Shown here: positions 1-64,000 of the stretch, in pieces | Position numbering within the stretch: the first letter of the stretch is position 1 | Layout: each line of letters opens with the position of its first letter | DNA from: Parcubacteria group bacterium | Lineage (GTDB): Bacteria > Patescibacteriota > Minisyncoccia > Moranbacterales > GCA-2747515 | Assembly (NCBI GenBank): GCA_041660065.1 | Contig: JBAZXC010000002.1 | Coordinates: 240,768 to 304,767 of the forward strand | Reading direction: 5' to 3' | Length of the DNA stretch: 64,000 bases | Notes under the pieces: model-generated | Told to the model about the DNA's origin: nothing | The model's input: only the letters and a program-made list of their open reading frames with translations | Database searches by the model: none | Position numbers and translations under genes: made by a program

Positions 1-3000
1 AACTTGTTGCACCGATTGGCGCATCGGAGACAATATGATATGCATATGCCGTTCCTTGCGCACCACTACCGGATTCTGTATACACAAAATTTCCCGCTGC
101 ATTCAATGTAATATTGGATGTCGTGCCGCTGCTACGATACAACGTCACATTTGCTGTACTACTCGATGCAAGACTCAATGTACCGCTTGCCACACCATAC
201 AATTCATATCGCCCGGAATCCTGCTCCAAGGCAAGCGCAGTCGGATACATGATAAATGAATTATCCGCAGACGCTTGATGAAATCCCAAGATTGGTTGAT
301 CAGAAATAATGCGAAATGCCCGCCCATTGATAATATCTTGCGTGACGGTAATCACAGAATCCGCACCCACCGATACGGTTTGTAATGTCGTCCATCCGGT
401 TGTACTGCTTTGCTGGATCTGCACGCTCGCACCAGAAAACGGCGCGTAGAAACTAAACACATCCGTGCCCGCATCCACACGATAAACAAATTCCGTACCA
501 GCATACGATATTGGAATTGCAGAATCTGTGGCATTGCCGGTAAATCCTATCGAAAGCGGTCCTGTCACGTCATATGAGTCATATTGATCCACGCCAATAG
601 CATACGGCAATGTCACCATTTCTCCTTCGTCCAAGCGTCGCGTTGTCACACCATCACTGACATCATTACCATCACGAAATGAGATCACCACCATTTGTTG
701 CACAGCACTAAGTGAATCTACGATATAATAATTTGGCTTTACGGCTTCTGTGTGGAAAATCGCATTATAATCGCCTGTCGATTCAAGCGGATCGCCCAAA
801 TATGTGACACGCACGCACTCAAGCTCCGGACTCATCAACACATCATCTGATTCAAAATCCACATGATATTGGACGTATTGATTATCCGTTTGATTACTGA
901 TCGATGAGATCGGATATGTAAGCGTGCTATTTGTTTCTTCTGCATAATACGTACCTGCGGTACCATCCGGACCGACAAATGTCTCTCCGCTACATGCACT
1001 ATCATTACAACTTCGCACCGTGAACTTGAGACGATTCGCACCACGACGATATTGATCATAAACCTCTGTCGGACTCATGATATCACTCCAAAAAGCCACA
1101 TCGTCAAGACGACCCCGATACCATCCGTGTGAACCGGCGGAATCATAAATACGACCGATACTATTGAAATACTGCGTTTTGATCCCTGTTTCCGATATAC
1201 CGGTCCCTTCCAATACACCATCCACATATACCTCCACAGCGCCACTTACATGATTGCGCGTTAAAGCCACATGATGCCATGTGCCATCATTGATCACTGT
1301 CGTGCTCTGTGTGCCTGTCGTGTTTCCCGCTTGAATCGCGATACGACCTGTCGAAGTAATGTATCCCCAAAAAACATCGTTACCCGTACTCGCTTGCTCG
1401 GAACCCGTTATGCCTGGCGCAGTCCATGGCACATCTGCACCGGTTTGCGTTGTATTCATCCAAAAACTCACGCTTCCCGTGCCACCGATCACCGTGCTGA
1501 GATCCTGTCCAAAATCCACAAAATCATCCACGCCGTCAAAGCCAAGGGACGTATTAAATCTCCCAGATTGACTCCATAGCGCCCCATTATATGTCCCATC
1601 ATTCGTTACGCCAGACGTATTGTCGATCGTGCCGCTGCTTTCATTGAGATGCACGAGAAATAGATTTGTACTCATATCCACATCTCCATCGCCATAATCC
1701 ACTTCTTCCCCGAGATTGTTTGGCAATTCCTTAAATGTCGGGTAATTGGAAATCCATGTAAGATCGATCCATGAAGCAAGTAACCCCGCATCAAAAACTT
1801 CTGATTGGTATTCTCCTATACCCGCCGTAAGGCCTGCGCTTGTCAGCTCCGTCCACTCATCAGTGCCGTCCCACTGCGTTTCGTCATATGTACCTTCGTT
1901 AAATTCCGATTCGTTACATGTCTGCAGAGTCAAAACTGGCTGAGAATAAATATAAAATGTTGTTGTCGTACTGGCGGCAACCGTTGGCACCTTTGCCCAG
2001 ATTGTACCCGTAGAGCTGGCCCCATTATATTCTTCCAGTGCATATGGGATACCATCACTCCCATCTCCTGCGCCACCAGCAACACGAATATCGCCACCAT
2101 CAGATTGTGCAATAGCAAAAAGCGCAGATGCATCCGTTGCGACATTAACGCGCACTTGATAATCAGTGAGTGTAGCGGTAGACGTATTTGTGATCGTCAC
2201 AGGAATACGTCGTGACCATTGTTGTGTAATGCCCTCCACATCCCAACTACCGGATTCCACTACACCAACGCTCTGCGACACACCGTATTGAAATTGTCTG
2301 TTTTGTTTTTCATTGAGAATATTGTGCTCATCATTTTGTGTCGCGTATTCATAATATGCCGCAATCGGATGATCAGCGACCACGCATGCACCAGCAGCAA
2401 TATTTGCGCCATCAGTTGTCGACCCAAAATACACCTTGCCTGGATAATTACCCGTTGGCGTAACTGTGGATGTCGCACTTGGCACACCTACACCACACTG
2501 CGTTCCATTGTTGTAGAGATTTACTGTTGTTGAGATACCAGCACGCGTCGAAACAGCAAAATATTGCATCGCCTGTGGCACATAATAACGATATCCCATC
2601 TCGTTAACTGGGAGAAATGTCTGCATTTCCGCACCATCCGTGTCATTGTTGCCGTTTACACCGATCGGATAATTTGATACCGCGCGCATGGCGTTTTCAG
2701 AGCCCTCCGACCCTGCAACGGCAAGATATACATTTTGTCCACGATTCAAATTATATGTGGCTGAAGTATTATTGCTATAATAAACGTTGATTGTCGTACC
2801 ATTTGTGATTGCTGCAAGCTCCATATTACCGGATGGGACACCATACCATTCCGTCGCCGCAGGGATCAGTGGCATACTTGCCTCACTTGCGGTTGAGTGA
2901 TGTGTTCCCATGATTGGACATCCGTTTGTTACTTCCACCATCACTGCACTGTCATTTGCAATACCGGTTGCCGCATTGTTCGTTGTGGTGAGATTATAAA

Positions 3001-4099
3001 AACTCCCCTGCGTCACCGTAAACGATCCGCCTGTGACGATATTATTATTTTCATTGCGCACCTCCACGGTTGCATTGCACCACGGCGAAATAAATGAAAA
3101 TGCATTGGTGTAGAGATCCATACGATAGACAAAACTCGTCCCCGCAAAAGACACCGGCACCAACGTATCCGTACCATTGGCATTGAATTCTCCATTGATC
3201 GGATCTGTTGCACTGATCGCCGTGGTTTGTGAAAATGTCGGTGCAGTCCCGCTACTTGGATAATGCACGCGCGCATATTGCGCAAGCGTACCATCATATG
3301 TACCGACAGATACTTGATTGTTACTCGTATAACTTGCGGCATCCGTCACAGTTCCTTCTGCTGTATTAGCTGTTACATAATAGATCCTTTCTTGAGAACT
3401 GTACGTGAATGCATCTTGACGCGATGATACACTTGTTGCTGTTGCATTCCCATAATACATACATACTTCCTCTGTTACTCCCGCATCAATATTGTCCATT
3501 TTAAGCCAAATGCGCGTTGATGCCGTGTTCATGTCATCAGCAAGATAATATGGCAAAACATTGCCGTCTGCATCCACAAAGCGAATATCATCTCCGTCAG
3601 ACTGCATTTTACCCGCTGAAACAAGCGTTGCCGTATCCATGTCAAGATATACTTGATATTCTTCCTCGTCCTCTGCACCAGAAGTAGTATGATCAATATC
3701 AAAACACTTGCGATATACCCATGATTCCCCATTCCACCAATCATGCTGTGCCGTATCCGGTGAAATTGTACCAAAATGTCCCAATGTCAAATAATCATCC
3801 GCCACATCAAAAGCCTCAAGATCACTCTCGCCGGTTTCAAAATTGCCACTTGTATATGTACCACTATCAAACTCCGCCTTGGAATCAATATCTCCTTCTG
3901 ACCGCGTTTCATATTTTAAAAGTTGAATTCCTGTTTGAACGATGTTCCCGCTCTCCATAAAATTCTGAACGCGAATTTCTGCCTCAATAAATTGTGGTCC
4001 ATAGTACTGTGATGTGATGATCACAAGAACAAGAAAACTTACGGCAAAAACCGCAGCAATACCACGATACGCATGCATCTGCCCGATCTGTGTGATCAT
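1..4099 (-). CDS. Giant membrane-anchored surface protein with two DUF2341 domains and a LamG/concanavalin-like domain. Partial: the 3' end runs off the window start.
   Basis: Hand translation of the minus strand from ATG at 4099 gives MITQIGQMHAYRGIAAVFAVSFLVLVIITSQYYGPQF (N-terminal TM anchor). Downstream motifs include DIRFVDADGNVLPYYLADD...IWLKMDNIDAGVTEEVCMYYGNATATS (DUF2341 signature) and NDGTWHHVALT (LamG-like). No alternative long ORF exists in 1-4100; the gene is open at the window edge so it is absent from the ORF track. I spot-checked frame continuity at several points but not across the whole length. Confidence 0.7.
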   Translation of the reverse strand, partial: MITQIGQMHAYRGIAAVFAVSFLVLVIITSQYYGPQFIEAEIRVQNFMESGNIVQTGIQLLKYETRSEGDIDSKAEFDSGTYTSGNFETGESDLEAFDVADDYLTLGHFGTISPDTAQHDWWNGESWVYRKCFDIDHTTSGAEDEEEYQVYLDMDTATLVSAGKMQSDGDDIRFVDADGNVLPYYLADDMNTASTRIWLKMDNIDAGVTEEVCMYYGNATATSVSSRQDAFTYSSQERIYYVTANTAEGTVTDAASYTSNNQVSVGTYDGTLAQYARVHYPSSGTAPTFSQTTAISATDPINGEFNANGTDTLVPVSFAGTSFVYRMDLYTNAFSFISPWCNATVEVRNENNNIVTGGSFTVTQGSFYNLTTTNNAATGIANDSAVMVEVTNGCPIMGTHHSTASEASMPLIPAATEWYGVPSGNMELAAITNGTTINVYYSNNTSATYNLNRGQNVYLAVAGSEGSENAMRAVSNYPIGVNGNNDTDGAEMQTFLPVNEMGYRYYVPQAMQYFAVSTRAGISTTVNLYNNGTQCGVGVPSATSTVTPTGNYPGKVYFGSTTDGANIAAGACVVADHPIAAYYEYATQNDEHNILNEKQNRQFQYGVSQSVGVVESGSWDVEGITQQWSRRIPVTITNTSTATLTDYQVRVNVATDASALFAIAQSDGGDIRVAGGAGDGSDGIPYALEEYNGASSTGTIWAKVPTVAASTTTTFYIYSQPVLTLQTCNESEFNEGTYDETQWDGTDEWTELTSAGLTAGIGEYQSEVFDAGLLASWIDLTWISNYPTFKELPNNLGEEVDYGDGDVDMSTNLFLVHLNESSGTIDNTSGVTNDGTYNGALWSQSGRFNTSLGFDGVDDFVDFGQDLSTVIGGTGSVSFWMNTTQTGADVPWTAPGITGSEQASTGNDVFWGYITSTGRIAIQAGNTTGTQSTTVINDGTWHHVALTRNHVSGAVEVYVDGVLEGTGISETGIKTQYFNSIGRIYDSAGSHGWYRGRLDDVAFWSDIMSPTEVYDQYRRGANRLKFTVRSCNDSACSGETFVGPDGTAGTYYAEETNSTLTYPISSISNQTDNQYVQYHVDFESDDVLMSPELECVRVTYLGDPLESTGDYNAIFHTEAVKPNYYIVDSLSAVQQMVVISFRDGNDVSDGVTTRRLDEGEMVTLPYAIGVDQYDSYDVTGPLSIGFTGNATDSAIPISYAGTEFVYRVDAGTDVFSFYAPFSGASVQIQQSSTTGWTTLQTVSVGADSVITVTQDIINGRAFRIISDQPILGFHQASADNSFIMYPTALALEQDSGRYELYGVASGTLSLASSSTANVTLYRSSGTTSNITLNAAGNFVYTESGSGAQGTAYAYHIVSDAPIGATS

Positions 4100-4358
4100 T
4101 TTTTGATGATCAATCTTTTTTGACCTCTCTTTTTTTTGTATTACATGGACGTAATTACTCTTCAACATTTTTTGCACACGCCATTGTGCCGTCTTTTTTG
4201 CAATAAATCGACGAGTATTTCGCTTAACCTCTCGCAAAAAACCAAAAAAGCCCCCGAACGTACGTTCGGCAGATCCTATTTTATATATGGTTGATTTTTT
4301 ATCGCGGGGCATCGCTTTTTTTGTTTTTATATGTATTTTTTAAATAGGGGCCTATTTT

Positions 4359-4949
4359 TTAATCGACAGTCACATGATCGGACTGATCAGGGTCATCTCC
4401 TCTGTCTACATAGATTGCGTCTGTTATCACATCACCATCCTCCTCTTCCGTTTCAAGGCATTCCTTTTTATCGATTTCTCCACCTTTTTTGATCACCGTA
4501 TTATTATGTGAAAGATCGATCATCACAAGATATTCTTTTGACGCCTTCCCTGTGATAACCTCCACGGAAAGGATTGATTCGCCATGCTCTCCGGTCATAA
4601 GCGCCTTATTCATTTCATAGCGATCCAGACAGTCCAATGGAGCATCGTCACAATCCTTGCAAGTATCCGGCAATACTTTGTTGAGAATTTTTTTTAATTC
4701 TTTATCAGAAGGCACTAAAGAAAGATCTCCCGTGACATCCACATGTTGACTTTCTGCAGCTACTTTTTCCTTCTCCGGTTCTGGTGAAATAAGTATTTCT
4801 CTTTTTTGTTGACCATATGTCGTATATGCCGCTATGACCATGATTGCAATGGAAACAAGCGATAACATCCGATAAAATCGCGCTTCCTGTCGTTCTTTTT
4901 TATGGGCTTTATCATGCTTTGGGTTATATGGCATACATTTTTTGGTCAT
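4359..4949 (-). CDS. Hypothetical membrane-anchored acidic protein
   Basis: 196-aa ORF with an N-terminal TM segment (LSLVSIAIMVIAAYTTY) and an acidic C-terminal region. Same strand as the neighbouring surface-protein genes. No recognisable catalytic motif. Confidence 0.5.
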   Translation of the reverse strand: MTKKCMPYNPKHDKAHKKERQEARFYRMLSLVSIAIMVIAAYTTYGQQKREILISPEPEKEKVAAESQHVDVTGDLSLVPSDKELKKILNKVLPDTCKDCDDAPLDCLDRYEMNKALMTGEHGESILSVEVITGKASKEYLVMIDLSHNNTVIKKGGEIDKKECLETEEEDGDVITDAIYVDRGDDPDQSDHVTVD

Positions 4950-5071
4950 TTATATAAGCAAAAACGGGTGAAAAGTTTCCTTGCGTCCTACGACGCAATG
5001 GTCTTTTCACCCGTATGTGGCTTTAAGAAGATCTTTGAGCCTAATGGCCAAAGAAGTGTGTAGTGTGAATA

Positions 5072-5773
5072 TTAATTTGGTGAAGCAGCAACAGTCAAAC
5101 GAAATGTTCCTGTTTGTGCATCTACCATATTTGATCCACAATCGACAACAAGCGCCATCTGGCGTTGTTCACCTGCAGGGATCGTAAATTCACCAGAAGA
5201 AGCGTTTGCTACTGACATTGCGCCAGCAACAACTTCCATTTGAATTACATCATTTGGAGCGGCATCATACCAGTTCGTCAATGAACCGTAATTTGCCGGG
5301 TTTGGCAACTCTGCAATCGGTGTTGTACTGTCAGCATTTGACGTAAACAACCAAATATCAGCATCACCTGCTGTAAATGTATCAGCAACTGCAGGATTAC
5401 CATTGATGTCGGCTTCAACTGTCAATGTAACATCCCAATCCTCTGCTACTGTTGTGTTATCAAGTTGGATCACATCCGTATAATATGTACGGTCACCTGC
5501 AAAACAGGTAAATGAGATCTCTTCATGTGACAATAACGTGTCACCTGTACCAGGTGTACCATCGCCATTATCATCGTTGGTGATCGTGTTGCCGAGATTT
5601 ACCGTAAGGTAATCACTGGCAGCATCATCAGCACCGGCCAATTTCGCAATCGGAGGGGTATCGACAACCACATCCCACTGCGTGAAGTTCTGTACCACGA
5701 GGGCACCGAGAACCGGAGCTCCAACAAATAGCATGAGTGCAAGGGCGATATACATCCCTCGTTTTTTGCTCAT
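5072..5773 (-). CDS. Hypothetical secreted/membrane-anchored protein
   Basis: ORF 5072..5872. The likely start is the internal Met (MSKKRGMYIALALMLFVGAPVLG), which begins a signal/anchor sequence. Thr/Asp/Gly-rich extracellular region. Start choice is uncertain. Confidence 0.5.
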   Translation of the reverse strand: MSKKRGMYIALALMLFVGAPVLGALVVQNFTQWDVVVDTPPIAKLAGADDAASDYLTVNLGNTITNDDNGDGTPGTGDTLLSHEEISFTCFAGDRTYYTDVIQLDNTTVAEDWDVTLTVEADINGNPAVADTFTAGDADIWLFTSNADSTTPIAELPNPANYGSLTNWYDAAPNDVIQMEVVAGAMSVANASSGEFTIPAGEQRQMALVVDCGSNMVDAQTGTFRLTVAASPN

Positions 5774-6112
5774 GCCTTTTTGTATTTGTTTTTGCATACG
5801 CTTTTTGAGCATATTATTAATTACGCGAAGAAACAAAAAAACGGATATGCTTTTTTCTTCGTCGAAAATCACCCCATATCACCCCCAAAATAGGTATGTA
5901 TGAATCGATTTTCTCTGAAGAAAAAGCCACCCGCTCTTTGATCTTCTTACATCCATTATACATGAAAAAATACATTACGTCAAATATTAAAAATGAACAA
6001 TAACCATCGACAAAATTATTTGCATATGTTACGATGTATAAAGGAAAAATAGCACTATTTGCTATTTATTTTTACACAATATTATTCATACAGTTTTATT
6101 AATTCACACCTT

Positions 6113-6775
6113 ATGCACATCACATATCACGGACTTTCTTGTTTTAAGATCATTGCAAAAACTGCAGGACGTGGCAGTGAAGACGTCACCATTGTCTTCG
6201 CGCCCTATAACAAAAGCTTCGGACTCCGTCCGCCACAGGGTAATGCGGACATTATACTCATTCCCCACGACAGTCCTATGTTCAATAATGCCGATGCTCT
6301 CCGTGGCGCACCTCTTGTAATCGATCGACCCGGCGAATTTGCAGTCAAAGGCATAAACATCATCGGTAAGGATGCTCCCGCGGATCCGCGCAACGGCGAA
6401 CTGCGAGGAAACACCGTTGTGTTCATGCTCGACATTGAGGACTGCACAATTGCATATCTCGGCGCACTTGGTGCAGATCTTTCTCCAACCGTTCTCAATA
6501 TGATCGCAGGAGCCGACATTCTCTTTCTTCCTATCGGGGACAAGGAAGGTATCGATGGAAAAACAGCAGAAGTGCTCGCACGCAAGATCGAAGCAAAGAT
6601 CATTATCCCTATGCAATACCACATCAAAGGTGTTTCGGCACCATCACTGCGCAACGAGGAAGATTTTTGCTCACAGATCGGCAATTGCCCACGCAAAAAA
6701 GAAGACAAACTCATTATAAAAAAAGCTGATTTGGAAAACAAGGCGATGGAAATCATCCTATTGCAAGCCATATAA
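6113..6775 (+). CDS. MBL-fold metal-dependent hydrolase-like protein (UPF0173-like); metal-binding motif partly degenerate
   Basis: MHITYHGLSCFKI...ADIILIPHDSP pattern typical of the beta-lactamase-fold hydrolase N-terminus. Start moved to the internal Met just before HITYHG. Confidence 0.45.
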   Translation: MHITYHGLSCFKIIAKTAGRGSEDVTIVFAPYNKSFGLRPPQGNADIILIPHDSPMFNNADALRGAPLVIDRPGEFAVKGINIIGKDAPADPRNGELRGNTVVFMLDIEDCTIAYLGALGADLSPTVLNMIAGADILFLPIGDKEGIDGKTAEVLARKIEAKIIIPMQYHIKGVSAPSLRNEEDFCSQIGNCPRKKEDKLIIKKADLENKAMEIILLQAI

Positions 6776-6784
6776 ATACATCGT

Positions 6785-7072
6785 ATGTTTGATAAAATAG
6801 AAAAAAAAATACATGACATTCAAAATGAACCGGAACACATACGCTTGCGTTATCTGTGGGGTGCGGTACTCATCTCGATGATGCTTATTGTTTTTATCTG
6901 GGTCATGAGCCTCAAGACAACCTTCCTACAAGTGCGCAATGACAAAGACATGCAAAAATCGCTTGAAACACTGCAAGAACAACTCGATACGATCAAAGCT
7001 CCCACAGATCAACAGTCCGTTTCCATCGATGATCTCTTACAAAAACCTGCATCACAACAACCGGAAATGTAA
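6785..7072 (+). CDS. Small membrane protein, hypothetical
   Basis: 95-aa ORF with one TM helix (LWGAVLISMMLIVFIWVMSL) and a Gln-rich C-terminus. Confidence 0.4.
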   Translation: MFDKIEKKIHDIQNEPEHIRLRYLWGAVLISMMLIVFIWVMSLKTTFLQVRNDKDMQKSLETLQEQLDTIKAPTDQQSVSIDDLLQKPASQQPEM

Positions 7073-7259
7073 GAATACGCATCACAACGCCATTGAAATT
7101 TGGTGTTTGATATCCCTCTTCATACACGATCATCCCCATTGAAGATGGACACCAAACACAAAAACATACAGAAAACACGCACATTTTACTGTTTTTTGTA
7201 TTTTTCGTGTTTATTATTAATAAAACACCCCATCCTAAACATCTAATTTATAAACTGTT

Positions 7260-9716
7260 ATGACACAAGAAATTCAGAAACAACCACAACATCAGGTCAC
7301 CCCCCAACCGATCGTCGAAGAAATGCAAAAATCCTATCTCGAGTACGCCATGAGCGTGATCATCGCACGCGCGCTTCCCGATGTGCGTGACGGTCTCAAA
7401 CCTGTACATCGCCGCATCCTTTATTCCATGTGGAAAACAGGTCTCAAGCCAAGTGCGAAGTTCCGCAAGAGCGCAACAGTGGTAGGTGAAGTGCTCGGTA
7501 AATATCACCCACATGGTGACAGTGCGGTTTATGACACGATGGTGCGTATGGCACAGGATTTTTCTCTCCGTTACCCGCTCATTTGGGGTCAAGGAAACTT
7601 TGGATCAATGGATGGGGACAGCGCAGCGGCATATCGTTATACAGAAGCGAAACTTATGCCCATCGCTGAGGAAATGCTTTTTGATATTGAAAAAAATACC
7701 GTTGATTTTCGTCCAAACTTCGATGGCGTACACAAAGAACCGACAGTTCTCCCCGCCAAACTTCCACAACTTCTCTTAAACGGCACAATGGGTATCGCCG
7801 TTGGCATGGCAACAAACATCCCACCACACAATCTCCGCGAGCTCACCGGCGCAATTGTCCACCTCATCGACCAGCCAAAAGCAGACGTTGATGATCTATT
7901 GCAGTTTGTCACAGGTCCGGATTTCCCTACCGGAGGTATGATCTATAATCAAAAAGACATCCGCGAAGCCTATGCAACCGGCCATGGCAAAATCACAATG
8001 CGTGCAAAAGCGGATATCATTGAAAGCAAGAATGGCCAATTCTCCATTATTGTCACAGAAATCACCTACCTCACAAACAAGTCCACACTGATTGAAAAAA
8101 TTGCTTCTCTGGTAAAAGATAAAAAACTCATCGGCATCAAGGCGCTTCGTGATGAATCATCAAATAAAGATGGCGTGCGTATTGTCATGGACCTCAAAAA
8201 AGATGCCTATCCGCAAAAAGTGCTCAATCGCCTCTACACACTGACGGATCTCCAAAAGAACTTTAACGTCAATATGCTTGCGCTTGTCGATGGTATCGAA
8301 CCGCGCATTTTGAACCTCAAGGAGATCTTGGAATATTATATCTTACATCGTCGCGAAGTGATCATCAGACGCACACAATATGATCTCGACAAAGCGCGCG
8401 AACGTGCACATATTCTCGAAGGTTTGTCCAAGGCTCTAGATCATATTGATGCCGTCATTGAAACGATCAGAAAATCACAAACACGTGAAACGGCACACGA
8501 AAACCTCCGCAAACGATTTAAATTCTCTGATGTGCAAGCAACGGCAATCCTGGAAATGCGCCTGCAGACACTTGCCGGATTGGAACGCAAAAAAATCGAG
8601 GATGAACTCAAAGAAAAGATCCGCCTTATCAAGCAATTGGAAGCGATCATCAAAAGCGATAAGCTGCAAAAAAATCTCGTCAAAGATGAACTCATTGCAC
8701 TTACAGAAAAATTTGGTGATGCTCGCAAAACCAAAGTGTTCAAATCCGCCGTCGGCGAATTCAAACAAGAAGACCTCGTGCCAAATGAAGAAGCAATCAT
8801 TACGATTACCACAGACGGCTATGTCAAACGCATGAATCCTTCCGTCTATCGCGTCCAAAAACGTGGTGGCAAAGGCGTGATCGGCGCAACGACGAAAGAA
8901 GATACGAGTGTGATCCACATGCTTTCTGTCATGACACATGACAATCTCTTCTTCTTTACCAATACAGGCAAAGTTTTCCAAACAAAAGCATATGAAATTC
9001 CCGAATCCGCTCGCACCGCCAAAGGCAATGCGATCGTCAATTTCCTCCAACTGTCACAAAGTGAAGAGGTGACAGAAATCATTCCATTCAACAGTGACGA
9101 TCAGTACAAATTTCTCTTCATGGCGACAAGCAACGGTGTGGTCAAAAAAGTAAAAATTACAGATTTTGACAATGTGCGTCGATCAGGACTTATTGCGATC
9201 AACCTTGAAGCTGGTGATAAGCTTCACTGGGTCAAGCCAACCACCGGCACAGACAACGTCATCCTTTCCACAGCACACGGCCAAGCAGTACACTTCCGCG
9301 AAAACAACGTGCGTGCGATGGGACGTAACGCTTCCGGCGTACGTGGCATCAAACTCAAAAAGGATGACTACGTGGTCGGCATGGATGTCATGTTTGCCAA
9401 GCAAAAAGGTGACGAACTCTTCATCATCACAGCAAACGGCTTTGGCAAAAAAACCAAGATCTCTCAGTACAAACTCCAGCGTCGTGGCGGATCCGGCATC
9501 AAAACTGCCAAGATCACACCAAAGACCGGACTTATCGTCAGTGCACGCGTTGTGAGCGCAGATGACAATGACAGCGATGTGATCATCACAAGTGCAAACG
9601 GTCAGATCATCCGCACACCGCTCAAACACATCTCTACACTCTCACGCGCGACACAAGGCGTGCGCATCATGAAACCAAAGCCAGGCGACACGATCAGCGC
9701 CGCAACGATCTTGTAA
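7260..9716 (+). CDS. gyrA: DNA gyrase subunit A
   Basis: 818 aa. Canonical N-terminus [28 protein letters not shown], the active-site Tyr region, and a C-terminal beta-pinwheel with repeated GxxGxGxxxA-like blades. A terminator hairpin follows. Confidence 0.97.
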
Positions 9717-9733
9717 GAAGAGTAGACAAGAAA

Positions 9734-9766
9734 TCAAAAACAGCTTTTCATAAAGCTGTTTTTGAT
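9734..9766. terminator. Bidirectional rho-independent terminator between convergent gyrA and the HIT gene
   Basis: AAAAACAGCTTT-tcat-AAAGCTGTTTTT hairpin flanked by A and T runs. Confidence 0.7.
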
Positions 9767-9782
9767 TTATATATGCCTATTT

Positions 9783-10214
9783 TTATATAAACAATTTTTT
9801 CATTTCATCTATAGATGGTTGCAATTCTTCATGTGATAAATTACGCTTGGTTTTGGGATCTCTGTGGAACAAATGATATTCCGGTAACCGCTCTTTATCT
9901 CCCTTCACGCGAGGCATTATATGAAAATGAAAATGCTCAACCGTTTGTCCGGCATATTTACCCTCATTGAATCCATAATTACATCCCTCCGGCTGCAAAT
10001 AGTCATTGTACTTTTGCGAAACCAATTGGACGGCAGAAATTATGTCGATCAGTTCATCTTTTGTCAGTGCGCGAATATTTGTCACATGTCGCTTTGGAAC
10101 AACGACACACTGACCTTTGTTTGCGGGGCGAATATTATAGATCACAAAAATATTTTTATTTTCATATAACAGCTGCTCTTCTATTGTTTTTGGATCACAA
10201 AACGGACACTGCAT
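9783..10214 (-). CDS. HIT-family nucleotide hydrolase/transferase
   Basis: Histidine triad HFHFHIMPR. N-terminal CPFC. VVVPKRHV motif. Confidence 0.8.
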   Translation of the reverse strand: MQCPFCDPKTIEEQLLYENKNIFVIYNIRPANKGQCVVVPKRHVTNIRALTKDELIDIISAVQLVSQKYNDYLQPEGCNYGFNEGKYAGQTVEHFHFHIMPRVKGDKERLPEYHLFHRDPKTKRNLSHEELQPSIDEMKKLFI

Positions 10215-10404
10215 ATTTTTTAAATTAAATCGTTAATATTATTTACATTTTTTTGAAAACTGTCCCGCAATACCATTTCACTATGCCCTAAGCATTTAGG
10301 AAGAGCATCAGAGAGTCTCAATATCATAAAAAGTTTGAAAATATATATCACCTCGTTAATTATAAAATATGGCGTGAGACTTGAACAAGTATCACGCCTT
10401 ACGA

Positions 10405-10617
10405 TCAGAGGAGCTGCTTTATATTCTTATTGAAATATTCCGTGTTAAAGAATATAAATGTTTCCGGAGCGATAAGATCGATATGACGCCGCAACAAATC
10501 CATTTTCTCAGGATCCACAACGGGTTCCAGTGTATTTTTCAAAAACACACGCAGGTCTCCATCGCTTTCAAAATTCAAGAACGTCAGACCAAATCCTTCA
10601 TGCATTTCAATATCCAT
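10405..10617 (-). CDS. Hypothetical small protein
   Basis: 70-aa ORF in an AT-rich block. No motif recognised. Confidence 0.3.
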   Translation of the reverse strand: MDIEMHEGFGLTFLNFESDGDLRVFLKNTLEPVVDPEKMDLLRRHIDLIAPETFIFFNTEYFNKNIKQLL

Positions 10618-10872
10618 CTTGCCTCCTCATTTGATTGATGATCCAAATTCTGATCTTTGGATATTCATTATTTTAAGAACAAAAACGAACCGGCTCTCAC
10701 AGATTTATGTCACTCTACCACCAAATTTTGTTAATGACAAGCCTGCCTTGACTTTTCGTTTTAATCATATATACTGCCATGAAGTTCTTTTACAGGATTG
10801 TTGTATACAAACATATACGATATTCTTAATTATCTTTGATAATTATTTTAACCAATCATCAGGGAGGACCCT

Positions 10873-11202
10873 ATGAAAATGCACTTGCTTATAACAAACA
10901 GTGATGGATCAATTTTCTGGGATTTGCAGGAGGATCTCGATCTTATCAATATACCAGGAGCATGGGCTATATTACGAAAAAACCCAAGAGACGGTGAAAA
11001 AAAAGGCTATGGTGAAGATCGTGGAAAGGTTATTATTGATTGGCTGTATAAAAATCACGGACCAAAACAAATGTGCGTGGAGAGTGTGCCACGTGCCGTT
11101 GTTGAGTCATGTTTAAAATATGCTGACAATCAGGAATTAAGCAAATTGTTTGGGAGAACCCTTCTACAATTACTTCAAGAAAAGTTTGGAAAAGAATATT
11201 GA
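10873..11202 (+). CDS. Hypothetical protein
   Basis: 109-aa ORF preceded by a strong SD (cAGGGAGGaccctATG) and followed by a clean terminator. No recognisable domain. Confidence 0.6.
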   Translation: MKMHLLITNSDGSIFWDLQEDLDLINIPGAWAILRKNPRDGEKKGYGEDRGKVIIDWLYKNHGPKQMCVESVPRAVVESCLKYADNQELSKLFGRTLLQLLQEKFGKEY

Positions 11203-11237
11203 TCTTTTAAAAAATTGAAATTATTATCAGATATCAA

Positions 11238-11278
11238 AGTCCAGCATAAATTTATGCTGGACTTCTTTTATTTTTTAT
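11238..11278 (+). terminator. Rho-independent terminator
   Basis: AGTCCAGCATAAA/TTTATGCTGGACT hairpin followed by TCTTTTATTTTTTATT. Confidence 0.8.
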
Positions 11279-11346
11279 TAAATAAAAACAAAAAACAATT
11301 CGTAAAGAATTGTTTTTTGTGTTTCTCACAACCCATAGTCTAGTGA

Positions 11347-11568
11347 CTATAGGAGACCCATCAAACTGAAAAGTGTCATCGTCATTGCAGGCACAAGTGC
11401 AAGTAATACAGCAAATTCTGTATCATTTGATTTGCGGTGCAAACGGAAACTTTTGATTTCCTCTACAGGTGCTTCCGGAGTTGTCTCAGGAGCAGGAGCG
11501 GCTACTACATCTTCTTCGCTTCCGCCACATGAACAACCACATGTTGCACATTTTTTGATCTCAGCCAT
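11347..11568 (-). CDS. Small Cys-rich tail-anchored protein (possible metal-binding peptide)
   Basis: 73 aa. N-terminal CATCGCSCGG (4 Cys in 8 residues), a Pro/Glu/Ala-rich linker, and a C-terminal hydrophobic helix (AVLLALVPAMTMTLFSLMGLL). A perfect 16-bp palindrome ATGCAATATATTGCAT sits about 40 bp upstream. A bidirectional terminator hairpin lies downstream (11296-11325). Confidence 0.5.
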   Translation of the reverse strand: MAEIKKCATCGCSCGGSEEDVVAAPAPETTPEAPVEEIKSFRLHRKSNDTEFAVLLALVPAMTMTLFSLMGLL

Positions 11569-11886
11569 ATTTTTGTTTTATATATTATTTATTTTTTATG
11601 ATGCAATATATTGCATGTCACCTTTTATGCCGAGGATCGGTCTTTCTCAATCGACCAACAAAAAGAAAAACCGGGTGACATTTGGTCTTGATGACCACCC
11701 GGCTTTAACTCATCATGTATCCATTATAGCAGAAAAAAACATGATTGTCAATTCTGATTTTTCATTAATTTTTATTATATCCTCAAATTTTTTCACCTGA
11801 TCATAAAACACGTTGATTGACAAAGCGTTCAAAGACCTGTACGCTGATAATTCAGAATCATTCTCGCATTTCCCTATCAAAAAAAT

Positions 11887-12855
11887 ATGTCACGCGACAT
11901 TCATGCAACAATAGAAGACAGTGGCAAACGATTGGATAAATTTCTCGTAGAAAAAGATCCGTCTTTGACGCGCGGAGAAATCATTCGCATGATCCGGTCC
12001 GGCGCAGTGGAGATCAATGGCAAAAAAGCAAAACCCAGTTACACGATCCATGGTGATGAATATATTTTCATCGGTGCATATCGCGATAAATCCAAAGATA
12101 TCGTGCCAAATCGCAATCTCGTGATCGATGTCGTGGAAGGTACGGAAAATTTTATCGTGATCAACAAGCAACGCGGTTTGCAAGTGCACCCCAGTCACAG
12201 AGAGCGCTATGAAACACTGGTCAATGCCCTCTTGGCACGATTCCCGGAAATTGTCGGCGTAGGGGAGGATGAAGAACGACCGGGTATCGTACATCGCTTG
12301 GACAAAGACACGACAGGACTCATCATTGTTGCGCGTAATCAAAAATCTTTTGCAGACTTAAAGGAACTTTTCAGCCAGAGAAAATTACAAAAGACATATT
12401 ATGCCCTTGTCTTTGGTCTTTTTGCAGAAAAAAAAGGCGTGATCGATGCACCGATCGCGCGTGCAACATCGTACACCAAACAAAAGATCGCCTTCGGGAA
12501 ATACAAAGGTGACGCACGCGATGCCGTGACAGAATATGAAGTGGTCAAAGAATATACATTGGCAAATGGCATGGAATTATCATTGGTCAAAGTATTGCCA
12601 AAAACCGGACGCACACATCAAATCCGCGTACACATGGCGCACAGCGGACATCCGCTTCTCGGAGATGAGAGATACTACACCAAGAATGAAAAGAGGATAC
12701 AAATTACCATTCCCGAGATCTACGAACCACATACGTTTTACCTCCACGCAAAAGAAATCTCCTTTGACTTATATGACAAATCATACCACTATACTGTAGA
12801 ATATCCGGATCGCTTTAGTGCATTGTTGCAATATTTGCAATCTTTTGAAGTATAA
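11887..12855 (+). CDS. rluD: 23S rRNA pseudouridine synthase, RluA family (RluD-like, with N-terminal S4 domain)
   Basis: HRLDKDTTGLIIVARN catalytic-Asp motif. S4-like N-terminus. 322 aa. Confidence 0.9.
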   Translation: MSRDIHATIEDSGKRLDKFLVEKDPSLTRGEIIRMIRSGAVEINGKKAKPSYTIHGDEYIFIGAYRDKSKDIVPNRNLVIDVVEGTENFIVINKQRGLQVHPSHRERYETLVNALLARFPEIVGVGEDEERPGIVHRLDKDTTGLIIVARNQKSFADLKELFSQRKLQKTYYALVFGLFAEKKGVIDAPIARATSYTKQKIAFGKYKGDARDAVTEYEVVKEYTLANGMELSLVKVLPKTGRTHQIRVHMAHSGHPLLGDERYYTKNEKRIQITIPEIYEPHTFYLHAKEISFDLYDKSYHYTVEYPDRFSALLQYLQSFEV

Positions 12856-12885
12856 ATTGAGCTAATTTAATATGAATTCTTGCAG

Positions 12886-12910
12886 GTGTCATTCCCGTGA
12901 AAACGGGAAT
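12886..12910 (+). repeat. Member of the GTCATTCC...GGAATC short-hairpin repeat family
   Basis: GTCATTCCCG-TGAAAA-CGGGAATCC. Same conserved flanks as the copies at 48430, 51628, 53160 and 53210, with a covarying central stem. Confidence 0.6.
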
Positions 12911-12973
12911 CCACTGAATGCGCTAAAATATGATAACATTCCCATTGCCTAATTTCATTACAAATATATTTAT

Positions 12974-13381
12974 ATGACACAACAAATAAAGAAAAACGAA
13001 AAGAAGAAGTATCGCGTGAAACGTTCTCGTGCAGGCTTGGGGCTTTTTGCCGTTGAAAAAATCACAAAAGGTGAGTTTATCATCGAATACACCGGCGAAA
13101 AAATTTCACACGAAGAAGCAGACCGTCGCGGTGGACGATACCTTTTTATACTTACAGAAGAAATCGTTTTGGACGGAAAAGGACGAGAACACACCGCCCG
13201 CTATATCAATCATGCCTGCACACCAAACGCGGAAGCGGTAATTGAGGATGATGAACACGTAATGATCTATGCGACCAGAGACATTTTGCCACACGAAGAA
13301 ATTACATATGATTACGGAACTCAATATGTGGAAGAATTGATCAAAGAAGAAGGATGCCGATGTGCTGGGTGTTGTATATAG
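12974..13381 (+). CDS. SET-domain protein (putative lysine methyltransferase)
   Basis: GLGLFA...EYTGE...RYINHACTPNAEAV...EEITYDYG SET signature. C-terminal CRCAGCC post-SET Cys cluster. Confidence 0.85.
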   Translation: MTQQIKKNEKKKYRVKRSRAGLGLFAVEKITKGEFIIEYTGEKISHEEADRRGGRYLFILTEEIVLDGKGREHTARYINHACTPNAEAVIEDDEHVMIYATRDILPHEEITYDYGTQYVEELIKEEGCRCAGCCI

Positions 13382-13516
13382 AAAAAACATGGATCTATAA
13401 AATTATTTTGTATAACAAAAATTAAAAACGACCCATCCTATGATAAGTAATGGGTCGTTTTTTTATTGGTAGTTAAATTAGAAATTTAATTTGACAAAAA
13501 AATAGTCATCCTTTGT

Positions 13517-14119
13517 TTATTGGCATCTTCTCAGGTCATCAATGATACGCAACAATACTGGATTTTTTAACTTACTCTCCGCTCCCGATAAAAATACGGA
13601 CAGATCTCTATTGTGTTGTTTTCCGTAAATGAACGATTGTATGCCTCTTTCTGAAAAATCCAACTCCTTTACGAACTGCGCCTCTGCAGTTTTTTGCTCT
13701 TCATACTCCTCCCAGTAAGTGATACAAAATTTCAACCACGGCGAATCTCCAAATATTTTGTAAATGGCTGCTCTTTCCCGTTTTTGCTTTTCTTCTTTTG
13801 ACATTTCCCCCGGCCTCGTATCACCTGCATAAACTTCCACAACATCATGAACCAAGATCATTATAAAAACTTTAAGTAGCTCGAGATTAAGTGAATGCTT
13901 GGATATAATCAAAAGCGCCAACATACACATCCCATAAACATGGTCCGCTACCGATTCACACTTGTCCACTGGGACATCTCGTCCTTTTTGTGGCCAACCT
14001 TGACGCAGTATCTGCTTGAGATGATTGACTTGCAAATAGATAAATAATATTGGATCAATTTGATCTTCCATTCCTAAAACCAAATGGACTGGGTTAGTGT
14101 TTTTATCGTTTATCTTCAT
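13517..14119 (-). CDS. HD-domain phosphohydrolase, YfbR-like 5'-deoxynucleotidase family
   Basis: ESVADHVYGMCMLALLI ... LVHDVVEVYAGDT (H...HD motifs) as in YfbR. Confidence 0.8.
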   Translation of the reverse strand: MKINDKNTNPVHLVLGMEDQIDPILFIYLQVNHLKQILRQGWPQKGRDVPVDKCESVADHVYGMCMLALLIISKHSLNLELLKVFIMILVHDVVEVYAGDTRPGEMSKEEKQKRERAAIYKIFGDSPWLKFCITYWEEYEEQKTAEAQFVKELDFSERGIQSFIYGKQHNRDLSVFLSGAESKLKNPVLLRIIDDLRRCQ

Positions 14120-14280
14120 AATTTTCTCCTATGTTGAAGATATTTGTTAAACAACTATTGAATAATGAGGCTATCACATTATTTAGAAATAATCAAATTT
14201 TGTATCTGCCTGCATTCCTCAATCTCCCCAAATAATTTCTTCTGTTTCACTATTCGATCTTCTCAAAACAAAAAACAGCA

Positions 14281-14305
14281 TTGACAGCTGTTTTTTGATC
14301 TCTTT
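14281..14305 (-). terminator. Terminator hairpin downstream of the minus-strand tRNA cluster
   Basis: On the minus strand: AACAGC-tgtcaat-GCTGTT followed by TTTTTGTTTT. Confidence 0.55.
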
Positions 14306-14306
14306 G

Positions 14307-14378
14307 AGCGAGTGAGCGGAATCGAACCGCCGTTTCTACCTTGGCAAGGTGGTGTAATAACCATTATACGACACTCGC
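14307..14378 (-). tRNA. tRNA-Gly (GCC)
   Basis: Hand-folded cloverleaf. Acceptor GCGAGTG/CACTCGC, U8, anticodon loop TTGCCAA, T-loop TTCGATT, discriminator U. CCA not encoded. Confidence 0.75.
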
Positions 14379-14385
14379 CTGCCAA

Positions 14386-14455
14386 AATTTTTTATTCTTA
14401 TAAAAAACTTAGGCAGGCGCGCCCACATTAATTTTTTATTCTTATAAAAAACTTA
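14386..14455. repeat. Tandem 26-bp direct repeat (AATTTTTTATTCTTATAAAAAACTTA x2) immediately upstream of tRNA-Gly; probable duplicated promoter element
   Basis: Copies at 14386-14411 and 14430-14455. The minus-strand reading contains TATAAG about 20 nt upstream of the tRNA 5' end. Confidence 0.55.
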
Positions 14456-14509
14456 TGCGGACTCACTTGTGTTTTTTGATTTTTAACTTATAATTTTTGA
14501 TTTTATACC

Positions 14510-14581
14510 GTGGGACTAGCAGGGTTCGAACCTGCGACCAAGCGGTTATGAGCCGCGCGCTCTACCGCTGAGCTATAGTCC
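14510..14581 (-). tRNA. tRNA with CAT anticodon; probably tRNA-Ile2 (lysidine) rather than elongator or initiator Met
   Basis: Cloverleaf GGGACTA..CTCATAA..TTCGAAC..TAGTCCC-A. G1-C72 is paired and there is no GGG/CCC anticodon stem, so it is not an initiator. Variable loop TGGTC and T-arm resemble E. coli ileX. tilS is present in the window. Confidence 0.7.
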
Positions 14582-14611
14582 CCCACCAATCATGCTAGTC
14601 ACTCCAATATT

Positions 14612-15337
14612 CTATATGGTTTTTTTCATCTCGTCAATCCATCCAATCAATTCAAAAAACAACCGTACATTTGTGATCCTTACATGAATAGTGCCATGAG
14701 GTATTGTATTTTTAGCTCTTGTATTCTTACTATTATTTTTTACATGACTGACTTTCATAAAATTTTTTAGAGGTATTTTAGTTATTTTATGCCAATAATC
14801 CATAGATTTTTCTGCGTCAACATTCTTATGCGCAATGATTTGTATCTTCATGTTCTCTTTTGTAATATGAAGAAATTTTTCAAAAAAACGGATCATTATA
14901 GTAATCATTGCAGGATCTGAATTGGCAAAATCAATGCTTTTCCATTTACTGCCATAGGCACCTTTTTTATAGCCCTCTGACCAATACATTGCGACACCTG
15001 CAATAAATAAAGGGTCTTTAGTGTATTTATGGTATTGCAAAGCTGCAAAATCTCGTATCTTCTGGTGTTCCTCTTGAGATTTTTGAGTTTGTTGTCGATT
15101 CCTTTTTATGAGAGCTTTAACACTAGTATCATGTACACGCTTATGTATTTTTTCTTGCGCGAGTTGAGATAATGAAACATCTTTTAACCATGTGCTCAAA
15201 GTACTTTTTGGAATAGTCATTTTCTGAGATATTTGATTATAACTATATCCATTTCTGCGCAATTTTATAGCATCATCTTTGTCTTTTCTCATAAAATAAA
15301 TAGAACCTATAATACTATCAATGTACCATAGGTTCAT
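14612..15337 (-). CDS. Hypothetical HTH-domain protein; possible mobile-element/homing-endonuclease-like gene adjacent to the intron-containing tRNA
   Basis: 241-aa, AT-rich. N-terminal HTH (GYSYNQISQKMTIPKSTLSTWL, IS30/resolvase-like). Start lies 14 nt after the tRNA-Phe 3' end. No clear LAGLIDADG, GIY-YIG or HNH motif. Confidence 0.45.
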   Translation of the reverse strand: MNLWYIDSIIGSIYFMRKDKDDAIKLRRNGYSYNQISQKMTIPKSTLSTWLKDVSLSQLAQEKIHKRVHDTSVKALIKRNRQQTQKSQEEHQKIRDFAALQYHKYTKDPLFIAGVAMYWSEGYKKGAYGSKWKSIDFANSDPAMITIMIRFFEKFLHITKENMKIQIIAHKNVDAEKSMDYWHKITKIPLKNFMKVSHVKNNSKNTRAKNTIPHGTIHVRITNVRLFFELIGWIDEMKKTI

Positions 15338-15351
15338 ATTTATAACAATGA

Positions 15352-15662
15352 TGGTGCCGAGGGAGAGAATCGGACTCTCGACACAAGGATTTTCCTTATA
15401 CTGTCTTATGTTTCCATAAGGATTGGACTATATCATTCCCGCTGAGCGGGATTGGGCGCTATTTGCAGGATTATTGTTGGGACTCACCTGCTAGTCTCTA
15501 CTCCTTCCTTAACACTTTATACCCATTAAGGCTTGGATCGGGATTGTCATAATTCTATAAGAACCGTAGATTTCCCCGAATTCACCCAATTTTTCTCACT
15601 CTATATTGCTATAGAGGGGACCGAAAATTCAGTCCTTTGCTCTACCACTGAGCTACCTCGGC
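15352..15662 (-). tRNA. tRNA-Phe (GAA) interrupted by a group I intron (exons 15631..15662 and 15352..15394; CCA encoded)
   Basis: 5' exon GCCGAGGTAGCTCAGTGGTAGAGCAAAGGACT. 3' exon GAAAATCCTTGTGTCGAGAGTCCGATTCTCTCCCTCGGCACCA. Spliced product folds into a canonical cloverleaf with anticodon loop CTGAAAA. Confidence 0.8.
15395..15630 (-). ncRNA. Group I self-splicing intron (236 nt) in the tRNA-Phe anticodon loop, inserted between U33 and G34
   Basis: 5' splice site follows U, with a U.G pair in P1 (exon GGACU pairs with intron IGS GGUCC). The intron ends in omega-G (..UAUAAG|GAAAA). P2 hairpin CUCUAUA-gcaa-UAUAGAG. P3/P4 core AAAUUGGGUGAAUUCGGGGAAAUCUACGGUUC closely resembles the cyanobacterial tRNA-Leu intron core AAAUUGCGGGAAAGGGGUCAACAGCCGUUC. 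P7-like GAGACUA ... UAGUCC. Confidence 0.8.
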
Positions 15663-15683
15663 TCACTCAAATATTCATTGTTG

Positions 15684-15757
15684 TGCACGCTGAGGGATTC
15701 GAACCCCCGACCCTCTCGGTGTAAACGAGATGCTCTAACCAGCTGAGCTAAGCGTGC
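15684..15757 (-). tRNA. tRNA-Val (TAC)
   Basis: Cloverleaf GCACGCT..TTTACAC..TTCGAAT..AGCGTGC-A. Confidence 0.85.
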
Positions 15758-15978
15758 TTTTTATTGAATAGATCCACCAACTTATTTCATATGAATGTTG
15801 TTTTTTCTTTTATATAATGAATTTTTGACAAAAAACTTCTGTCATTCTGAACTTGTTTCAGAATCTCAAAACTATGGCTTATGTAGATGCTGAAACAAGT
15901 TCAGCATGACATAGATATTAAATGAGATCAACAAATATCATTGTACAATATTTTTTTATTTCTTCCAACCTCTTCTCG

Positions 15979-16062
15979 TGCCCAGAGCGGGACTTGAACC
16001 CGCACACTCCAAAGGAGTCTAGGCCCTCAACCTAGTGCGTATACCAATTCCGCCATCTGGGC
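15979..16062 (-). tRNA. tRNA-Leu (GAG), type II with long variable arm
   Basis: GCCCAGA..anticodon loop TTGAGGG..variable arm ACTCCTTTGGAGTGT..TTCAAGT..TCTGGGC-A. Confidence 0.8.
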
Positions 16063-16101
16063 ATGCATATCACTTTTTTGCAAAAATGATATGTTCCAAC
16101 T

Positions 16102-16554
16102 TTAATTTGTCACTTCTTCCGCTACTTCCGCCTTTTCTGCTTCAACTACTTCTTCCACAACCTCTTCTTTTGCTACTGGATTTTCAACTTCTTTTTTCAC
16201 AATGTCTTTTGCATCTGTATATTTAAAACGCAATGCCTTTGCCACTTTGTCTCGTACATAATACAATTTTGCCTTGCGTACTTTTGCACGCTTTATCAAC
16301 TCGATCTTATCGATAAATGGAGAAAACATCGGCACCACGATCTCAACACCCACACCATTGGACACTTTGCGCACAGTAACAGTTGGAGAACTGCTTTGGC
16401 GTCCTTTGATCGCGATGATCATGCCCTCAAAGATCTGGACACGCTCTTTTTCACCCTCTTTGATCCTGCGATACACCTTGACGACATCTCCCGCGTAAAA
16501 ATCAATCGTATCTTTGCGTTGCGTTTTATTGAACGCGATTACTTCACTTCGCAT
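16102..16554 (-). CDS. rplS: 50S ribosomal protein L19 with an acidic C-terminal extension
   Basis: VQIFEGMIIAIKGRQ...TVRKVSNGVGVE...VRKAKLYYVRDK matches the L19 core. About 35 extra C-terminal residues (EEVVEEVVEAEKAEVAEEV). Confidence 0.9.
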   Translation of the reverse strand: MRSEVIAFNKTQRKDTIDFYAGDVVKVYRRIKEGEKERVQIFEGMIIAIKGRQSSSPTVTVRKVSNGVGVEIVVPMFSPFIDKIELIKRAKVRKAKLYYVRDKVAKALRFKYTDAKDIVKKEVENPVAKEEVVEEVVEAEKAEVAEEVTN

Positions 16555-16731
16555 AAAAATATATAGTTAAAAATAAGATGGAAAATCGGTTGATTTTTTG
16601 TTTCAGAACACAAAAAATGCCTGCCATTACAGCCATAGCGCACCCCTTGTAAAACCTTTCACCATCATAGAGGAAAAAGCATTTTTCGTCAATAGTTCCC
16701 TGAATAAAGTAAAAACCGCCGGATCGTGATC

Positions 16732-17037
16732 CTAGCGGTTTAGTTCCTGGAGTGCTTGCAAGACGATTTCTCTTGCAGAGCATTTCGTCAAAAAATCAAT
16801 GTGTAGCCACCATTCTCCTTGTGGAGAAAAGATGTTTTGTGAAAGAGAGATAAAAATACTCTCATCTGAAAATTTTCTTTTTTCGTGAAGAAGCGTACGC
16901 TCCATCACCTCTTCCACATTCGCATTACCCTGCGTGTACACGCGGTAGATCCTTGCGCCAATCCTTGCAAGGATATATTCCGCATTGCGTTCCGTCGTAC
17001 GAATGCACACGCCCTGTGCATTAAATTCGATGATCAT
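16732..17037 (-). CDS. Hypothetical protein upstream of rplS
   Basis: 101-aa ORF. No motif recognised. Confidence 0.35.
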   Translation of the reverse strand: MIIEFNAQGVCIRTTERNAEYILARIGARIYRVYTQGNANVEEVMERTLLHEKRKFSDESIFISLSQNIFSPQGEWWLHIDFLTKCSAREIVLQALQELNR

Positions 17038-17155
17038 ATGATCCTCCTGTCCAAAATTAAAGAACGTAAATTCATAACAGGATATTATAGATCATAATTC
17101 TGATTTTGTCAAGAGCTGGCTTCATGTTTCACGAAACCAGCTCTTATGCCTTTTA

Positions 17156-17434
17156 TCAAACAAAAAGACTGGTCAGAACCGTAGTGATTACGCCTCCAAC
17201 AAATAATCCGATTGTTCCGGAGATTGCAGGACAGGGATCATTGTGATGTCTACTCCATGTGAAAAACCTCCACCCACACGCAAGCGCAACGATCACCACG
17301 ACACCTATCCGTATTACATCTCGATCTGCGATCCATTCCATTCTTTCCTCCTCTGTTTTCTTGACGTATGATTTCTCCTTTATATTGCCCACGGTACCAT
17401 CAAAAAACAAAATAATCAAGGCTTCATCAATCAT
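17156..17434 (-). CDS. Small membrane protein, hypothetical
   Basis: 92 aa with two hydrophobic helices. Overlaps the upstream gene by 8 nt. Confidence 0.4.
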   Translation of the reverse strand: MIDEALIILFFDGTVGNIKEKSYVKKTEEERMEWIADRDVIRIGVVVIVALACGWRFFTWSRHHNDPCPAISGTIGLFVGGVITTVLTSLFV

Positions 17435-18398
17435 TGATGATTTCCTCCATCTTTACATTGATCACGCCCGCGCCAAGCGATGCGATCTTTTCAAATGCCA
17501 CTTTATCCAAGTCGATGATACGGCCGGCAACAAAAGGCCCACGATCATTGATACGCACGATCACAGACTTTCCATTCTCTTGATTGGTCACGCGCGCATA
17601 CGAGCCGATCGGCATCCATGGATTTGCCGCACTGAGCGTCCCTGTGTGAGCATACCATGAGCATGCTCCCGTATGCTTCTTACCCACCACAACCTTTGTA
17701 CCCTGCACCACTATCTCGGTCACAGGCTCTTTGGTCACGGTTTCGCTTTTGACATCGCGCGCCACTTCTTCCCCATTATGATATGCCACTTCATAGATAA
17801 TTTCTTTTGCACCATTTTCTCCTTTTTGCTTTGTAAAACGCTTGAGAAAATTCACCGTGTCATCTTCATTTTCTTCCGTTTTAAATGGGATCTTTTTTGT
17901 CACGGTTTCTTCTTTGATGATCACGCGGATGATCGTCGCCTCCATGTCACCATAGACCACCACATCTTTTGCCGGTTTGACGATATCATCCTTTGCGATC
18001 GTCACACCGCCACGAATTATCGCTTGTAACAAATTATCACGAAATGTGTGGATCTCCTTCTTGTTATCATCAACTTCCACCGTGACTACATGATCACGAT
18101 CGATCGTGATCACATCATCATCAAACACCGCCATGTCCCGCGCAGGAAAAACACGATCACGCTCTCCGATCGACGGATCATAATATGCCAGCACATCCGC
18201 AACAGTCTTGGCGGGCACATCACGCAAATCGGTCTTGCGACCATCATCATTGATCACAATATGATGCATGTCGGACGATTGCACAAATTGATGCGCCGGA
18301 CGCAGAAAAAGTGCCCCTGCAATCACGCCGACAATACCGCACAAAACAACCCCAAAAGCCACTTTTTGAATCAATTTTCTCCGCACCCGTTTATGCAT
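17427..18398 (-). CDS. RlpA-like (DPBB) domain protein with N-terminal membrane anchor
   Basis: C-terminal GACSWYAHTGTLSAANPWMPIGSYARVTNQENGKSVIVRINDRGPFVAGRIIDL is the RlpA double-psi beta-barrel signature. N-terminal TM. Likely start is the internal MHKRV. Confidence 0.8.
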   Translation of the reverse strand: MHKRVRRKLIQKVAFGVVLCGIVGVIAGALFLRPAHQFVQSSDMHHIVINDDGRKTDLRDVPAKTVADVLAYYDPSIGERDRVFPARDMAVFDDDVITIDRDHVVTVEVDDNKKEIHTFRDNLLQAIIRGGVTIAKDDIVKPAKDVVVYGDMEATIIRVIIKEETVTKKIPFKTEENEDDTVNFLKRFTKQKGENGAKEIIYEVAYHNGEEVARDVKSETVTKEPVTEIVVQGTKVVVGKKHTGACSWYAHTGTLSAANPWMPIGSYARVTNQENGKSVIVRINDRGPFVAGRIIDLDKVAFEKIASLGAGVINVKMEEIIND

Positions 18399-18443
18399 AC
18401 TCCCACTATTATATATGAATACAACAAAAAAATATATCCACAT

Positions 18444-18512
18444 GCTTTAAAATTTGCAGAAAACATGGTACATTTGCACTGTATGTTAGTAGGTGTTTTG
18501 CAACACCAAAAG
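18444..18512. repeat. Repeat A copy 1: ~70-bp promoter-like element, about 94% identical to 21558..21626
   Basis: GCTTTAAAATTTGCAGAAAACATGGTACATTTGCACTGTATGTTAGTAGGTGTTTTGCAACACCAAAAG. Three direct ATTTGCA/TTTTGCA motifs plus a GGTGTT-ttgc-AACACC hairpin. Confidence 0.7.
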
Positions 18513-18681
18513 CTCACTTAATACGCGTATTTGAACACATTATCTACCCACAAATTTGCACAATGACCGGTTATGGCAAATGTCGCTTCGTTCATCTTTA
18601 TTTATTTTATAGAGAAAAAATAAGGCGTTTTCCTCACTATGCTACGAAAGCTGTTTATATTTAATTAATACGTGAAGTATT

Positions 18682-19869
18682 ATGAACGAGATGCAGATAA
18701 ATAATACACTAAAAACTTTGGTAAAGTTGATTGTCAAGAATAAACAAAATATTATTGATAGCAACCAACAAGACACCTCTGCTTGTTCAAATATTGATGA
18801 ATCAATGCTTGATAGATTAAGAATTGATGAAAATAAAATTTCAGGGATGATCGAATCTATTAATCAGACAGCAAAACTGGCAAATCCAAAAGGGAGAACT
18901 CTGTATACCTACCAACATGAAAACGGTTTAAAGATAGAGAATAAAACAGTTCCGTTTGGTAAAATTCTGATCATTTATGAGTCAAGGCCTGATGTCACAA
19001 TTGAAGCCACTGCTACCGCTTTTAAAGCCGGAAATAAAGTTTTATTGAAAGGAGGCAAAGAATCCAGGAATACTAATATTTTTTTGGTAAAACTCTGGCA
19101 AGAAGCCCTATTTCTAAATGGATTGGATAAAAATCATATAATCTACCTAGACATCAACAGAAAAAAAATGCAAGATGTGATTAGGGACAACAGCTATCAA
19201 ATTGATTTGATTATCCCAAGAGGAGGGGAGGGGCTTATTAACTTTGTTACCCAAAATACCAATATTCCTGTAATAATAAGTGGCAGGGGAAATAATTTTT
19301 TGTATGTAGACAAAGAATCCGATTTTGATATGGCTATCAAAATTATACTAAATGGGAAACAACGAGTGAGTGTATGCAATGCCTTGGATAAAGTTCTCAT
19401 TAATCAAGATGTGCCTGATATAAAATCAAAAATATTGAGCTTGGTCAACAGCCTAAAAACTAACAATATTGAAATATTAGGATCTAAAAATATATGTGAA
19501 TTGAATAATCAAATACAAGAAATTGAGGATGAATCAATGTTCGGTGAAGAATTTTTGTCTTTCAAAATATTGCTAATCTTAGTAAATAATATCGATGAAG
19601 CCATGGGCATGACAAACAAATACTCTGGTGGGCATTCAGCAAGTATAATCACTACAAACAATAAAACTGCAGAAAAATTTCAAAATGAAGTCGATTGTGC
19701 GGCTGTTTATCACAATGCTTCAACGAGATTTACCGATGGTGGTCAATTCGGATTTGGTGCTGAAATAGCAATAAGCACACAAAAATTACATTTTAGAGGT
19801 CCCATTGGAATAAATCAATTGGTCACGAACAAATGGTTTATTTATGGTAAGGGACAAATACGAAATTAA
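18682..19869 (+). CDS. proA: Gamma-glutamyl phosphate reductase (glutamate-5-semialdehyde dehydrogenase)
   Basis: 395 aa. Aldehyde dehydrogenase-fold ProA pattern (ESRPDVT...FKAGN.VLLKGGKES ... GNNFLYVD ... VCNALDKVLI ... HSASIIT). Very AT-rich codon usage. Confidence 0.85.
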   Translation: MNEMQINNTLKTLVKLIVKNKQNIIDSNQQDTSACSNIDESMLDRLRIDENKISGMIESINQTAKLANPKGRTLYTYQHENGLKIENKTVPFGKILIIYESRPDVTIEATATAFKAGNKVLLKGGKESRNTNIFLVKLWQEALFLNGLDKNHIIYLDINRKKMQDVIRDNSYQIDLIIPRGGEGLINFVTQNTNIPVIISGRGNNFLYVDKESDFDMAIKIILNGKQRVSVCNALDKVLINQDVPDIKSKILSLVNSLKTNNIEILGSKNICELNNQIQEIEDESMFGEEFLSFKILLILVNNIDEAMGMTNKYSGGHSASIITTNNKTAEKFQNEVDCAAVYHNASTRFTDGGQFGFGAEIAISTQKLHFRGPIGINQLVTNKWFIYGKGQIRN

Positions 19870-19894
19870 TCTTTTATCTAACAGATGTTAACTT

Positions 19895-20656
19895 ATGAAA
19901 AAGAAATTAATCCTGAAAATTGGGACATCAACCCTTACAGCTGGCACAAATAGAATTTCATACGCAAAAATTGAAGATGTCGCAAGGCAAATAATTGCGC
20001 TAAAAAATGATTATGATTTTGTTTTGGTTTCTTCCGGAGCCATTGCAACCGCAAAACAATTTGTTGAAATTAACGGATACAATAAACAAGTAGACTCAAA
20101 ACAGGCAATGTCCGCGATAGGACAGCCCAAATTAATGAAAATCTATGATGAAATTTTCAGTAGCTTTGGACTAAATATTGCACAATGCCTTATGACTTAT
20201 AGAGATTTTGAAGATAAAACAGCCAAAATAAACACCAAAAATACGATCAATAAACTTTTAGAGCACAACTATATCCCTATCATAAATGAAAATGATACAG
20301 TGGCGATTGAAGAAATTGTTTTGGGAGATAATGATAAATTATCAGCTCTTGTCGCAACAATTACGGATGCTGATTTATTGATCATCGCATCAGATATTGA
20401 TGGATTATATGACCAAAATCCGCACCTTAACAAAGAAGCAAAGTTCATCAAAGAGGTAAGGGATTTAAAACATGTTGCCTCTTTTGCTAAAGAAAAAAAA
20501 TCTGATCTCGGGACAGGAGGAATGACATCTAAAATTCAAGCTGCAGAAATTTGTAAAGAAAATAAAATCGAGATGTGGATTGTTAATGGAGGGAAAAACA
20601 ATTTTTTGATTGATGCTCTTCATGATAAAATACCTTTTACAAAATTTAGGTTTTAA
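19895..20656 (+). CDS. proB: Glutamate 5-kinase (no PUA domain)
   Basis: LILKIGTSTLT...VLVSSGAIATAKQ amino-acid kinase motifs. 253 aa. Confidence 0.85.
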   Translation: MKKKLILKIGTSTLTAGTNRISYAKIEDVARQIIALKNDYDFVLVSSGAIATAKQFVEINGYNKQVDSKQAMSAIGQPKLMKIYDEIFSSFGLNIAQCLMTYRDFEDKTAKINTKNTINKLLEHNYIPIINENDTVAIEEIVLGDNDKLSALVATITDADLLIIASDIDGLYDQNPHLNKEAKFIKEVRDLKHVASFAKEKKSDLGTGGMTSKIQAAEICKENKIEMWIVNGGKNNFLIDALHDKIPFTKFRF

Positions 20657-20659
20657 AAT

Positions 20660-21433
20660 ATGAAACACGGTTTTATAGGATTTGGAAACTTAGCAAAAGC
20701 AGTTCATCAAGGTTTAAAAAGCAATAAGGAACATTCTTTTGCCTATACATCCAAAAGTAATTCATTCGCGGAAATTCAATCATTTGAAAATCTATCGCAA
20801 TTAACTTCTTTTGCGGATGTAATTTGGTTATGTGTCAAGCCTCAAAATCTTACAGAGGTATTGACGCAACTTAAAAACATTGACCTTAAAAATAAGATTA
20901 TTATATCTCCTGTCGCAGGAAAGAGCATTGGTGTTATTGAAAATTATTTGGGTAAAAATGTAACCATAGTAAGAATTATGCCAAATCTTGCTATTGCATA
21001 CAAAAAATCAGTAATAGCATATTGTGCAAATGCGAAACATCACAGGCTTTTAAAATCACTAAAAAAAGATTTATTGACATTGGGTAAAGTAGTGGAATTA
21101 CAGGAAGGACATTATGATTTATTTACTGCAATTTTTGGAAGTGGTCCAGCATTTTTATTAGCAATACTACAAACACTTAAAAATAAAATAAGCGAATTGG
21201 GAATATCAGATCAAGAAGCCAATGATCTACTAATAGAATTGATAATTGGCACTACGACTTATTTTCAAAAAAATTGTACTAAAAAAAGTATTGATGACTT
21301 AATAAAAAACGTTACAAGCAAAGGAGGTACGACAGAGGCTGGATTGAACTATATCAAGAAAAATAATCTAAATAAGTTGTTTGAAAATGTTATCATTGAG
21401 GCCCAAAAAAAATCTAAAGAGATGAATACGTAA
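20660..21433 (+). CDS. proC: Pyrroline-5-carboxylate reductase
   Basis: N-terminal Rossmann IGFGNLAKAV and a C-terminal P5CR dimerisation region (GSGPAFLL...TSKGGTTEAGL). Confidence 0.85.
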   Translation: MKHGFIGFGNLAKAVHQGLKSNKEHSFAYTSKSNSFAEIQSFENLSQLTSFADVIWLCVKPQNLTEVLTQLKNIDLKNKIIISPVAGKSIGVIENYLGKNVTIVRIMPNLAIAYKKSVIAYCANAKHHRLLKSLKKDLLTLGKVVELQEGHYDLFTAIFGSGPAFLLAILQTLKNKISELGISDQEANDLLIELIIGTTTYFQKNCTKKSIDDLIKNVTSKGGTTEAGLNYIKKNNLNKLFENVIIEAQKKSKEMNT

Positions 21434-21446
21434 GGAATTTTTGACC

Positions 21447-21538
21447 TAGCAGGAGCAGGTTTGTAACCTGCTCCTCTTTTTTTAAAAAAAGAAAAGCTCT
21501 CCTGTAGATGCCAATGGAGAATTTAGATAAAAAAATAC
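21447..21538. repeat. Repeat T copy 1: ~90-bp terminator module (bidirectional terminator hairpin plus second hairpin), duplicated at 24457..24548
   Basis: AGGAGCAGGTTTGTAACCTGCTCCT followed by T and A runs, then AAAAGCTCTCCTG...CAATGGAGAATTTAGATAAAAAAA. Confidence 0.75.
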
Positions 21539-21557
21539 CCATAAAATATGTATACGT

Positions 21558-21626
21558 GCTTTAAAATTTGCAGAAAACATGCTACATTTGCACTGTGTGT
21601 TAATAGGTGTTTTGCAACACCAAAAG
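21558..21626. repeat. Repeat A copy 2 (promoter-like element)
   Basis: GCTTTAAAATTTGCAGAAAACATGCTACATTTGCACTGTGTGTTAATAGGTGTTTTGCAACACCAAAAG. Confidence 0.7.
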
Positions 21627-21693
21627 TTCGCGTAACATACAAATTTTGGCTTTTATACGATTGAAGTTCACTTAATAACCAGTTATGAAAAAT

Positions 21694-21715
21694 AATTTTG
21701 GCCACAATTTTTTAT
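21694..21715. repeat. Left arm of a 22-bp perfect inverted repeat flanking the oxidoreductase gene
   Basis: AATTTTGGCCACAATTTTTTAT is the exact reverse complement of 22961..22982. Confidence 0.8.
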
Positions 21716-21735
21716 TTTTTTAATTCAATACATTT

Positions 21736-22953
21736 ATGTTAAAGATAGCTCTGTTCGGTTGTGGAGGTTTTGCTAAAAATCACATTAAGGAGCTGTCAAA
21801 GCGAGACGATGTAATTGTGCAATATTTTATAGACCCATCAGCTGAAAATAGAAATTCCTTGGGAAATATTTATAATACTGAAAAAGACATCGTTCCATCA
21901 GGATTTGATAGTTTGGATGAATTTCTTTCTTCCAACCCAGAATTTGACGCGGCTATTATCGTTTCTCCGCCAAAAACACATTTTGAAATAGCCTCAGCTA
22001 TAATAAAAATGGGGAAATCAGTTTATGTTGAGAAGCCATTTACAGTCGATACAGAAGAAGCAAAAAAGCTTTGTCGGCAGGCAAAAGAAAAAAATGTTGA
22101 AATTGAGATTGGCGCTAATAGATGCGTGTTTCCAGCTTACAGAGCAGCGGCCAAAGCATTACGAGAAGGAAGAATTGGAGATTATAAGGCAGTATCTATG
22201 TATTATAGACATAACTGGGAAGGAAACACACAAAATAATTGGAGGCAAAACTCTTCTGAGCCAGCTGCCGGACTTCTCGCCGACCATAGCCCCCATTACA
22301 GTCATTTTCTATTTACTGACTTAGGATTTAGGCCTAACGAAATTAGACACATGGGAACTAGATTTAATGAGCATGGAGTCGATGTTGACATTTGTTATGG
22401 AATGATGGATGAAGCTGGAAGAGCTGCTTATGTTGTTATGGATGGATCACCTTCCGATGATCACAGAGAAGAAGTGATTAAAATTTATGGAAGTGAAGGA
22501 ATTATTAAAATAAGATTTGAAGGCAAATCCAGTAGCGCCTATATCGAAAAGGATGGCAAGGAGGAAAAAATTGAGATTGATAGCGCTCTTGAAGAAATAA
22601 AATCATTGGGAATAAAGGATTTTAAAAGCCATCCTGCCTTGATACATAATTTCGTTGCCTTATTAAATGGCGAGGTGCAAAAAAATGCAAATCCAGGCAG
22701 AGAAGGAATTATGCCAATTTATTTAACAGAATTAGTTGAGAAATCAAGAGGAAAAACGAAAGAAGATTCATTATCAAAAGAAGAATTACAAGAACTTTCC
22801 GAACAAGTTAATGATAATGGCGAATTGGATATCGAAAAAATGAAAGAGTTTTTTAATAGAGGCAAAGAGATGAAAGTCGATAGCAGTATTATTGGAAATG
22901 AGTCGCAAGAAAATACAACACGAAATGAAATAAATAGAAGATTTTTAAGATAA
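21736..22953 (+). CDS. Gfo/Idh/MocA-family NAD(P)-dependent oxidoreductase with acidic C-terminal extension
   Basis: N-terminal Rossmann IALFGCGGFAKNH. Family-consensus EKP motif (VYVEKPFTVDTEEAKKL). Confidence 0.8.
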   Translation: MLKIALFGCGGFAKNHIKELSKRDDVIVQYFIDPSAENRNSLGNIYNTEKDIVPSGFDSLDEFLSSNPEFDAAIIVSPPKTHFEIASAIIKMGKSVYVEKPFTVDTEEAKKLCRQAKEKNVEIEIGANRCVFPAYRAAAKALREGRIGDYKAVSMYYRHNWEGNTQNNWRQNSSEPAAGLLADHSPHYSHFLFTDLGFRPNEIRHMGTRFNEHGVDVDICYGMMDEAGRAAYVVMDGSPSDDHREEVIKIYGSEGIIKIRFEGKSSSAYIEKDGKEEKIEIDSALEEIKSLGIKDFKSHPALIHNFVALLNGEVQKNANPGREGIMPIYLTELVEKSRGKTKEDSLSKEELQELSEQVNDNGELDIEKMKEFFNRGKEMKVDSSIIGNESQENTTRNEINRRFLR

Positions 22954-22960
22954 ATAGGTT

Positions 22961-22982
22961 ATAAAAAATTGTGGCCAAAATT
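22961..22982. repeat. Right arm of the 22-bp perfect inverted repeat
   Basis: ATAAAAAATTGTGGCCAAAATT. Confidence 0.8.
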
Positions 22983-23025
22983 ACATCCGATAACACCAAG
23001 TATCTGGCTCCTCTAAAAAACAATT

Positions 23026-23892
23026 ATGAATTTTGAAATCAAAAATACGGCAGAAGTTCCAAAGGATGTTGAGACTGAAAAAAAGAAACTGTTCGCTCAG
23101 ACAACGGTCTACATCAATGCTGGCGGAAGAGGAACGCGGTTAGAATCAATTTTTCCAAAAGGTCCATCAGGTGTGACCAAAGCCCTCATTGATTTTAATG
23201 GCAAGCCAATGGTCAAAAATCACACAGACCTTTTGTCTGAATTGGGTTTTAAAAATATTATTGTCGGCGCCGGTGATCATTTGGATATCAAAGAATACTA
23301 TGCCGGACAAGAAAATGAAAGACTACGGGTTGCAAACACAGAAACGCAAGAAGACACTGGCGGTGATTTGATCAAGGCTATACGCGAAACGGAAAATAAT
23401 GGAAAAAATGTCCTCGTCGAAAATGTTGATACCGTGTTGTATGTAAAAAATTTAGTGGATCTGTTGGCGCAACACGAAAAATCAGATGCCACTGCGACAA
23501 TTGTATTAACCACAAAAAAAGGTGTCCCAAATGAAGAAGCTTTTTTTGTTGATAAAAATGGCAGGGTGATTTTTAGCAGAGAAGCAAGACAAGAGCATGC
23601 TTTGGTGGAACCAGAACAATGGACGGGCTTTAAGGCAAGCAGTACCGGCACCGTCATTTTTAAAACAGATTTTTTGCGATCATACGATTGGCAACCGGGA
23701 CAAGAGCCGTTATCAGCGTACAGAGATCTGATCCCTGAATTGATCAAGCGAGGAGAATTGTTTGCTTATAATAATGAAAATAATCTTTTTACAGACACCG
23801 GCACACCAGAAAAATATCATCAAATCAAAAGACATGAAAAAAAATTATTCGGGGCATTGGAAAAAAAGTACCTAGATCAAGATAAAAAATAA
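23026..23892 (+). CDS. Sugar-phosphate nucleotidyltransferase (NTP_transferase family)
   Basis: YINAGGRGTRLESIFPKGPSGVTKALIDFNGKPMV: G-x-G-T-R-L signature of nucleotidyl-sugar pyrophosphorylases. Confidence 0.8.
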   Translation: MNFEIKNTAEVPKDVETEKKKLFAQTTVYINAGGRGTRLESIFPKGPSGVTKALIDFNGKPMVKNHTDLLSELGFKNIIVGAGDHLDIKEYYAGQENERLRVANTETQEDTGGDLIKAIRETENNGKNVLVENVDTVLYVKNLVDLLAQHEKSDATATIVLTTKKGVPNEEAFFVDKNGRVIFSREARQEHALVEPEQWTGFKASSTGTVIFKTDFLRSYDWQPGQEPLSAYRDLIPELIKRGELFAYNNENNLFTDTGTPEKYHQIKRHEKKLFGALEKKYLDQDKK

Positions 23893-23896
23893 AGTT

Positions 23897-24433
23897 ATGG
23901 CAAACAAAATCAAAAAATGGGAAGAGCTTTCACGTGAAATTGTTTTTCAAAAGTATAGTCGAAAAATTGAAAAGGTTGTTTTTCGCATGCCTGATGGGAA
24001 AGAAAACGAATTTTATATCAAAAAAGAAGGACCCTCTGTAGGAATATTGGCATTAACCAAAAACAACGAGGCTATTTTAGTAAAACAATTTCGCCCAGGG
24101 CCAAATGAGATTTTAAATGAATTGCCTGGCGGTTATGTGGACAAAGACGAAACCCCGGAACAAGCTGCCGAAAGAGAATTGCTTGAAGAAACAGGCTACA
24201 GAGGCAAGGCCACATTAGTTACGGAAGCTTTTGATTGTGCATATTCAACCATGCGACGTTATTGCGTTGTCGTGACTGAATGCGAAAAAGTTACTGAACA
24301 AAAATTAGATCAGACTGAATTTATGGAAGTGATATTATCTTCATTGGAAGATTTTAAGATTATGTTGCGAACTGGAAAAAATACAGATATTGAAATTGGA
24401 TTTTTAGGACTCGACTATTTGAAATTATTATAA
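23897..24433 (+). CDS. NUDIX hydrolase
   Basis: Nudix box GGYVDKDETPEQAAERELLEETGY. Confidence 0.85.
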   Translation: MANKIKKWEELSREIVFQKYSRKIEKVVFRMPDGKENEFYIKKEGPSVGILALTKNNEAILVKQFRPGPNEILNELPGGYVDKDETPEQAAERELLEETGYRGKATLVTEAFDCAYSTMRRYCVVVTECEKVTEQKLDQTEFMEVILSSLEDFKIMLRTGKNTDIEIGFLGLDYLKLL

Positions 24434-24456
24434 AAATCACACTTTGTAAAAGACTT

Positions 24457-24548
24457 CATCAGGAGCAGGTTTGTAACCTGCTCCTTCATTTTTTATAAAA
24501 AAAGAAAAACTCTCCTGCACGTGTCAATGGAGAATTTAAATAAAAAAA
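24457..24548. repeat. Repeat T copy 2 (terminator module)
   Basis: AGGAGCAGGTTTGTAACCTGCTCCT hairpin followed by T and A runs, then AAAAACTCTCCTG...CAATGGAGAATTTAAATAAAAAAA. Confidence 0.75.
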
Positions 24549-24599
24549 GCGTCAAGGAATATTGTTTCCTTGACGCTTGATGCAGGACCGACCTTTGAA

Positions 24600-24806
24600 T
24601 CACCGTTCAAACTCCTCAATGGCTCTTTTGACAGTGTACTGAGCGCTGAGATTATTGATTATCACAATTTTATCCAAATATGCACTTGCAAATTGAAACA
24701 TGTGATGTATATCAGGAATGACCGTGTCCATCGTAACTTCTTTCTCGTCAACCCCCAGTTGTCTTGCTGTAGATTTTATCACATAATCCACCACCGTTGT
24801 ATTACT
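24600..24806 (-). CDS. Hypothetical small protein
   Basis: Strong SD AAAAAGGAGGatgtcaATG selects the MSNTTVV start. About 68 aa. No motif recognised. Confidence 0.5.
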   Translation of the reverse strand, partial: SNTTVVDYVIKSTARQLGVDEKEVTMDTVIPDIHHMFQFASAYLDKIVIINNLSAQYTVKRAIEEFER

Positions 24807-24957
24807 CATTGACATCCTCCTTTTTGATAAAATACATTTCATTTAACAGAAATTCAGAGATCGTACATGATTTCAACACTATCATCCTGTAAAAAGAACT
24901 TCCAGATAGTATACATCGTTTCAGCAAGAGGTCAACAACACATTTCAGCGAATTCTT

Positions 24958-26484
24958 CTATTTCGGGCGATATTGCAATGCTTCGGCGATGTGTTTGACT
25001 GTGATATTTTCCTCTCCTTCCAAGTCCGCGATCGTGCGGGCGAGTTTGATCATGCGGTAGTATGCACGAGCGCTGAGGTCCAGTCTTTCTGCCGCGTCAC
25101 GCAAAAGTTTTTTAGACGGTGCGTCTAGCACACAGTGCTTTTTAAGCATGCGTTGATCCATTTCTGCATTGATAGCACCTGTTGTCGCAAATCGCTTGTG
25201 TTGCATCAATCGTGCACGCTCCACGCGTTTTCTGATATGCGTGCTTTCTTCACTGTAGTCTTCCCCGTCCAACTTATTGACCGCGATACGTGGCACGTCC
25301 ACATGCATATCGATGCGATCCAGGATCGGCCCGGAGATCTTTTGTGTATAACGGATCACTTGTGACGGCGTGCATGTACATTCTTTTTGTGGATCAGTCG
25401 CAAATCCGCACGGGCACGGATTCATCGCCGCCACGAGGATAAAATTTGCCGGAAACGTAACGGATGATTTGGCACGTGCGATCGTCACGATGCCATCTTC
25501 CAATGGCTGACGCAAATTTTCCAGTACGGCACGCGGAAATTCAGCAAACTCATCGAGAAAAAGCACCCCGCGATGCGCCAGCGTGATCTCTCCCGGCTTG
25601 GGATTTGTGCCACCACCGATGAGCGATACTGCTGACGAACTGTGATGCGGCGAACGAAACTGCCTCAATGTGATCAATTGTTGATTGCCGGAAAGCAATC
25701 CTGCTATAGAATAAATCTTTGTAATATCGAGAATTTCTTTTTTTGACAAGCGTGGCAGGATCGTGACAAATGTCTTGGCAAGCAACGTCTTGCCGGAGCC
25801 AGGTGGTCCGTGAAAGATCACATTATGTCCACCGGCGGCGGCAATTTCCAATGCGCGTTTTGCATGTTCGTGTCCTTTGATATATTTGAAATCATATGAA
25901 CCGATCACTGTCTCATCATCACTGACGTCGACATCAACTCTCTGTGCCGGAGCAATGATTTCCCGTCCACTCAAATGCATCACCAACTGACGCAGATCAT
26001 GCACAGGGATCACATCGATCCCGTCCACAGCTGTTGCTTCTTGTACGTTTTTTTCCGGCACATAAATCTCCGCAAAGCCTTGATCTTTGGCAAAAATCGT
26101 GATCGGCAACACACCATTGATCGCACGCACACTACCGTCCAATGCCAATTCACCGATAAACATTTTATTGTCTGTATTGCACACAAGCTGTCCTGTCGCA
26201 GACAAAAACCCGATCGCAATCGGCACATCATAGATTGGACTGGATTTTTGCAGATCGGCCGGTGCCAGATTGACCGTAATGCGACCACACTGGTGGGGTG
26301 GCTTGAAACCGCTATTTTTTACCGCACTGGATACGCGATCACGAGACTCTTTGACTGCTGTGTCTGGCAGTCCCACGAGAGTAAAGTTATGCAATCCACT
26401 GCTAAGCACGTCCACTTCGATCTCCACGATCGCTCCCGCAAGTCCGATCGTTGCTGCAGAAATAATTTTTGATGGCATGAGCAA
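24958..26484 (-). CDS. YifB/ComM-family Mg-chelatase-like AAA+ ATPase
   Basis: 508 aa. Lon-like N-terminal domain. Walker A GPPGSGKT. Sensor/arginine-finger region ...GVLFLDEFAEF... Confidence 0.9.
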   Translation of the reverse strand: MLMPSKIISAATIGLAGAIVEIEVDVLSSGLHNFTLVGLPDTAVKESRDRVSSAVKNSGFKPPHQCGRITVNLAPADLQKSSPIYDVPIAIGFLSATGQLVCNTDNKMFIGELALDGSVRAINGVLPITIFAKDQGFAEIYVPEKNVQEATAVDGIDVIPVHDLRQLVMHLSGREIIAPAQRVDVDVSDDETVIGSYDFKYIKGHEHAKRALEIAAAGGHNVIFHGPPGSGKTLLAKTFVTILPRLSKKEILDITKIYSIAGLLSGNQQLITLRQFRSPHHSSSAVSLIGGGTNPKPGEITLAHRGVLFLDEFAEFPRAVLENLRQPLEDGIVTIARAKSSVTFPANFILVAAMNPCPCGFATDPQKECTCTPSQVIRYTQKISGPILDRIDMHVDVPRIAVNKLDGEDYSEESTHIRKRVERARLMQHKRFATTGAINAEMDQRMLKKHCVLDAPSKKLLRDAAERLDLSARAYYRMIKLARTIADLEGEENITVKHIAEALQYRPK

Positions 26485-26546
26485 AATGTAAACAAATTAC
26501 ACAAACATAGTTTTCTATCATATTGCGGAGCCCGGCAAAAGTCAAT

Positions 26547-26981
26547 TTATGACTTTCGCATCGTCTGCCAAAGCAAGAAACCTGCGCCAACAGTTATAAG
26601 CGCATCCGCAAAGTTAAAAGAAGAAATATTCAAAAACGGCATATAATCGATCACACAACCATATCGTATGCGATCGATCACATTGCCGATTGCCCCCGCA
26701 AAAATAAGGACGAATGCTATTTGTATGATAAATCGTGCCTTCATCATTGTGCGCCAGTACATGCTCAAAGCAACAATGATGACTAGCCACAAAATAATAA
26801 AAAAGATTTGGGGGAGTTGCACACTAAAAGCTACTCCTCGATTGCACAAATACGCCACACGTCCGACAACAAACACTTTGATCACTTGATCCACAATGAC
26901 CAAAAAAAACAAAACACCGATCCCGCAGAAAAAACTGCGAAATCGATGCCATTGCATTTCTCGTATCTTATGCGCGAACAT
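26547..26981 (-). CDS. lspA: Lipoprotein signal peptidase (signal peptidase II)
   Basis: Conserved NRGVAFS and VIDYMPFLNISSFNFADALI boxes in a four-TM topology. Confidence 0.9.
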   Translation of the reverse strand: MFAHKIREMQWHRFRSFFCGIGVLFFLVIVDQVIKVFVVGRVAYLCNRGVAFSVQLPQIFFIILWLVIIVALSMYWRTMMKARFIIQIAFVLIFAGAIGNVIDRIRYGCVIDYMPFLNISSFNFADALITVGAGFLLWQTMRKS

Positions 26982-27321
26982 TTGTGCGTGCTGCAGGATA
27001 AGCTTTCAATCGATCGAGATTGATCTCTTCTCCTGTTTCTTCATCGGTGCCGTACGTGCCTTTTTCCATTTTTTCCAACGCATCAATCACATCCTTCAAT
27101 TGTGTTTCCAGAGATTGTTCCACTGCGAGATTATCTACATACTGCTCTACTTCTGTGGCATTTTCTTCATCATGCTCGCCCAAATTCTCAGAAAAAGTCG
27201 TCTCGTAGTCTCCTTTCTCATTTTGCTTTTTTCCCAGCCGTGCCAATTCACCATCCAATTGCGCTTTTTCTGCAATCAGCATTTCTTTCAATTCTTGCAT
27301 CGTTTTATCATCAATTGCCAT
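26968..27321 (-). CDS. DksA/TraR-like protein lacking the four zinc-finger cysteines
   Basis: Coiled-coil N-terminus with acidic tip. C-terminal YGTDEETGEEINLDRLKAYPAARTNV aligns to the DksA C4 finger (YGxCExCGxEI...RLxAxPxAxxCxxC), with all four Cys replaced by Thr/Asp/Val. Confidence 0.6.
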   Translation of the reverse strand: MAIDDKTMQELKEMLIAEKAQLDGELARLGKKQNEKGDYETTFSENLGEHDEENATEVEQYVDNLAVEQSLETQLKDVIDALEKMEKGTYGTDEETGEEINLDRLKAYPAARTNVRA

Positions 27322-27456
27322 ATTTCTTTAGTTTAAAGTTTAAAGTTTATAAAGTTTCAGCCAACAGCTGATTTGACTTTGACGGAAAAAGTATATCATT
27401 CCTTTCCGTTTTTAACCCCATAACACATGTAGTGTATCAAATCAAAGAAAAACTGT

Positions 27457-27858
27457 CTAGAAATAGATATTTTTTATGTGTGTAACATTATGCACTTTTC
27501 CATCTTTGATGATCACAGAGATCGCATCCATACGCCAATTTTTTTGCCACAGATCAAAAGATTTGACATAACATTCTGCCACACGTTGCATTTTGCGTAA
27601 TTTGCTTTGCGTGATTTGCTCTTCGGGCAAAACGAAATCTTGTACATGATCCACGACACGCGTTTTTACCTCCACAAAAACGATCTCGCCATCTTTTGCC
27701 TGCGCCACAATGTCGATCTCGCCCAATCTTTTCCCTTTGAAGTTATACCAATTTTTATGCAAAATTTTGTATCCCTGTTTTTTGAGATATTTTACAGCAA
27801 GATCCTCACCCAGTGTACCCACAGATTTTTTTTCCTTTCTCCACAAAAACATCACCAT
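27457..27858 (-). CDS. YraN-family (UPF0102) endonuclease
   Basis: LGEDLAVKYLKKQGYKILHKN...GEIDIVAQAKDGEIVFVEVKTR. Confidence 0.85.
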   Translation of the reverse strand: MVMFLWRKEKKSVGTLGEDLAVKYLKKQGYKILHKNWYNFKGKRLGEIDIVAQAKDGEIVFVEVKTRVVDHVQDFVLPEEQITQSKLRKMQRVAECYVKSFDLWQKNWRMDAISVIIKDGKVHNVTHIKNIYF

Positions 27859-27881
27859 TTACCTTTTAGAAAATCACCATC

Positions 27882-28226
27882 TCACAGTAATTCTTGCCAT
27901 TCATCAGGATCTTCTCTGCGACATATATAATATTCTCGTTGCAAATATGCCAGGTCTTCTTTTGCCCCATTCAATATTTTGTCGCTCACATTCTTTTCGT
28001 CTTTTTGTGCCAAATCGATCATGATGGCCAATGTAGTAAAATAATTGTCCAATCTCACACACACATCCACATCCCGCTTTCTCCTTCTGGCAATCTCTTC
28101 GCTATCAGAGAATTCAACAGCACAATCGCGGACAAACATTTCCGCAAAGAATGACGGCACGCCTATTGCATCGCGACTGATTACACTACAATCACATATC
28201 TTATAGGGAAGAACCTGCTTTTTCAT
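27882..28226 (-). CDS. Hypothetical protein
   Basis: 114 aa. No recognised motif. Confidence 0.35.
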   Translation of the reverse strand: MKKQVLPYKICDCSVISRDAIGVPSFFAEMFVRDCAVEFSDSEEIARRRKRDVDVCVRLDNYFTTLAIMIDLAQKDEKNVSDKILNGAKEDLAYLQREYYICRREDPDEWQELL

Positions 28227-28240
28227 ATTATTATTTATTA

Positions 28241-28966
28241 CTATTTAATGATCTTATAAGAATCTTTTGCAATGATGATGTGATCCAATAATTCTATGCC
28301 CAAAATTTTTCCCGCCTCCACCAGCTGTTTTGTAATAGCAATATCGCTTTCTGACGGCGTTGGATCACCGGACGGATGATTGTGCGCAACAATGACTGCC
28401 GCGGCAGAATACTCGATCGCCGGCTTAAAAACCTCCCGCGGATGCACAACATTTGCTGTTAAACTACCGACAGAAATAGTTTCATCATGGATCACTTTGA
28501 AATGGCTATTGAGATAAATGCCCCGAAAGTGTTCTTTGGGCAAACGTCCGATCTCCTTCAGATATTCAAATGCTTCTTTCGCTGTGCGAATTTGCGCCAA
28601 TCCATTTTCATTTTTTTGAAAAAAGCGCCTGCCCAATTCAAACGTAGCAACGATCTGACACGCTTTTGCCAATGGAATGTCTAGACCACCGTTGATCTTT
28701 TTTGGATTTTTGTTGTTGGCAAGTGTCTTTTCTCCATATTCTTTTAAGATTCTTTCCGACATTACAAAAACCTCTTCCTTTTTTGTCCCTGTCCCCAAAA
28801 CAACAGCCAACAACTCCACACATGAAAGCGCCTCGACGCCATCGCTTAATAATTTTTCACGTGGCTTATCCTCCGGCAACATGTCTCTGATCTTGAGAAC
28901 ATATTTTTTTTCCTGAGAATCTTCCATGATCATATCCTGATCTTTTAGTGTGTATTTTTTCATCAA
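28241..28966 (-). CDS. radC: RadC-family JAB/MPN domain protein (UPF0758)
   Basis: HhH N-terminal region. JAMM motif HNHPSGDPTPSESD. Confidence 0.9.
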   Translation of the reverse strand: MMKKYTLKDQDMIMEDSQEKKYVLKIRDMLPEDKPREKLLSDGVEALSCVELLAVVLGTGTKKEEVFVMSERILKEYGEKTLANNKNPKKINGGLDIPLAKACQIVATFELGRRFFQKNENGLAQIRTAKEAFEYLKEIGRLPKEHFRGIYLNSHFKVIHDETISVGSLTANVVHPREVFKPAIEYSAAAVIVAHNHPSGDPTPSESDIAITKQLVEAGKILGIELLDHIIIAKDSYKIIK

Positions 28967-29098
28967 AAAATTTTATTTTAAAATAGGCGCATTCATTTTA
29001 ACAATCAAACTATCCCCAGTCAATTATTCGTTCATATTGCGTTAATGTTTCTCGCCACATTATTTTTCAAACAAAAAAATACGTGAATTATTTCATTA

Positions 29099-29890
29099 TC
29101 AATGGTCATCAGCGACGTGATGTACATCCTCCGCGTTGACCCACAAACCAGAAAACATGGCGGCCATTGTTTCGTGTATTTCACGCGAATGAATAAGCAC
29201 TGCTGAAATATTTTTCATAGATGATATGAACGCAACTTTATCATCAAATATGATAATCACCGATTGAAATTTGCCATGCATGATCTTTGGGAGGTAGCGC
29301 GGATTCCTGTCGTGAACGTCCTCAAGTGTCAATGCCTGTGCATCTGGCGTATGTTCCCAAAGTGATCGTGCTTTGATGCGGTTTTCTTTTCGCGTTTTAA
29401 TATAATAACGGGCATAATTACTATCAAATTCACTGAAAAAATTTTTCTTTGGTGCAATAATGCTCCATTCTCGACTGCGACAATACAGCGCTTCTTCTAC
29501 AACCAGCTTAATACCTTCACTGCCTTCAAAATGGGATACTGTGAAATCCTCTTCCTTTTGTTTGCTACGATCCATCAAAAGCGGAATGATCGTGTCAACT
29601 TCTTTTTTCTTTTCTTGTAACAATTTGATCTCTCGATCAAGAAATTTTTTGATATTCTCAGGAGATGTCATAGTGAACAACAATTTTGCACCTGTACCGC
29701 TCTCACGTTTTGACACCAATCCTTTTTGAGTCAAGGTATCGAGCGCATGATAGATCGTCGTTCGATTGATCCGTGTTGTTTTTTCCAACTCTTTCACACT
29801 GATTGTTTCATAAGAGAGTCCAACAAGATAAATATCAATTTCTGTATCAGTAAGACCCATTTCATGAAGAATATTTTTAATTTGAGACAT
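29099..29890 (-). CDS. TrmB-family transcriptional regulator
   Basis: N-terminal wHTH: LGLTDTEIDIYLVGLSYETISVKELEKTTRINRTTIYHALDTLTQKGLV. Confidence 0.75.
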   Translation of the reverse strand: MSQIKNILHEMGLTDTEIDIYLVGLSYETISVKELEKTTRINRTTIYHALDTLTQKGLVSKRESGTGAKLLFTMTSPENIKKFLDREIKLLQEKKKEVDTIIPLLMDRSKQKEEDFTVSHFEGSEGIKLVVEEALYCRSREWSIIAPKKNFFSEFDSNYARYYIKTRKENRIKARSLWEHTPDAQALTLEDVHDRNPRYLPKIMHGKFQSVIIIFDDKVAFISSMKNISAVLIHSREIHETMAAMFSGLWVNAEDVHHVADDH

Positions 29891-30018
29891 ATTATTAAAA
29901 ATTTCACTTATGCATCAATTATAGCCATATTTACATTAGTGTCAACATATCATTGTATGTCATTATCCTTTATTACTCTAGTATTTTTATATTGTCATTT
30001 TTTTGTTATAAACACTTA

Positions 30019-30046
30019 TTGACGATTTATCCCCATCTTCTATGAT
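30019..30046 (+). promoter_or_regulatory. Candidate sigma-70 promoter for the coaB operon
   Basis: TTGACG, 16-nt spacer, TATGAT; about 75 nt upstream of coaB. Confidence 0.4.
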
Positions 30047-30119
30047 GATATTGTCATTTGGTACATTAACAATTTGTATAAAAACCAACGTGTCATCAAT
30101 CAAAAAAGGAGATTCTGCT

Positions 30120-30776
30120 ATGAAAATACTCATTACTGCCGGCAATACTCTCGTACCTATTGATCGCGTGCGTGCAATAACCAACATCTTCAAAGGAAGA
30201 ACGGGTGCTGCAATTGCAAATTTCTGTTCTCGTTCGGGAGCAAATGTCACACTGGTCACATCAAATCCGGACATTGTTCCTGTTGTCCCTACTGTGACGA
30301 TCATTCCATACAAAACATACGCCGATCTCGCTGAGATCATGCAACAACAGATCATGCATGGGTCATACGATGCTATCATCCACTCGGCTGCGGTAAGTGA
30401 TTATTCTGTAAGTGGCATATGCATAAAAGACGCAAATGGACAGCTGGTAAAAATCGATGCTACACAAAAAGTATCATCAAAACATGCTGAGCTCTATATG
30501 GAACTTTCACCCACGGAAAAACTCATTGATAAAATCAGATCTGACTGGGAATTTTCCAGGATGCTCATTAAATTCAAACTGGAAGTGGGACGATCCTATG
30601 ATGAATTAATTGCTATCGCTTTGGCAAGTGTTCGATCGTCCAATGCTGATCTCATTGTTGCAAATTGTTTGGAATGGTGTGATCGATCAGCAATGATCAT
30701 TTATGCGGATGGCGCATATATAGAAGTCGATCGCCATAAGCTACCGGAAGAATTGTGGAGGAGGATAAAGAGATGA
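30120..30776 (+). CDS. coaB: Phosphopantothenate-cysteine ligase (CoaB, DFP domain)
   Basis: KILITAGNTLVPIDRVRAITNIFKGRTGAAIANFCSRSGANVTLV matches the DFP consensus. SD AAGGAG lies before the internal ATG. Confidence 0.8.
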   Translation: MKILITAGNTLVPIDRVRAITNIFKGRTGAAIANFCSRSGANVTLVTSNPDIVPVVPTVTIIPYKTYADLAEIMQQQIMHGSYDAIIHSAAVSDYSVSGICIKDANGQLVKIDATQKVSSKHAELYMELSPTEKLIDKIRSDWEFSRMLIKFKLEVGRSYDELIAIALASVRSSNADLIVANCLEWCDRSAMIIYADGAYIEVDRHKLPEELWRRIKR

Positions 30777-31339
30777 AAAAAATTCTACTAGGTGTGACGG
30801 GTAGCGTTGCCGCAAAATTAACGCCAAAACTCGTGAATCTTCTTGAAACATCGCGTTATGAGGTGAGAGTTGTTGCTACTGAATGGTCCCTTTACTTTTG
30901 GGATCCAAAAACTGTAACTGTCCCTGTTTTTCGTGAAGCAGATGAATGGTCGGGTTTCAGTTATATAAAAGACCAACCCATTTTACACATTGATTTGTGC
31001 AATTGGGCTGATGTATTTTTGATTGCACCACTAACTGCTAACACGCTCGCTAAAATGGCGTGTGGCATATGTGACAATCTCATCACATCCGTGATAAGAG
31101 CATGGCCACTGGAAAAATCATTGGCGGTAGCGCCGTCCATGAACACACACATGTGGTTAAAACCCTTAACAAATCGCCACGTCGCAAATCTGGTGAATGA
31201 CTACCATGCAGAAATCATCTATCCGATTGAGAAACAGTTGGCGTGTGGTGAATATGGCATAGGTGCTATGGCCGAATTATCAACGATTATGGCAACATTG
31301 GAGCAAATAATCGTCAAAACTCATGGAGGCTTATCATGA
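30773..31339 (+). CDS. coaC: Phosphopantothenoylcysteine decarboxylase (flavoprotein)
   Basis: ILLGVTGSVAAKLTPKL...PLTANTLAKMACGICDNLI flavoprotein motifs. ATGA overlap with coaB. Confidence 0.8.
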   Translation: MKKILLGVTGSVAAKLTPKLVNLLETSRYEVRVVATEWSLYFWDPKTVTVPVFREADEWSGFSYIKDQPILHIDLCNWADVFLIAPLTANTLAKMACGICDNLITSVIRAWPLEKSLAVAPSMNTHMWLKPLTNRHVANLVNDYHAEIIYPIEKQLACGEYGIGAMAELSTIMATLEQIIVKTHGGLS

Positions 31340-32535
31340 AAATAACTATTTTTGGCGGACCAATCCATCAGAGTATTGATCCTGTAATGATGCTTGTTCC
31401 TACAGGAAAAGGTCATCTGGCACAGGAAATTGCAAGAGAGATGAGACAACACGTTGATGAGGTAGAATTGATTGGCAATTTTGATGGTAAGTTCACGCAT
31501 GATTTTCATGCGATCGAACAAGCAATTGAAAGTCTTGACTCACACATAGTGATCTTCATGCCGCATCTGCCAAACTTTTTTGCGCACCAACATCTTGATC
31601 ATAGTACAAGCCCTGGTCAGAAAATCCGGGTGAATGATGACGGTGTGGCAACGCTTGATCTTCATAGAGCGCCAAAGCTTCTGCCTCTGGTAAAGAAGCT
31701 TCATCCGGAAGTGCTTCTCGTACCGTTCAAGATCGCGGATCCTGATATGTCGATGGTTGATATTCTTCGCTGGATGCTCAACGCACACGCCGCATTGGCT
31801 GTGTATTCTCGACTTGGTAATTCGCAACACTTTTGGATCCTTGATGTCTTGGGCAATGAGATTGCTTGCACGAGAGCCAATTTGCCACAAGTATTAGCAA
31901 CAGAAATCCTGCATTTCACACGCGCAATTCGACGGCGATCAAAGCACGTGAGTGATAGCATTCCCTCTGTACCCCATGTGAAAGATTTCCTAGATTTTTC
32001 TCATGCCATGCAACCGGCATTCTCGCAGATCATCCAAAAAAATGTAGGTAGTGGACGCTGGCCGGGTAACTTTTCTTTTCGATGCACATACGGATTTCTG
32101 TCTGCACGTTTCGATCAAGGCTTTGTCATCACAAAGAGAAATGTGGCAAAATCCGGACTGACACAAAAAGATTTCGTCTATGTCGATGGGACACTTCATA
32201 ATGAAGCACTTCATTATGCAGGATCGGCAGACGCAAAACCAAGCGTTGACGCACCTGTGCATCGTGTAATTTATGCGGAGTTGCCATGGGTACAGGCCAT
32301 TGTACATGGACACCTCTTCTGTGAGGGATCGTACGTATATCCTGAGAAATTAACACGATGGCCATGCGGAGCAGAAAACGAAGCATATGAGGTAATCGCA
32401 AAAGCGCCCAAGGAAATGCATGATCTTTGGGTGGCAAATATTGATGGTCACGGATTCATTGCTCTCATTGGATCTGATCAAATCACGACCGGTCTCAAAA
32501 AATTACGCCTGTCGCAATATGCGATAAACCACTAA
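31336..32535 (+). CDS. Fusion protein: N-terminal DFP/CoaB-like domain plus C-terminal class II aldolase/adducin-like domain
   Basis: N-terminal TIFGGPIHQSIDPVMMLVPTGKGHLAQEIAREM (DFP-like). C-terminal KPSVDAPVHRVIYAELPWVQAIVHGH (class II aldolase H-x-H region). ATGA overlap with coaC. Confidence 0.55.
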   Translation: MKITIFGGPIHQSIDPVMMLVPTGKGHLAQEIAREMRQHVDEVELIGNFDGKFTHDFHAIEQAIESLDSHIVIFMPHLPNFFAHQHLDHSTSPGQKIRVNDDGVATLDLHRAPKLLPLVKKLHPEVLLVPFKIADPDMSMVDILRWMLNAHAALAVYSRLGNSQHFWILDVLGNEIACTRANLPQVLATEILHFTRAIRRRSKHVSDSIPSVPHVKDFLDFSHAMQPAFSQIIQKNVGSGRWPGNFSFRCTYGFLSARFDQGFVITKRNVAKSGLTQKDFVYVDGTLHNEALHYAGSADAKPSVDAPVHRVIYAELPWVQAIVHGHLFCEGSYVYPEKLTRWPCGAENEAYEVIAKAPKEMHDLWVANIDGHGFIALIGSDQITTGLKKLRLSQYAINH

Positions 32536-32544
32536 TCAAATATC

Positions 32545-32577
32545 CCGTTACTTTTAAAAAAGTAACGGGGCTTTTTA
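32545..32577 (+). terminator. Rho-independent terminator
   Basis: CCCGTTAC-ttttaaaaaa-GTAACGGG followed by GCTTTTT. Confidence 0.75.
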
Positions 32578-33500
32578 TCCCGATAACGACTTATGCACAT
32601 CATATACATACCCTCATCAACAAAACAAAAAACGCTTTTTACAGCGTTTGTTGTTAAACATTTTCCGGCGAATTTTCTTTGTTTCTCATCGAGAAATGTT
32701 TAGAAAGATTCACCGGGCACCAAGTGGCCCGAATAGTAAATAAAACTTGGGCATGGTGCCCGGTATAGTTCGCATGCACGAACATGTAACCTAATGAAGT
32801 GGTCTCGCACCGGGTGAAGTATGCGATATACTTACGGAGTCTACATGTATTTTCTGTACATGCAATGTGCAACAACATTCCCTATATTCTGTTGTTGATA
32901 CTTCCACCATCCTACGGATAACCCCTATTTTGTTTAAAAGAACAGATCCATTTAATTTTTTTATTTGTTTTCATGGACATTACCTCCAAATTTTTGAAGA
33001 TAACTATTTTTATTTTTGTTTAAAATTATGCGAAGCGTGGGAAATTTGAACTGCTCCGCGTGCATCGATTATTTAATCAATGCAGTAGGACAGGGGAAGG
33101 ATTTCCAACCACAAATAGGGGGAAATTGTGATTGGAAATTCTTCCTCCGTCAATATGCGATTTTTAAAGAAAGCGTTTTCTGTGGATATCTCTTGCCTCA
33201 CACTTACAAAGTAATTATAGCACATTTTTTACCCTCGGTCAAAGCTTGGTGCCCAATTTCCTTGTAAATAAAATGCTTTTTGACATTGCAAAAACTTTTT
33301 ATACAGCAATAGTTTACACATACTCTTTTAAAAAAGAAAATCTTTTTATTTTTAATGTAATTTATACACACGTTATACACATAATCACATGTTATCCACA
33401 ATGAATTTCCTGATCAACCTCTCTTCTGCTGTTGCAAAAAACGCACACAAGCAAAATGGCCTCTTTACCATGTCAAGAGTTCATCATTTATCGTAAATTT

Positions 33501-34610
33501 TTAATATGTAAATTCTCCTGATTTTGAAGGTGCTATCGTATCATTTTTAATATCATCCAACATTGCACGCAATGTATCTTTTGATGTACCAACGATGAGC
33601 CTCTGACCATTGATCGTATAGTCAACAGAGTATGATTCGCTTTGATCAAGATTTGTATATCTGATTGGATGCGTATTGTATGTACTATCATTGAAAATAG
33701 CACTCTGTGGCACAACGATCAGGTTATCAAAAAATAATGCCAGACTTTTTGGCAGCTCAGATTCTTTTGTCTTAAGACTTTCCTGTAAAAGATTAACGTT
33801 CTTCGTATCAATTGCAAGTCCAAAACGCACACCATAGGAAGGATCCTTGTATGCGTAGATCTCAAAGTTTTCTTCAAGGGATGATATGATCTCTTGTGGT
33901 AAATTGATGCCAGAGGAGATCGCAAACACATGAAATGATACTGGGTTATTATGCGCATCCGTCACAATAAATTTTACAGGTTCTTGAATATCCGAATTTT
34001 GCATATTACCTTTGATCGTTTTAAGCCCGCTTGCAATGTCATTTTTTGCTGTTGCACTTTCCACATCAAAAGAAAAATAATTTGGCAGGTCTAAAGCATA
34101 GGCGTGAGATTCTTCCGGAGATACAACTTTATCGTCCACAACAGTTTCCTCCACGGGGAGATCGATCTCAACCGGCGCACGACGATTCATCAATAAATAT
34201 CCACCAAACAACATCGCGCCAATCAAAAACAAAACAACAAAAACGATCATGACACTATGCAGGGAATTTTTTTTCTGAGGCGGTGTGGATGGTTTTTTCA
34301 ATGGCAAAGGAACCCCTTCTTGCACCATATCACTTGGCACCTGGTTAATTCTTTCCTGTTGTTCCTTTTTTGGTGTGTTTGCAAAAGGATCTGTTGATGA
34401 TTGTTCTTGTGCATCCAAAAATGGATTTGCTGCGAGATTTTGTTGCAATTGCTCATTTTTTCCAAAAGTTCCTTTACTTTCCATTTTTCCCTCATTTTTT
34501 TCTTGTGATGTTTTTGGCATAGTGGTAGCATCTTTTTTCATCGTATGCACTTCAAAAACATAAGCGGGATCTATTGTTGTATTATCGGATTTTTTTGTTT
34601 TATTTTCCAT
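33501..34610 (-). CDS. Hypothetical membrane-anchored protein
   Basis: 369 aa. Low-complexity N-terminal region, single TM (VMIVFVVLFLIGAMLFGGYLL), extracytoplasmic C-terminal domain. Confidence 0.5.
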   Translation of the reverse strand: MENKTKKSDNTTIDPAYVFEVHTMKKDATTMPKTSQEKNEGKMESKGTFGKNEQLQQNLAANPFLDAQEQSSTDPFANTPKKEQQERINQVPSDMVQEGVPLPLKKPSTPPQKKNSLHSVMIVFVVLFLIGAMLFGGYLLMNRRAPVEIDLPVEETVVDDKVVSPEESHAYALDLPNYFSFDVESATAKNDIASGLKTIKGNMQNSDIQEPVKFIVTDAHNNPVSFHVFAISSGINLPQEIISSLEENFEIYAYKDPSYGVRFGLAIDTKNVNLLQESLKTKESELPKSLALFFDNLIVVPQSAIFNDSTYNTHPIRYTNLDQSESYSVDYTINGQRLIVGTSKDTLRAMLDDIKNDTIAPSKSGEFTY

Positions 34611-34713
34611 ATATCATCTTTTTTAAACAAAAGACATTACATAAAATGTAATGTCTTCATTATACACCATATTGCACAACTCAGGAAATACTCACGGTCA
34701 ATTGCTTGATGGT

Positions 34714-36834
34714 TTATCTTTGATCAGGTTTCGGGATCAAGACTTTCATCGAAAGATTTACACGACCTTGTGCATCGATCTCTTTCACTTTTACCGCTAC
34801 CTTATCGCCAATTTTTACCACATCTTCTACTTTGTTTACTCGCTGATGTGCGAGCTCGCTGATGTGTACCAAGCCATCTTTACCAGGCAACACTTCTACA
34901 AAAGCGCCAAAATCCATAATGCGCACAACGGTTCCTTCAAATATCTCTCCAGCCACAATCTCTCTCGTGAGATCATGAATGATCGAACGTGCCATTTCTC
35001 CGCCTTTTGCATCTACCGCTGTGATAAATACACTTCCATCATCCTCGATATCGATATCAACACCTGTTCTTGCAATGATGTCATTGATCACTTTACCACC
35101 TGGTCCGATGACATCGCGAATTTTGTCCGGGTTGATCTGCATAGTGATAATACGTGGAGCAAATGGGGAAAGGTCAGCATTTGGCACTGGAATTGTTGCC
35201 AACATTTTACCCAAAATATGCATCCGTCCTTCACGTGCTTGCATAAGCGTTGCACGAAACATCTCCGTGTTGATACCTGCCATCTTCACATCCATCTGTA
35301 CAGCAGTAATTCCCTTTTCCGTTCCTGCAACCTTGAGATCCATATCGCCGTAATGATCTTCTGCACCTTGAATATCCGAAAGCACCTTGTATTCTCCTGT
35401 TGTAAAATCCGTCATCATGCCCATCGCAATACCACTTACTGGCCGCACAATCGGTACGCCGGTATTCATTAATGACAATGTTGATCCACATGTTGCCGCC
35501 ATTGATGACGAACCGTTTGACTCTAAAATTTCTGAGACAAGCAAAATTGTATATGGAAAAACTTCTTTTGTCGGAATAACCGGCATCAGTGCTTTTTCTG
35601 CAAGCGCCCCATGTCCAATCTCCCGTCGTCCCGGTCCGCGCATAAAGCGTACTTCCCCCACAGAAAATGGTGGGAAATTGTAGTGATGGATATAGCGTTT
35701 TTTCTCATCAACTTCCATAGTATCAATGATTTGCTGATCACCAGGCGCACCAAGTGTTGTTACAGTCAATGCCTGTGTCTCACCGCGCGTAAAAAGTCCG
35801 GAACCATGCGTGCGTGGCAGAAGCCCCACCTCACACGTGATCGGTCGAATTTCCGCTGTTGCGCGACCATCCGGTCGGCGATCATTCTTGATGATGTTGC
35901 GATGCACAATTTCATCACACACCTCATCAAACACAAGAGAAAACACATCATTAAAACCTATGAGGTCTTCTTCGGCAAGACTTTGCAATAACTCTTCTTT
36001 TGTCGATTCCTTCACTTTTGCCGTTTGTTCTGCAATTTCTGCCTTTGTGCCATAAAGCGCAGCCTCAATATTATGCTTGACCAACACCTCTTTGATACGA
36101 TTCTCACATACTTGAGTACCCATGAGATATGTTGCTTCTCTCTTTTGCTTACCAGCTTCTGCCGCAATACCTTGGATGAATTGTGCAATCTGTGTAACAA
36201 CAACATGTCCCGCCTCAAAAGCCCGCACAACATCCTCTTCTGGTATTTCATATGCTCCCGCTTCGATCATATTGATCTTTTCTTCTGTGCCGGAGAGTGT
36301 AAGATTCATTGTGCTTGCCACTTCTTGCTCCGTTGTCGGATTGATTACTATTTGTCCATCCACCATACCAACTTCCACAGCAGCCACAGGACCATTCCAT
36401 GGAATATCCGAGATTGATAGTGCCGCTGATGCCGCAATGATCGAAATAATATCCGGATCATTTTGTCCATCAATTGACTGCACAGTGATCACCACCTGCA
36501 CTTCATTGCGCATGCGCATGTCAAAAAGCGGTCGAATTGTACGATCGACTGCACGTCCAGCCAAGACTGCCTCATCACTTGGACGTCCTTCACGCTTGAT
36601 AAAACGTGAGCCCTTGATCTTCCCCGCTGCATAATAACGCTCTTCATAATCCACCATGAGGGGGAAATACCCCATCACATTGCTCTTGTCCTTACTCATC
36701 ACGGCAGTCGCCAATACCTGCGTATCACCATACCGCACTGTCACAGCACCACTTGCTTGTTTTGCCAACTTCCCTGTTTCAATGGTAAGTGTGCGCCCAG
36801 CCACATCCAGCGACCACATTTTCTGTTCACCCAT
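34714..36834 (-). CDS. pnp: Polyribonucleotide nucleotidyltransferase (PNPase)
   Basis: 706 aa. Two RNase PH domains, KH, and C-terminal S1 (...[20 protein letters not shown]...). Confidence 0.97.
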
Positions 36835-37118
36835 ATATATGAACGGAAGAAACTACTTGCATGAACTATAAATATACATACACACACTGCATATACATTC
36901 AATGCAATACATATAAGTATCTTCATAGACCTCAAATAATCCTCCCGTATTTTACAATTTAACTGCATCCAGTGTGTCACATTTTCCCCCAAAAGTCAAA
37001 GAAATATTTGACCTATTGCATAGTTAGTCCTTTTGTAGTATAGTGAACGATGTAATTGATTTATTTTCTCGTGTATGGTGGTGATCTGATTACGACCATA
37101 TCGCAGAAGCAAAACACT

Positions 37119-37394
37119 ATGGCTCTGACAAAACGTCAAAAAGCGAACGCCACAAAAGATGTAAAAAGGCATGATACGGATACAGGCTCTCCAGAATATC
37201 AAGTTGCCCTTTTTACCACACAGATTTCCAAATTAACAGCACATCTCAAGAAGAACAAGCAAGATTTTCACTCACGCAGAGGACTTCTAAAGATGGTAGC
37301 AAAACGCAAAAAACTCCTTGATTATCTCGCACGGACGGATGAAAAAACCTATAAAAAAGTCGTAAAAAAACTTGAACTGAGAGAGCGTAAATAA
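37119..37394 (+). CDS. rpsO: 30S ribosomal protein S15
   Basis: MALTKRQKANATKDVKRHDTDTGSPEYQVALFTTQISKLTAHLKKNKQDFHSRRGLLKMVAKRKKLLDYL. Confidence 0.9.
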   Translation: MALTKRQKANATKDVKRHDTDTGSPEYQVALFTTQISKLTAHLKKNKQDFHSRRGLLKMVAKRKKLLDYLARTDEKTYKKVVKKLELRERK

Positions 37395-37454
37395 TACGCT
37401 CTTTCCTTTTTATAATCTGTGCTAAAATAGCAATATATTATTTATACTACTTTT

Positions 37455-37949
37455 ATGAAACACAAAGATCAGCGCATAGGGCTTCTTATTGACATACAAA
37501 ATCTCTACTACAGCGCTCGCGTACTTTATGGACGCAAGGTAAACTTCAAAAACCTTCTCTCTTCTGCTGTGGAGGGTCGCAAACTCATTCGTGCAATCGG
37601 TTATGGCATCTCCACAGAAGAGGCTCAGGAGGAAAAATTCTTTGACGCATTGGAAAATCTCGGATTTGAGGTCAAAACGAAAGATCTACAAATTTTTGCC
37701 GGCGGGCAAAAAAAGGGAGACTGGGACGTCGGCATCGCGATTGATGCGATCAAATTATCCAAAAGTGTTGACGTTATCATTCTTGCTTCCGGCGATGGCG
37801 ACTATGTCCCTCTTGTGGAATACATCCAAAATACTACCGGTTGCCGCGTAGAAGGCGTTGCCTTTGGCGAATCCACAAGCACACGACTGATTGAAACGCT
37901 TAATGATTTTCTCAATCTTTCTTCCGACAAAAAACGTTTTTTGATCTAA
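37455..37949 (+). CDS. NYN/LabA-like (PIN-fold) domain protein
   Basis: IGLLIDIQNLYYSA...DVGIAIDAIKL...DVIILASGDGDYVPLVEYI. Confidence 0.8.
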   Translation: MKHKDQRIGLLIDIQNLYYSARVLYGRKVNFKNLLSSAVEGRKLIRAIGYGISTEEAQEEKFFDALENLGFEVKTKDLQIFAGGQKKGDWDVGIAIDAIKLSKSVDVIILASGDGDYVPLVEYIQNTTGCRVEGVAFGESTSTRLIETLNDFLNLSSDKKRFLI

Positions 37950-38206
37950 AAAATACCGCTCTCTTGCATTTTTACGTTTTTTGTTCTATACTGGTCAAAC
38001 AATGGTAATTATTAAACAAGTGAATACTTGCCCACATATTTGTGGATAAGCGGAGAAAATGTCTTAATTTTCCCCGATACGCTTTCTTAATAATTTCCCT
38101 TTGTGGAAATTTTTTGCATCTCTCGTAAATTATTAACAATCCACTATGAGATGCGTGGATTATGGATCAACACCAATGTATGTGTTTGACCCACAAATGA
38201 ACCTTT

Positions 38207-39490
38207 ATGGCAAAGACTGATGAACTGTTAGACAAGATCGTAGAAGAAGTCAAGGCAAGTAGCAAAGCAAAAGCAGAAGCTGCTGCCCAAGTAAAAATTG
38301 AGAAATCAAACCCCCAACCAGAGCCAATTGTGGATGATATGGCTACTCTTTTGGACACCGACACAATAAAAGTGCCTCACGTGGGCGATGTAGTCGAGGC
38401 AACTGTTATTGATATTTCTGCAAGCGTGGTGTTATTGGACATTGGCCCGATTGGTACAGGCATGGTAATTGGTCGCGAAGCAAAGAGCGGTCTTTCTGCT
38501 GATGAAAAATTGCGCCCAGGAAGCACGGTACAAGCAACAGTTGTTGACTTGGACAATGATGAGGGCTATATCGAATTATCGATCCGTGAAGCTTCTTACG
38601 AACGTGCATGGGATGATCTTCGAGAAAAAATGGAAAACAAAGAAACGATCATGGTCAAGATGCTCGATGCAAACAAAGGTGGTCTCATGGTAGAGGTCAA
38701 TGGTGTCGTGGGATTCCTTCCTGTATCACAATTGTCAAGCAAAAACTATCCACGCGTAGAAGATGGCGATAAAAATAAAATTCTTGATTTGCTCAAACGA
38801 TTGGTAAGCCAAGAACTGCCTGTGCGCATCATCGATATCAATCAAGAAGAGGAAAAATTGATCGTTTCAGAAAAAGCCGCCCTCAGCGATCGTGAGCGCA
38901 AAGCAATCTCCGGATTACACGTAGGTGACACGATCACTGGTGAAGTGAGTGGTGTTGTCGATTTTGGTGCATTTGTCAAATTTGTTCCGGCTGGCGCTGA
39001 TCTTGCAGACGAAGATGCTCGACTAGAAGGATTGATCCATATCAGCGAGCTTGCATGGCAATTGATCGACAATCCGCGTGAAGTGATCAAGGTGGGTGAT
39101 CGAACAGAAGCAAAGATCATCGGCATTGATGATACACGCATTTCACTTTCAATCAAAGCACTCAAAGAAGACCCCTGGACTAAAATCACTGAAAAATACA
39201 CTGTGGGACAGATCTACAAAGGAAAGGTTGACAAGATCAATCATTTCGGTGCATTTGTTTATCTCGATAACGATATTCACGGTCTTGCACATGTAAGCGA
39301 GTTTCAAGAAATGTACCCGGGCAAAAAACTCGATGAGAAGATTGCCCTAAAAGAGGAATTCATGTGGAAAATCCTATCAATTGAACCGAAAGAGCATCGC
39401 ATGGGACTTGTACTCATCGATGAAAAAAAGATGAAGGAGCTGGAGTCAAAAGCTGATGCGCCAAAAGAAGAGGTTGCACCAAAAAAATAG
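38207..39490 (+). CDS. rpsA: 30S ribosomal protein S1 (four S1 domains)
   Basis: Repeated S1 OB-fold motifs (GDVVEATVIDI..., GDTITGEVSGVVDFGAFVKF..., GQIYKGKVDKINHFGAFVYL...). Confidence 0.9.
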   Translation: MAKTDELLDKIVEEVKASSKAKAEAAAQVKIEKSNPQPEPIVDDMATLLDTDTIKVPHVGDVVEATVIDISASVVLLDIGPIGTGMVIGREAKSGLSADEKLRPGSTVQATVVDLDNDEGYIELSIREASYERAWDDLREKMENKETIMVKMLDANKGGLMVEVNGVVGFLPVSQLSSKNYPRVEDGDKNKILDLLKRLVSQELPVRIIDINQEEEKLIVSEKAALSDRERKAISGLHVGDTITGEVSGVVDFGAFVKFVPAGADLADEDARLEGLIHISELAWQLIDNPREVIKVGDRTEAKIIGIDDTRISLSIKALKEDPWTKITEKYTVGQIYKGKVDKINHFGAFVYLDNDIHGLAHVSEFQEMYPGKKLDEKIALKEEFMWKILSIEPKEHRMGLVLIDEKKMKELESKADAPKEEVAPKK

Positions 39491-39559
39491 TCTCAATGCG
39501 CCCGGAAATGTTTCCGGGCGCTTTTGTTTCATAGATAATACATTTAATTATACGAATAT

Positions 39560-40114
39560 ATGATTATCACGATCACAGGAGATCCCGGCTCCGGCAAAAG
39601 CACGATTGGCAAAAAATTAGAACGGGATCTCGGTTACAAAAGATATTATATGGGCCAAATTCGTCGCGACGCGGCAAAAAAGAAAGGGATGACATTGGAA
39701 GAATATAATGCATATGGCGAAGAGCATCCCGAGACAGACCACGACGTGGACGCCTACCAGAAAAAGCTTGGCGATACAGAAGATAATTTTATCATCGAGG
39801 GTCGCACAAGTTGGTTTTTGATCCCACAATCCGTCAAAATTTATATCAAAGTAGATCCATTGGAGGGGGCTCGACGCATTTTTTCCGATCTATCGATCAA
39901 TCACGGTCGCAACGAAGGATCTAACCTCAAAAGCGTAGAGGATGTTTTGGCAAGTAATAATAAAAGAACACGAAGCGATGACGCCCGTTACAAAAAATAC
40001 TATAACAAGGACTGCTTTGATCTCAAAAATTATGATTTTGTCCTCGATACAACACACTTGACGCCGGATGAAGCCTATGAAAAAATCCGTCAATATATTA
40101 TCTCCCGCACATAA
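39560..40114 (+). CDS. cmk: Cytidylate kinase (archaeal-type/short Cmk family)
   Basis: P-loop MIITITGDPGSGKSTIGKKL. Classic bacterial position immediately next to rpsA. Confidence 0.75.
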   Translation: MIITITGDPGSGKSTIGKKLERDLGYKRYYMGQIRRDAAKKKGMTLEEYNAYGEEHPETDHDVDAYQKKLGDTEDNFIIEGRTSWFLIPQSVKIYIKVDPLEGARRIFSDLSINHGRNEGSNLKSVEDVLASNNKRTRSDDARYKKYYNKDCFDLKNYDFVLDTTHLTPDEAYEKIRQYIISRT

Positions 40115-40124
40115 ATTTTTCTTT

Positions 40125-41096
40125 ATGAAGAATCTCGTCAAACACGTGCAAAACATGAATGCGCTGCATCATATGTGGGTAGATTTTGACACGATCATTT
40201 TGGGTGTATCTGGCGGTCCAGACAGTATGTGTTTATTGGATGTCATGATAAAAATTGCAAAAAAAGAACAATTGACACTAATCGTTGCACATATAAACTA
40301 TGGCCTACGTGACAATGACTCACAACGAGATCAGCAATTGGTAGAATCTGTTGCGCATGAACACGGACTGCCATGTGAAACTCTGATCGTTGATCATATG
40401 ACGCAAAGCAATGAGGAATTATGGCGAAATATCAGATACAACTATTTTGAAAAATTACGTATTAAATATAGCGCGCAATGCATTATGGTAGCGCATAATA
40501 AAAATGATCAGGCAGAGACATTTCTTCTCCATCTATTGCGCGGTAGTGGCTTGGGAGGGTTGGTGGGCATGAGATTTGTCTCACCAAACTATGTGATACG
40601 ACCACTTCTCTCTGTATCGCGCGACATAATCATTACATATTGCAAAAAAAACAATGTGATGTACAACATAGATCATACAAACAGTAATCCCACATTTGCA
40701 CGAAATCGCATTCGTACACGACTGATTCCCTATTTGCAAAAGAACTATAATCCCCAAATCGTTTCCGTGTTGGCACGTACAGCAGAAATGATCGCTGAAG
40801 ATATAAAAGCATTGGATACACTCGTTACTGTTTTTTGGAAGACAAACCAAGAAAAAAACACGATTAGATTTGAAACCAAAGACTTCACCCATATTAACAC
40901 AGCCTTACAAAGACATTGTTTGATGTTAATGATCAGATCATTATGTGGTACTACAAAAAATATCGAAAAAGGTTTGATCGATGAATTGCGTAAATTGATT
41001 TTGAGCACAAAAAACAAAAATCAGACCTTTTCTGGAAAAGACTTGAAAATGCATCGAAAAGGTGATACAGTGATATTTACTTGTTGTAAGTCGTGA
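40125..41096 (+). CDS. tilS: tRNA(Ile)-lysidine synthetase
   Basis: PP-loop ILGVSGGPDSMCLL. Typical position upstream of ftsH. Confidence 0.9.
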   Translation: MKNLVKHVQNMNALHHMWVDFDTIILGVSGGPDSMCLLDVMIKIAKKEQLTLIVAHINYGLRDNDSQRDQQLVESVAHEHGLPCETLIVDHMTQSNEELWRNIRYNYFEKLRIKYSAQCIMVAHNKNDQAETFLLHLLRGSGLGGLVGMRFVSPNYVIRPLLSVSRDIIITYCKKNNVMYNIDHTNSNPTFARNRIRTRLIPYLQKNYNPQIVSVLARTAEMIAEDIKALDTLVTVFWKTNQEKNTIRFETKDFTHINTALQRHCLMLMIRSLCGTTKNIEKGLIDELRKLILSTKNKNQTFSGKDLKMHRKGDTVIFTCCKS

Positions 41097-41144
41097 TTTT
41101 ATATTCGAGACAAACACAGGATATCATCATTTAAACTAAATTCA

Positions 41145-43007
41145 ATGGAAAAAATATTCAAAAATTCTTCTCTGATCATTATTATTTTACTCATAATACT
41201 CATGTTTTTTGCCCTTTCAACCGGCAAAAAAGAGTCCATCGAAAAGATTGCAATTACACAACTGTCTCAACAGATCAACGAAGATAAAGTTAAGACAATT
41301 ACAGTAAAATCCGATGGCAATATACGCATCGAATTACGTGACGGCACAAAACAAGAGACAAACAAAGAGCCGGATGCGAGCCTCACGGAAACCTTGCGCA
41401 ATTTTGGTGTTGATGAAACCAGACTCTCTTCCGTACCAATCACTGTGGAGGTACGGTCCGGTGCGTCTTTTTGGGCAACAATTCTCATTCCATCAGTGTT
41501 GCCAATTCTTATTATCGGCGGATTGATCTTCTTTATGATGCGACAGGCAATGCGTGGCAACAACCAAGCAATGATGTTTGGCACATCTCGTGCCCGCATG
41601 ATCGATCCCAAAGATAAAAAAAATCGCACACAATTCAAAGATGTTGCCGGCAATAAAGAGGCAAAAGATGAATTGATCGAAATCGTTGATTTTTTAAAAG
41701 AACCCAAAAAATTTCGTGCTCTTGGCGCAAAAATTCCCAAAGGCGTTCTCCTTCTCGGTCGTCCCGGCACAGGAAAAACACTCCTCGCCCGCGCTGTAGC
41801 AGGTGAAGCAGGTGTTCCTTTCTTTTCAATCAGTGGATCGGAATTTGTAGAAATGTTTGTTGGTGTTGGCGCATCACGCGTACGTGACTTATTCAAACAA
41901 GCAAAAAAACAATCCCCTTCCATCGTTTTCATTGATGAAATTGATGCTGTAGGGAGACAGCGTGGTACAGGTCTCGGTGGCGGACATGACGAACGCGAAC
42001 AAACACTCAATCAGATCCTTGTAGAGATGGACGGTTTTGATAATCAGACCAATGTGATCGTCGTTGCCGCAACGAACCGACCGGATGTACTGGATCCAGC
42101 ACTGCTCAGACCGGGACGTTTTGACCGTCGTGTAACAGTTGAACTCCCCGACATCATTGATCGTAAAGCGATCCTCGCTATTCATGCGAAGGACAAAAAA
42201 ACAAACCCCGATGTAGACTTGGAGCGCATTGCGCAACGCACTCCAGGGTTTTCCGGTGCAGACTTGATGAATTTGATGAATGAGGGTGCCCTTCTTGCAG
42301 GACGTCGTAATAAGAAAAGTGTTGAGATGATCGACATCGTTGATTCAATTGAAAAAGTCCTCCTCGGTCCCGCACATAAAAATAACCGCATGGATGAGAA
42401 GGAAAAAGAAATCGTTGCCTATCATGAAGCCGGTCATGCTTTGGTCGGCGCAAGTCTAGAAAACACCGACCCTGTACACAAAGTATCAATTATTTCTCGC
42501 GGTAGCGCTGGTGGATATACACTTTCCGTACCGGACAGAGATAAGAGCTTGCATTCACGCGCATATTTCATGGACGAATTATCTGTTTTTCTCGGTGGCT
42601 ATGTTGCGGAGGAATTAGTATTTAAAGATGTAACAACAGGACCATCTAACGATCTCAAGCGCGCAACAAAAATGGCACGCAGCATTGTCACGCAATTTGG
42701 CATGAGCGAATTGGGCGTGCGCACATTTGGAAAGAACGAGGATCTTATCTTCTTGGGGCGTGAGGTAACGGAAGAGCGAGATTACTCCGATAAAACTGCA
42801 GAAACAATTGACATTGTCGTAGCAAAAATTCTCGCAAAAGCAAAAGCGACAGCTGAAAAAATTCTCATCGACAAACGTGATATATTAGACATCATTGCAA
42901 AACGCCTCTTGGAGAGAGAGACGATCGAAAAAGAAGAATTTGAAGCAATTATTGCAGGGAAAAAACCATCAGAAGATCTACCTAAAGAACATATTCAAAC
43001 GGTGTAG
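41145..43007 (+). CDS. ftsH: ATP-dependent zinc metalloprotease FtsH
   Basis: Two N-terminal TMs. AAA+ Walker A GPPGTGKT. SRH. HEXXH (HEAGHA). Confidence 0.97.
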
Positions 43008-43033
43008 CTATTTGATGTGTGCATGAAGACACA

Positions 43034-43107
43034 CATCAATAAAGGACGGCTAGCTCAGCTGGTTAGAGCGTCTGCTCGACATGCAGAAGGTCACAAGTTC
43101 GAATCTT
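43034..43107 (+). tRNA. tRNA-Val (GAC), with unusual C33
   Basis: GGACGGC..GCTCAGCTGGTTAGAGC..TCTGC-TCGACAT-GCAGA..TTCGAAT..GCCGTCC-A. Confidence 0.65.
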
Positions 43108-43111
43108 GTGC

Positions 43112-43141
43112 CGTCCACAAATAAAACTCCGCATCATTGCG
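43112..43141 (+). terminator. Rho-independent terminator after the tRNA
   Basis: CTCCGCA-tcat-TGCGGAG followed by TTTTTTG. Confidence 0.8.
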
Positions 43142-43200
43142 GAGTTTTTTGATTCACATTTATTGCAAATGCTCTACTTGTAAAAAGTTCTTGATAAAGA

Positions 43201-44160
43201 TCAATATTTTTGATTCTTTGCTTTCATGAGATCGTCATAATTGTCATATTCCGGACCTGCACTACTAGAAGCATTTCCATATTCATCATCGTATTGATTT
43301 TGAAATGCATCATTATTCTTGTCCATAGAATCTTGTGCCTCAGACAATCCGTTATTTATCACATTTGTGATAAGCTCTACTGCAAATGACTGGATCAACT
43401 CAGAAAAAACATTGCTATCCCCATTGGCCAACGCGTCAAGAGGAAGTGTGACTTGTTGTTTTTGAATTTCTTCCACAACAGAGTTTGGTAACTCCACATC
43501 ACCATTATCATCATATTGTGGCAATGTTCCCGGGCTTGTTGCCGTAAGCTTTGCTACATCTTGTTCTTGCTGATATTTTGCTACCATTGCCTTATCCATC
43601 TCTTGCTTTAACCCTATAGGCGTGTTGACAGGATTAGCCATAATCGCATCAAAACAGAGGTAATTACCATCTGCAAATAATTCACTGGTACTACTGCAAT
43701 ACTCATCATAATCAGCTTTCATTTCATTTTTTCCATTCCAATCATCCAAAACACTGTCACCAGCATCTTGCAAGGAAGATCCCAGATCACCTCCGTCGCT
43801 GGAAGACGTATAATCACTTGAACCTCCTTTGCCACCTGTTGTCGATGTAAGCCAATCCTCTCCGTATGCCACCGTTTTGTCCTGTGGTCCCTGCACTAAA
43901 AAATCATCAAAATTTTTAATATTGCGCGGAGAAGAGTCTCCTCCATACAGCGAACTTTCGATGCTCGATGTTGCTTGTTCAATTGCGGCCATCTTTGCCG
44001 CTGCAGCAATCGCCTTTTGAATCTCATCATAAATTTCTTCTAGCATTTCTTTCATGCCGGCCGCTCCAAAGTTGGATCCCCACATATCCGCACGCGCATA
44101 TGAAAATGGCATCATGGTCATGAGAAGCATTAGACTTAATACACAAATCTTTTTGTACAT
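43201..44160 (-). CDS. Hypothetical secreted acidic protein
   Basis: Signal peptide MYKKICVLSLMLLMTMMPFSYARA. Gly/Ser/Asp-rich low-complexity regions. Confidence 0.5.
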   Translation of the reverse strand: MYKKICVLSLMLLMTMMPFSYARADMWGSNFGAAGMKEMLEEIYDEIQKAIAAAAKMAAIEQATSSIESSLYGGDSSPRNIKNFDDFLVQGPQDKTVAYGEDWLTSTTGGKGGSSDYTSSSDGGDLGSSLQDAGDSVLDDWNGKNEMKADYDEYCSSTSELFADGNYLCFDAIMANPVNTPIGLKQEMDKAMVAKYQQEQDVAKLTATSPGTLPQYDDNGDVELPNSVVEEIQKQQVTLPLDALANGDSNVFSELIQSFAVELITNVINNGLSEAQDSMDKNNDAFQNQYDDEYGNASSSAGPEYDNYDDLMKAKNQKY

Positions 44161-44167
44161 ATTTGTT

Positions 44168-45142
44168 TTATAGTTTTAAAAATGTGTCTTCGATACCATA
44201 CTTCTGCAACTTTTCCGTAACTTTTGTCTGAAAATCCGACGATTTTTCTATAAGTCCCTGCGCTTGCGCAAGTGTAGCGATCATCGGCGTGATGTCTGTG
44301 GAAGATTTTTTATAACTACCGTCTTGATAAAGAGTTTCCATGTACCGCAAAAGATATATGCCCTGTGTATGAATCTCAAGCATTTCTTCCGGAACCTCTA
44401 CTTCATTCATTTGTTTTTCTGCAGCAATGGCATTTTCTGCCATTGATTCAAAAAATGCATAACTCGTCAGCGATCCGGAAAAATTATTCATATTTTTCAT
44501 CACCTCCGCTTGAAATGTTTCCGGTGATCGATCAAAAAATCCATTTGGAAAATTGGAAATGAAGACATACGACACCGCCGTGAAGTATTCAATCGCATCT
44601 TGCTTCATTTGTTCTTCCTTTTCTCGTTTGGAAAGATCGTCGTAATCCTGATTTTTAACTGTAAACTCACTGATGTCAATCGGTGGCACATCAGTAAAAA
44701 CCACCTCTTCATTAACTGCATTTGCCATGACCTTTGAAAAATCCTCTGACGTTATTTCCTTATCCCCGGACTCCTGCGCATCAGCAAGATATGAAACGAC
44801 ATTTTCTGCAACCTTTTGCGTTACATTGTTTGTTTGAGATTGTGTTGCCACAATTTGTTTGGGTGCATCAGCTTGCACAATACGATCACCCGGCGCGGGC
44901 ACAAGCGGATTATAACCACTCTCAATCTCCACTCCGTCAGAATATCCGTCATGATCCGTATCAGAGTTTGTTGGATCAGTACCATAAGAACTTTCTTCTC
45001 CATTACTCACCCCGTCGCGATCAAAATCATCAAACAGAGTCAGGTTTGTATCATCGGCAAAACTAAAAAACGAAAACGCTCCCAGCAATAGAACAACGAA
45101 TACTACAAGAGTGAGCCCATTATAAGAATATTTACCTTTCAC
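44168..45142 (-). CDS. Hypothetical exported protein with thrombospondin-type-3-like Ca-binding repeat
   Basis: N-terminal TM/signal (LTLVVFVVLLLGAFSFFSFA). DTDHDGYSDGVEIESGYNP DxDxDG motif. Confidence 0.5.
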   Translation of the reverse strand: MKGKYSYNGLTLVVFVVLLLGAFSFFSFADDTNLTLFDDFDRDGVSNGEESSYGTDPTNSDTDHDGYSDGVEIESGYNPLVPAPGDRIVQADAPKQIVATQSQTNNVTQKVAENVVSYLADAQESGDKEITSEDFSKVMANAVNEEVVFTDVPPIDISEFTVKNQDYDDLSKREKEEQMKQDAIEYFTAVSYVFISNFPNGFFDRSPETFQAEVMKNMNNFSGSLTSYAFFESMAENAIAAEKQMNEVEVPEEMLEIHTQGIYLLRYMETLYQDGSYKKSSTDITPMIATLAQAQGLIEKSSDFQTKVTEKLQKYGIEDTFLKL

Positions 45143-45436
45143 AATATTTCTTTTAATTTTATATCACAATTATACCACACTTTTTTTTCTTAGAAAACCA
45201 ACTAAAATTCTTTCTTTTATAAATTTGTATTCATATCACAAGGATTTTTTCAAAATCATTCGTTTTTTTATAAAACCCGCGAAAAAGATTGATTTAATCT
45301 TATTTTTGTGCTATAATTTAGACGTAAGGGTGAGCAATTGATCTCCAACGATCAGATGCTCATTTTTTGTTTTATCGTTTCAATGAAAACACGCTATTTT
45401 ATCATAAAAGATACTTTCAAAAAGCATTTGCACAAA

Positions 45437-46594
45437 ATGACATATTTTAATCGACGTAAAATTGCATTTATTGGACTTCTCTTCATTCCGATTACATCCG
45501 CGAGTACTAGCTTGAATATGTATATTGATAATACAAAACATATCACACAAAAACCAACAGTCATCAACGATACAATTATCAACCTTGATGAGCACATCCA
45601 CGTTTCTTTTGCAGAAACGATCATTGATCCGACTATTTACGAACGATCCGTCTCTGTAACACCATCGGAAAAACTCATATATCTGTGGAAAGATGACCAT
45701 CGCTCTGTTGATATAATTCCACAATCATTATGGGATCCAGACACATCATATTCCCTTGCATTTTCATCTGATAATTATCGTTCCTCAAATGGTTTGTCAT
45801 ATATTTTTTCTTTTAAAACTGCACAATACCCACAAATTATCGCGGAAAAAATACCCTCCTCTGATCGCTATGTTCCACAAGGAGAAGAGATCATTTTAAC
45901 TTTTGATCGTTCACTTCAAAATATTGATTTACAGGCTGTTGTGCGTCCCTTTATACAAACAGAACAGTTTATCGACAAAGAAAATAATGAACTTCATATA
46001 CGCATCACGGGAGAACCTGATGGATCACTCAGTGAACACAATCTCACACTTTTTGCCAAATATTCCACGGATGATTCGATGCGTTTTTTTCCTATTGATT
46101 CTATACAATTCAATGCGATATTACCCACGCCAAATGTCTGGCCAAAAGCTTTTGCTGAGCGACTTGATATTGCCCGTCGGTCAACAATGCCCCTCATAAA
46201 AGAAAGCAAGTACATTGACGTTAATCTCGATGCCCAAGTTACAACATTGTTTGACCATGGTGCTTTTGTCACAAATTTTGTAAATTCCCCCGGCGCAAAA
46301 GACACACCCACACCAAAAGGCACATACAAGATCTATAATAAAGATCCTTACGCTTTATCGAGCATGTTCCAGGTTTACCTTCCTTTTTGGATGGCATTTA
46401 CAGAAGATGGGGAATATGGTTTTCATGACCTCATCGTATGGCCGGAGGGTCATGCAGATATGCCACAGGGCGGCAAAGAAAGCATTGCGAGCATTGGCAA
46501 TGCCGTTTCCCCCGGCTGCGTACGTCACGATGCCAAAAACTCCAAATATATCTACAATTGGGCAGAAATTGGAACGCCTGTAGTTATCCATTAA
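45437..46594 (+). CDS. L,D-transpeptidase (YkuD domain) with N-terminal anchor and Ig-like region
   Basis: C-terminal catalytic motif ...HDLIVWPEGH...SPGCVRH. Start set at MTYFNRRK before the signal/anchor IAFIGLLFIPITSAS. Confidence 0.8.
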   Translation: MTYFNRRKIAFIGLLFIPITSASTSLNMYIDNTKHITQKPTVINDTIINLDEHIHVSFAETIIDPTIYERSVSVTPSEKLIYLWKDDHRSVDIIPQSLWDPDTSYSLAFSSDNYRSSNGLSYIFSFKTAQYPQIIAEKIPSSDRYVPQGEEIILTFDRSLQNIDLQAVVRPFIQTEQFIDKENNELHIRITGEPDGSLSEHNLTLFAKYSTDDSMRFFPIDSIQFNAILPTPNVWPKAFAERLDIARRSTMPLIKESKYIDVNLDAQVTTLFDHGAFVTNFVNSPGAKDTPTPKGTYKIYNKDPYALSSMFQVYLPFWMAFTEDGEYGFHDLIVWPEGHADMPQGGKESIASIGNAVSPGCVRHDAKNSKYIYNWAEIGTPVVIH

Positions 46595-46637
46595 AAACAT
46601 CAAAAAACACTTCTCGGCATGAGAAGTGTTTTTGATT

Positions 46638-47558
46638 TTATGCGATTGATGCAAATGTTTCTTTTAACACTTCCGCCGTATGTTGCAAGTTTTTTTGCTC
46701 CTCTTCATTTAATTCTATACATAAGCGTCCTTCTATGCCATTACAACCCACAACTGCCGGCATACTGAGACACACATCATCAATACCATACGCACCTTCT
46801 ATTGCATGTGATACGGGAAGAACAGACTTTTTATCATGTACGATCGTTTGAACGAGGTGTGCACAACCAGCGCCAATTGCATAATATGTTGATTGTTTCC
46901 CCGCAATGATCGTATATGCCGCATTTTTTGCCTCTTCAAAAATTTTTGTTTTATCATCATCATTGAGACGATTGCAAGTCCCCAGTTTCATGTTGCCAAT
47001 CGATGCCATACTCCAAACAGGAAACTCGCTGTCTCCATGCTCGCCAAGAATATATGCATGAATACTTTTTGGATCGATATCCATCTTTAAGCCGATAAGC
47101 TCGCGAAAACGTGCCGAATCAAGGAGTGTTCCTGTGCCCATGATTCGATCCTTTTTATCGGGAAAGAGTGATATCGCCAGCTTCGTAAGCACATCCACAG
47201 GATTTGTGACCATGACAAGGATTGTGTTGGGATTTTTTTCAAATACTTGTGGCACAATACCTTTGATAATTGCCGCGTTTTTTTGCACGAGATCAAGACG
47301 CGTCTCACCGGGCTTCTGTGCCGCGCCACATGTGATCACCACCACATCACTATCAGCACAATCATCATATGTGCCCACCTTCACATCCGTGCGCCCCACA
47401 AACGGCACAGAATGTTGCAGATCCATCACCTGCGCCTTCACAAGCTCTTCGTTGAGATCCATCAACGCAATTTCTTCCACAATATCCTGTAATACCAAAC
47501 TATACGCCACAGTGGACCCCACCATCCCCGCCCCAATGATCGTCACTTTGTTTTTCAT
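46638..47558 (-). CDS. ldh: L-lactate dehydrogenase
   Basis: VTIIGAGMVGS Rossmann. GAAQKPGETRLDL (Gln, LDH-type specificity). ILGEHGDS. Confidence 0.85.
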   Translation of the reverse strand: MKNKVTIIGAGMVGSTVAYSLVLQDIVEEIALMDLNEELVKAQVMDLQHSVPFVGRTDVKVGTYDDCADSDVVVITCGAAQKPGETRLDLVQKNAAIIKGIVPQVFEKNPNTILVMVTNPVDVLTKLAISLFPDKKDRIMGTGTLLDSARFRELIGLKMDIDPKSIHAYILGEHGDSEFPVWSMASIGNMKLGTCNRLNDDDKTKIFEEAKNAAYTIIAGKQSTYYAIGAGCAHLVQTIVHDKKSVLPVSHAIEGAYGIDDVCLSMPAVVGCNGIEGRLCIELNEEEQKNLQHTAEVLKETFASIA

Positions 47559-47657
47559 ATGTTTTTTATATGTAAATTATTTTTTAATTATACCACATTT
47601 TCCAATTCACTTTATAAAATTAAAAGCAGTAATGTTTCTTACTGCTTTCGATTTTTT

Positions 47658-47819
47658 TCATATTTCCTCCTTTTTCCAGGATTTGTCCTGACGATTATAA
47701 GCTCTTTTACCTTGTGGTGTTCCGTGTGCACCACCACGATGACGCAGGGTTTCCACCGTTTCCGCGTGCAGTTTTACCGGCACACGCTCCAAAACAAACA
47801 CAAGCTTCTTTCTTTTCAT
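47658..47819 (-). CDS. Small basic protein (53 aa), hypothetical
   Basis: MKRKKLVFVLERVPVKLHAETVETLRHRGGAHGTPQGKRAYNRQDKSWKKEEI. Below the ORF-track size cutoff. Followed on the minus strand by a perfect terminator AAGCAGTAA-gaaacat-TACTGCTT then T-rich sequence (47622..47650). Confidence 0.4.
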   Translation of the reverse strand: MKRKKLVFVLERVPVKLHAETVETLRHRGGAHGTPQGKRAYNRQDKSWKKEEI

Positions 47820-47974
47820 TTCCTTTCTCCTTTTTTAGTTAGGATAAACAACATTTTCTTGTAAAATTTTTGTCTCACATTTTGAGTCACCTTTTTCATT
47901 GTCAAATGATATTGTGGATCATCATATGGTCGGGGTATATACATTATTTTCATAATTTTACATTAATATTCCCT

Positions 47975-48050
47975 CTAAGAAACCTCTTGCCAATAAAGTT
48001 TTTTAGAGAGAAGGGATCGCTGTAAATATACAACGATCCCCCTATAGAAC
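47975..48050. repeat. Nested hairpin repeat of the CCCTCTA...TAGAGAG family with inner GGGATCG...CGATCCC stem
   Basis: CCCTCTAAGAAACCTC...TTTTTTAGAGAGAAGG outer arms. Inner stem GGGATCGCTGTAAATATACAACGATCCCC. Confidence 0.5.
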
Positions 48051-48057
48051 ATCCAAC

Positions 48058-48348
48058 CTAACTAGCTGGTAAAAACTCCATATTATTGAACTCATCCATA
48101 TTTTTAAAACGAATAAAATATGGATGAAAGTGCCTCGGCATTCTCCGCGGTCCGGCAGGTTGCTGTGCAAAGATAAAATCCTTGCGCTCAGCGACCCTGC
48201 GAATATCGACAAGATAATAGACATTCTCGCGAATTTCATCTGCAGGTACAGATCCTTCTGTTGCTGCAGGAATCACGTGAACGACTTTTCCGTTCACATA
48301 AACCGTCACAACTTTTAGGATCAAATTTACTATCGTAATTTTTTCCAT
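48058..48348 (-). CDS. Hypothetical protein
   Basis: 96-aa ORF. No motif recognised. Confidence 0.35.
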   Translation of the reverse strand: MEKITIVNLILKVVTVYVNGKVVHVIPAATEGSVPADEIRENVYYLVDIRRVAERKDFIFAQQPAGPRRMPRHFHPYFIRFKNMDEFNNMEFLPAS

Positions 48349-48397
48349 GACGTTCTCCTGTGTTGTATTATTGAACTTAACTGCGTGATATTTTCCC

Positions 48398-48475
48398 TCT
48401 ACAATATTTCTTTTTTTGTCATTCCGGACTTGATCCGGAATCTTAAAAAAATATTGTAGAGAGAGATGAGAAGGT
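48398..48475. repeat. Nested hairpin element: outer CCCTCTACAATATTT/AAATATTGTAGAGAGAG arms enclosing GTCATTCCGGAC-ttga-TCCGGAATC
   Basis: Same architecture as 51605..51685, which has outer CCCTCTAAAATATTT/AAATATTTTAGAGAGAGG arms and an inner stem carrying compensatory changes. Confidence 0.65.
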
Positions 48476-48695
48476 ATAGATTTCTACACCTTCTCATCAG
48501 CCACATTCTTTCCCTGTGGCACGGGGACATTGTTCTTCCGGGCTGCAGCACGAATCGCACTGCCCAGAGAAACAGTTAACGGTTTACTCGGCCGGCACGT
48601 ACGCTGGCGGAGCTCCTTTGCCGGGATAAAGCCAACTATTTTTGCCATTAACCGACCTCCTTTGGTTAAATTTCACACGCACATTATGTAGCGTG

Positions 48696-48783
48696 TGTAC
48701 TACATTCATCAGCTTTTTTTACGTGGGCTTCCTCCACAGTATACGTCCGTTAATTTTCAAAGCCGGACGGAGGATTTCTCTCC
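48696..48783. repeat. ~85-bp structured repeat, copy 1 of 3 (also 51536..51615 and 52768..52850)
   Basis: TCATCAGCTTTTTTTACGTGGGCTTCCTCCAC...[CGTCCG-loop-CGGACG]...GAGGATTTCTC. Copy 2 has GGTCGG/CCGACC in place of the inner stem, a compensatory double change. Confidence 0.7.
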
Positions 48784-48978
48784 TCAGTCGGGGTTGCATC
48801 TGGGACATGAAACATCATCCCAGAGACTAAACAGACGTCCGCATTCCGCGCAGAGCCTGTCCCCCTCATGCACATATGCCAAGTGATCAACCCACATCTG
48901 CGGGTTATCACTTTTCTTGGCACGAGACAATCGCTGTCGGCGACGTCTCTCCTGAGATTCTATTTTTTTATCTCTCAT
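48784..48978 (-). CDS. Small zinc-ribbon protein, hypothetical
   Basis: 64 aa, Arg-rich N-terminus, CAECG...CPRC. Overlaps the upstream ORF by 11 nt. Repeat copy 1 begins immediately after the stop. Confidence 0.4.
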   Translation of the reverse strand: MRDKKIESQERRRRQRLSRAKKSDNPQMWVDHLAYVHEGDRLCAECGRLFSLWDDVSCPRCNPD

Positions 48979-49309
48979 GATCCACCTCCTCAGGTGTTGA
49001 GATAGAACCGGGGTGAAAAGTGCCGCGTTTCCCTTTCACGGAAACATGCCCATCCATCGTTATCGAACCAACGATTGATGGCGTCTTTTCACCTCTCACA
49101 TAACAGATGCTTCCAGGAGCAATTCCTCTCGCCTTAATCTCAGCGAGACGATTATCGATCACCTGCTGATGAATGATTTTCCCGATTTGTCGGTACAACG
49201 AAAATCGTACCGCGATCGGTATGGCATCAGGATTGAGATGGGGATAATGACTTATTACCACCTTCCGATACCACTCATTTTTCATGACAAAAGTTTTTCC
49301 CATGATCAC
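48968..49309 (-). CDS. Hypothetical protein
   Basis: 113-aa ORF forming an overlapping pair with the zinc-ribbon ORF. Confidence 0.4.
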   Translation of the reverse strand: MIMGKTFVMKNEWYRKVVISHYPHLNPDAIPIAVRFSLYRQIGKIIHQQVIDNRLAEIKARGIAPGSICYVRGEKTPSIVGSITMDGHVSVKGKRGTFHPGSISTPEEVDHER

Positions 49310-49852
49310 TCCTCCGTATTTGATTTTTTTGGTTTTTTCCCTCTAACATTCCACAAATCCAAATTTATGAAATTTTAGAGAAAGGAGATGGTTTTCATTA
49401 AAAACCATCTCCACGTCGTGCATTTGCTCGGGGACGATGATGTGTCGTTTTTCCCTCCGCTTGAATATCTTCTTCTTGAAGATTTTTTTCCTACGAGGCG
49501 CACATACCCCGCGATCCTTCCCATTGTTTTGGGATTGCGAGTGGAAGCTCGCTACTTCAGAAGGCCGGATTAGCCATATTGCTTCTTTGGGTTATGAGGA
49601 GAGTGCTCTCATAATTTACCCCAAAGCCTTACACCGGAGGAACATCATCGCCCCCGTTTCCCTTTTTCAACTGCATCCGGCCAAGATGTCAGTGAAGTGA
49701 GCTTCCAACTCACGATACCGGCATCTCAGGGATGTGATGCCACTCTCTCTGTCATTTCACAAAAATTATGCGCAATGACAGAGAGAGATGAATTGATCTT
49801 TAGCTCGAATTTCTTTTCATATGCCACCCATGGTTGTTTTTGCAAGAGAATT

Positions 49853-49898
49853 ATTTCCCTCTAATATATTACGAATTATCATGAGATATTAGAGGGGA
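49853..49898. repeat. Hairpin repeat of the CCCTCTAATAT...ATATTAGAGGG family
   Basis: TTCCCTCTAATATATTACGAATTATCATGAGATATTAGAGGGGAA. Confidence 0.55.
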
Positions 49899-49914
49899 AT
49901 AATTATTTTTTGAA

Positions 49915-50484
49915 TCAAGTGTGACAATCGATAAATAATATGAAACAATCAAGAGGATATGATTTCAATATTTTTTGAAACCTTTTTTTCCATATCTCAA
50001 ATTCTTTTTCGTTACTTTCACCCACGCGTATAAAATATTGGTCACTTGTAATCATTTTACAATCTGGAGTAAAAATAGCATGTTCAACAAATTCTTCATT
50101 CTTGAGCACATCTTCAATCATACAAACATCATAAACATTCCAATAATCAAACATTCCATGAGGATTTTTATCACGCATAACATAATATCTGCCATTTTCA
50201 ATGCCACTGGATAGATCACAATTCCAATTCTTTATTTTTTCCAAAATTGATTTTTTATTGTTTATATCCGTACTCCCATTCTTCAATATTCTGTCAACCT
50301 CATCCTGAGCATAATAAACCTTATATGGCTTCACCTTTTTGTCTATATCATAATGATTAAGAGGTTTAAAAAGCTTTCCTGTAAAATAATTCATAAAATT
50401 ATACTTGTCATTTTCTATTTTATTTTTTACATCCTCTCTGAGACTAAATTCAAATGGTATTACGGCAACAATTGTATAATGCAT
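49915..50484 (-). CDS. Hypothetical AT-rich protein (foreign-looking)
   Basis: 189 aa. Very low GC relative to its neighbours. No recognised motif. Confidence 0.45.
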   Translation of the reverse strand: MHYTIVAVIPFEFSLREDVKNKIENDKYNFMNYFTGKLFKPLNHYDIDKKVKPYKVYYAQDEVDRILKNGSTDINNKKSILEKIKNWNCDLSSGIENGRYYVMRDKNPHGMFDYWNVYDVCMIEDVLKNEEFVEHAIFTPDCKMITSDQYFIRVGESNEKEFEIWKKRFQKILKSYPLDCFILFIDCHT

Positions 50485-51125
50485 ATTTTTGTCAAAATCT
50501 ATAAACGTAATTACACTATTATTCCTCTAATATCTTACAAAAATATTTTATAAAATATGAGAGAAAAGCGAAGTTTTCTCGTTGAAATAATGATCCTATT
50601 TTATCCAATCCATAGAAACAAAGATTGGACAAAAAAAATAGCGCGTTTCGTGTCACACCTGGCAGCAAATGGTCAGACACGATTGGTGTTTGGAAGAATC
50701 AATATTCTTCCGCGAGGAGAAGTGACTGCCAGATCACACTACCTCTTACACTACAACTTGCACGAGAGTCATTAGATACTCTGCGATTGCTTGTTGCTTT
50801 TGCTTGATTTTGGTATTCTTTTACCAAAATGTTCGCAAGGGATCTCCGTATGTGGAGCGCTACCTCCCACCGACCCCCGGTATTAGCATCATTCATATAT
50901 CGAAAGATACTAATATCGAATGTCGACAGAATATAAATTATTAATGTGTGTATATTTTTCCTCAAATAATTTCAAATAATATTTTAGAAATTAGAGAAAA
51001 GCGAAGTTTTCTCGTTGAAATTTTACAGGATGTGTTGATCCCAACCTTGTTTTTTGCCCGGAATTGTGACAAGGATGTTCCCGTTTGTTTTTCATCGGCT
51101 TGGCGGGAGTCCGATTACGCTTGCG

Positions 51126-51440
51126 TTACTCTGCAGGCTTGGGGATGGCTTTCTTCCCCTTGGCAGGCCCGGTACGACCACTCAGGCTTTTGCCAAACTT
51201 CTCCAAAAACGGTTGATATTGCATCCGCTCTTGGTTCCGCTTGGCCGCCTCAGCTTCGGATTGTTCTAGCCCATAAAAAGGCACGAACTTTCCTTCAGCT
51301 TTTGCCTGCCTGGCGAGCTGTGCCCGACACTTCAGGCACACCGGAGTGGTCACCCACACCCCCTTCTCCTTGCGGAGGGCGAGAGAATGATTGACTGCGG
51401 TGCCATTACCAGCGTGTACTGCACAATAATCTTTTCCCAT
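51126..51440 (-). CDS. Hypothetical small Cys-containing basic protein
   Basis: 104 aa. CAVH...CLKC. Lys/Ala-rich C-terminus. Confidence 0.4.
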   Translation of the reverse strand: MGKDYCAVHAGNGTAVNHSLALRKEKGVWVTTPVCLKCRAQLARQAKAEGKFVPFYGLEQSEAEAAKRNQERMQYQPFLEKFGKSLSGRTGPAKGKKAIPKPAE

Positions 51441-51535
51441 AAGTCACCTCCGTGAAAATGGATTGATCTTGGATGGTTTTTTCGACACTATGCCGAATTT
51501 ATGTCGGTCATCCATACATACCCCGACAGAAATAT

Positions 51536-51615
51536 TTCATCAGCTTTTTTTACGTGGGCTTCCTCCACTTTTAGGTCGGTTAAATATTCAAAACCCGACC
51601 GAGGATTTCTCCCTC
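51536..51615. repeat. ~85-bp structured repeat, copy 2
   Basis: CATCAGCTTTTTTTACGTGGGCTTCCTCCACTTTTAGGTCGGTTAAATATTCAAAACCCGACCGAGGATTTCTCC. Confidence 0.7.
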
Positions 51616-51685
51616 TAAAATATTTCTTATGGATTCCCGATCAGGTCGGGAATGACAGGTAAAAAATATTTTAGAGAGAGGAAAT
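51605..51685. repeat. Nested hairpin element: outer CCCTCTAAAATATTT/AAATATTTTAGAGAGAGG arms enclosing GATTCCCGATCAGGTCGGGAATGAC (minus orientation)
   Basis: Direct read. Inner stem TTCCCGA/TCGGGAA, versus TTCCGGA/TCCGGAA in the 48398 copy. Confidence 0.65.
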
Positions 51686-51803
51686 ATGACATTGCATTAT
51701 TTCCTACTTCTTGTGACATGTGACCGCTTTGTCTGAGCGTTCTGGAGCTTCCCCAGAATATTATTTGTCAGTTTTTACACCCTCATGACATGGAGGGTTT
51801 ACC

Positions 51804-52013
51804 TCATGGAAAAAGGTCGAGGATCGCGATGACTACCTCATCCCGATTATGGGTCATACAAAAATGCTCACGACCCAAACCGTTGATGTAGTACGTTCTC
51901 GAACGAATTCCTTTCCGCAGACCCTTACCACAAAAGAGACAGGAATGATCCTTGCGGTTTCTGACGATCTGGGCATTCATAGCGCCCTTGACTACGTTAG
52001 GAACTCTCCTCAT
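51804..52013 (-). CDS. Small zinc-ribbon-like protein, hypothetical
   Basis: 69 aa. CLFCG...H.C..H. Confidence 0.35.
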   Translation of the reverse strand: MRRVPNVVKGAMNAQIVRNRKDHSCLFCGKGLRKGIRSRTYYINGLGREHFCMTHNRDEVVIAILDLFP

Positions 52014-52767
52014 AGACCCTCCTTGTTATTGATCTGTATTTGTTTAAAATCTCTCTAATACTTCACAAAGGTTTATTTTGAGCATATTGAGACACAAAAA
52101 AACTTCGCAAGAAAATTTATGTCCTTTAGGCTAAATATATTTACTATTTAGATAGCCCGATCTCAACCTTTGCGAAGTTTTAGAGAGAGGAAAGCGTGTG
52201 AGATTTTTTAAAAAAATTCTCACTTAAGCGTTGGCTTTCCGGGCAACGGTAATATTAAACTTCTCATCTGTGCAATCAGACAAGAAGCACATTGCAAAAC
52301 GTCGATAACGTTTTGCAATGCCCACAGAGTTTCTTAGTCATCTGTGGGTAGTGTGTGAAAAAATAGTGAACTAGATTGATCATGATAACCGAGTTTGCTA
52401 TAACTTCACTTTAGTTTGATTTTAAGGCACGTTTCTTGTGCCAAGGGAGACCATCTCCCTCATCAAACAGCCCGCCTGCCCCATATCAACGGTTCTTGGT
52501 ATAAACCAACCATCTCTAAGAAAGATGGAGGAGTTTGGCTCTGCACGCCTACACACTGCGCTCCGCACGCCTTTATAAATAGGTTATATACAACCTATCA
52601 CTCGTGTGTATTATCCCAATGCTATAAAGCGACAGGGATTATTAATCGCGTCTTGCTATTACACAAGGAATTCATATTTTTGGGTATTTCCCTCTAATAT
52701 CTCACAAAATATTATATGAGATCTTAGAGAGAAGAGATATTGATATGATAAATAATATCTCTACAAC

Positions 52768-52850
52768 GAGTTTCATCAGCTTTTTTTACGTGGGCTTCCT
52801 CCACAGTATACGTCCGTTAAACATTAAAGCCGGACGGCGGATTTCTCCCC
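52768..52850. repeat. ~85-bp structured repeat, copy 3
   Basis: TCATCAGCTTTTTTTACGTGGGCTTCCTCCACAGTATACGTCCGTTAAACATTAAAGCCGGACGGCGGATTTCTCC. Confidence 0.7.
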
Positions 52851-52867
52851 GCGGGTTGATACTATAA

Positions 52868-53104
52868 CTACGGAACGATCACGCCATATGTTGCTAATCT
52901 GGCGTGGAGATCATGGATCAGATCCTTGGAAGAAGCTTCAATCCGAATCTCGCCATGATGACCAATCTCACAGCTAATCCATTTTTCCTGCACAAAACAG
53001 CGATGTGCAGATGGTGCTTCGAGATCAATATCCTTATGGCATCGCGGACACCTACCCATAAGGCCGATACCCACAAGCCTTCCAATCCGTTTCATTTCAA
53101 TCAT
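52868..53104 (-). CDS. Small zinc-ribbon protein, hypothetical
   Basis: 78 aa. CPRCH...HRC...C..GHH. Repeat copy 3 lies 17 nt after its stop. Confidence 0.4.
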   Translation of the reverse strand: MIEMKRIGRLVGIGLMGRCPRCHKDIDLEAPSAHRCFVQEKWISCEIGHHGEIRIEASSKDLIHDLHARLATYGVIVP

Positions 53105-53129
53105 GGTAATCCCCCTAGTTAATTTATTG

Positions 53130-53258
53130 TAATATTCCCCTCGTTTCTTCCTAAAAATCTGTCATTCTGGACATGATTCGGAATTATGGATCAGTGTTTC
53201 ATGTTATTAAAGATCCTGAATCGCGCTCAGGATGACAAGAGCGCTTTTAAGAATAAAC
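53130..53258. repeat. Composite hairpin element: outer CCCTCGTTTCTTC/AAGAATAAACGAGGG arms enclosing two GTCAT...GGAATC-family hairpins
   Basis: Inner hairpins GTCATTCTGGACATGATTCGGAATT and GATCCTGAATCGCGCTCAGGATGAC. Confidence 0.55.
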
Positions 53259-53712
53259 GAGGGAAATATTAAATTGTTAAAGAAAATGAGAGAAATATCT
53301 TTAGTTCATTTAAATTATTGTACTTTTACCACCAATAGCTCATCATCACTGATAAGTAACGGCTTGGTGTGCCTGTAATACATGTGAACTGGTTTCTTGT
53401 GAAAAATGGTCGATTATATATTACTAAAAACCTATATTTCACTTATATTGTCACATGTATTACAACCATTCTGCCGATTGGATGTACTTACACCCTCCCG
53501 CACAGATCAGTCTTATGTCAAAGTAAAATAACTATCTTTGTTGTGCTACAGCCCTGTGTCATCTCGATCACTTCACTGTAACAACATAGTATATCATGCC
53601 AAAATTATTTTGTCAAGTGTCACTGACAATATATAGACATACACGCATTATTATTCTAATTTAAGGCTTTTTTTAAATTTTTATAAGATAATTCGCGTGG
53701 ACATTTTTAAAA

Positions 53713-53737
53713 ATGATGGCGTGATTTACGCCATCAT
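53713..53737. promoter_or_regulatory. Perfect 10-bp-arm palindrome (ATGATGGCGT-gattt-ACGCCATCAT) about 58 bp upstream of the -35; candidate operator
   Basis: Direct read. Not followed by a T-run, so unlikely to be a terminator. Confidence 0.4.
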
Positions 53738-53794
53738 GCAAAATTTACCGATGGATACGCCGTGCAGAGTTCCACACTGACCTGTTCACGGGTA

Positions 53795-53823
53795 TTGACA
53801 ATTATTTAAAACCATGCTATAGT
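53795..53823 (+). promoter_or_regulatory. Near-consensus sigma-70 promoter
   Basis: TTGACA, 17-nt spacer, TATAGT. Confidence 0.7.
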
Positions 53824-53829
53824 GTATCT

Positions 53830-54258
53830 TGGCTATGGCAGGAACAATATTTCTGTCTATCCGACGAAACATTGTTCTTTAAACATAAACCGCAACCCCT
53901 CACAAGCAAGAGGTTGCACAGAAGGAAGAGGCGTTACACAAGAGAGATTGGCTTTCTTGCGTAGCAAAGCTTTTAACTGGCAACCTTAACGTGGAGGTGT
54001 TGCTATGGGTTGTTGATATAGACCAAATTGGACCGTGAATGCCTCGTCTCGCTTGTTTAGGAGATGAGGTGTCCAAGACTTCCAATTGGTTTCTATTGAC
54101 GATTCATAAAAAAATATGAAGGAGAACATCATGGGTCTGTAGCCTGTATTGTTGAGCAATTTTCACAATCAACAAAATCCGTTGAAGAAAATTCATGAGT
54201 AAAAAATCCATCCAGTATTCTTCTGGATAACTGCAGTAAAATCCTGAGTTGGCTTATA
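53830..54258 (+). ncRNA. Candidate ~430-nt non-coding RNA of unknown class
   Basis: No plus-strand ORF of 60 aa or more between the consensus promoter (53795..53823) and a 12-bp-stem terminator (54221..54260). An early hairpin GAACAAT...ATTGTTC-TTT sits at 53846..53882. No tmRNA, RNase P RNA or SRP RNA hallmarks recognised by eye. Confidence 0.45.
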
Positions 54259-54260
54259 TA
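54221..54260. terminator. Bidirectional rho-independent terminator
   Basis: AATCCTGAGTTG-gcttatatag-CAACTTAGGATT followed by TTTTTTAT. Confidence 0.8.
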
Positions 54261-54265
54261 GCAAC

Positions 54266-55015
54266 TTAGGATTTTTTATTACTAACAGCTTTAATGGCTA
54301 ATTTAAAAATAGATTTTAAGGTTTCAGCAATATCTTTATTTTCTATAATTATTCCAATTTTGTCGCGATAGGATGTTAGACGAATTTTGTCTTTGTAGAC
54401 AGCAATGTCTCCAGGAAATATATAATCTGTCTTGTTTATTTTAATTCGAGTGTTGTTTTTATCACTTTCCAATGTTGATTTTTCAGAATTATAAAGAGCT
54501 CTTACACTCGATTTATTTTTTAATCGTATCCGTTTAAGTTTTTCATTTTCTTCTTTTGATATGAAATTGTCCATTTCATCCTTTGAAAAGGCTAACCACA
54601 TAGGCTCATCCTTTGTAAAATCAAAGCTTGAACTTGCCATTCGCATAATTCCCTCTTTCCCTAAATAATACTTCACAATCGGTTTTTTGATACTGGCGCT
54701 ATTGATGCTGTTTAATTCTTCCACAAGTCCTTTGAGTGTCTGTTTTTTTTGTTCTATAACTTGCTTTTGCTTTTCTAGGATGTTTTCCAGCTGTGCAGGA
54801 TCCTCCGGGACAAACATTTGCTTTTTTTCCTCATTTGATGCACTGACGAGACCGATCTTCATGAGATTTTCCAATGTAAAATACGTCGTTGCTCGATTGA
54901 CACCGGACTTTTTGGCGATCTCTGCCGCACTTCCCTGTCCCAATTCCAATGTAGCAATGTACACTTTTGCCTCTTTGTCATTTAGACCGATTTCTTCAAG
55001 TTTTTTTGCAAGCAT
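54266..55015 (-). CDS. TrmB-family transcriptional regulator (second copy)
   Basis: N-terminal wHTH: IGLNDKEAKVYIATLELGQGSAAEIAKKSGVNRATTYFTLENLMKIGLV. Confidence 0.75.
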   Translation of the reverse strand: MLAKKLEEIGLNDKEAKVYIATLELGQGSAAEIAKKSGVNRATTYFTLENLMKIGLVSASNEEKKQMFVPEDPAQLENILEKQKQVIEQKKQTLKGLVEELNSINSASIKKPIVKYYLGKEGIMRMASSSFDFTKDEPMWLAFSKDEMDNFISKEENEKLKRIRLKNKSSVRALYNSEKSTLESDKNNTRIKINKTDYIFPGDIAVYKDKIRLTSYRDKIGIIIENKDIAETLKSIFKLAIKAVSNKKS

Positions 55016-55134
55016 AATAATATATCAGATATTTATATGTTTGAATTATACAGCAAATCTTACCACTTGACAAAAATGCTAAATGGTGTATAATTCTAGT
55101 TCGTTCATTAAAACATATTAAAAACTCATAAGAG

Positions 55135-55497
55135 GTGCTGATTATGGAAGCGGAAAGAGAAGTGCTTTGCAAAGCATTTATGAAAATTGTTGAAGATTCA
55201 TATTTCACTGCGTTCATATTGCTGAAATTGCGCGGCGAGATCACTCCTCAACTGGAGAAGGATTTCCTCGCGTTTCATCAAACCGTGCTTGAGATGTTCT
55301 CGATTCACGGTATAAAATTTTCGATGAATAGAGTGTTTGAGTATATACCACTTAATACGTGGATTCCTGCATACCTCAAATACCTTTCGACAGAAACCGA
55401 AAATGCGCCAACGTCCGAGGAATCATATTCCTCACTGCCGACAAATCCTGTTTTTCAGGAAATTTGTGCGACTATTCGTGCGCAAAAATCCAATTAA
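55135..55497 (+). CDS. Hypothetical protein
   Basis: 120 aa. SD AAGAGG. Followed by a terminator hairpin AAGACCGCAGAGTG...CACTCTTCGGTCTT plus T-run (55503..55546). Confidence 0.5.
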   Translation: MLIMEAEREVLCKAFMKIVEDSYFTAFILLKLRGEITPQLEKDFLAFHQTVLEMFSIHGIKFSMNRVFEYIPLNTWIPAYLKYLSTETENAPTSEESYSSLPTNPVFQEICATIRAQKSN

Positions 55498-55578
55498 AAA
55501 TCAAGACCGCAGAGTGTCATTTTGCACTCTTCGGTCTTTTCTTATACAATAGATACGTAATTACTATGTGTAAAAAAT

Positions 55579-55857
55579 ATGGTCAAAAATGTTGAAGATA
55601 TTCTTAGTCCAGAATTATTGTCTGAATTAACTACTGAACAGATCTCCGCACTCGAAGAAAAATTTCCTCAAGTCATCCCTGATGATGAGGGCAAGGTTTT
55701 GAGGATTGCAACAGACATAGCCACTGGCACAGATGACATCGAGACGGCTATGAAAAATTTTGATACAGCACGCGAGATTGCTCTACAAAAAGTTGAAATG
55801 ACCAACACAAAACTTGTCGACAAAGGAGATGGCCTCGTAACAAGAATGATGCGCTAA
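55579..55857 (+). CDS. Hypothetical acidic protein
   Basis: 92 aa. Followed by a bidirectional terminator AACAACAGA-tctc-TCTGTTGTT plus T-run (55876..55910). Confidence 0.5.
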   Translation: MVKNVEDILSPELLSELTTEQISALEEKFPQVIPDDEGKVLRIATDIATGTDDIETAMKNFDTAREIALQKVEMTNTKLVDKGDGLVTRMMR

Positions 55858-55905
55858 TAAAATAATTATACACAGTAAAAAACAACAGATCTCTCTGTTG
55901 TTTTT

Positions 55906-56613
55906 TTATTGCCGGATATCCACAATTTTAATATCTGCTTTTTTAAATATGTCGACAAATGTATTCATTTTTTCCTGTGAGAGCGGTTTCTTCTTTTCAA
56001 ATGCAGGATCAAGCGTCACCTCCGGACGAAACGTTTGGAGATAGAGCTTATCACTCCCTTCCAACAATTGCGCCATTTCTTTGACAATCTCCTCTGTGTG
56101 CACGCCATCGATCACTGTTGTGCGAAATTCATATGGCACACTATTTTTTTTGAGTAAATTGATACTTTTTACGATGTTTTTCGGATTTGCCAGATCGCCT
56201 GCCAATTCTTTATAGCGTTGTGGCGTCGTTTTGACATCCATTGCTACATAATCCACCAGATGTTCTTTGATAAGAGAAATGAGGACATCCGGCAAATTGC
56301 CGTTTGTATCCAATTTTACAAGATATCCCAATGCACGAACTTTTTTGATGAATTCCTTGAGATCAGGTTGCACCGTTGGCTCCCCGCCCGAGATCACCAA
56401 TCCATCCAACTTCCCTTTTCGTGATCGCAAAAAATTCAAAATTGTTTTTTCAGAAATAAAGCTCGGACGCAACTTCACAATCTCTTGTGGCAAAACGAAC
56501 TCTTTATTATGACAAAAACGGCAGCGCATATTACACCCGGGGGTGAAAATGATCGCTGCCACTTTGTCTGGATAATCCAGGAGAGTAAACGGTTGTACAC
56601 CGCTAATCAGCAT
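55906..56613 (-). CDS. nrdG: Anaerobic ribonucleoside-triphosphate reductase activating protein (radical SAM)
   Basis: CNMRCRFCHN radical-SAM cluster motif. GGEPT. Confidence 0.85.
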   Translation of the reverse strand: MLISGVQPFTLLDYPDKVAAIIFTPGCNMRCRFCHNKEFVLPQEIVKLRPSFISEKTILNFLRSRKGKLDGLVISGGEPTVQPDLKEFIKKVRALGYLVKLDTNGNLPDVLISLIKEHLVDYVAMDVKTTPQRYKELAGDLANPKNIVKSINLLKKNSVPYEFRTTVIDGVHTEEIVKEMAQLLEGSDKLYLQTFRPEVTLDPAFEKKKPLSQEKMNTFVDIFKKADIKIVDIRQ

Positions 56614-56791
56614 ATTTATCGCTGAAAGACTCGTTTGCTGCGACGCATTCTTGAAAATGCTTGCGTGAATAATGTTCTGATTTCTTTCCCGTGTTAAAAA
56701 AAGATACCGGGCGGAAATACCCCATTACTCGTGTCCACACTTCACAGCGTGTGCGCTCTCCATCTGTGCATTGCAACTTTTGTGATGCCAT
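56603..56791 (-). CDS. Stand-alone glycyl-radical module (NrdD C-terminal-like, 62 aa)
   Basis: MASQKLQCTDGERTRCEVWTRVMGYFRPVSFFNTGKK: the RVxGY glycyl-radical signature and flanking residues align to the E. coli NrdD C-terminus (VYRVTRICGYLGSP...WNKGK). Own ATG, 37 nt after the nrdD stop and in a different frame. Overlaps the nrdG start by 11 nt. Confidence 0.6.
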   Translation of the reverse strand: MASQKLQCTDGERTRCEVWTRVMGYFRPVSFFNTGKKSEHYSRKHFQECVAANESFSDKYAD

Positions 56792-56828
56792 ATTTTTATT
56801 TTATTAATTATTTATAAATTTATTAATC

Positions 56829-58943
56829 TTATTTGTCGGGCATAGCACTTTCATAGCGCCCACGGAACTCACTGTCACAACAACTTTTTTTCACACCCAA
56901 TTCCTGATCACATTTTGGACAAAAATCATATTCCCCATCGAGGTAACCGTGTTTCGGACAGATCGAGAATGTCGGCGTGATCGTGATATACGGCAATCGA
57001 TAGTTTGTCAGGATCTTTTTTACCAACTGAGCACACGCCTTACCGGAACTGATGCGCTCACTCATATAACCATGAAATACCGTGCCTCCCGTATATTTTT
57101 TTTGCAATTCATCCTGGAGATCCAACGCTTCGAAAATATCATCTGTATATCCCACAGGCAACTGCGTGGAGTTTGTGTAGTATGGTGCTTCTTTGGTGCC
57201 TGCTTGAATGATATCCTTAAATTGTTTTTGATCTTCTTTTGCAAAGCGATATGTCGTTCCCTCACCCGGTGTCGCTTCCAGATTATACAGATTTCCTGTT
57301 TCCTCTTGAAACTCCGACATCTTTTCTCGTATCTGATCCAGTACTTCTTTGGCAAACTCTTGTCCATATTTTGTCGTGATATTCTCTTTATCACCTGTAA
57401 AGTTGCGAATTGCCTCATTCATCCCATTCACACCGATCGTAGAGAAATGATTGTTCAACTTTCCGAGATATCGCTTTGTGTATGGAAACAATCCGCGATT
57501 CATCCACTTCTCGATCACTTCCCTTTTGATCTCAAGCGACGTCTTTGCCAATCCCATGAGATACATCACTCTTTCAATGAATTTTTCTTTGTCTCCTGCA
57601 CACGTTTTTCCGATGCGCGCCATATTGATCGTCACCACACCAATCGATCCCGTCATTTCTGCTGATCCGAAGAGACCACCACCTCTCTTGCGCAATTCTT
57701 TCAAATCCAATTGTAAACGACAACACATTGAACGCACATCACTTGGATTGAGGTCTGAATTGATGAAATTCTGGAAATACGGTGTTCCATACTTTGCCGT
57801 CATTTCAAAAAGTGGCAATACTTTTGGATCATTCCAATCAAAGTCCTTTGTAATATTGTATGTCGGAATGGGAAATGTGAATGTACGCCCCTTTGAATCC
57901 CCCGCCATCATCACATCAATAAATGCTCTATTAATGAGATCCATCTCTTTTTGCAGTTCTCCAAATGTATAATCAAATGGCTTGCCTCCGAGAATCAGTG
58001 TTTTTTTCTTGAGATCTTCCGGACATACCCAATCAAGTGTAATGTTGGTAAACGGCGTTTGTGTGCCCCATCGCGACGGAATATTGAGATTAAATACAAA
58101 TGATTGAATATTCTGATAGACAAAATTGTAAAGCACTTCATCATAATATGCCTCTTCTTTTTCTTTTGATGCAAATACCATGCCATACTTCTCGATCATT
58201 TTTCGCAACTCCAACTCTTTTTTCTTTACAAACGGTGCCAAATAGGTATCAAAGCTAGAAAAAGCTTGTGCACCAGCCCACTCATTTTGCAGCGTGCCCA
58301 AAAAATTGATCATTTGCGCCACTGCGCTTGAAAGATGCTTTGGTGGTTTGGACTCTACCTTATTAGACACACCATTAAACCCCTCCTCAAGCAATGTCCG
58401 CAGACTCCATCCCGCACAATATCCGGAAAACATATCGAGATCATGGATGTGAATATCGGCATTTCTATGCGCCTCACCAATAGATTTTGGATAAACATGT
58501 GACAACCAATAATTTGCAGTTACCTTTCCGGCAGTATTGAGGATCATTCCGCCCAACGAATATCCCTGATTGGAATTAGCATTTACCCGCCAATCCAGCT
58601 GATCAAGGTATTCGCTCATGGTCTTTTCCACATCTACCATCACATTTTTATCAGATCGCGCTTCAGTTCTCTTTTGTCTATACAAAATATAGTCCTTTGC
58701 AATACGAGGAAAATTGAAGTTAATAAGCGCTTCCTCTACGGCATCTTGTATTTGCTCCACAGACGGGATCTCTTCACCATAACGCTCAATGATCTTTTTC
58801 TCTGCATGATGTGCAATTTTCTTGGCATCAAAACCTTTTTCCGGCTCAGATGCTTGCGCCGCTTTTGTAATCGCTTTTTCAATCTTTATTATGTCAAAAT
58901 CTACAATTGTGCCATTTCTTTTTTTAATTTTGTGTATCGCCAT
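56829..58943 (-). CDS. nrdD: Anaerobic ribonucleoside-triphosphate reductase (class III) catalytic body; lacks the glycyl-radical motif in-frame
   Basis: N-terminal ATP-cone (IKKRNGTIVDFDIIKIEKAI). Zn-ribbon CPKHG...CPKC near the C-terminus. The protein ends ...KKSCCDSEFRGRYESAMPDK with no RVxGY. Confidence 0.9.
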   Translation of the reverse strand: MAIHKIKKRNGTIVDFDIIKIEKAITKAAQASEPEKGFDAKKIAHHAEKKIIERYGEEIPSVEQIQDAVEEALINFNFPRIAKDYILYRQKRTEARSDKNVMVDVEKTMSEYLDQLDWRVNANSNQGYSLGGMILNTAGKVTANYWLSHVYPKSIGEAHRNADIHIHDLDMFSGYCAGWSLRTLLEEGFNGVSNKVESKPPKHLSSAVAQMINFLGTLQNEWAGAQAFSSFDTYLAPFVKKKELELRKMIEKYGMVFASKEKEEAYYDEVLYNFVYQNIQSFVFNLNIPSRWGTQTPFTNITLDWVCPEDLKKKTLILGGKPFDYTFGELQKEMDLINRAFIDVMMAGDSKGRTFTFPIPTYNITKDFDWNDPKVLPLFEMTAKYGTPYFQNFINSDLNPSDVRSMCCRLQLDLKELRKRGGGLFGSAEMTGSIGVVTINMARIGKTCAGDKEKFIERVMYLMGLAKTSLEIKREVIEKWMNRGLFPYTKRYLGKLNNHFSTIGVNGMNEAIRNFTGDKENITTKYGQEFAKEVLDQIREKMSEFQEETGNLYNLEATPGEGTTYRFAKEDQKQFKDIIQAGTKEAPYYTNSTQLPVGYTDDIFEALDLQDELQKKYTGGTVFHGYMSERISSGKACAQLVKKILTNYRLPYITITPTFSICPKHGYLDGEYDFCPKCDQELGVKKSCCDSEFRGRYESAMPDK

Positions 58944-59346
58944 AATTATTTGTTTCAGATAATAATCCCGTAATATTTGTCATCAACTGTCTTTACCCTC
59001 AAATCCAGTTACAAACATTGTGTTTTGGCGGAAAAAGAAAGAAGTAAGAAAAAAATTCCTCACCCCTCATTGTCCGTAGAATAATTATAGCACATAATTA
59101 TTTTTATGAAAAGGGTAACATATCCACAGAATACATAAACATACTATATGTTGTGCTTTACCATTTATACCTACCACAAGTAGATTTTTCATATTGACAT
59201 GAAACTTTTTATGTTTCGTTTATAAATAAAATAATATTTTTCTCTTATAAAAATTTCCTTCCTGCATATTTTTTATAATTAACAACAAAATATACATTTT
59301 GTCAAGTATTTAAACTTGGCCAAAAAATATTATTCAAACACTCCCC

Positions 59347-59960
59347 ATTGTTCCACGTGGAACAATATATCTGTTTTTTTATAAATCATTACAAATGATT
59401 TATAGTACGATGTCTTTTATACAGATTCTGTAAAATAACAAATTTTTCTATCATAAATACAAAGTTATCTCATTTTTATTTTGTTCCACGTGGAACAAAA
59501 TGTATTGCATACGACTTTTTTGCAAAAAATTCAATAAGGTTGCCAAGTTGCAATTGTTCCACGTGGAACAATTGCAAAAATTTTCACATATATTATAACA
59601 AAATACACTAAAAAATATCATGATCTGCACATTTTGTTCCACGTGGAACAAAATATTTTCATGATAGATCTATATACAAAAATATTTTTCCGGTATCAAA
59701 GAGGGAAATAGCCCGACGTTTGATTATAAAAAATACTGAATGTTCCACGTGGAACAAAAAATTATACAGACTTTATAAATAAATAGGCATATTTACTATA
59801 TAAATCGATTTCAATATCTTACCAAAGAAAAATTATATGAAAATTGGTTCTAAAAATTGTTCCACGTGGAACAATTGCGGTAAATCTGTACAAACATTTT
59901 ATATTACGCCAGCATTATGTTTACAATATATAAAAAATTATATTGTTCCACGTGGAACAA
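59347..59960. repeat. Array of seven 18-20-bp perfect palindromes TTGTTCCACGTGGAACAA (parS-like, TGTTCCAC half-sites), spaced 71-131 bp, in an AT-rich ORF-free region upstream of nrdD
   Basis: Copies centred near 59356, 59489, 59563, 59642, 59749, 59866 and 59952. Several extend to 22-30-bp palindromes (e.g. TTGCAATTGTTCCACGTGGAACAATTGCAA). The B. subtilis parS is TGTTCCACGTGAAACA. Confidence 0.75.
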
Positions 59961-60121
59961 AACGGAATTGAAAAGGGAAGTTTGTGGTCTATACTGAAAT
60001 TAATGTATTGACATTATCCTATTTTATGTTGTTATGCTATTTTATATTGATTATCCTCTATTTATATGGTACATTATGAACACTTTTCTATCTATGCATT
60101 ACCATATCAATGCAAAAAATT

Positions 60122-60193
60122 GCCTCTGTAGTTTAGTGGATAAAACAAGTCACTCCTAAGGACTAGAGAAAGGTTCGACTCCTTTCAGAGGCA
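60122..60193 (+). tRNA. tRNA-Arg (CCT)
   Basis: GCCTCTG..GTTTAGTGGATAAAAC..AGTCA-CTCCTAA-GGACT..TTCGACT..CAGAGGC-A. Confidence 0.7.
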
Positions 60194-60251
60194 CACTCAT
60201 TTCAATTGATTCTAAAAATTTTATTTCTTATTATTAAGAACATCATATCAT

Positions 60252-60581
60252 ATGCGCGCTCGTACAAAAAAAATTAATTCCCTCATACAGCAACAAATGG
60301 CTGAGTTGCTTGTAAAAAATGTTGATTTTAAGCCAAATGCCTTTGTAACGATCTCGAAGGTTGACACCACGGATGATCTGCGCTACACTCGGATATTCGT
60401 GCGTGTATATCCGACCGCGGAAATCAACTATGGTCTAAAAACACTTGAGCACGAAAAGAAAACTTTGCAAAAATTGTTGCATCAAAAGTTGCACATCAAA
60501 ATTCTTCCTCGCATCTCATTTATACATGATAAAACAGGTGAAGATGCTGATGAGATTGAGCGTCTTTTGCAGCAAGCATAG
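60252..60581 (+). CDS. rbfA: Ribosome-binding factor A
   Basis: RTKKINSLIQQQMAELL...DLRYTRIFVRVYP...ILPRISFIHD. Confidence 0.85.
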   Translation: MRARTKKINSLIQQQMAELLVKNVDFKPNAFVTISKVDTTDDLRYTRIFVRVYPTAEINYGLKTLEHEKKTLQKLLHQKLHIKILPRISFIHDKTGEDADEIERLLQQA

Positions 60582-60602
60582 CAAAAATCAATTTCATTTT
60601 AT

Positions 60603-61586
60603 GTGCATATGGAGATTAAACCACTGTTTCACAAAGAATTTAATACTCTGGACTATATTTTGCACAGAGCACACTCTGTTGTTTTGGTAGCGCATAATAA
60701 TCCAGATTTGGATGCAGCGGGAAGCACCGTTGCATTGGCAGACGTCATACGCAAACATTACAAAAAAAATGTTGTTATTGCGTGTTATAATACTTTTCCT
60801 GACTCTCTCAAAGAAGTTATGGAAGGTATTGTTTTTGTGCATCCTGAAAAACTAGATCTTGCCTCCTTTGATGTAGCAATTGGTTGTGACAGCGTAGAAC
60901 GAGGATTTGATCGTCTCATGGAACATCTTTCCCCTGCGTGTGTCAGCGTAACCATCGATCATCATCATGACATTGCCCTCAAGACCGACCTACGCATTAT
61001 CGATGGAAAATATGCGGCAACATGCGAGATATTATATAATTTTTTCGTACATATAAAATGCGATTTCAATAAAAATATCGCCACGGCACTCCTTGCCGGG
61101 ATTATCGGAGACACCGGTGCATTTCAACATGCCAACACAACTGCAGAAATATTACAAATTTCCGCAGATCTTATCAAAAGAGGTGCATCAATAACAAAAA
61201 TTATCTCCACATTGTTCGCAAACCGAAAAATTGAGACATTGAATTTGTGGGGAAAAGCATTGGAAAAAACAAAATTTTACGAAAAAACAGGACTCGCCGT
61301 CACAGCAATTACTGAAGATAACATTGCCGGACACGCCGTAAATGGTGTGGAAATTTCCAATATTGCATCCATGCTCACGACAGTGCCGACAGTAAAGATC
61401 GCACTCATCGTTTATCAGGCAGACAAAAATACCGTCAAGGGAAGTTTGCGCGCAGAGAAACATGCCAATATAGATGTATCAGAGATCGCACATCGCATTG
61501 GCGGTGGCGGACATCCTTTGGCGAGCGGTTTTTCATTGCATGGTCATTTGGAAACCACTTCGGATGGTGGCTGGCACGTTGTATAA
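60603..61586 (+). CDS. nrnA: DHH-family phosphoesterase (NrnA-like bifunctional oligoribonuclease/pAp phosphatase)
   Basis: VVLVAHNNPDLDAAGS. TIDHHHD (DHH motif). DHHA1-like C-terminus GGGGH. Confidence 0.85.
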   Translation: MHMEIKPLFHKEFNTLDYILHRAHSVVLVAHNNPDLDAAGSTVALADVIRKHYKKNVVIACYNTFPDSLKEVMEGIVFVHPEKLDLASFDVAIGCDSVERGFDRLMEHLSPACVSVTIDHHHDIALKTDLRIIDGKYAATCEILYNFFVHIKCDFNKNIATALLAGIIGDTGAFQHANTTAEILQISADLIKRGASITKIISTLFANRKIETLNLWGKALEKTKFYEKTGLAVTAITEDNIAGHAVNGVEISNIASMLTTVPTVKIALIVYQADKNTVKGSLRAEKHANIDVSEIAHRIGGGGHPLASGFSLHGHLETTSDGGWHVV

Positions 61587-61595
61587 TAGTGGTAT

Positions 61596-62186
61596 ATGAA
61601 TATCAAAAATCAAAAATTACAAAAACTTAACGAAACTATGCATGTACTATGTGCTTGCACGCTCAAAGCAACGGCAACACACGTTGTACCGGGCAAGGGA
61701 AGTGCGGATGCAAAAATCATGTTTATCGGTGAGGCTCCTGGCGCAAAAGAGGATGCCCTGGGAGAACCATTTGTCGGTGCGGCAGGGAAATTTTTGAGCG
61801 AATTATTGGCAACAATTGATCTTAAAAGGGAAGATATTTATATTACAAATGTCGTGAAATATCGTCCGCCGGAAAATCGCGACCCTTTGCCAGAAGAGGT
61901 TGCTGATTGCTGGTTGTGGCTACAAGAGCAAGTAAAGCTGATCGACCCGCTGCTCATTGTACCACTTGGTCGCCACGCACTTGAACGCTTCGTGCCCGGA
62001 AGACGTATTTCTCTGGATCATGGCAAAGCATTTCGCCGTACGATTGATGGACTCGGCGAACGAGTATATTATGCGCTTTATCACCCTGCGGCAGCACTCT
62101 ATAATGGGGGATTGCGTCAAACACTTTTTGATGATTTTATAAACATTCCAAAGATCATTAGCAAGATCGAGAAAGGTAAGAGATAA
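61596..62186 (+). CDS. Uracil-DNA glycosylase, family 4
   Basis: [38 protein letters not shown]...HPAAAL. Confidence 0.85.
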
Positions 62187-62261
62187 AATGCTGCACAAAA
62201 ATCAATCTTTTTGCGTTGACGGTAACGATAAATTTTGATATTCTTACATTTGTAAACGGTT

Positions 62262-62282
62262 ATGTGGCCGAGTGGTTATCTA
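62262..62282 (+). pseudogene. Truncated duplicate of the tRNA-Cys 5' portion (ATGTGGCCGAGTGGTTA), about 75 bp upstream of intact tRNA-Cys
   Basis: GTGGCCGAGTGGTTA is identical to 62344..62358. No T-arm or acceptor 3' strand follows. Confidence 0.5.
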
Positions 62283-62337
62283 CCTGCGGTGCATATGGGT
62301 ACTAAAGTTTATTGCATTTTGTGTTTTTGTTTATTTT

Positions 62338-62408
62338 GGTCGTGTGGCCGAGTGGTTAGGCAAGGGTCTGCAAAACCCTGTACCCCGGTTCAAATCCGGG
62401 CGCGACCT
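62338..62408 (+). tRNA. tRNA-Cys (GCA)
   Basis: GGTCGTG..3-bp D-stem..AGGGT-CTGCAAA-ACCCT..TTCAAAT..CGCGACC-U (U73 discriminator). Confidence 0.8.
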
Positions 62409-62431
62409 CATTATTAAAGAAAAATTTTCAT

Positions 62432-62516
62432 GCCCAGGTGGTGGAATTGGTAGACACGAGGGACTTAAAATCCCTTGGATGAATAATTCGTGCGAGTTCA
62501 AGTCTCGCCCTGGGCA
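62432..62516 (+). tRNA. tRNA-Leu (TAA), type II
   Basis: GCCCAGG..AGGGA-CTTAAAA-TCCCT..long variable arm..TTCAAGT..CCTGGGC-A. Confidence 0.8.
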
Positions 62517-62588
62517 CAAAGTGCCAAAAGGTTTTCAAAATCGTAAAAAGAGGTAAAATATGCATAGGTTCTTTTATATTTTTATGTC

Positions 62589-62801
62589 ATGATCCACCTA
62601 TTACATCATGGAGGTGCGTGTATGGTTTTTGACAAAATATTGTTGTGGACAATGCTCGTTTTTTTTGTGATAAGCTTGTTTCCGATGATTTATAAATATA
62701 TCATCAAGCCTTTTGTTGAATTTTTCAGGTGGCGCAATGAACGTGAAAGGTTGCACGCCATGCGAACAAAAATCTCCACCTACCCGCAAGGAGGGGACTG
62801 A
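62589..62801 (+). CDS. Small membrane protein, hypothetical
   Basis: 70 aa. One TM (ILLWTMLVFFVISLFPMIY). Confidence 0.3.
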   Translation: MIHLLHHGGACMVFDKILLWTMLVFFVISLFPMIYKYIIKPFVEFFRWRNERERLHAMRTKISTYPQGGD

Positions 62802-62942
62802 TCATGATAACAAAAACCATGACACATGCACAACATCTTGTACAAATAATCGTTTTTGTAGTTTTGTCTCTTATGGTACTTGCCGTTTGTGTCAGTATCT
62901 ACCCACGGAGAAGAAAAAAGTGAAAGAAGAAATAATAGAAAA

Positions 62943-62982
62943 CGCCTGTTGCAGTAATTGCAACAGGCGCCTTCTTTTTATT
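62943..62982. terminator. Bidirectional rho-independent terminator
   Basis: GCCTGTTGCA-gtaa-TTGCAACAGGC followed by GCCTTCTTTTTATTT. Confidence 0.75.
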
Positions 62983-62993
62983 TATCGTTTTGT

Positions 62994-63521
62994 TTATATT
63001 ACAACATATGCTTCAAATTGTTGTCGTCCGAAAGCAAACGCCTCACTTTTTGTTTCCATATAGATATCAAATCGATTGTTTTTGATCGCACCACCTCGGT
63101 CCTCACAAATATAGGTACCCATACCTTCAATATGAATTTTAGTACCAAATTTATATTCTTTTGGACACGCGAGCGTACGATTTTCTTTTACTTTGTTTCC
63201 AGAAGCGGTGATCCCATCACTTTTTCCACACTCATCTGCTGCAGCCGTATAGGCTGAAGCATTGATCGTGAATTTTTGTGGTTCCGGTTCTTTGTAGGCT
63301 GCTTTTTGGTAGTTACCACCTGCTATGCCACATGCAAGACCACCATTATTTGTATCAAGATATGTTTTTTGTGTTTTTTCGTCTTTTGTTTCATTTATGT
63401 TCTCCTGTGCTTGTGCAACCGGTGTTGCCAGCACCATCAATACTCCTATAAATAAAAGATATCTCATTAAAGAGATCAAATGTTTAGCATGTCTATGATA
63501 CTTCACCGAAGCTTTTCTCAT
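62994..63521 (-). CDS. Secreted 3D-domain protein (MltA-like lytic transglycosylase fold)
   Basis: Signal peptide. ITASGNKVKENRTLACPKEYKFGTKIHIEGMGTYICEDRGGAIKNNRFDIYM (3D-domain pattern). Confidence 0.75.
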   Translation of the reverse strand: MRKASVKYHRHAKHLISLMRYLLFIGVLMVLATPVAQAQENINETKDEKTQKTYLDTNNGGLACGIAGGNYQKAAYKEPEPQKFTINASAYTAAADECGKSDGITASGNKVKENRTLACPKEYKFGTKIHIEGMGTYICEDRGGAIKNNRFDIYMETKSEAFAFGRQQFEAYVVI

Positions 63522-63603
63522 AGGAACATGGTCAACAAAAAATAGCCGGTATTTTATGTCAACCGAATATTATATCACAATAATCAAGTTTTGTCAATAT
63601 CCA

Positions 63604-63912
63604 CTAAGCGGATTTTTGAATTACGGCTTTAAGGTCTTTTTTGCAATTATCGATTTCCTCATCGATGATCTGATCAGCGTTGTCCACAAAATGATCGATA
63701 AAAAGAAGGATTTTATCAGGGTTATCCTTATTGGCATTGATTTTATCGATAAAAACCTGCTTTTTTTCCTCCGGTGTATTGTTAATGAGACGTAACACGA
63801 TCCTATTGGTAAGCAATGCATTGATCTCATCCAATAGAAAGAGCTTCTTGGTTTCTGTGATTTCGCCAAGATTAAGATCCTCAAGAATTGTGGTTGGTGT
63901 TTTTGTTTTCAT
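63604..63912 (-). CDS. Hypothetical protein
   Basis: 102-aa ORF. No motif. Confidence 0.35.
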   Translation of the reverse strand: MKTKTPTTILEDLNLGEITETKKLFLLDEINALLTNRIVLRLINNTPEEKKQVFIDKINANKDNPDKILLFIDHFVDNADQIIDEEIDNCKKDLKAVIQKSA

Positions 63913-64000
63913 ATATTTCCTAATTTTTCTTGTTCTGCTTCAATTTCTTTGGAGGTAAGTATGTTTGATGAGTTGGATAAATCAAATGATCGAGGAGTAG

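Follow-up and report, generated by a model that had tools for sequence, protein, structure and literature searches.

A Patescibacteria tRNA-Phe(GAA) gene split at position 33/34 by an ORF-less group I intron, and its neighbouring HTH protein gene

Results

Organization of the split tRNA-Phe gene

The window, i.e. the whole 64-kb stretch of DNA analysed here, derives from a metagenome-assembled genome (MAG) labelled 'Parcubacteria group bacterium', which agrees with the remark of an earlier note on this DNA that the host belongs to a lineage with a reduced genome. At positions 15352-15662 of the minus strand it carries a gene for tRNA-Phe(GAA) with an encoded CCA, which is interrupted after U33 by a group I intron of 236 nt. 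Unless indicated otherwise, all coordinates given below are window positions on the minus strand. The 5' exon comprises tRNA positions 1-33 (15662..15631, 32 nt), has the sequence GCCGAGGUAGCUCAGUGGUAGAGCAAAGGACU and ends in ...GGACU33. The 3' exon extends from G34 to A73 and the CCA (15394..15352, 43 nt, GAAAAUCC...GGCACCA) with the sequence GAAAAUCCUUGUGUCGAGAGUCCGAUUCUCUCCCUCGGCACCA. The coordinates and the distance of 236 nt that the earlier note had assigned to the two halves are exact, both in the sequence itself and according to ARAGORN, which reported tRNA-Phe(gaa) i(34,236) when introns were allowed. Joining of the exons results in a clean, canonical cloverleaf of 75 nt including the CCA, as had also been claimed, with 7/7 pairs in the acceptor stem, 5/5 pairs in the anticodon stem and an intact T-stem. 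With default settings, ARAGORN identified eight tRNAs in the 64-kb window, none of which is a tRNA-Phe.

The gene is part of a tRNA array with the order Leu(GAG)-Val(TAC)-Phe(intron)-[ORF]-Met-Gly(GCC) (14306..16062) that is collinear in relatives. The T-loop of the tRNA-Phe (15369-15375) reads UCCGAUU and thus has a C at position 55, at which a U (pseudouridine 55) is near-universal; the remaining tRNAs of the window carry the normal UUCGA. C55 was also found in four other split tRNA-Phe loci (L013, L024, L026 and L084), and its occurrence in several separate lineages argues against a sequencing error and for a tolerated change. The tRNA-Leu(UAA) gene of the window (62432-62517, plus strand), which is the classical host of the cyanobacterial intron, is uninterrupted.

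Anatomy of the intron

The intron (15630..15395, 236 nt) begins with GAAUUUUCGGUCC and ends with ...UAUAAG; its boundaries were set by U-1, omega-G and the spliced cloverleaf, and intron position n corresponds to window position 15631-n. The covariance-model search that the earlier note had named as the test of its group I assignment returned a match of the Rfam family Intron_gpI (RF00028) to positions 15404-15640 with 79.6 bits (E 1.4e-18), well over the gathering threshold of 50. This match spans the full model (positions 1-253) and is the sole intron match in the 64-kb window. Together with the anatomy described below it is far beyond chance, and the presence of a group I intron in the tRNA-Phe gene is confirmed. 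The longest stop-free stretch in any reading frame of the intron has 51 codons and is antisense, so the intron encodes no protein.

In P1 (15618..15635), the exon sequence GGACU (15635-15631) pairs with the intron sequence GGUCC (15622-15618, G9-C13), which places a U33.G9 wobble at the splice site, precisely as described in the earlier note. The adjacent intron sequence UUUUC (15627-15623) pairs with GAAAA of the 3' exon (15394-15390) to form P10, which in full comprises the 3' exon sequence GAAAA(U) and the intron positions (A3)U4-C8. Opposite the ligated exons GGACU-GAAAA, the guide thus has the sequence 5'-UUUUC-GGUCC-3'. P2 (15-21/26-32, 15599..15616) is a hairpin with a GCAA tetraloop of the GNRA type; 7/7 of its pairs change on both sides in the alignment of related introns described below, in which it is 96% paired. 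The 5' strand of P3, AUUGGG (15585..15590), pairs with the 3' strand at 15451-15456 (41-46/175-180), and in this helix UA is exchanged for CG at two pairs (22:19 and 24:15). P4 (51-56/89-94, 15575-15580 with 15537-15542) encloses P5/P5a (within 61-84, 15547-15570). Its outer pair (window 15580/15537) is U51.U94 in the window copy and U.G in 40/42 relatives. P6/P6a (95-128, 15503..15536) has a conserved GGG in the loop, and 7/7 pairs of P6a covary.

The 5' strand of P7, G-A-GACUA (G133 and 135-139 with the bulged A134, 15492..15498), pairs with UAGUCC at 15425-15430 (201-206); the helix is invariant in 42/42 sequences and forms a pseudoknot with P3. An extra, P7.1-like hairpin of 27 nt is located between P7 and P3' (140-144/162-166, 15465..15491). 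It consists of a 5-bp stem, of which 5/5 pairs covary, and a conserved 17-nt loop, UGAGUCCCAACAAUAAU, and was scored by Rfam as a 31-nt insertion. P8 (181-185/189-193, 15438-15450) is followed by the segment that holds the 3' strand of P7, P9, the tail and omega-G (15395..15430). Here, P9 forms a hairpin with a GAAA tetraloop (211-216/221-226, 15405-15420), and the last nucleotide, G236 at position 15395, is the omega-G that the earlier note had placed at the intron end. When the window copy was folded alone with RNAfold (-66.4 kcal/mol, z = -2.67), every helix was recovered except the P7 pseudoknot.

The GGG of the P6a loop (107-109, window 15522-15524) and a CCC in the 17-nt loop of the extra hairpin (150-152, window 15479-15481) are complementary in the window copy and 92% paired across the alignment. 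The compensating changes between them are few (GGA/UCC in L024, GGC/GCC in L041 and GGU/GCC), and a tertiary contact of the two loops is a possible one that we mention as a lead.

A family of introns at the same site

Using one genome for each prokaryotic species, we searched for the sequence CTGAA followed by the P4 core and then by the J6/7-P7 core. Among the 43 loci obtained, 42 are tRNA-Phe(GAA) genes that an intron of 203-271 nt interrupts at exactly 33/34, and these genes belong mostly to Patescibacteria. The other locus (L044) was rejected as a member because it is a chance pattern match in a tRNA-Arg gene with an IC3-type intron. The labels of the hosts, at least 42 species-level genomes, include Saccharibacteria, Berkelbacteria, Peregrinibacteria, Uhrbacteria, Moraniibacteriota, Paceibacterota, Magasanikbacteria, Andersenbacteria and Buchananbacteria. 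The intron nearest to the window copy (81% identity) was found in a Moraniibacteriota MAG (L029).

An alignment of 42 sequences was compiled from the window copy, 40 of the loci and the published Doudnabacteria copy, while L030 and L042, both cut by the locus end, were left out. U-1.G at the 5' splice site and omega-G are present in 42/42 sequences. The guide UUUUC-GGUCC occurs with the exons ...GGACU-GAAAA... and the guide UCUUC-GGGC with the exons ...GCCU-GAAGA..., and P10 (4-6 bp) changes in step with the 3' exon (GAAAA/UUUUC versus GAAGA/UCUUC). The explicit structure is 92.3% paired on the alignment, and shifting the 3' partners by 1-3 columns lowers this value to 30-53%. Changes on both sides were seen in 39 of the 58 pairs, and none of 500 shuffles reached any of the observed measures. 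Covariation was observed for P1, P2, P3, P6a, the extra hairpin, P8 and P9. P4, P6 and P7 are invariant and hence uninformative for or against the structure. P9 is absent in 13 of the 42 aligned sequences (L003, L004, L006, L016, L019, L022-L024, L026, L028, L033, L040 and L045), in which omega-G follows only 8-13 nt past P7, and this hairpin is therefore dispensable in the lineage.

Three more metagenomic copies of tRNA-Phe split at 33/34 (L081, L083 and L084) contain introns with a start other than GAA and were mis-called by ARAGORN as Leu(caa), Ser(gga) and Pro(agg), respectively. Such miscalls by boundary shift thus also reach tRNA-Phe, and the GAA-anchored pattern undercounts the family.

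Some MAGs with the same split tRNA-Phe are labelled Bdellovibrionales (L005, L031 and L035) or Gammaproteobacteria (L027, L032, L036, L037 and L043); both groups are co-assembly MAGs. In one of them, L005, the tRNA-Leu and tRNA-Val genes are 100% identical to those of the Moraniibacteriota MAG L012, and the array is collinear. Judged by these sequences, both kinds of label are probably wrong and the MAGs likely represent Patescibacteria. A recent transfer of the intron between L005 and L012, considered on the basis of 94% identity of tRNA-Phe plus intron against approximately 76% in the flanks, was dismissed, given that the neighbouring tRNAs are also 88-100% identical and the two genomes are thus simply close relatives.

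Comparison with known tRNA introns

The earlier note had regarded tRNA-Phe(GAA) with an insertion at 33/34 as unusual, on the premise that bacterial tRNA introns are known mainly from tRNA-Leu, fMet, Ile and Arg. This premise is out of date (Williams 2020; PMC13011429). According to the preprint by Williams (bioRxiv 2020, 10.1101/2020.01.27.920355), the four classical settings of tRNA introns have been expanded to 21, and the settings reported there (tFind) probably include a Phe type. Position 33/34 is the classical site in tRNA-fMet (PMC13011429), and an intron in Phe(GAA) at 33/34 is listed for Doudnabacteria GCA_016699995.1 (Nakagawa et al., mSystems 2026, PMC13011429, Table 1/S3). The intron type is thus already catalogued in the phylum, and our scan, with 42 more cases, adds scale.

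The Doudnabacteria intron resembles the window intron in host tRNA, site, phylum, P1/P10 logic and the lack of an ORF (71% global identity), and both share the loop of the extra hairpin, GUGAGCCCAACAAUAAUC. It differs in that it is 211 nt long instead of 236 nt, has no P9, uses the guide variant GCCU/GAAGA and occurs in a different class of Patescibacteria. The intron in tRNA-Asn(GUU) of Patescibacteria (GCA_016700035.1, 234 nt, 73% global identity) has the core, the GGG of the P6a loop and the extra hairpin that separates P7 from P3' in common with the window copy, whereas it is located in a different host tRNA and at 35/36 rather than 33/34, which entails a different guide.

The earlier note had further described the P3/P4 core as nearly the same as that of the cyanobacterial tRNA-Leu(UAA) intron, and this did not hold. 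In comparison with the IC3 intron of Anabaena/Nostoc PCC 7120 (34/35), the similarity of the 32-nt 'P3/P4 core' is confined to the P4/J4-5 consensus AAYUCRGGGAAAYCUA, a generic 16-nt stretch with 13/16 matches. Both introns share a site in the anticodon loop, U-1.G and omega-G, while the Anabaena intron has a global identity of 62%, a different site, no hairpin between P7 and P3' and belongs to subgroup IC3. At the sequence level, the likeness to the cyanobacterial core is therefore generic only. In IC3 introns, P3' follows directly after P7 with no P7.1/7.2; here, a 27-nt hairpin is inserted at this place. This hairpin, which is absent from IC3 introns, fits the published statement that the tRNA introns of Patescibacteria are classed as IA and none as IC (PMC13011429), and the sequence comparison supports an assignment of the window intron to this Patescibacteria lineage, classed IA according to PMC13011429.

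The neighbouring ORF

Directly 3' of the tRNA-Phe gene and on the same strand lies an ORF (14612..15292) for a 226-aa protein with an HTH and a predicted LAGLIDADG-like fold. It is 100% identical to MFA5986436.1 (locus tag WC819_03760) of the 'Parcubacteria group bacterium' MAG, where it is annotated as 'hypothetical'. The most likely start is at the conserved MRKDK, which results in the coordinates and the length given. A terminator-like hairpin with a T-run (15303..15335) separates the ORF from the tRNA-Phe gene; in L012 and L035, it is conserved along with the ORF cassette. The closest relatives of the protein are named Moranbacteria or Moraniibacteriota, and the window also holds G5/DUF348-type and other genes that are compatible with such a placement.

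Homologs with 28-54% identity were present in 24 of the 42 loci selected via the intron. All except one of these (23/24) abut tRNA-Phe directly and on the same strand, approximately half of them upstream and the rest downstream. For a reverse test, 80 metagenome loci were picked via the protein alone, seeded on the motif LYW[AG]EGYK. In the 51 loci that have 450 nt or more on each side, the gene abuts a tRNA in 51/51 cases, namely 39 split tRNA-Phe, 8 intact tRNA-Phe and 4 intact tRNA-Glu(UUC) genes. Two more members retrieved by the protein search also have a split tRNA-Phe about 60 nt away. ORF-linked tRNA-Phe genes are hence split in 39/47 cases, as against a split tRNA-Phe in 1/95 complete Patescibacteria genomes (PMC13011429, Table 1). 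At least 12 well-flanked loci bear the intron without the ORF. In the collinear array, the Phe-Met spacer measures 47 nt in L005 and 742-769 nt, including the hairpin and the ORF, in L012, L035 and the window. As the spacer is short in L005 and filled in its close relative L012, the ORF constitutes a discrete presence/absence cassette.

The intact tRNA-Phe genes next to the ORF displayed no consistent difference around 33/34, and the idea of a resistant site was dropped. A decay of the ORF motif beside intact tRNAs was considered as well; the motif was intact in all cases, which is uninformative due to the motif-seeded scan.

The protein family has more than 1000 members that are named only 'hypothetical' or 'HTH domain-containing'. 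An AlphaFold model (pLDDT 88) comprises the HTH, a 48-residue helix and an alpha/beta domain, and the predicted structure gives moderate support to a LAGLIDADG-like fold of the latter. E106-G107 are invariant in 33/33 and 22/22 sequences and are positioned at the end of helix 94-110, the first helix of this domain. In LAGLIDADG enzymes, the motif helix carries the catalytic acid at its C-terminus, and WhiA has lost the LAGLIDADG catalytic residues. Searches of 33 members against Pfam and PHROGs with permissive E-values, in which a LAGLIDADG sequence model was sought, yielded HTH families only, and so did searches against NCBIfam and PDB profiles; an assignment to LAGLIDADG at the sequence level was accordingly rejected. 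A Foldseek comparison of the predicted model with PDB and BFVD gave no significant match, and here, too, the HTH was the sole part recognized.

Discussion

Splicing of the tRNA-Phe precursor

Taken together, the locus very probably represents a functional tRNA-Phe(GAA) gene that is interrupted between U33 and G34 by an ORF-less, self-splicing intron of a known Patescibacteria lineage. [quoted passage not shown] An exogenous guanosine bound in P7 would then attack the 5' splice site, after which the guide would hold the 3' exon via P10. Finally, omega-G236 would enter the G site, and ligation of the exons would produce the anticodon loop CUGAAAA. The compensatory evolution of guide and core across dozens of lineages indicates selection for splicing. 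Precise self-splicing in vitro has been described for the Patescibacteria tRNA-Asn 35/36 intron and was blocked by a change of omega-G to C (PMC13011429). We infer, and regard the inference as strong, that the window copy is catalytically active. The split gene is presumably also the only tRNA-Phe of the cell, as no second copy was found within the 64-kb window; in Doudnabacteria GCA_016699995.1, the gene split at Phe 33/34 is the only tRNA-Phe of the genome (PMC13011429, Table S2).

Two features of the window copy count against this explanation, namely the U.U mismatch of outer P4 and C55 in the T-loop. Both would fit a decaying relic, in which the intron no longer splices, the split gene is a pseudogene and another locus supplies the working tRNA-Phe; the search for such a locus covered the 64-kb window. 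We nevertheless consider such decay highly improbable, because the core elements are all intact, the acceptor and anticodon stems are fully paired and the T-stem is perfect. Moreover, C55 recurs in the independent lineages mentioned above, the intron family exhibits compensatory evolution, and a split gene serves as sole tRNA-Phe in one documented complete genome. Somewhat less remote, yet still improbable, is a requirement for a protein cofactor. The adjacent ORF would then encode a folding maturase comparable to the LAGLIDADG maturases of some organellar group I introns. However, at least 12 intron-bearing tRNA-Phe loci with at least 850 nt of flank on each side lack the ORF in the 8-kb locus, the related Asn intron splices free of protein (PMC13011429), and members of the ORF family lie directly beside intact tRNA-Phe and tRNA-Glu genes as well. 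Autonomous splicing of the tRNA-Phe intron thus remains the preferred reading.

Introns at Phe 33/34 are far wider spread than suggested by the published survey of complete genomes, which contains one such case; one strict pattern retrieved 42 species-representative genomes. Given that default tRNA finders miss the split gene, its genome would wrongly seem to be devoid of tRNA-Phe and would score as less complete.

Possible roles of the neighbouring protein

Irrespective of its function, the ORF represents a large unannotated protein family that is physically tied to tRNA-Phe genes and strongly enriched at the intron-bearing ones. Collaborative, or trans, homing has been described for F-CphI with the psbA intron of cyanophage S-PM2 and for mobE with the nrdB intron of T4 (PMC6083498, PMC2790892, PMC3984707). 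So far, this arrangement is not known from outside phages. In analogy to these systems, the ORF-less intron and the adjacent HTH/LAGLIDADG-like gene might together constitute a mobile unit of two parts in Patescibacteria; we regard this proposal as tentative. The free-standing endonuclease would cut intron-less tRNA-Phe genes near 33/34, the intron would protect the host copy from cutting, and intron and endonuclease gene would be co-converted. As in the phages, a group I intron without an ORF is found with an endonuclease gene, here a candidate one, just outside the interrupted gene. In contrast, the phage systems have phage hosts, involve other endonuclease families and include demonstrated cleavage, whereas the host is a cellular tRNA gene here and the protein is LAGLIDADG-like by predicted fold only.

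At least as likely as a homing endonuclease is a WhiA-like DNA-binding regulator or another host factor linked to the tRNA operon, whose association with the intron would reflect shared ancestry in certain clades of Patescibacteria; we give this explanation about an even chance. It is favoured by the observations that the genes are mostly intact and also flank intact tRNAs, and that the evidence for the LAGLIDADG fold is moderate. On the other hand, the invariant E-G occupies the C-terminal end of the motif helix, the place of the LAGLIDADG catalytic acid that is lost in WhiA, and the ORF behaves as a presence/absence cassette in the collinear array of close relatives. It also flips between upstream and downstream of tRNA-Phe yet stays adjacent, and the excess of split genes among the ORF-linked tRNA-Phe over the complete Patescibacteria genomes speaks against a mere host factor.

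The consequences differ between the two possibilities. A WhiA-like regulator would add a new factor linked to tRNA operons in Patescibacteria. A homing endonuclease of the free-standing type would explain how ORF-less tRNA introns spread and persist under strong reductive pressure. Nakagawa et al. sought endonuclease genes only inside introns and inferred limited mobility from their rarity (PMC13011429). If collaborative homing is true, this published inference of low mobility for the tRNA introns of Patescibacteria would be overturned, and the protein would represent a new, sequence-divergent LAGLIDADG-type branch with more than 1000 members.

Further elements were noticed at some of the surveyed loci. 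In L034, a second group I intron (2250-2465, minus strand, 83.6 bits) lies directly after the tRNA-Phe intron at the tRNA-Met position of the array and was mis-called by ARAGORN as Leu(caa) i(36,627). Inside this second intron call, on the strand opposite to the tRNA, an ORF of 121 aa (2484-2849, plus strand) contains an HNH-like motif (CxxC...HH...N...CxNCH). On the Magasanikbacteria contigs L047-L049, a GIY-YIG domain ORF of 87-104 aa (2209-2523, plus strand) is located just upstream of tRNA-Ala, the split tRNA-Phe and the HTH/LAGLIDADG-like ORF.

Follow-up and report, generated by a model that had tools for sequence, protein, structure and literature searches.

Two low-GC operons between duplicated flanking repeats in a probable chromosomal hotspot of a Parcubacteria group genome

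The window, a stretch of 64,000 nucleotides from a Parcubacteria group genome, carries two three-gene operons between a gene for an RlpA/G5 cell-wall protein and yifB. Each operon is enclosed by an upstream repeat (A) and a downstream repeat (T). The features of this region are given below, together with their correspondence to L161, the closest relative found.

17427..18398, minus strand: left core flank, G5/DUF348/RlpA-type (DPBB) cell-wall protein gene (Pfam and NCBIfam matches)
18409..18532, no strand: repeat A1 (core 18444-18520; apparently native intergenic DNA to about 18590), 81% identical to A2, with an ortholog in L161
18617..21441, plus strand: cargo 1, proABC operon with its own 65-nt leader (NCBIfam and Pfam; homology ends at these coordinates)
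18682-19869, plus strand: proA (NF001221, 424 bits, cut-off 289)
19895-20656, plus strand: proB, short, without PUA domain (TIGR01027, 259 bits, cut-off 186)
20660-21433, plus strand: proC (TIGR00112, 173 bits, cut-off 197; Pfam P5CR_dimer and F420_oxidored)
21451..21475, plus strand: T1 hairpin 1, an 11-bp GC-rich palindrome with T-run, its 23-nt core being a REP-type unit (terminator scan and fold)
21476..21538, no strand: T1 3′ half, A/T tract and weak hairpin 2 (21498-21520), possibly a minus-strand terminator
21523..21646, no strand: repeat A2, continuing to about 21700 (self-comparison; L161 alignment)
21682..21715 and 22961-22994, no strand: left and right arms of a 34-nt inverted repeat that flanks the oxidoreductase gene; the arms are 85% complementary and pair perfectly over a core of 22 nt
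21736..24433, plus strand: cargo 2, sugar-nucleotide set (Pfam and NCBIfam matches, as for its three genes)
21736-22953, plus strand: Gfo/Idh/MocA oxidoreductase
23026-23892, plus strand: sugar-1-P nucleotidyltransferase-like protein
23897-24433, plus strand: NUDIX hydrolase
24461..24485, plus strand: T2 hairpin 1, same sequence as T1 hairpin 1, with T-run; predicted terminator of cargo 2
24486..24548, no strand: T2 3′ half, with hairpin 2 at 24510-24532; apparently native hotspot DNA
24547..24842, minus strand: right part of the variable region, a terminator (24578-24547, minus strand) and a small ORF (24600-24842) (terminator scan, ORF list)
24958..26484, minus strand: right core flank, YifB-family Mg-chelatase-like AAA ATPase (TIGR00368, 586 bits)

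The identities that the sequence-only reading had proposed for the six enclosed genes were borne out. ProA and ProB exceeded the NCBIfam equivalog cut-offs, ProC fell below its own but contains the P5CR_dimer domain, and the Pfam and NCBIfam matches agreed on the oxidoreductase, nucleotidyltransferase and NUDIX genes of cargo 2. The same reading had claimed a lower GC for 18.6-24.5 kb than for its flanks, and a composition check confirmed this: GC3 was 0.22-0.34 in the six cargo genes versus 0.39 ± 0.06 in the 46 other genes of the window (Mann-Whitney p = 2.8e-4). The proABC genes displayed a GC content of 0.30-0.33 and those of cargo 2 a GC3 of 0.26-0.34. The cargo at this site is low in GC in all three genomes compared (0.28-0.33).

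The homology searches for ProA and proABC also agreed with the expected discordance, the nearest relatives being Woesearchaeota, other CPR and Bacteroidota. The proABC unit shared 79.0% nucleotide identity over 2826 nt with a metagenome-assembled genome of a Woesearchaeota archaeon (L167), and 79.3% with a metagenomic contig (L002). The top matches of ProA were 74-75% identical, one of them from a Woesearchaeota archaeon, and its named matches at 57-65% were mostly from Bacteroidota; no match near 86% was found in a database that includes the samples of the relative. Meanwhile, the oxidoreductase belongs to a rare family (14 matches, from CPR and DPANN) whose homologs elsewhere sit in unrelated contexts. 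The part shared with these homologs consists of the genes plus 30-65 nt, without A or T, both for proABC (L002, L003 and L167) and for the oxidoreductase (L156-L160). As a separate observation, the arms of the 34-nt inverted repeat occur singly beside oxidoreductase homologs in L159 and L156.

The best homologs of the RlpA/G5 protein all come from CPR, being either Moraniibacteriota or Parcubacteria. Its gene, which has a TATAAT -10 box at 18408-18413, 9 nt 5′ of the ATG, is syntenic in L161 and in two further relatives, L165 and L164. The flanks are 86-88% identical to those of L161 at the nucleotide level (85.6% over 15925-18590 and 87.6% over 24959-27855 of the window), and the RlpA/G5 protein is 86% identical at the amino acid level. 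In L161, RlpA is followed by an ortholog of A, then by a 219-aa ORF and a different hairpin, after which come the ortholog of the T 3′ half and two small ORFs; yifB closes the interval, and on its side homology resumes at 24959. The comparison with L161 revealed no nucleotide homology from 24549 to 24958, and the small ORF at 24600-24842 had no family matches. In L165 (78%), just one 156-aa ORF lies between yifB and RlpA. The six genes are missing from the orthologous locus in L161, L165 and L164, and the homologs nearest to them are spread among unrelated lineages and gene contexts. These alignments indicate that the interval between the RlpA/G5 gene and yifB is a hotspot whose content varies among all relatives examined.

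Three signs of horizontal acquisition are found in this islet, namely its composition, its absence in relatives and its discordant homologs, whereas mobility genes and a tRNA integration site are lacking. Profile scans detected no integrase or transposase in the islet and its flanks (Pfam families listed for 15.9-29.9 kb), and the nearest tRNAs lie at positions 14.3-16.1 kb of the window. We read the region, with a probability of about 0.75, as an accessory islet whose two operons occupy a chromosomal hotspot, the host being a Moraniibacteria-like member of the CPR (Parcubacteria group). An islet gained by horizontal transfer in a hotspot is an ordinary kind of event.

The two copies of repeat A (18409-18532 and 21523-21646) match at 81% over 124 nt, with a core of 80 nt that is 91% identical and a weaker similarity that reaches about 18590 and 21700. 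Two exact ATTTGCA boxes, 20 bp apart, and one TTTTGCA are found within it. It had been described as a promoter-like element of about 70 bp with three ATTTGCA repeats. The repeat itself is real but longer, and its third box is a variant; the promoter-like character was not supported, as no sigma-70-type promoter (-35/-10 hexamers, 16-18 nt spacing) was called inside either copy on either strand. ATTTGCA is not enriched in the window (28 observed versus 32 expected), and the fold of A is no better than that of shuffled sequence (z = 0.5 and -0.1). Further copies of A and T were sought in the 64-kb window and none were found beyond the two of each; the A pattern was absent from genome_contigs and viral_contigs, collections that do not include the host genome. 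Relative to the L161 ortholog, A1 is 79% identical in the core and 97% in the left 35 nt, while A2 is 84% identical in the core and 73.5% over the 70 nt downstream, closer than A1's. The ortholog keeps box 2 alone intact (box 1 reads ATTTGCT and box 3 TTTCACA) and its small hairpin is gone. No conservation of A was found in relatives at 76-78%. Its alignment identifies repeat A as native intergenic DNA adjoining the RlpA/G5 gene.

The copies of repeat T (21447-21538 and 24457-24548) are about 84% identical. Hairpin 1, AGGAGCAGGTTTGTAACCTGCTCCT, is the same in 25 of 25 positions, and a T-run comes next. Its stem of 11 bp includes six GC pairs and closes on a loop of 3 nt, and the sequence next to it is CTTTTTTT or TCATTTTTT. 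The hairpin lies 17 nt after the stop codon of proC and 27 nt after that of the NUDIX gene. It scores as an intrinsic (rho-independent) terminator, with every sequence feature of the class in place, suggesting that it would terminate each operon. Meanwhile, hairpin 2 is weak, with a 5-bp stem and a 13-nt loop. The reading as a double-hairpin terminator is reasonable where hairpin 1 is concerned, and its extension to hairpin 2 is unproven. The L161 ortholog of the 3′ half of T sits directly 3′ of the cargo gene of L161, which identifies this half as native sequence of the locus, beyond the cargo. The full identity of hairpin 1, versus about 85% in its surroundings, calls for either selection or a separate history.

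The 23-nt palindrome of hairpin 1 exactly matches a unit of REP type; in more than ten phyla, this unit is found beside genes for RAYT (REP-associated tyrosine transposase). The exact 23-mer was found in 85 metagenome and 67 genome stretches (161 instances in 134 distinct contexts, mostly intergenic), from taxa that include CPR and one archaeon. It is preceded by GCN in 122 of the 134 contexts, and in the window by GCA (T1) and TCA (T2). A partner hairpin is present in 77 of the 134 family members, while the units of the window are singlets. The stems of the family covary within each hairpin and not between halves. Nine RAYT loci encode Y1_Tnp (Y1 HUH) proteins of 168-188 aa with hairpins on both sides; the three of them that were scanned with NF047646 scored 77.6-86.9 bits, and two of these three reached the cut-off of 80. 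No RAYT gene was found in the 64-kb window, and only two REP copies are present there. REPs often double as terminators. The REP, BIME and REPIN elements, together with RAYT transposases, are a known system (PMC3116915, PMC3337134, PMC5581495), for which a wide distribution has been reported for RAYT Group 1 only (PMC5581495). No paper linking RAYT or REPIN with Patescibacteria was found in the literature searched. This cross-phylum REP/RAYT family may merit separate study.

Sequence comparison places two copies of the A-to-T bracket directly one after the other, with the tail of T joined to the head of A. The low-GC operons inside the two copies differ from each other, and both have foreign affinity. 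The bracket sequences alone repeat (periods of 3114 and about 3010 nt), and the enclosed genes are unrelated. A simple tandem segmental duplication of the region was rejected, since the two units carry different genes. The junction between T-tail and A-head lies in an A-run at about 21523-21545. In L161, A and the 3′ half of T bracket a different gene at the same locus. Hence A and T are probably the hotspot's own edges, duplicated, and not parts of a mobile cassette, although among the relatives a single locus close enough for comparison, that of L161 and its near-duplicates, carries the orthologs. The copies are closer to each other than to L161, both in the core of A (91% versus 79-84%) and in the 3′ half of T (88% versus 71-79%, with T1 itself at 78-79%), which points to a duplication within the lineage. 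Gene conversion could have inflated these similarities.

The stacking of the two operons may have resulted from recombination between two hotspot alleles, one with proABC and the other with the oxidoreductase set. Such a crossover would combine a homologous join (in RlpA/A) with an illegitimate one at the A-run, a process known as homology-facilitated illegitimate recombination. Alternatively, a tandem duplication may have been followed by cargo replacement via A and T as homology arms. As an outcome, each of the acquired operons would be preceded by a copy of the same native upstream DNA and followed by the same terminator. On the minus strand, hairpin 2 and the A-tract could act as a stop to convergent transcription from the yifB side.

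Compatible with duplicated native edges is the idea that A is a functional operator or leader recruited twice, with one regulator acting on the ATTTGCA boxes of both operons. The spacing of the two exact boxes, the similar third one, the conservation of the core between copies and a similar AAATTTGCA motif 5′ of proA in L002 are consistent with this idea. However, the loss of two boxes and of the hairpin in L161, the lack of ATTTGCA enrichment, the unremarkable fold and the lack of conservation in the 76-78% relatives make it rather unlikely.

We consider it very unlikely that the joints were made at the REP hairpin by an HUH transposase of RAYT type, with the cargo inserted directly 5′ of the REP unit by single-strand cut-and-paste. 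In its favor, the proABC homology stops at 21441, 7-9 nt before the REP unit, the homology of T1 and T2 begins at CA|GGAGCAGG, the site of the family's conserved GCR, and RAYT genes of the family occur in related Moraniibacteriota (L099). However, the window has no RAYT and holds single REP units instead of doublets. RAYTs are not known to mobilise passenger genes. Moreover, ordinary cargo replacement explains the joint, because a conventional hairpin occupies this position in L161. The broader proposal, that the REP hairpin is the docking joint of a RAYT-driven system which captures and stacks whole operons directly 5′ of REP units, is highly improbable, and the same applies to such a system being common to CPR bacteria, DPANN archaea and many other groundwater phyla. 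If true, it would account for a proABC unit shared at about 79% nucleotide identity between a CPR bacterium and a Woesearchaeota archaeon, and for the ending of both cargos a few nucleotides before an identical 25-nt palindrome.

The sequence-only reading had suggested modular acquired cassettes. The acquisition is supported by GC3, absence in relatives and scattered homologs; the modular part is not, as A and T have orthologs in L161 and were never seen beside the homologs elsewhere. Under that proposal A (promoter) and T (terminator) are portable parts, each cassette having arrived as A, genes and T. The architecture does occur twice, the cargo is foreign in composition and the hairpin of T is a member of a repeat family with a wide horizontal distribution, but A and the 3′ half of T enclose a different gene in L161, the homologs of both operons lack them, and A is missing from the scanned contig collections and has no predicted promoter. 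We consider this proposal largely refuted. That two strain variants of the locus were joined into a chimera during assembly is harder still to credit: the source is a metagenome-assembled genome, and hotspot alleles with common flanks can be mis-assembled, but a separate Logan assembly (run SRR18595301) displayed the identical arrangement over 14 kb (100% over 13,986 nt), A1/A2 and T1/T2 differ by 9-16%, and the T1-A2 junction is unique sequence. An integron-like cassette array with T as attC, suggested by repeated hairpin elements after gene sets and by the presence of the hairpin family in taxa known for integrons, has next to no chance, given that no integrase is among the Pfam families listed for 15.9-29.9 kb, that the T hairpin is a perfect local palindrome in a family whose stems covary within hairpins, that R″/R′ boxes (RYYYAAC/GTTRRRY) are absent and that each cassette would have to be an operon of three genes.

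CPR bacteria are generally regarded as dependent on a host for amino acids. The islet thus read documents the gain, at a defined hotspot of a CPR genome, of an entire proABC operon with a sequence common to another episymbiont lineage across the divide between bacteria and archaea. It would be a case of reduced genomes gaining metabolic modules without integrases or phages. It also calls for caution, as repeated 'promoter' and 'terminator' modules beside foreign genes can be duplicated native flanks.

Several known systems resemble parts of this locus. Integron cassette arrays, too, consist of gene sets that all point the same way and have a repeated hairpin element after each set, but here there are no IntI and no attC R/L boxes, the operons are multi-gene and the repeats are native locus DNA. 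REP/REPIN-RAYT systems share the short GC-rich palindrome and the intergenic location. Elsewhere the family has a conserved short 5′ motif (GCR), where T1 reads GCA and T2 TCA, and it is often arranged as inverted doublets, with hairpins on either side of RAYT genes (NF047646 matches); the window, in contrast, has two single units and no RAYT, and whereas classical REPINs are lineage-specific and vertically inherited, the exact 23-mer spans more than ten phyla. The cargo 1 genes resemble the bacterial proBA-proC pathway, with ProA and ProB above the equivalog cut-offs, a recognisable ProC and a compact layout (spacers of 25 nt and 3 nt). They differ in the order proA-proB-proC, in the short ProB without PUA domain and, unlike the usual proBA-proC, in forming a 2.8-kb unit common to a CPR bacterium and a DPANN archaeon at about 79% nucleotide identity. 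Homology-facilitated illegitimate recombination and tandem duplication by unequal crossing-over are known processes, which the locus resembles in having direct repeats of unchanged order that meet in a short A-run common to the T-tail and the A-head; here, however, the two units carry unrelated genes and the event is one that we infer. In hotspots of horizontal transfer between conserved core genes, cargo is replaced by homologous recombination in the flanks. The islet resembles such chromosomal hotspots in its conserved core flanks (RlpA/G5 and yifB), its variable low-GC cargo and its lack of integrase and tRNA, and differs from the usual ones in that the inner flanks are tandemly duplicated, the host is a CPR bacterium and the two cargos are stacked rather than exchanged.

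Six plus-strand genes occupy 18.4-24.6 kb, in a neighbourhood that is mostly minus-strand, between two core genes:

17427-18398, minus strand: G5/DUF348/RlpA-type gene (RlpA/G5), one flank
18682-19869, plus strand: proA
19895-20656, plus strand: proB, short, without PUA
20660-21433, plus strand: proC
21736-22953, plus strand: Gfo/Idh/MocA oxidoreductase
23026-23892, plus strand: sugar-1-phosphate nucleotidyltransferase-like protein
23897-24433, plus strand: NUDIX hydrolase
24958-26484, minus strand: yifB, other flank

The GC3 of these six genes is 0.22-0.34 versus 0.39 ± 0.06 in the 46 other genes of the window (p = 2.8e-4), confirming the low GC that the sequence-only reading had noted at 18.6-24.5 kb. 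Shine-Dalgarno use was uninformative as a marker of foreignness, since SD-like motifs occur at just 9 of 46 host genes themselves. A separate, independent Logan assembly has the identical sequence of the array. The exact ProA and RlpA/G5 proteins carry annotations from a Parcubacteria group bacterium MAG, and the named homologs of the RlpA/G5 protein are all from CPR bacteria (Moraniibacteriota/Moranbacteria, Parcubacteria group, Patescibacteria group).

Two repeats are each duplicated, as had been described, and have no copies beyond the array within the 64-kb window. Repeat A stands upstream of both gene sets (A1, 18409-18532; A2, 21523-21646; 81% identical, with a 91% identical core and a weaker likeness for ~60 nt beyond), and repeat T follows both proC and the NUDIX gene (T1, 21447-21538; T2, 24457-24548; ~84% identical). 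In the closest relative locus, L161, the RlpA/G5 protein is 86% identical to that of the window, and the DNA is 85.6% (window 15925-18590) and 87.6% (24959-27855) identical. The core synteny is kept there, but the interval from RlpA/G5 to yifB contains one ORF of 219 aa and two small ones in place of the six genes. In a more distant relative (L165, 78%), the sole ORF at this position has 156 aa. An ortholog of repeat A adjoins the RlpA/G5 gene of L161, and its continuation resembles the sequence downstream of A2. Directly after the cargo gene of L161 come an unrelated hairpin and then AAAAAAAAGAAAAGCTCTCCTGTAAATATCAGCAGAAGAGCTTTGATAAAAAAG, which is orthologous to the 3' half of T. Because these orthologs lie at the same locus around different cargo, A and the 3' half of T do not belong to cassettes but form the native borders of a variable hotspot. 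The A...T bracket has evidently been doubled within this lineage, because A1 and A2 (91% identical) and T1 and T2 (88%) are mutually closer than either copy is to L161 (79-84% and 71-79%, respectively).

The left 35 nt of A1, comprising the core promoter region of RlpA/G5 (TATAAT 9 nt before the ATG), are 97% identical to L161 and are missing from A2, the head of which is joined to the tail of T1 in an A-run (~21523-21545). The proposal that A is a promoter-like module found no support: no sigma-70 site was called in it, it folds no better than shuffles (which also rejects a structured RNA), and just one of its three ATTTGCA-type boxes is conserved in L161. Bacteroidota-type promoters have the form TTTG-N19-21-TAnnTTTG; this candidate was rejected, as TAcaTTTG is present with the -33 TTTG only 13 nt away. 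A sigma-54 promoter was rejected by eye (GG/GC spacing wrong, GG not conserved in A2). The A-box pattern had 0 matches in genome_contigs and the A core pattern 0 in viral_contigs, and no Rfam family matched A or T.

Hairpin 1 of T (AGGAGCAGGTT-TGT-AACCTGCTCCT, then a T-run) differs from the other terminators of the window, which are AT-rich, and, judged by structure, looks like a textbook intrinsic terminator, which would terminate each operon. The suggested double-hairpin terminator is a reasonable reading of hairpin 1 (stem and T-run, terminator scan). Convergent transcription of the minus strand may end at the A/T tract plus hairpin 2, since the hairpin potential is kept in L161, in a shifted register. 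Hairpin 1 also appears to be a REP-type unit, because its exact 23-mer is dispersed across phyla and flanks genes for REP-associated tyrosine transposases (RAYTs). Stretches with an exact match to this 23-nt palindrome (GGAGCAGGTTTGTAACCTGCTCC) number 85 in metagenomes and 67 in species-representative genomes, and come from more than 10 phyla. Their hosts include Nitrospirota, Thermodesulfobacteriota/Deltaproteobacteria, Chloroflexi, Thiotrichaceae, Bdellovibrionales, Myxococcales, several CPR phyla (among them Moranii-, Sacchari-, Peregrini- and Gracilibacteria) and one Bathyarchaeia MAG. GCN precedes the hairpin in 122 of 134 distinct contexts, and in 77 of the 134 a second hairpin lies ≤170 nt away, usually with a reverse-complement loop and a covarying stem. 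The commonest recurring neighbour gene encodes a Y1 HUH protein of 168-188 aa and has 23-mer hairpins on both sides (example loci L115:35-725, L035:258-840 and, in Moraniibacteriota, L099:2785-3370). Three such proteins scored 77.6-86.9 bits against NCBIfam NF047646 (REP-associated tyrosine transposase), two of them reaching its cut-off of 80 bits. RAYT proteins of this family share 51-64% identity between phyla, and the MAG CBDVCR01 holds ~20 copies of the 23-mer embedded in a longer repeat.

The window itself holds two singlet REP units and, by tblastn, no RAYT. The 3' half of T was also considered as a degenerate REP partner and rejected, as this sequence occurs in L161 with no REP unit. 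An integron attC was likewise rejected, since the covariation of stems is internal to each hairpin, R boxes are absent, and the Pfam families listed for 15.9-29.9 kb include no integrase (intI). The hairpin family had no match in Rfam, including 12 other loci, and the T hairpin had 0 matches in viral_contigs. Our literature search found no paper that connects Patescibacteria to RAYT or REPIN. The REP/RAYT family, which crosses phyla and has CPR members, is a side lead of this work.

Homology of proABC to other genomes extends over window 18617-21441. Nucleotide identity is 79.0% to a Woesearchaeota archaeon MAG (L167:5936-8759), in an archaeal context (TYW2, PAN-like AAA, CysRS), and 79.3% to L002:9262-12033; L003 matches proAB only (77%). 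Both A and T are missing at these three loci. In the window, L002 and L167 alike, the compact proABC operon has a GC of ~0.33, with no difference in gene lengths or spacers. More distant named ProA matches (57-65% aa) are mostly from Bacteroidota. No ProA near 86%, the figure expected of a vertical ortholog, was found in a database that included the relative's samples. Together with the low GC3, these homologs bear out the suspected foreign origin of proABC, and the ~79% identity across CPR and DPANN (Woesearchaeota) points to a putative, relatively recent inter-domain transfer. This sharing of proABC across domains is a further side lead.

The oxidoreductase family is rare, with 14 matches in CPR, Micrarchaeota and Aenigmarchaeota and no relatives in viral_contigs. 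Its homologs have RM/HNH, conjugation-type or sugar genes as neighbours, and lack the nucleotidyltransferase, NUDIX, A and T. A 34-nt inverted repeat (21682-21715/22961-22994; 85% complementary; 22-nt perfect core AATTTTGGCCACAATTTTTTAT) surrounds the oxidoreductase ORF alone, and homologs in L159 and L156 have one arm each.

Other features were observed in the window. Another variable islet, at 27.9-32.6 kb, is absent from L161, which joins window 27855 to 32589. A tRNA-Phe(GAA) at 15354-15680 (minus strand) appears split by a group I intron (RF00028, 79.6 bits, 15404-15640); ARAGORN called no tRNA-Phe in the window, L161:12911-12983 is an intron-less tRNA-Phe, and the positions that match window 15394 and 15628 are adjacent in L161. 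The adjoining low-GC ORF (14612-15337, minus strand) has weak HTH matches only. The spacer upstream of nrdD/nrdG (minus strand; 56829-58943 and 55906-56613) has a GC of 27% and contains the palindrome TTGTTCCACGTGGAACAA five to six times, at 59345-59968. The cumulative GC skew minimum falls at ~60-61 kb, and the palindromes may represent either an origin of replication or a set of nrd operators. Direct repeats occur at 48-53 kb, of 79 nt in three copies (48705-48783, 51536-51614, 52772-52850) and of 48 nt in two to three (50541-50588, 50974-51021). The hairpin motif CTGTCATTCYGRAC...GAAT, in three copies (15833-15864, 48410-48441, 53153-53184), may be another small repeat family.

The stack could have originated when two diverged hotspot alleles recombined, crossing over homologously in RlpA/A and joining illegitimately at the A-run, or when a duplication was followed by replacement of the cargo. 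The repeats, genes, low GC and foreign cargo of the sequence-only reading stand, but its modular cassettes bounded by A and T do not, as orthologs of A and of the 3' half of T edge other cargo in L161 and the cargo homologs elsewhere are without them. The analysis shows flanks that are native and duplicated, cargo of foreign origin and a hairpin of terminator-grade structure. The array is an islet gained by horizontal gene transfer at a hotspot of recombination whose native flanks are duplicated, and the event is of a type already known.

Follow-up and report, generated by a model that had tools for sequence, protein, structure and literature searches.

Polar palindromes at the module boundaries of a hypervariable island in a Candidatus Moraniibacteriota bacterium, possible joints of an integron-like cassette array

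The stretch of 64,000 nucleotides analyzed here (the window) comes from a member of Candidatus Moraniibacteriota, a bacterium of the candidate phyla radiation (CPR), and carries between nrdG and ldh a hypervariable island of approximately 8 kb that is punctuated by palindromes. The island comprises about a dozen co-oriented modules, most of which terminate with a stem-loop of their own and then one palindrome. Its features, in array order, and two related elements located outside it are the following:

54266-55015, minus: trmB-like winged-helix regulator gene at the island head, in array orientation (Pfam TrmB, 3.9e-15)
53795-53823, plus: second, divergent predicted consensus promoter, TTGACA-17-TATAGT, conserved in L003 (alignment)
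53588-53616, minus: predicted sigma-70 promoter matching the consensus at 11 of 12 positions, TTGACA-17-TATACT with TG, directed into the array
53272-53587, minus: conserved non-coding leader, from promoter to first hairpin, ending in TTCTTTAACAATTTAATATTTCCCTC
53130-53271, minus: hp11, first palindrome, enclosing an inverted doublet of inner hairpins
52868-53104, minus: cassette ORF c78, zinc-ribbon-like, matching no family
52772-52850, minus: third copy of the 79-nt repeat rep79
52686-52734, minus: hp10, short consensus type, preceded by a cassette-specific stem-loop (52733-52762)
52191-52685, minus: non-coding module with two terminator-like stem-loops
52048-52190, minus: hp9, long type, arms ...AAAACTTCGCAAAGGTT...
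51804-52013, minus: cassette ORF c69
51604-51685, minus: hp8, type with AAAATATTTTTT arms, enclosing an inner hairpin (51632-51656)
51536-51614, minus: second copy of rep79, beginning at the hp8 3' core
51126-51440, minus: cassette ORF c104, CxxH...CxxC protein
50955-51000, minus: hp7
50520-50566, minus: hp6, with an upstream stem-loop GAGAAAACTTCGCTTTTCTC common to hp6 and hp7
49915-50484, minus: cassette ORF c189, AT-rich, near-orphan
49852-49900, minus: hp5
49743-49787, minus: hp4
49384-49750, minus: non-coding cassette, candidate structured RNA of about 330 nt with its own terminator (49384-49412)
49338-49385, minus: hp3
48784-49309, minus: cassette ORFs c113 (48968-49309) and c64 (48784-48978)
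48705-48783, minus: first copy of rep79, directly 3' of the c64 stop codon
48484-48648, minus: cassette ORF c54
48392-48466, minus: hp2, enclosing an inner hairpin (48418-48442) and preceded by a specific stem-loop (48465-48498)
48058-48348, minus: cassette ORF c96
47969-48012, minus: hp1, last hairpin, preceded by a stem-loop (48013-48041)
47658-47953, minus: c45 and c53, terminal small ORFs adjoining ldh; c53 is kept in most relatives with the insert
15841-15910, no single strand: inverted doublet of inner-type hairpins, REPIN-like, between tRNA genes
12888-12911, plus: inner-type hairpin following a pseudouridine synthase gene

Related loci, spanning approximately 20 kb each and numbered with the prefix L, were compared with the window. 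Arrays are present at L003, L006, L049, L052, L054, L047 and L048 with cassette sets and orders that differ (L049, L050 and L051 are identical to each other), and the island is absent from the relative L004, in which 83 bp separate nrdG from ldh and no remnant is left. A trmB-like homolog heads the arrays of L003, L006, L049, L052, L054 and L047 and is lacking at the empty site of L004. The promoter pointing into the array is conserved in L003, L006 and L047, and the leader, which holds a 14-nt inverted repeat (53374-53387/53451-53464), is 75-79% identical to those of L003 and L049, a value equal to that of the coding parts. The first-pass annotation had described this field as almost devoid of conventional genes; at least 10 small ORFs with ribosome-binding sites are in fact found between the hairpins, all on the minus strand. 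They are orphans, matching no Pfam, PHROG, PADLOC or NCBIfam family, and some of them are under purifying selection: for the four tested ORFs with readable dS, dN/dS amounts to 0.07-0.14 (c104), 0.09 (c113), 0.3-0.5 (c54) and 0.55 (c53), and c64 displays a pN of 0.24 versus a pS of 0.78. The 14 homologs of c104 are restricted to close relatives; all but one of the 9 arrays or array fragments examined contain one, with rep79 just upstream in 6 of these 8. The sole homolog of c189 (L061) is likewise preceded by an hp6-like hairpin. The RNA cassette of about 330 nt is conserved in L049, L052 and L003, where it differs by indels whose lengths are not divisible by 3, and 15 of its 99 predicted pairs show compensatory changes; neither this cassette nor the region as a whole has a match in Rfam. 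The earlier mention of structured RNAs is appropriate for this cassette and for the 79-nt repeat, neither of which it had described.

At least ten hairpins with shared outer arms had been reported, and we find 11 imperfect palindromes of 40-142 nt, all between 47969 and 53271, with no copy in the remaining 58 kb of the 64-kb window; the arm extension 'nATATTT' attributed to them is present in a subset (hp2 and hp8) but not in the rest. The strict pattern CCCTCTA-N20-50-TAGAGRG gives 4 matches versus 0.00 expected in shuffles, and 9 of the 10 window matches to TTAGAGGGAA (at most 1 mismatch) fall within the 5.3-kb field. Each of these outer hairpins is located precisely where small ORFs or RNA modules of the same orientation meet, and all are polar on the coding strand (5' YTCTCTCTAA ... 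TTAGAGGGAAA 3'), with an orientation relative to the ORFs that is fixed in all 7 related arrays. In hp11 the 3'-core type is found on either side (ATATTTCCCTC / GAGGGGAATAT), and hp9 has homologous hairpins in L003, L006, L048, L049 and L052. Aligned with one another, 23 short hairpins from 7 arrays give 88.6% paired cells, versus 78.1 +/- 1.1 in shuffles (reached in 0 of 500) and 44-66% with the partner slid, and 57 compensatory cells versus 19.3 +/- 4.5 expected, which bears out the claim of co-varying stems. In 47 of 48 wobble pairs the T belongs to the 5' arm and the G to the 3' arm; these pairs are concentrated in two columns, outside of which the strand bias is absent (17 G·U vs. 22 A·C); this argues for marks of polarity and not for a generic, RNA-style tolerance of G·U. 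The outer palindromes are maintained as hairpins with a fixed left/right asymmetry and are confined to the array.

Comparison of the arrays shows that lineages have reassorted, lost and gained modules and have replaced them horizontally, and that the non-homologous junctions are at the two conserved cores. Indeed, 30 of 32 cross-array hairpin pairs with a shared flank have a single module in common, either the upstream or the downstream one; as junctions occur at both cores, the hairpin interior is linked to neither neighbour. The block 49764-48457, which ends at the hp4 3' core and the hp2 5' core, is 95% identical to L049, with a dS of 0.05-0.21 versus 0.52-0.62 for five core genes, and trmB, c104 and c53 predate the core (dS from 1.7 to saturated). 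Identity varies in patches along this block, a pattern expected of ordinary homologous recombination, and one difference of about 1 kb between the window and L049 resembles a deletion between AATATTAC microhomologies that do not coincide with the cores. Since the conserved cores are the only microhomologies shared within the array, junctions there are expected from illegitimate recombination, and a dedicated enzyme would not be needed. No recombinase of any family was found in the 64-kb window or in the related loci of about 20 kb, and neither circular intermediates nor single-cassette polymorphism at the strain level were seen. We tentatively favor the view that the palindromes are boundary elements of a chromosomal cassette array, an integron-like platform with non-canonical joints analogous to attC sites.

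The main rival, which appears rather unlikely to us, is punctuation at the RNA level: one long operon would be transcribed from the leader promoter, the palindromes in its mRNA would be processing, stability or termination signals between cistrons, and cassette shuffling would result incidentally from recombination at these sequences, the only repeated ones. RNase III sites lie between the early genes of phage T7, and these hairpins, as well as REP-type mRNA stabilizers, resemble the present ones in their position between cistrons of one transcript and in the better folding of the sense strand. Of 36 hairpins, 35 fold more stably as the coding strand than as the antisense strand (mean -6.3 kcal/mol), the two conserved T·G positions form wobble pairs in the sense strand only, the modules are all co-oriented behind a conserved consensus promoter, and most hairpins are directly 3' of a stem-loop specific to the cassette, by which a processed 3' end could be protected. 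However, the strand preference is due entirely to the two fixed positions, A·C mismatches, which could wobble in the antisense strand only, being as frequent as G·U at the others; no U-runs follow the outer hairpins, and both cores are strictly conserved across arrays with saturated dS, whereas known RNase III sites need less sequence conservation. Moreover, RNase III hairpins and mRNA stabilizers differ from these in lacking a conserved, polar core and a link to module exchange between genomes, and RNA-level punctuation leaves unexplained why non-homologous modules always arrive with the same flanking cores.

The palindromes had initially been considered probable REP/MITE-like elements or structured RNAs; the former description fits the inner hairpins but not the outer ones. 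The inner hairpin consists of GTCAT, an 8-bp stem, a loop of 4-5 nt and ATC, and is present in 7 copies versus 1.1 in shuffles: 12888(+), 15841(+), 15910(-), 48418(+), 51656(-), 53161(+) and 53236(-). The family had rightly been recognized as dispersed from the copy at 12888, but the doublet 15841/15910 had been missed. The stems vary by compensatory changes (ATTCCGGA, ATTCCCGA, ATTCCCGT, ATTCTGAA, ATGCTGAA, ATCCTGAG), and hp2, hp8 and hp11 hold nested copies, in either orientation. They probably represent a separate REP/REPIN-like element: as in RAYT-mobilized REPs and REPINs, they are intergenic imperfect palindromes of about 25 nt with a fixed 5' tag and co-varying stems, occurring as singletons and inverted doublets. 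They differ in their tag, GTCAT in place of the GTAG of described REPs, in their low copy number, in the position of several copies in the loops of outer palindromes, and in that no RAYT gene is found in the 64-kb window. It is improbable that the outer hairpins are selfish palindromic elements of the MITE/REPIN type as well, accumulated in a dispensable island with the ORFs as unrelated passengers. The nested inner hairpins would fit this, as would hairpin interiors that vary independently of both flanks; nevertheless, the outer hairpins are restricted to one array, have no target-site duplications, for which a check had been suggested, and occur one per module boundary with a single polarity. 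Neither a transposase in general nor, with regard to the proposed alternative of an IS200/IS605 end, an IS200/IS605 protein was found within the 64-kb window.

Still less probable is a role as operators, in which the palindromes would be double-stranded binding sites for a dimer of the adjacent TrmB-like protein silencing or co-regulating every cassette. Palindromes are typical operators, and the trmB-like gene always heads the island and is lacking wherever the island is; however, the arms have compensatory changes that mirror each other (12 of 19 pairs), which is unexpected for half-sites contacted by a protein, the left and right halves consistently differ, and lengths range widely. An ordinary integron or CALIN, with a canonical attC cluster and its integrase elsewhere, is very improbable despite the overall architecture and the core sequence, given the missing AAC/GTT triplets, a different crossover pattern, and the lack of a nearby intI and of any report of integrons in Patescibacteria or CPR in the literature searched.

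The preferred reading, a cassette array with attC-like joints, draws on several likenesses to sedentary chromosomal integron arrays and CALINs: small, co-oriented, mostly orphan ORFs stand behind a single promoter, each followed by an imperfect palindrome of variable length with conserved, polar ends and a variable centre, and cassette content and order vary among relatives, some cassettes being younger than the genome. The length of attC is 57-141, and on the coding strand the pyrimidine-rich end is 5' and the purine-rich end 3' in both cases (YYYTAA / TTARRR here, RYYYAAC / GTTRRRY in attC). On the other hand, 10 of the 11 hairpins lack the AAC/GTT triplets by which attC is defined, and two fixed T·G positions (A·C on the other strand) replace the extrahelical bases. 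Crossover in integrons takes place at R' only and attC travels with the upstream ORF, whereas here junctions occur at both palindrome ends and the palindrome does not travel with that ORF. There is no IntI nearby, a trmB-like gene oriented like the array stands at its head together with a long conserved leader, and the host is a CPR bacterium. The palindrome core TTAGAG resembles the TTRRRY part of the published attC core GTTRRRY (PMC8876359). Small modules bounded by short inverted sites, reassorting between replicons with no adjacent dedicated recombinase gene, are also a feature of the pdif (Xer) modules of Acinetobacter plasmids, although these have 28-bp sites and junctions here lie at the outer cores and not centrally. 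The apex of the hairpins, TCATAA-N6-8-TTGTGA, may resemble the centre of dif, CATAA-N6-TTATG. In the integron-like platform proposed here, the trmB-like gene, the promoter, a leader of about 320 nt and a special first palindrome are followed by co-oriented modules, namely small ORFs, each with its own ribosome-binding site, and at least one candidate structured RNA; the whole array would be read from the leader promoter. The palindromes would act at the DNA level as joints for module exchange, as functional analogues of integron attC, and may serve a recombinase whose gene lies elsewhere in the genome or, alternatively, template switching guided by the cores or the illegitimate recombination of incoming DNA.

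The field of hairpins between 47969 and 53271 is real, as the first-pass annotation had reported: eleven imperfect palindromes of 40–142 nt (hp1 to hp11, numbered by rising coordinate) occupy this span, the window contains four matches to the strict pattern CCCTCTA-N20-50-TAGAGRG against 0.00 expected from shuffles, and the 5.3-kb field accounts for nine of the window's ten matches to TTAGAGGGAA with at most one mismatch. No outer arm pairs were found elsewhere in the 64 kb. That annotation had offered REP/MITE-like elements or structured RNAs as an explanation; its observation stands, but its understanding of what it saw was partial. The most likely reading, which we put forward tentatively, is that of a cassette platform, in which the palindromes are DNA-level joints for the exchange of modules, analogous to attC sites.

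The field belongs to an island inserted between nrdG and ldh, two genes separated by approximately 8.3 kb in the window versus 83 bp in the related contig L004, where the nrdG terminator alone lies between them (9917-10001) and an island remnant is absent. By the ldh gene beside the island, the DNA belongs to a Candidatus Moraniibacteriota (CPR/Patescibacteria). Two other relatives carry unrelated inserts at the same place. The space between nrdG and ldh is a hot spot for insertions in general: it can be empty, occupied by a single gene or occupied by a cassette island. Read from nrdG, the island opens with two small ORFs on the plus strand, after which come a trmB-like gene with its terminator, divergent promoters, a leader and the array.

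Head of the island in the window, and unrelated inserts at the same site in relatives
54266-55015, minus strand, trmB-like gene (Pfam, 3.9e-15)
53795-53823, plus strand, sigma-70 promoter TTGACA-17-TATAGT; its product would span 53830-54260, converging on the trmB 3' end
53616->53588, minus strand, sigma-70 promoter TTGACA-17-TATACT, pointing through a conserved leader of ~320 nt into the array
3847-4905 of L005, insert with a 352-aa ORF
8836-9756 of L007, insert with a single gene of 306 aa

The two divergent promoters (region 53272-54265) are near-perfect, lie approximately 180 bp apart and are both kept in relatives; L003, L006, L049 and L047 conserve the minus-strand promoter, the leader and the sequence TTCTTTAACAATTTAATATTTCCCTC with which the first palindrome begins. 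Islands of the same kind are present in these four contigs (L049 being equal to L050 and L051) as well as in L052, L054 and L048. Every array whose head is covered opens with trmB; L048 has no trmB match. A PLD-type nuclease was considered for the TrmB-like protein and rejected, since the protein is devoid of any histidine and an HKD motif is therefore impossible. The Logan contigs L001 and L002 (SRR18595301, same strain) break at the two array ends; as short-read contigs break at array hairpins, such islands are probably under-represented or fragmented in MAGs.

On the coding (minus) strand, on which hp11 comes first and hp1 last, the boundaries share one layout: ...GAGGGAAAUA is followed by a 5'UTR with RBS and by one or several ORFs or an RNA, and most modules then carry a near-perfect stem-loop of their own (for example at 48465-48498, 49384-49412 and 52196-52223) before the next family palindrome. 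YTCTCTCTAA forms the 5' core of the palindrome and TTAGAGGGAAA its 3' core, and the stem between the two is variable in sequence yet paired. In an alignment of 23 short palindromes from seven arrays, 88.6% of the cells are paired, versus 78.1 +/- 1.1 in shuffles (0/500) and 44–66% with slid partners, and both sides have changed in 12 of the 19 stem pairs. The helix is built from a 9-bp outer and an 8-bp inner part, the position splitting them being unpaired in 11 of these 23 hairpins; the loop is variable, and bulged or extrahelical bases were not found in the outer palindromes. The first palindrome, hp11 (53130-53271), deviates in having right-hand-type sequence in each arm.

The sense-strand fold is the more stable one in 35 of 36 hairpins and T stands on the 5' arm in 47 of 48 wobble pairs, which is what the main rival explanation, namely that the palindromes are RNA punctuation within a long operon, would draw upon. 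This excess in stability is explained by two fixed columns with T·G in 14/23 and 17/23 members, respectively; after their removal there is no strand bias (17 G·U, 22 A·C), and the G·U bias was consequently withdrawn as proof of a function in RNA. We therefore read the two fixed T·G/A·C positions as marks that distinguish the left half of the palindrome from its right half, and not as the trace of a selected RNA helix. RNA punctuation, the main rival, is judged unlikely. Intrinsic terminators were rejected because GAAATA, and not a U-run, comes after the outer hairpins; only some of the private upstream stem-loops, such as 49412-49384, have the features of a terminator. Promoters were rejected as well: the hairpin apex often reads (T/C)ATAA(T/A), but a usable -35 is absent on both strands. 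Rfam, which does not contain an attC model, returned nothing at gathering or permissive thresholds for the hairpins, the 79-nt repeat (rep79), the leader or the non-coding RNA cassette, its only hairpin matches being weak generic ones to miRNA precursors (29 bits versus a threshold of 100 bits).

That the outer hairpins are selfish elements is less likely. They differ from MITEs in that target-site duplications flanking them were not found and every copy lies within one array, and from IS200/IS605 ends or PATEs in that tnpA and tnpB were not found among the window ORFs scanned and the second boundary hairpin is cassette-specific and not conserved. The hairpin pattern matched viral contigs six times, all by chance, as single copies with arms unpaired beyond the core. 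TrmB operators are less likely, too.

A selfish character can be argued more readily for the inner hairpins, a family made of GTCAT, an 8-bp stem, a loop of 4–5 nt and ATC, with seven copies versus 1.1 in shuffles and, as the first-pass annotation had stated, co-varying stems. Four of the seven are nested, in either orientation, in the loops of three outer palindromes; the remaining three are intergenic and off the array. There are two inverted doublets (15841/15910 and 53161/53236), of which the former lies between tRNA genes. Short, extragenic, tagged, dispersed and arranged in inverted doublets, the inner hairpins agree with the descriptive definition of REP/REPIN elements; a RAYT (Y1 transposase) gene for them was not found in the window.

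Inner hairpins and copies of rep79
12888, 15841, 15910 (minus), 48418, 51656 (minus), 53161, 53236 (minus), inner hairpins
48705-48783, minus strand, rep79
51536-51614, minus strand, rep79
52772-52850, minus strand, rep79
L003 (four copies), L006, L045, L046, L047 and L048, rep79 outside the window

Other elements were noted elsewhere in the window. Within a tRNA gene cluster, outside every tRNA called by ARAGORN, there is a group I intron (15404-15640, minus strand; Rfam, 79.6 bits), directly downstream of which lies a 241-aa ORF with an HTH domain (14612-15337). Two pairs of direct repeats, 18409-18532 / 21523-21646 (124 nt, 81% identity) and 21468-21535 / 24481-24548 (68 nt, 84% identity), flank clusters of metabolic genes, the members of each pair being separated by approximately 3 kb.

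The repeat rep79 occurs three times in the window and twelve times across all loci examined. It contains an invariant 30-nt segment, GTGGAGNAAGCCCACGT..AAAAAGCTGAYGAA, and a 6-bp stem in which pairing is 100% and two of the pairs come in four and three Watson-Crick variants; most copies, those of L046 and L047 excepted, open with the 3'-core-like GAGGRGARAAATCC. It is placed after a hairpin or after the stop codon of an ORF. Eight arrays bear the cassette ORF c104, and in six of these rep79 stands immediately upstream of that ORF; in L046 rep79 is solitary, beside a distant trmB-like gene. A hammerhead ribozyme was considered, CUGAUGA being present, and rejected for want of Rfam support and of a conserved stem II or GAAA. 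Viral contigs gave 0 matches to rep79.

Contrary to the earlier impression that the region has almost no conventional genes, the array contains ten minus-strand ORFs with an RBS (c53, c45, c96, c54, c64, c113, c189, c104, c69 and c78), several of which have homologs in related arrays and are under purifying selection. Indeed, dN/dS is 0.07–0.14 for c104, 0.09 for c113 and 0.3–0.5 for c54, and c64 has a pN of 0.24 versus a pS of 0.78. Searches of the cassette proteins against Pfam, PHROGs, PADLOC and NCBIfam yielded nothing above noise; the AlphaFold model of c104, for which 13 homologs were used, was of low quality, with a pLDDT of 62.5, and a Foldseek search of the PDB gave no match with E<0.4. 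One further module of approximately 330 nt is non-coding and ends in its own terminator.

The non-coding RNA cassette and its counterparts
49384-49750, minus strand, RNA cassette of the window
10819-11215 of L049, counterpart
5989-6433 of L052, counterpart
6162-6520 of L003, counterpart

These four arrays retain the module with indels whose lengths are not divisible by three, and 15 of its 99 predicted pairs, which include long-range helices, show compensatory changes. This makes 49384-49750 a candidate for a new structured RNA, without a match in Rfam, that travels as a cassette.

The reading of the palindromes as joints relies on comparison between arrays. Cassette order is c104...c64-c54 in the window versus c104-c54...c64 in L003, and in 30 of 32 cross-array hairpin pairs that share a flank, the upstream or the downstream module alone is common and the hairpin interior tracks neither. 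With respect to L049, the flanking core genome is 85–91% identical on both sides, with a core dS of 0.52–0.62 (NrdD, LDH, YkuD, TSP3, h319); dS amounts to 1.7 for trmB and 2.05 for c104 and is saturated for c53, and these three genes are older than the core genome. The block 49764-48457, comprising the RNA cassette, hp3 (49338-49385), c113, c64, rep79 and c54, is 95.2% identical to L049; within it, c113 has a dS of 0.21 and c54 one of 0.05. This young block starts in hp4 (49743-49787), at AGAGAGAG within the 3' core, and ends in hp2 (48392-48466), at TCTCTCTA within the 5' core, and outside its ends both hairpin interiors and modules differ. The hairpin that follows c54 is not the same in the two genomes. 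The mixed ages, together with the position of the block ends, show the island as a mosaic joined at the cores; as these ends lie at the outer cores, a Xer-like crossover at the hairpin centre was rejected.

Some caution is called for. The cores are the sole short sequences repeated across the whole array, so illegitimate or microhomology-guided recombination would use them without a dedicated enzyme. Moreover, the identity varies in patches along the young block (98.5%, ~90% and 97%, with one transition within c113), a pattern that ordinary homologous recombination would give. Near the head of the array, L049 also lacks approximately 1 kb (L049 9560-9680 versus 53100-53140 and 52225-52260 of the window), which comprises c78, a copy of rep79, hp10 and the greater part of the non-coding module that follows; the window endpoints share AATATTAC, which suggests a deletion at this microhomology, not a core exchange. 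Strain-level polymorphism of a single cassette was not found, L049, L050 and L051 being 100% identical and thus uninformative. No recombinase or transposase, Phage_integrase included, was found by Pfam among the window ORFs scanned (gene-like ORFs of at least 150 aa, nine chosen gap ORFs of 100–149 aa and one large end-truncated ORF, hence part of the 80–149 aa ORFs), and none appears in the precomputed Pfam lists of L049–L054.

Among known systems, integron cassette arrays come closest, or CALINs if the integrase is missing; a CALIN is defined by two or more sites accepted by the attC covariance model of IntegronFinder where a neighbouring intI is lacking. Where an integron has a promoter and a primary site at its head, the array has a conserved promoter, a leader and a special first palindrome. 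The array further shares with integrons small orphan ORFs all on one strand, a content that varies between relatives, some cassettes younger than the genome, and after each ORF a polar imperfect palindrome of variable length with a purine-rich 3' core. On the other hand, attC sites are defined by R'' RYYYAAC and R' GTTRRRY, cut by IntI between G and TT (PMC8876359), whereas the cores here read YTCTCTAA(N) and (N)TTAGAGG and AAC/GTT is not conserved: among the window hairpins GTT occurs in hp3 only and AAC in no matching 5' arm, and TTAGAG matches five of the six TTRRRY positions, the final base being G and not Y. Manual inspection of the motifs argues against the sites being accepted by the IntegronFinder model. 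A gene for an IntI-type tyrosine recombinase is absent beside the array among the ORFs scanned. An attC site folds into two paired boxes around an unpaired spacer, with a variable terminal loop and with extrahelical bases as strand marks; such extrahelical bases are missing here, where the two fixed T·G/A·C positions distinguish the strands. Finally, an integron cassette is an ORF with its own downstream attC, exchanged at R' only, whereas exchange here takes place at both ends of the palindrome, which is thus not inherited with the upstream ORF. Without intI, AAC/GTT and extrahelical bases, and with exchange at both ends, the array was not filed as an integron, and a canonical integron is a less likely explanation; the array may nevertheless function like one.

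Upstream of nrdD, between 59346 and 59964, the 18-bp palindrome TTGTTCCACGTGGAACAA is present in seven copies with irregular spacing (73–133 bp) in sequence of 27% GC, and the cumulative GC skew of the window is lowest near 60–61 kb. The cluster may mark an origin of replication or provide an array of binding sites for a regulator. If this AT-rich cluster at 59.3–60.0 kb is an origin, the array is co-oriented with replication and its antisense ("bottom") strand would lie on the leading-strand template, as has been reported of sedentary chromosomal integrons (PMC5371416). For Patescibacteria, CPR, Parcubacteria and Moranbacteria, the literature searched yielded no relevant paper on integrons or on cassette arrays.

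It is conceivable, though we regard it as doubtful, that the array represents a distinct and undescribed cassette-capture system of CPR bacteria (Moraniibacteriota), headed by trmB, with polar palindromic joints and a mechanism other than IntI/attC. In such a platform the promoter and leader would drive the array, and protein and RNA cassettes would be swapped at the palindromic joints, either by an unrecognised recombinase acting in trans or through a hairpin-guided, enzyme-poor route tied to DNA uptake, with rep79 and the linked c104 zinc protein as possible parts of the machinery. To our knowledge, integrons are the sole well-understood bacterial system that stockpiles and reshuffles promoterless gene cassettes. 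Current attC detection models are built on AAC/GTT, and CPR genomes are tiny and host-dependent. If the proposal is true, the attC/IntI paradigm would be wider than current detection models see, or cassette platforms would have evolved more than once, and the array would offer a handle on the acquisition of accessory genes by CPR genomes.

Follow-up and report, generated by a model that had tools for sequence, protein, structure and literature searches.

Integron and CALIN arrays are chromosomal and consist mostly of single, co-oriented orphan ORFs together with ORF-less units; a strong promoter lies adjacent, and the content of units differs between related genomes. CALINs are clusters of attC sites without an integrase, and attC sites are ~57–141 nt long with the consensus RYYYAAC/GTTRRRY. 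Short structured extragenic repeats such as REP/BIME, BOX and ERIC lie after stop codons or between genes, are homogenised within genomes and form part of transcripts whose stability they can alter. A genome holds tens to hundreds of them, facing either way, and REP is associated with RAYT transposases. The put RNA of phage HK022, the EAR antitermination RNAs of Bacillus and 5′ stabiliser stem-loops act in cis on the RNA that contains them; they are ~65–120 nt long, consist of consecutive hairpins and lie inside operons, regardless of ORF identity, in more than one copy. IS200/IS605 ends combine a hairpin with variable pairs, a conserved single-stranded flank and sharp one-strand boundaries.

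We analysed a 64-kb stretch of Parcubacteria DNA (the window) that holds an array resembling integron and CALIN arrays in its chromosomal setting, make-up of units, adjacent strong promoter and variable content. The array carries a repeat of ~85 bases without earlier description, termed element E, which forms three small hairpins (H0, H1 and H2) on the gene strand and is almost certainly functional. E shares the extragenic position and homogenisation of REP/BIME, BOX and ERIC, but has only 1–4 copies in one array, one orientation and a long invariant single-stranded segment. It was rejected as REP/BIME because the whole window yields three copies only, each inside the array, and because no transposase domain was found. 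E also matches put, EAR and the 5′ stabilisers in the traits listed above, and their cis action may be likened to the one proposed for it, but they have no sequence or Rfam similarity to it. Like an IS200/IS605 end, it has a hairpin with variable pairs, a conserved flank and sharp boundaries, but TnpA and TnpB are absent, its ends do not form a left/right pair, and no target tetranucleotide is conserved.

Element E and its array

The preliminary description reported three copies of the repeat. They are present, and a 28-mer common to them occurs three times, against 0.00 expected from 100 shuffles; the starts proposed for copies 1 and 3 were off by 9 and 4 nt. The core spans 79 nt in three direct copies (48705–48783, 51536–51614 and 52772–52850), with 77–92% identity to copy 1, and was extended by a covariance model to the copy limits given below.

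54266–55015, minus strand: gene for a TrmB/TrmBL2-like DNA-binding protein, which accompanies the array in every genome examined
53588–53616, minus strand: conserved extended −10 promoter TTGACA-17-TGaTATACT, reading towards the array in the same direction as its genes and E
47969–53270, minus strand: cassette array holding all three copies of E, with units bounded by structured palindromes
53131–53270, 52688–52733, 52049–52189 and 51609–51680: palindromes in the upper part of the array
49855–49898, 49337–49384, 48393–48465 and 47969–48012: palindromes in the lower part of the array
near 50524–50588, 50960–51021 and 49743–49787: weaker array palindromes
52868–53104, minus strand: ORF78, Cys/His-containing, upstream of copy 3
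52766–52855, minus strand: E copy 3, with H0 at 52852–52837 (GCGGG/TCCGC), H1 at 52836–52811 (CGTCCG/CGGACG), H2 at 52804–52790 and tail at 52789–52772
52733–52762, minus strand: context-specific hairpin AGAGATATT/AATATCTCT, just 3′ of copy 3 and adjoining the next palindrome
51530–51619, minus strand: E copy 2, with H0 at 51615–51601 (GAGGG/TCCTC), H1 at 51600–51574 (GGTCGG/CCGACC), H2 at 51568–51554 and tail at 51553–51536
51502–51528, minus strand: second H1-type hairpin, TGTCGG...CCGACA, in the ORF104 leader
51126–51440, minus strand: ORF104, downstream of copy 2
48784–48978, minus strand: ORF64, with four Cys and an Arg-rich N-terminus
48699–48788, minus strand: E copy 1, with H0 at 48785–48770 (GAGGA/TCCTC), H1 at 48769–48744 (CGTCCG/CGGACG), H2 at 48737–48723 (GTGG/CCAC) and invariant tail GTAAAAAAAGCTGATGAA at 48722–48705
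48676–48699, minus strand: context-specific hairpin CACACGC/GCGTGTG, just 3′ of copy 1 and part of the ORF54-type leader
48484–48648, minus strand: ORF54, downstream of copy 1

We found 21 distinct copies of E in 11 independent assemblies of related Parcubacteria, at 1–4 per genome, all of them in one syntenic mini-cassette array and none elsewhere. The remainder of the window and ~140 kb of flanks taken from other loci contained no further copies, and E was absent from phage, plasmid and viral collections. An Rfam 15 scan of the whole window at gathering thresholds returned only tRNAs and a group I intron; at E <= 1, a scan of 47500–54400 gave only spurious miRNA-precursor matches on palindromes. 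The closest relative of a copy is often found in the same genome in another context, and L009 has three identical copies; E is thus homogenised within genomes.

Covarying helices

H1 comprises 6 bp, with an invariant G-U-C/G-A-C and two freely covarying pairs, and its loop begins with GCUUU and ends with UUAAC. Pairing was complete (100% in 126 cells, nine stem variants) across the 21 distinct copies, which belong to one narrow clade, are homogenised within genomes and so do not amount to 21 independent observations. In this set, pair 1 is CG13/GC4/UA3/AU1 and pair 5 is CG11/GC6/UA3/UG1. The covariation score was 0.204 compared with 0.072 in shuffles, none of 500 reaching 0.204, and controls in which the stem was slid paired in only 30–51%. 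The inner stem of the preliminary description (CGTCCG/CGGACG for copies 1 and 3, GGTCGG/CCGACC for copy 2) was verified and corresponds to H1.

The outer TCCTCC/GGAGGA helix proposed alongside it proved wrong. The TCCTCC arm pairs locally, forming H0, a 5-bp hairpin present in all 21 copies in four compensatory stem versions (GAGGG/TCCTC, GCGGG/TCCGC, GAGAA/TTCTC and GGGAA/TTCCC). The long-range helix has uncompensated breaks in three of 13 copies, and its supposed partner GGAGGA varies (GGAGTA, GGAGAA, GGAGCA and GGAAGA). The arm of window copy 3, GGCGGA, is incompatible with the outer helix but is compensated by the adjacent CCCCGC, and the H0 of this copy is compensatory relative to the other copies. 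H2 (GUGG/CCAC) is likewise paired in 100% of the 21 copies, with one UA-to-CG double change. H0, H1 and H2 were all recovered by RNAalifold on an independent MAFFT alignment. A candidate loop-tail pseudoknot showed one-sided changes only.

The H2 hairpin is followed on its 3′ side by a nearly invariant single-stranded tail, GUAAAAAAAGCUGAUGAA. Tail and H2 are ~95% invariant across genomes, whereas flanking genes are only 66–81% identical at the DNA level, and a 33-nt block of E is more conserved than the neighbouring genes. These data uphold the earlier view that selection acts on base-pairing and that plain duplication is insufficient, since the further copies vary compensatorily rather than randomly.

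Repetition, sharp edges and (near-)identity within some genomes could also be expected of a miniature transposable element, an IS remnant or a functionless neutral duplication. We give this reading hardly any credence. Compensatory changes in three helices and the conserved 33-nt block show purifying selection, and the covariation largely refutes it; moreover, there is one array per genome, always with E in one orientation. As a MITE or IS terminal fragment E was rejected because its ends, TGAGGAG... and ...GCTGATGAA, are not inverted repeats. The flanks of its copies share no target-site duplication, and no transposase was found in any array. The preliminary description had named identity with ordinary IS terminal fragments as a counter-case, and it does not apply: E has neither inverted termini nor target duplications nor a transposase.

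Shuffled partners and cassette junctions

Copies 1 and 3 had been described as lying beside zinc-ribbon ORFs. The adjacency is real (they lie 0 and 17 nt past the stops of the ORFs at 48784–48978 and 52868–53104, the TGA of ORF64 standing at the start of copy 1), but the two ORFs are not one family: ORF64 and ORF78 are unrelated and have only an 18-residue CPRC knuckle in common, at opposite protein ends. The ORF64 family precedes E at copy 1 of the window and at L006, L009, L010 and L016; for other copies the upstream gene is the unrelated ORF78, ORF92, ORF71, ORF58 or ORF50, and some copies directly follow a junction palindrome without any upstream ORF. Downstream lie ORF104-, ORF54-, ORF53-, ORF69-, ORF49- or ORF76-type genes, or nothing. 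In all, E adjoins at least ten unrelated ORF families, before or after, or stands alone. The idea of a unit made of a tiny Cys-rich ORF and a structured 3′ element is accordingly not supported, as the partners vary on both sides.

The downstream associations are similarly variable. Copy 1 is followed by the same leader and ORF54 as copies at L006, L009 and L019. ORF104, which has 14 homologs among 5.8 billion proteins and a predicted structure too poor in quality for use, follows E in six genomes, while its homologs in two (L012 and L015) lack E. The hairpin of the ORF104 leader is kept in homologous leaders with a covarying closing pair (UA/CG/UG) and has the same GUCGG/CCGAC stem as H1. Downstream of copy 3 there is no ORF, only a hairpin and then a palindrome. 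Such E-only units, with the palindrome directly after E, were also found in L013_1295, both L027 copies and L014. The cassette proteins are all orphans, and no candidate E-binding protein was found among the array proteins.

The junction palindromes are structured in their own right, with 96% of cells paired, double changes in nine of 17 pairs, conserved wobbles that favour the sense strand and tips of 3 to ~100 nt. Their cores are CTCTAA...TTAGAG or CTCTA...CTAGAG, with a G before TTAGAG in a minority only. Like attC sites they keep structure while sequence varies and have a variable terminal structure, but they are shorter (~45 nt, cores CTCTAA/TTAGAG or CTCTA/TAGAG), and the conserved AAC/GTT triplets of R boxes do not occur in them. 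No integrase lies between the TrmB-like gene and Ldh at any locus, nor is one among the families listed (25 of 59) for the 38 larger ORFs of the window; this, together with the structured 45-nt palindromes, makes the array unusual in its own right. Elsewhere in the window, a palindrome cluster at 59336–59965 coincides with the cumulative GC skew minimum.

The arrangement of E at these junctions raises the question of whether E is a single-stranded DNA recombination site, its hairpin and conserved single-stranded flank being recognised by a trans-acting recombinase or HUH nuclease, marking cassette joints in the manner of attC/attI or IS200/IS605. E always lies at a module boundary, and both of its edges are sharp. 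Its 5′ end coincides with the palindrome core TTAGAGGG or the look-alike TGAGGAG (in copy 2 the 5′ arm of H0 is also the right arm of palindrome 51609–51680), its flanks are shuffled combinatorially, and between genomes arrays differ by cassette insertions that are precise at the TTAGAG core. If 59336–59965 were the origin, the hairpin-pairing strand would be the lagging-strand template. We nevertheless consider this unlikely. Most junctions lack E, and where present it may precede or follow an ORF; homology breakpoints fall at its edges with no fixed internal crossover, and copies are not chimeric by flank. It consists of three separate 4–6-bp hairpins rather than one long attC-like hairpin with paired R/L boxes, and the GTTAAAY string of the H1 loop (opposite strand) has no paired partner. 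No tyrosine recombinase or HUH protein was found in any array or among the families listed (25 of 59) for the 38 larger ORFs of the window, and the array's companion protein belongs with the ordinary TrmBL2/TrmB-like DNA binders.

The E-only units, which have no ORF to serve, might instead suggest a family of small trans-acting RNAs released from the array transcript, e.g. by palindrome cleavage, with the tail as seed or with E as a protein sponge. The number of copies per genome and the invariance of the single-stranded tail fit such a role. It seems quite improbable to us, as neither a promoter nor a terminator is built into E, about two-thirds of the copies are joined to a particular leader and ORF, and the window contains about as many complementary 9-mers as expected by chance.

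Strand, proposed transcript and possible role

Every copy of E is co-oriented with the array genes, and E is non-coding: compared across copies, each reading frame is interrupted by a stop codon or a frame shift, and four copies have ACG in place of the internal ATG. Mid-helix G.U pairs in H0 and one U.G in H1 allow pairing on the gene strand only. G.T is the most tolerated mismatch in single-stranded DNA; the wobble evidence thus settles the strand, not the molecule. The array promoter (TTGACA-17-TGnTATACT) is conserved in four genomes with a variable spacer and, together with the G.U pairs, points to a sense-strand RNA, as judged from sequence. As a sigma-70 promoter E itself was rejected, a scan giving no site inside any of the three copies; the best hexamers by eye, TTGAAA and TATACT, are only 11 nt apart, against the 16–18 nt of such promoters, and TATACT is missing in half of the copies. 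It was rejected as an intrinsic terminator because none of the three hairpins has a U tract behind it on the gene strand. The terminator scan flagged only H2 of copy 2, on the opposite strand, and found none of the usual type downstream of E.

Two ribozyme classes were also considered and rejected. CUGAUGA occurs in the tail, yet the flanking helices of a hammerhead are absent in the needed order, and there was no Rfam match at E <= 1; GAAA after a downstream hairpin is found with copy 1 only. H2 with GUAAAAAAAG bears what we take to be a superficial likeness to pistol P1 and its A-rich linker, and the pistol assignment was rejected because no downstream partner covaries with the H2 loop, whereas the P1 loop of a pistol forms a 6-bp pseudoknot downstream, and Rfam gave no match.

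A conserved domain followed by context-specific hairpins and a ribosome-binding site, preceding several ORF families and with possible loop-tail or loop-loop tertiary pairing, recalls a riboswitch-like sensor in which an aptamer and a variable expression platform control the downstream ORF. We regard this as very improbable: E has no multi-helix junction or proven pseudoknot, and, save for one invariant 4-bp helix, no conserved alternative pairing links it to the ribosome-binding site or a terminator. E-only and ORF-E-palindrome units leave nothing to regulate in cis, and the regulated genes are orphans that suggest no ligand.

What the analysis establishes is the element with its three helices and its strand, its confinement to the array, the variety of its partners and its homogenisation within genomes. 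Our preferred reading, held tentatively, is that E is a non-coding structured RNA domain of ~85–90 nt in a promoter-driven array, serving as a cis-acting recognition site, most likely for a protein. It would lie on the sense strand of the mini-cassette array transcript and act there in cis, its sequence and shape being recognised by a trans-acting factor, probably a protein, which may govern how the RNA of the neighbouring cassette is processed or translated, or how stable it is. The positions of E, which can precede an ORF, follow one or lie between palindromes, do not favour any one of these three effects. As near-identical repeats of ~80 nt, its copies would pass from one cassette to another, or replace each other, by recombination or gene conversion, and such movement would explain their presence at the junctions of shuffled modules. 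Among the roles suggested earlier, a 3′-UTR or regulatory RNA comes closest to this reading, while a miniature mobile element fits only loosely, in the sense of a module exchanged between cassettes.

A more far-reaching proposal, which we consider distinctly unlikely, is that E and the 45-nt palindromes are the punctuation of an undescribed integrase-less cassette system, with E as a new portable class of functional RNA moving between cassettes. Such a system might comprise the TrmBL2-like protein, a conserved ~300-nt leader with the strong promoter, and precise gain and loss at TTAGAG cores; within it, E might for instance signal processing, cleave itself, or act as an antitermination or stabiliser domain.

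Very few non-coding elements have been characterised in candidate-phyla bacteria, whose genomes are tiny. E, which is rare and confined to one narrow clade, is a compact module of RNA type whose covariation is unusually clean and whose conservation exceeds that of the surrounding genes. Its array is hypervariable, composed of orphan mini-genes and integron-like in behaviour, with no visible integrase; its junction hairpins are non-canonical and biased towards the sense strand. Should E be a signal for protein recognition, processing or stabilisation, it would offer a handle on the expression of such arrays; if E or the palindromes are recombination sites, they would represent a new cassette-shuffling route in a major uncultured lineage.

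Copies of the repeat and their distribution

The 79-nt core of E, a repeat element of about 85–90 nt, is found as three direct copies in the window, here described on the minus strand because every gene of the region lies on that strand:

48705-48783 (-), core of copy 1
51536-51614 (-), core of copy 2; 77% identity of this copy to copy 1
52772-52850 (-), core of copy 3; 92% identity of this copy to copy 1

A 33-nt block (TTCATCAGCTTTTTTTACGTGGGCTTCCTCCAC, plus strand) is identical across all three copies, and a 28-mer from it occurs three times against 0.00 expected from shuffles. When 596 Gb of genomes and 241 M metagenome records were scanned for exact 20-mer matches, only L001, L002 and L004 emerged as further genuine loci, together with two chance matches, which indicates that E is rare. 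The window itself derives from a Parcubacteria-group MAG. Contigs were fetched around homologs of the neighbouring proteins and searched using a covariance model derived from the initial 13 copies, giving a total of 21 distinct copies from 11 sources. L009 derives from GCA_038208115.1, L027 from GCA_029938745.1, and L006/L007 from JGI 3300034059 and 3300034048. All of them are confined to one syntenic array, with no further copies in the remaining ~58 kb of the window or in ~140 kb of flanks of the other loci. Phage, plasmid and viral collections gave no matches to E, and an origin from such elements was rejected; the matches at L029, L003 and L005 are chance k-mers.

Hairpins, strand and transcription

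Three consecutive hairpins (H0, H1 and H2, 5' to 3') and a single-stranded tail are predicted on the gene strand. H1 is base-paired in 100% of cells over the 21 copies. Its six pairs comprise four invariant ones (G-C, U-A, C-G and G-C) and two that each take four types (CG13/GC4/UA3/AU1 and CG11/GC6/UA3/UG1), and all nine resulting versions of the stem are complementary. The covariation score of H1 is 0.204 compared with 0.072 in shuffled alignments, none of 500 of which reached the observed value, and slid controls paired in only 30–51% of cells. H2 (GUGG/CCAC) is likewise 100% paired and includes one double change from UA to CG. H0, a hairpin of 5 bp directly 5' of H1, occurs as GAGGG/UCCUC, GAGGA/UCCUC, GAGGA/UUCUC, GCGGG/UCCGC (window copy 3), GAGAA/UUCUC and GGGAA/UUCCC. 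RNAalifold predicted the same three hairpins from a separate MAFFT alignment. The compensatory substitutions reported in the preliminary description, including the exact inner-stem difference between copies, are thus borne out and much strengthened by the additional copies. The outer TCCTCC/GGAGGA helix proposed there does not hold, since 3 of 13 copies disrupt it with no compensating change and its partner lies in the variable H2 loop; the GGAGGA arm is explained by pairing with its neighbour as H0.

Two tertiary pairings are no more than possible: a pseudoknot of the H1 loop (GCUUU) with the tail (AAAGC), compatible in 95%, and kissing of the H1 and H2 loops. Both are compatible with the copies, yet show one-sided changes only, and two copies carry C.A mismatches. 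In copies of E that follow a palindrome, the right arm of the palindrome consists of the same bases as the 5' arm of H0; formation of H0 would then require prior opening or cleavage of the palindrome, which would fit a processing model.

E has the orientation of the array genes in every copy, and the mid-helix G.U pairs of H0 and one U.G pair of H1 are valid on the gene strand only. In addition, a conserved leader of ~300 nt upstream of the array includes an extended -10 promoter facing the array (TTGACA-17-TGnTATACT; window 53616-53588, minus strand), which is conserved in four genomes, with a variable spacer. E is therefore most simply read as part of a sense transcript, with single-stranded DNA of the same strand as a possible alternative molecule. 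The ~1 kb of non-coding DNA that separates the array from the TrmB-like gene (53290-54266) is conserved and may harbour a leader RNA or small RNA. It also contains:

53795-53823 (+), divergent promoter-like site
53442-53413, second TATAAT site
53866-54017, block 79–80% identical in L001, L006 and L010

A coding role for E was rejected. No reading frame is conserved: on either strand each one is disrupted by interruptions or shifts from copy to copy. The internal ATG is ACG in four copies, and only in L006 does it act as a start codon (of ORF53). A scan gave no support for a sigma-70 promoter or an intrinsic terminator, and comparison by eye none for the sigma-28 or ECF consensus. CUGAUGA as part of a hammerhead, pistol, C/D-box or K-turn has neither supporting architecture nor an Rfam match, and a Shine-Dalgarno/anti-Shine-Dalgarno switch via GGAGGA was rejected because the string varies. 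A palindromic DNA operator for the TrmB-like protein also fails: all nine H1 stem variants are complementary, and symmetric covariation is unexpected at uncontacted positions. Rfam 15 holds no family matching E, even at E <= 1. A riboswitch-like sensor appears quite improbable. A free small RNA is also improbable; targets complementary to the tail were at chance level within the window. E is a lineage-restricted but clearly selected structured module, and we consider a mobile-element remnant or neutral repeat highly improbable.

Neighbours and evolution of the repeat

The 5' end of E is either the core of a palindrome right arm (TTAGAGGGAGAAAU...) or TGAGGAG..., where TGA doubles as the stop codon of an upstream ORF (the ORF64 family, ORF72 in L002, ORF92 and ORF71 in L027). 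Downstream it is followed by an ORF104-type leader in six genomes, by an ORF54-type leader in four, or by other ORFs (ORF53, ORF69, ORF49, ORF76); in window copy 3, L013, both L027 copies and L014, a hairpin and palindrome follow directly without an ORF. E is therefore a module recurring at junctions between interchangeable parts. The partners of E vary, which does not agree with the earlier suggestion of a unit made of a tiny zinc-ribbon ORF and a 3' element. ORF64 and ORF78, the two ORFs in question, share only a CPRC knuckle, and ORF104 homologs of L012 and L015 lack E, indicating that E is not the 3' partner of a zinc-ribbon gene.

Copies are 85% identical within genomes and 80% between genomes, whereas copies with and without a common downstream context are both 80% identical. 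Three copies of L009 are identical in three different contexts, and nearest neighbours from the same genome in different contexts are also seen in L006, L027 and the window. This greater likeness within genomes, irrespective of context, shows that E is copied or homogenised between cassettes. Across genomes the 3' half of E is ~95% invariant, while adjacent genes are only 66–81% identical at the DNA level. The ORF104 leader has a second hairpin with the GUCGG/CCGAC stem of E and its own covarying closing pair; this likeness in sequence hints at a common recognition partner.

The cassette array and the role of E

The array, 5.3 kb long (47969-53270), consists of small ORFs on the minus strand and of units without an ORF, set apart by palindromes. 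Within it lie all 11 occurrences of the motif TTAGAGRGR, for which 0.8 would be expected. All the palindromes belong to a single family (CTCTCTCTAA-GATYTCATAAA...TTTGTGARATG-CTAGAGGGAA), in which a small internal loop separates the outer from the inner helix and the tip has 3 to ~100 nt; they measure ~45 nt, with long forms up to 141 nt. In 27 short palindromes from nine arrays, 96% of cells are paired, double changes are seen at 9 of 17 pairs, and conserved U.G wobbles at two positions (20/27 and 24/27) are valid on the gene strand only. Palindrome-bounded arrays of mini-cassettes occur in the window and in L001, L006, L009, L010, L012, L017, L019 and L027. In all related genomes the array lies downstream of the TrmB-like gene and conserved leader, even where other neighbours of that gene differ. 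Cassette content varies from genome to genome; compared with L006, for example, the window carries an additional ORF69 cassette, placed precisely where a long palindrome and E would otherwise adjoin.

Several smaller features accompany these arrays. The ORF-less cassette at 49400-49856 (-) is relatively GC-rich, shares 74–95% identity with units in L006, L009 and L010, and terminates in a strong hairpin (49384-49412). It has no Rfam match and may be a non-coding RNA. Units at 52230-52690 and 50600-50960 resemble it and also have no ORF. The hairpin motif GTCATTCYGRAC..GTYCRGAAT (15833-15864, 48410-48441, 53153-53184; inverted at ~51630-51655) makes up the tip in several of the long junction palindromes and has one further occurrence outside the array, and so may be a tiny insertion module. 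A CTTCGC motif inside long palindromes is related to GAGAAAACTTCGCTTTTCTC, a short hairpin recurring directly before the left core of some palindromes. The distal array end is marked by a conserved small basic protein (RHRGGAHG...GK..YNR) without a family match, whose start codon in L006 comes from E.

Locations of the recurrent hairpin and the distal protein
GAGAAAACTTCGCTTTTCTC hairpin: window 50541-50588 and 50974-51021; L006 ~6440; L013 ~1400; L027
RHRGGAHG protein: window 47658-47819 (-); L001 4723-5046; L006 8932-9090; L002 3193-3423

Elsewhere in the window, a group I intron (15404-15640, minus strand; Rfam 79.6 bits) lies among tRNA genes. Upstream of nrdD, the 18-bp perfect palindrome TTGTTCCACGTGGAACAA occurs five times in 630 bp (59336-59965), at the cumulative GC skew minimum; this group may be a replication origin, a DnaA-box-like cluster or an operator array.

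Overall, the array resembles an integron or CALIN. It differs in that its palindrome cores are not RYYYAAC/GTTRRRY and in that no integrase or other recombinase was found in any array or among the matches listed for the window's larger ORFs. Its TrmB-like protein (54266-55015, minus strand) is also a poor fit: the model (pLDDT 91) is a full-length match to the archaeal chromatin protein TrmBL2, which argues against a hidden recombinase or nuclease domain and for an ordinary TrmBL2/TrmB-type DNA binder. The cassette proteins are all orphans in Pfam, PHROGs, NCBIfam, PADLOC and PDB sequence searches; the AlphaFold model of ORF104 has a pLDDT of 60, and the JGI labels 'transposase' and 'rubrerythrin' on homologs are unsupported. 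The main rival explanation, that E is a recombination site acting as single-stranded DNA, draws on its junctional position and the integron-like behaviour of the array. However, the lack of a recombinase in the arrays and among those matches, the non-attC architecture of E and the absence of an internal crossover signature make it unlikely.

Three compensated short helices, invariant pairs and tail, a single orientation, sense-strand wobbles and an ORF-independent position instead point to a cis-acting RNA domain of the array transcript, which we favour tentatively, at slightly less than an even chance. Such a domain would be recognised sequence- and shape-specifically, most likely by a protein, and its recognition would affect processing, stability or translation of the adjacent cassette RNA. 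No description of the motif or of such arrays in Patescibacteria was found in the literature. The cassette array, with its sense-strand-biased junction hairpins and no integrase found, may be a more important discovery than E itself.
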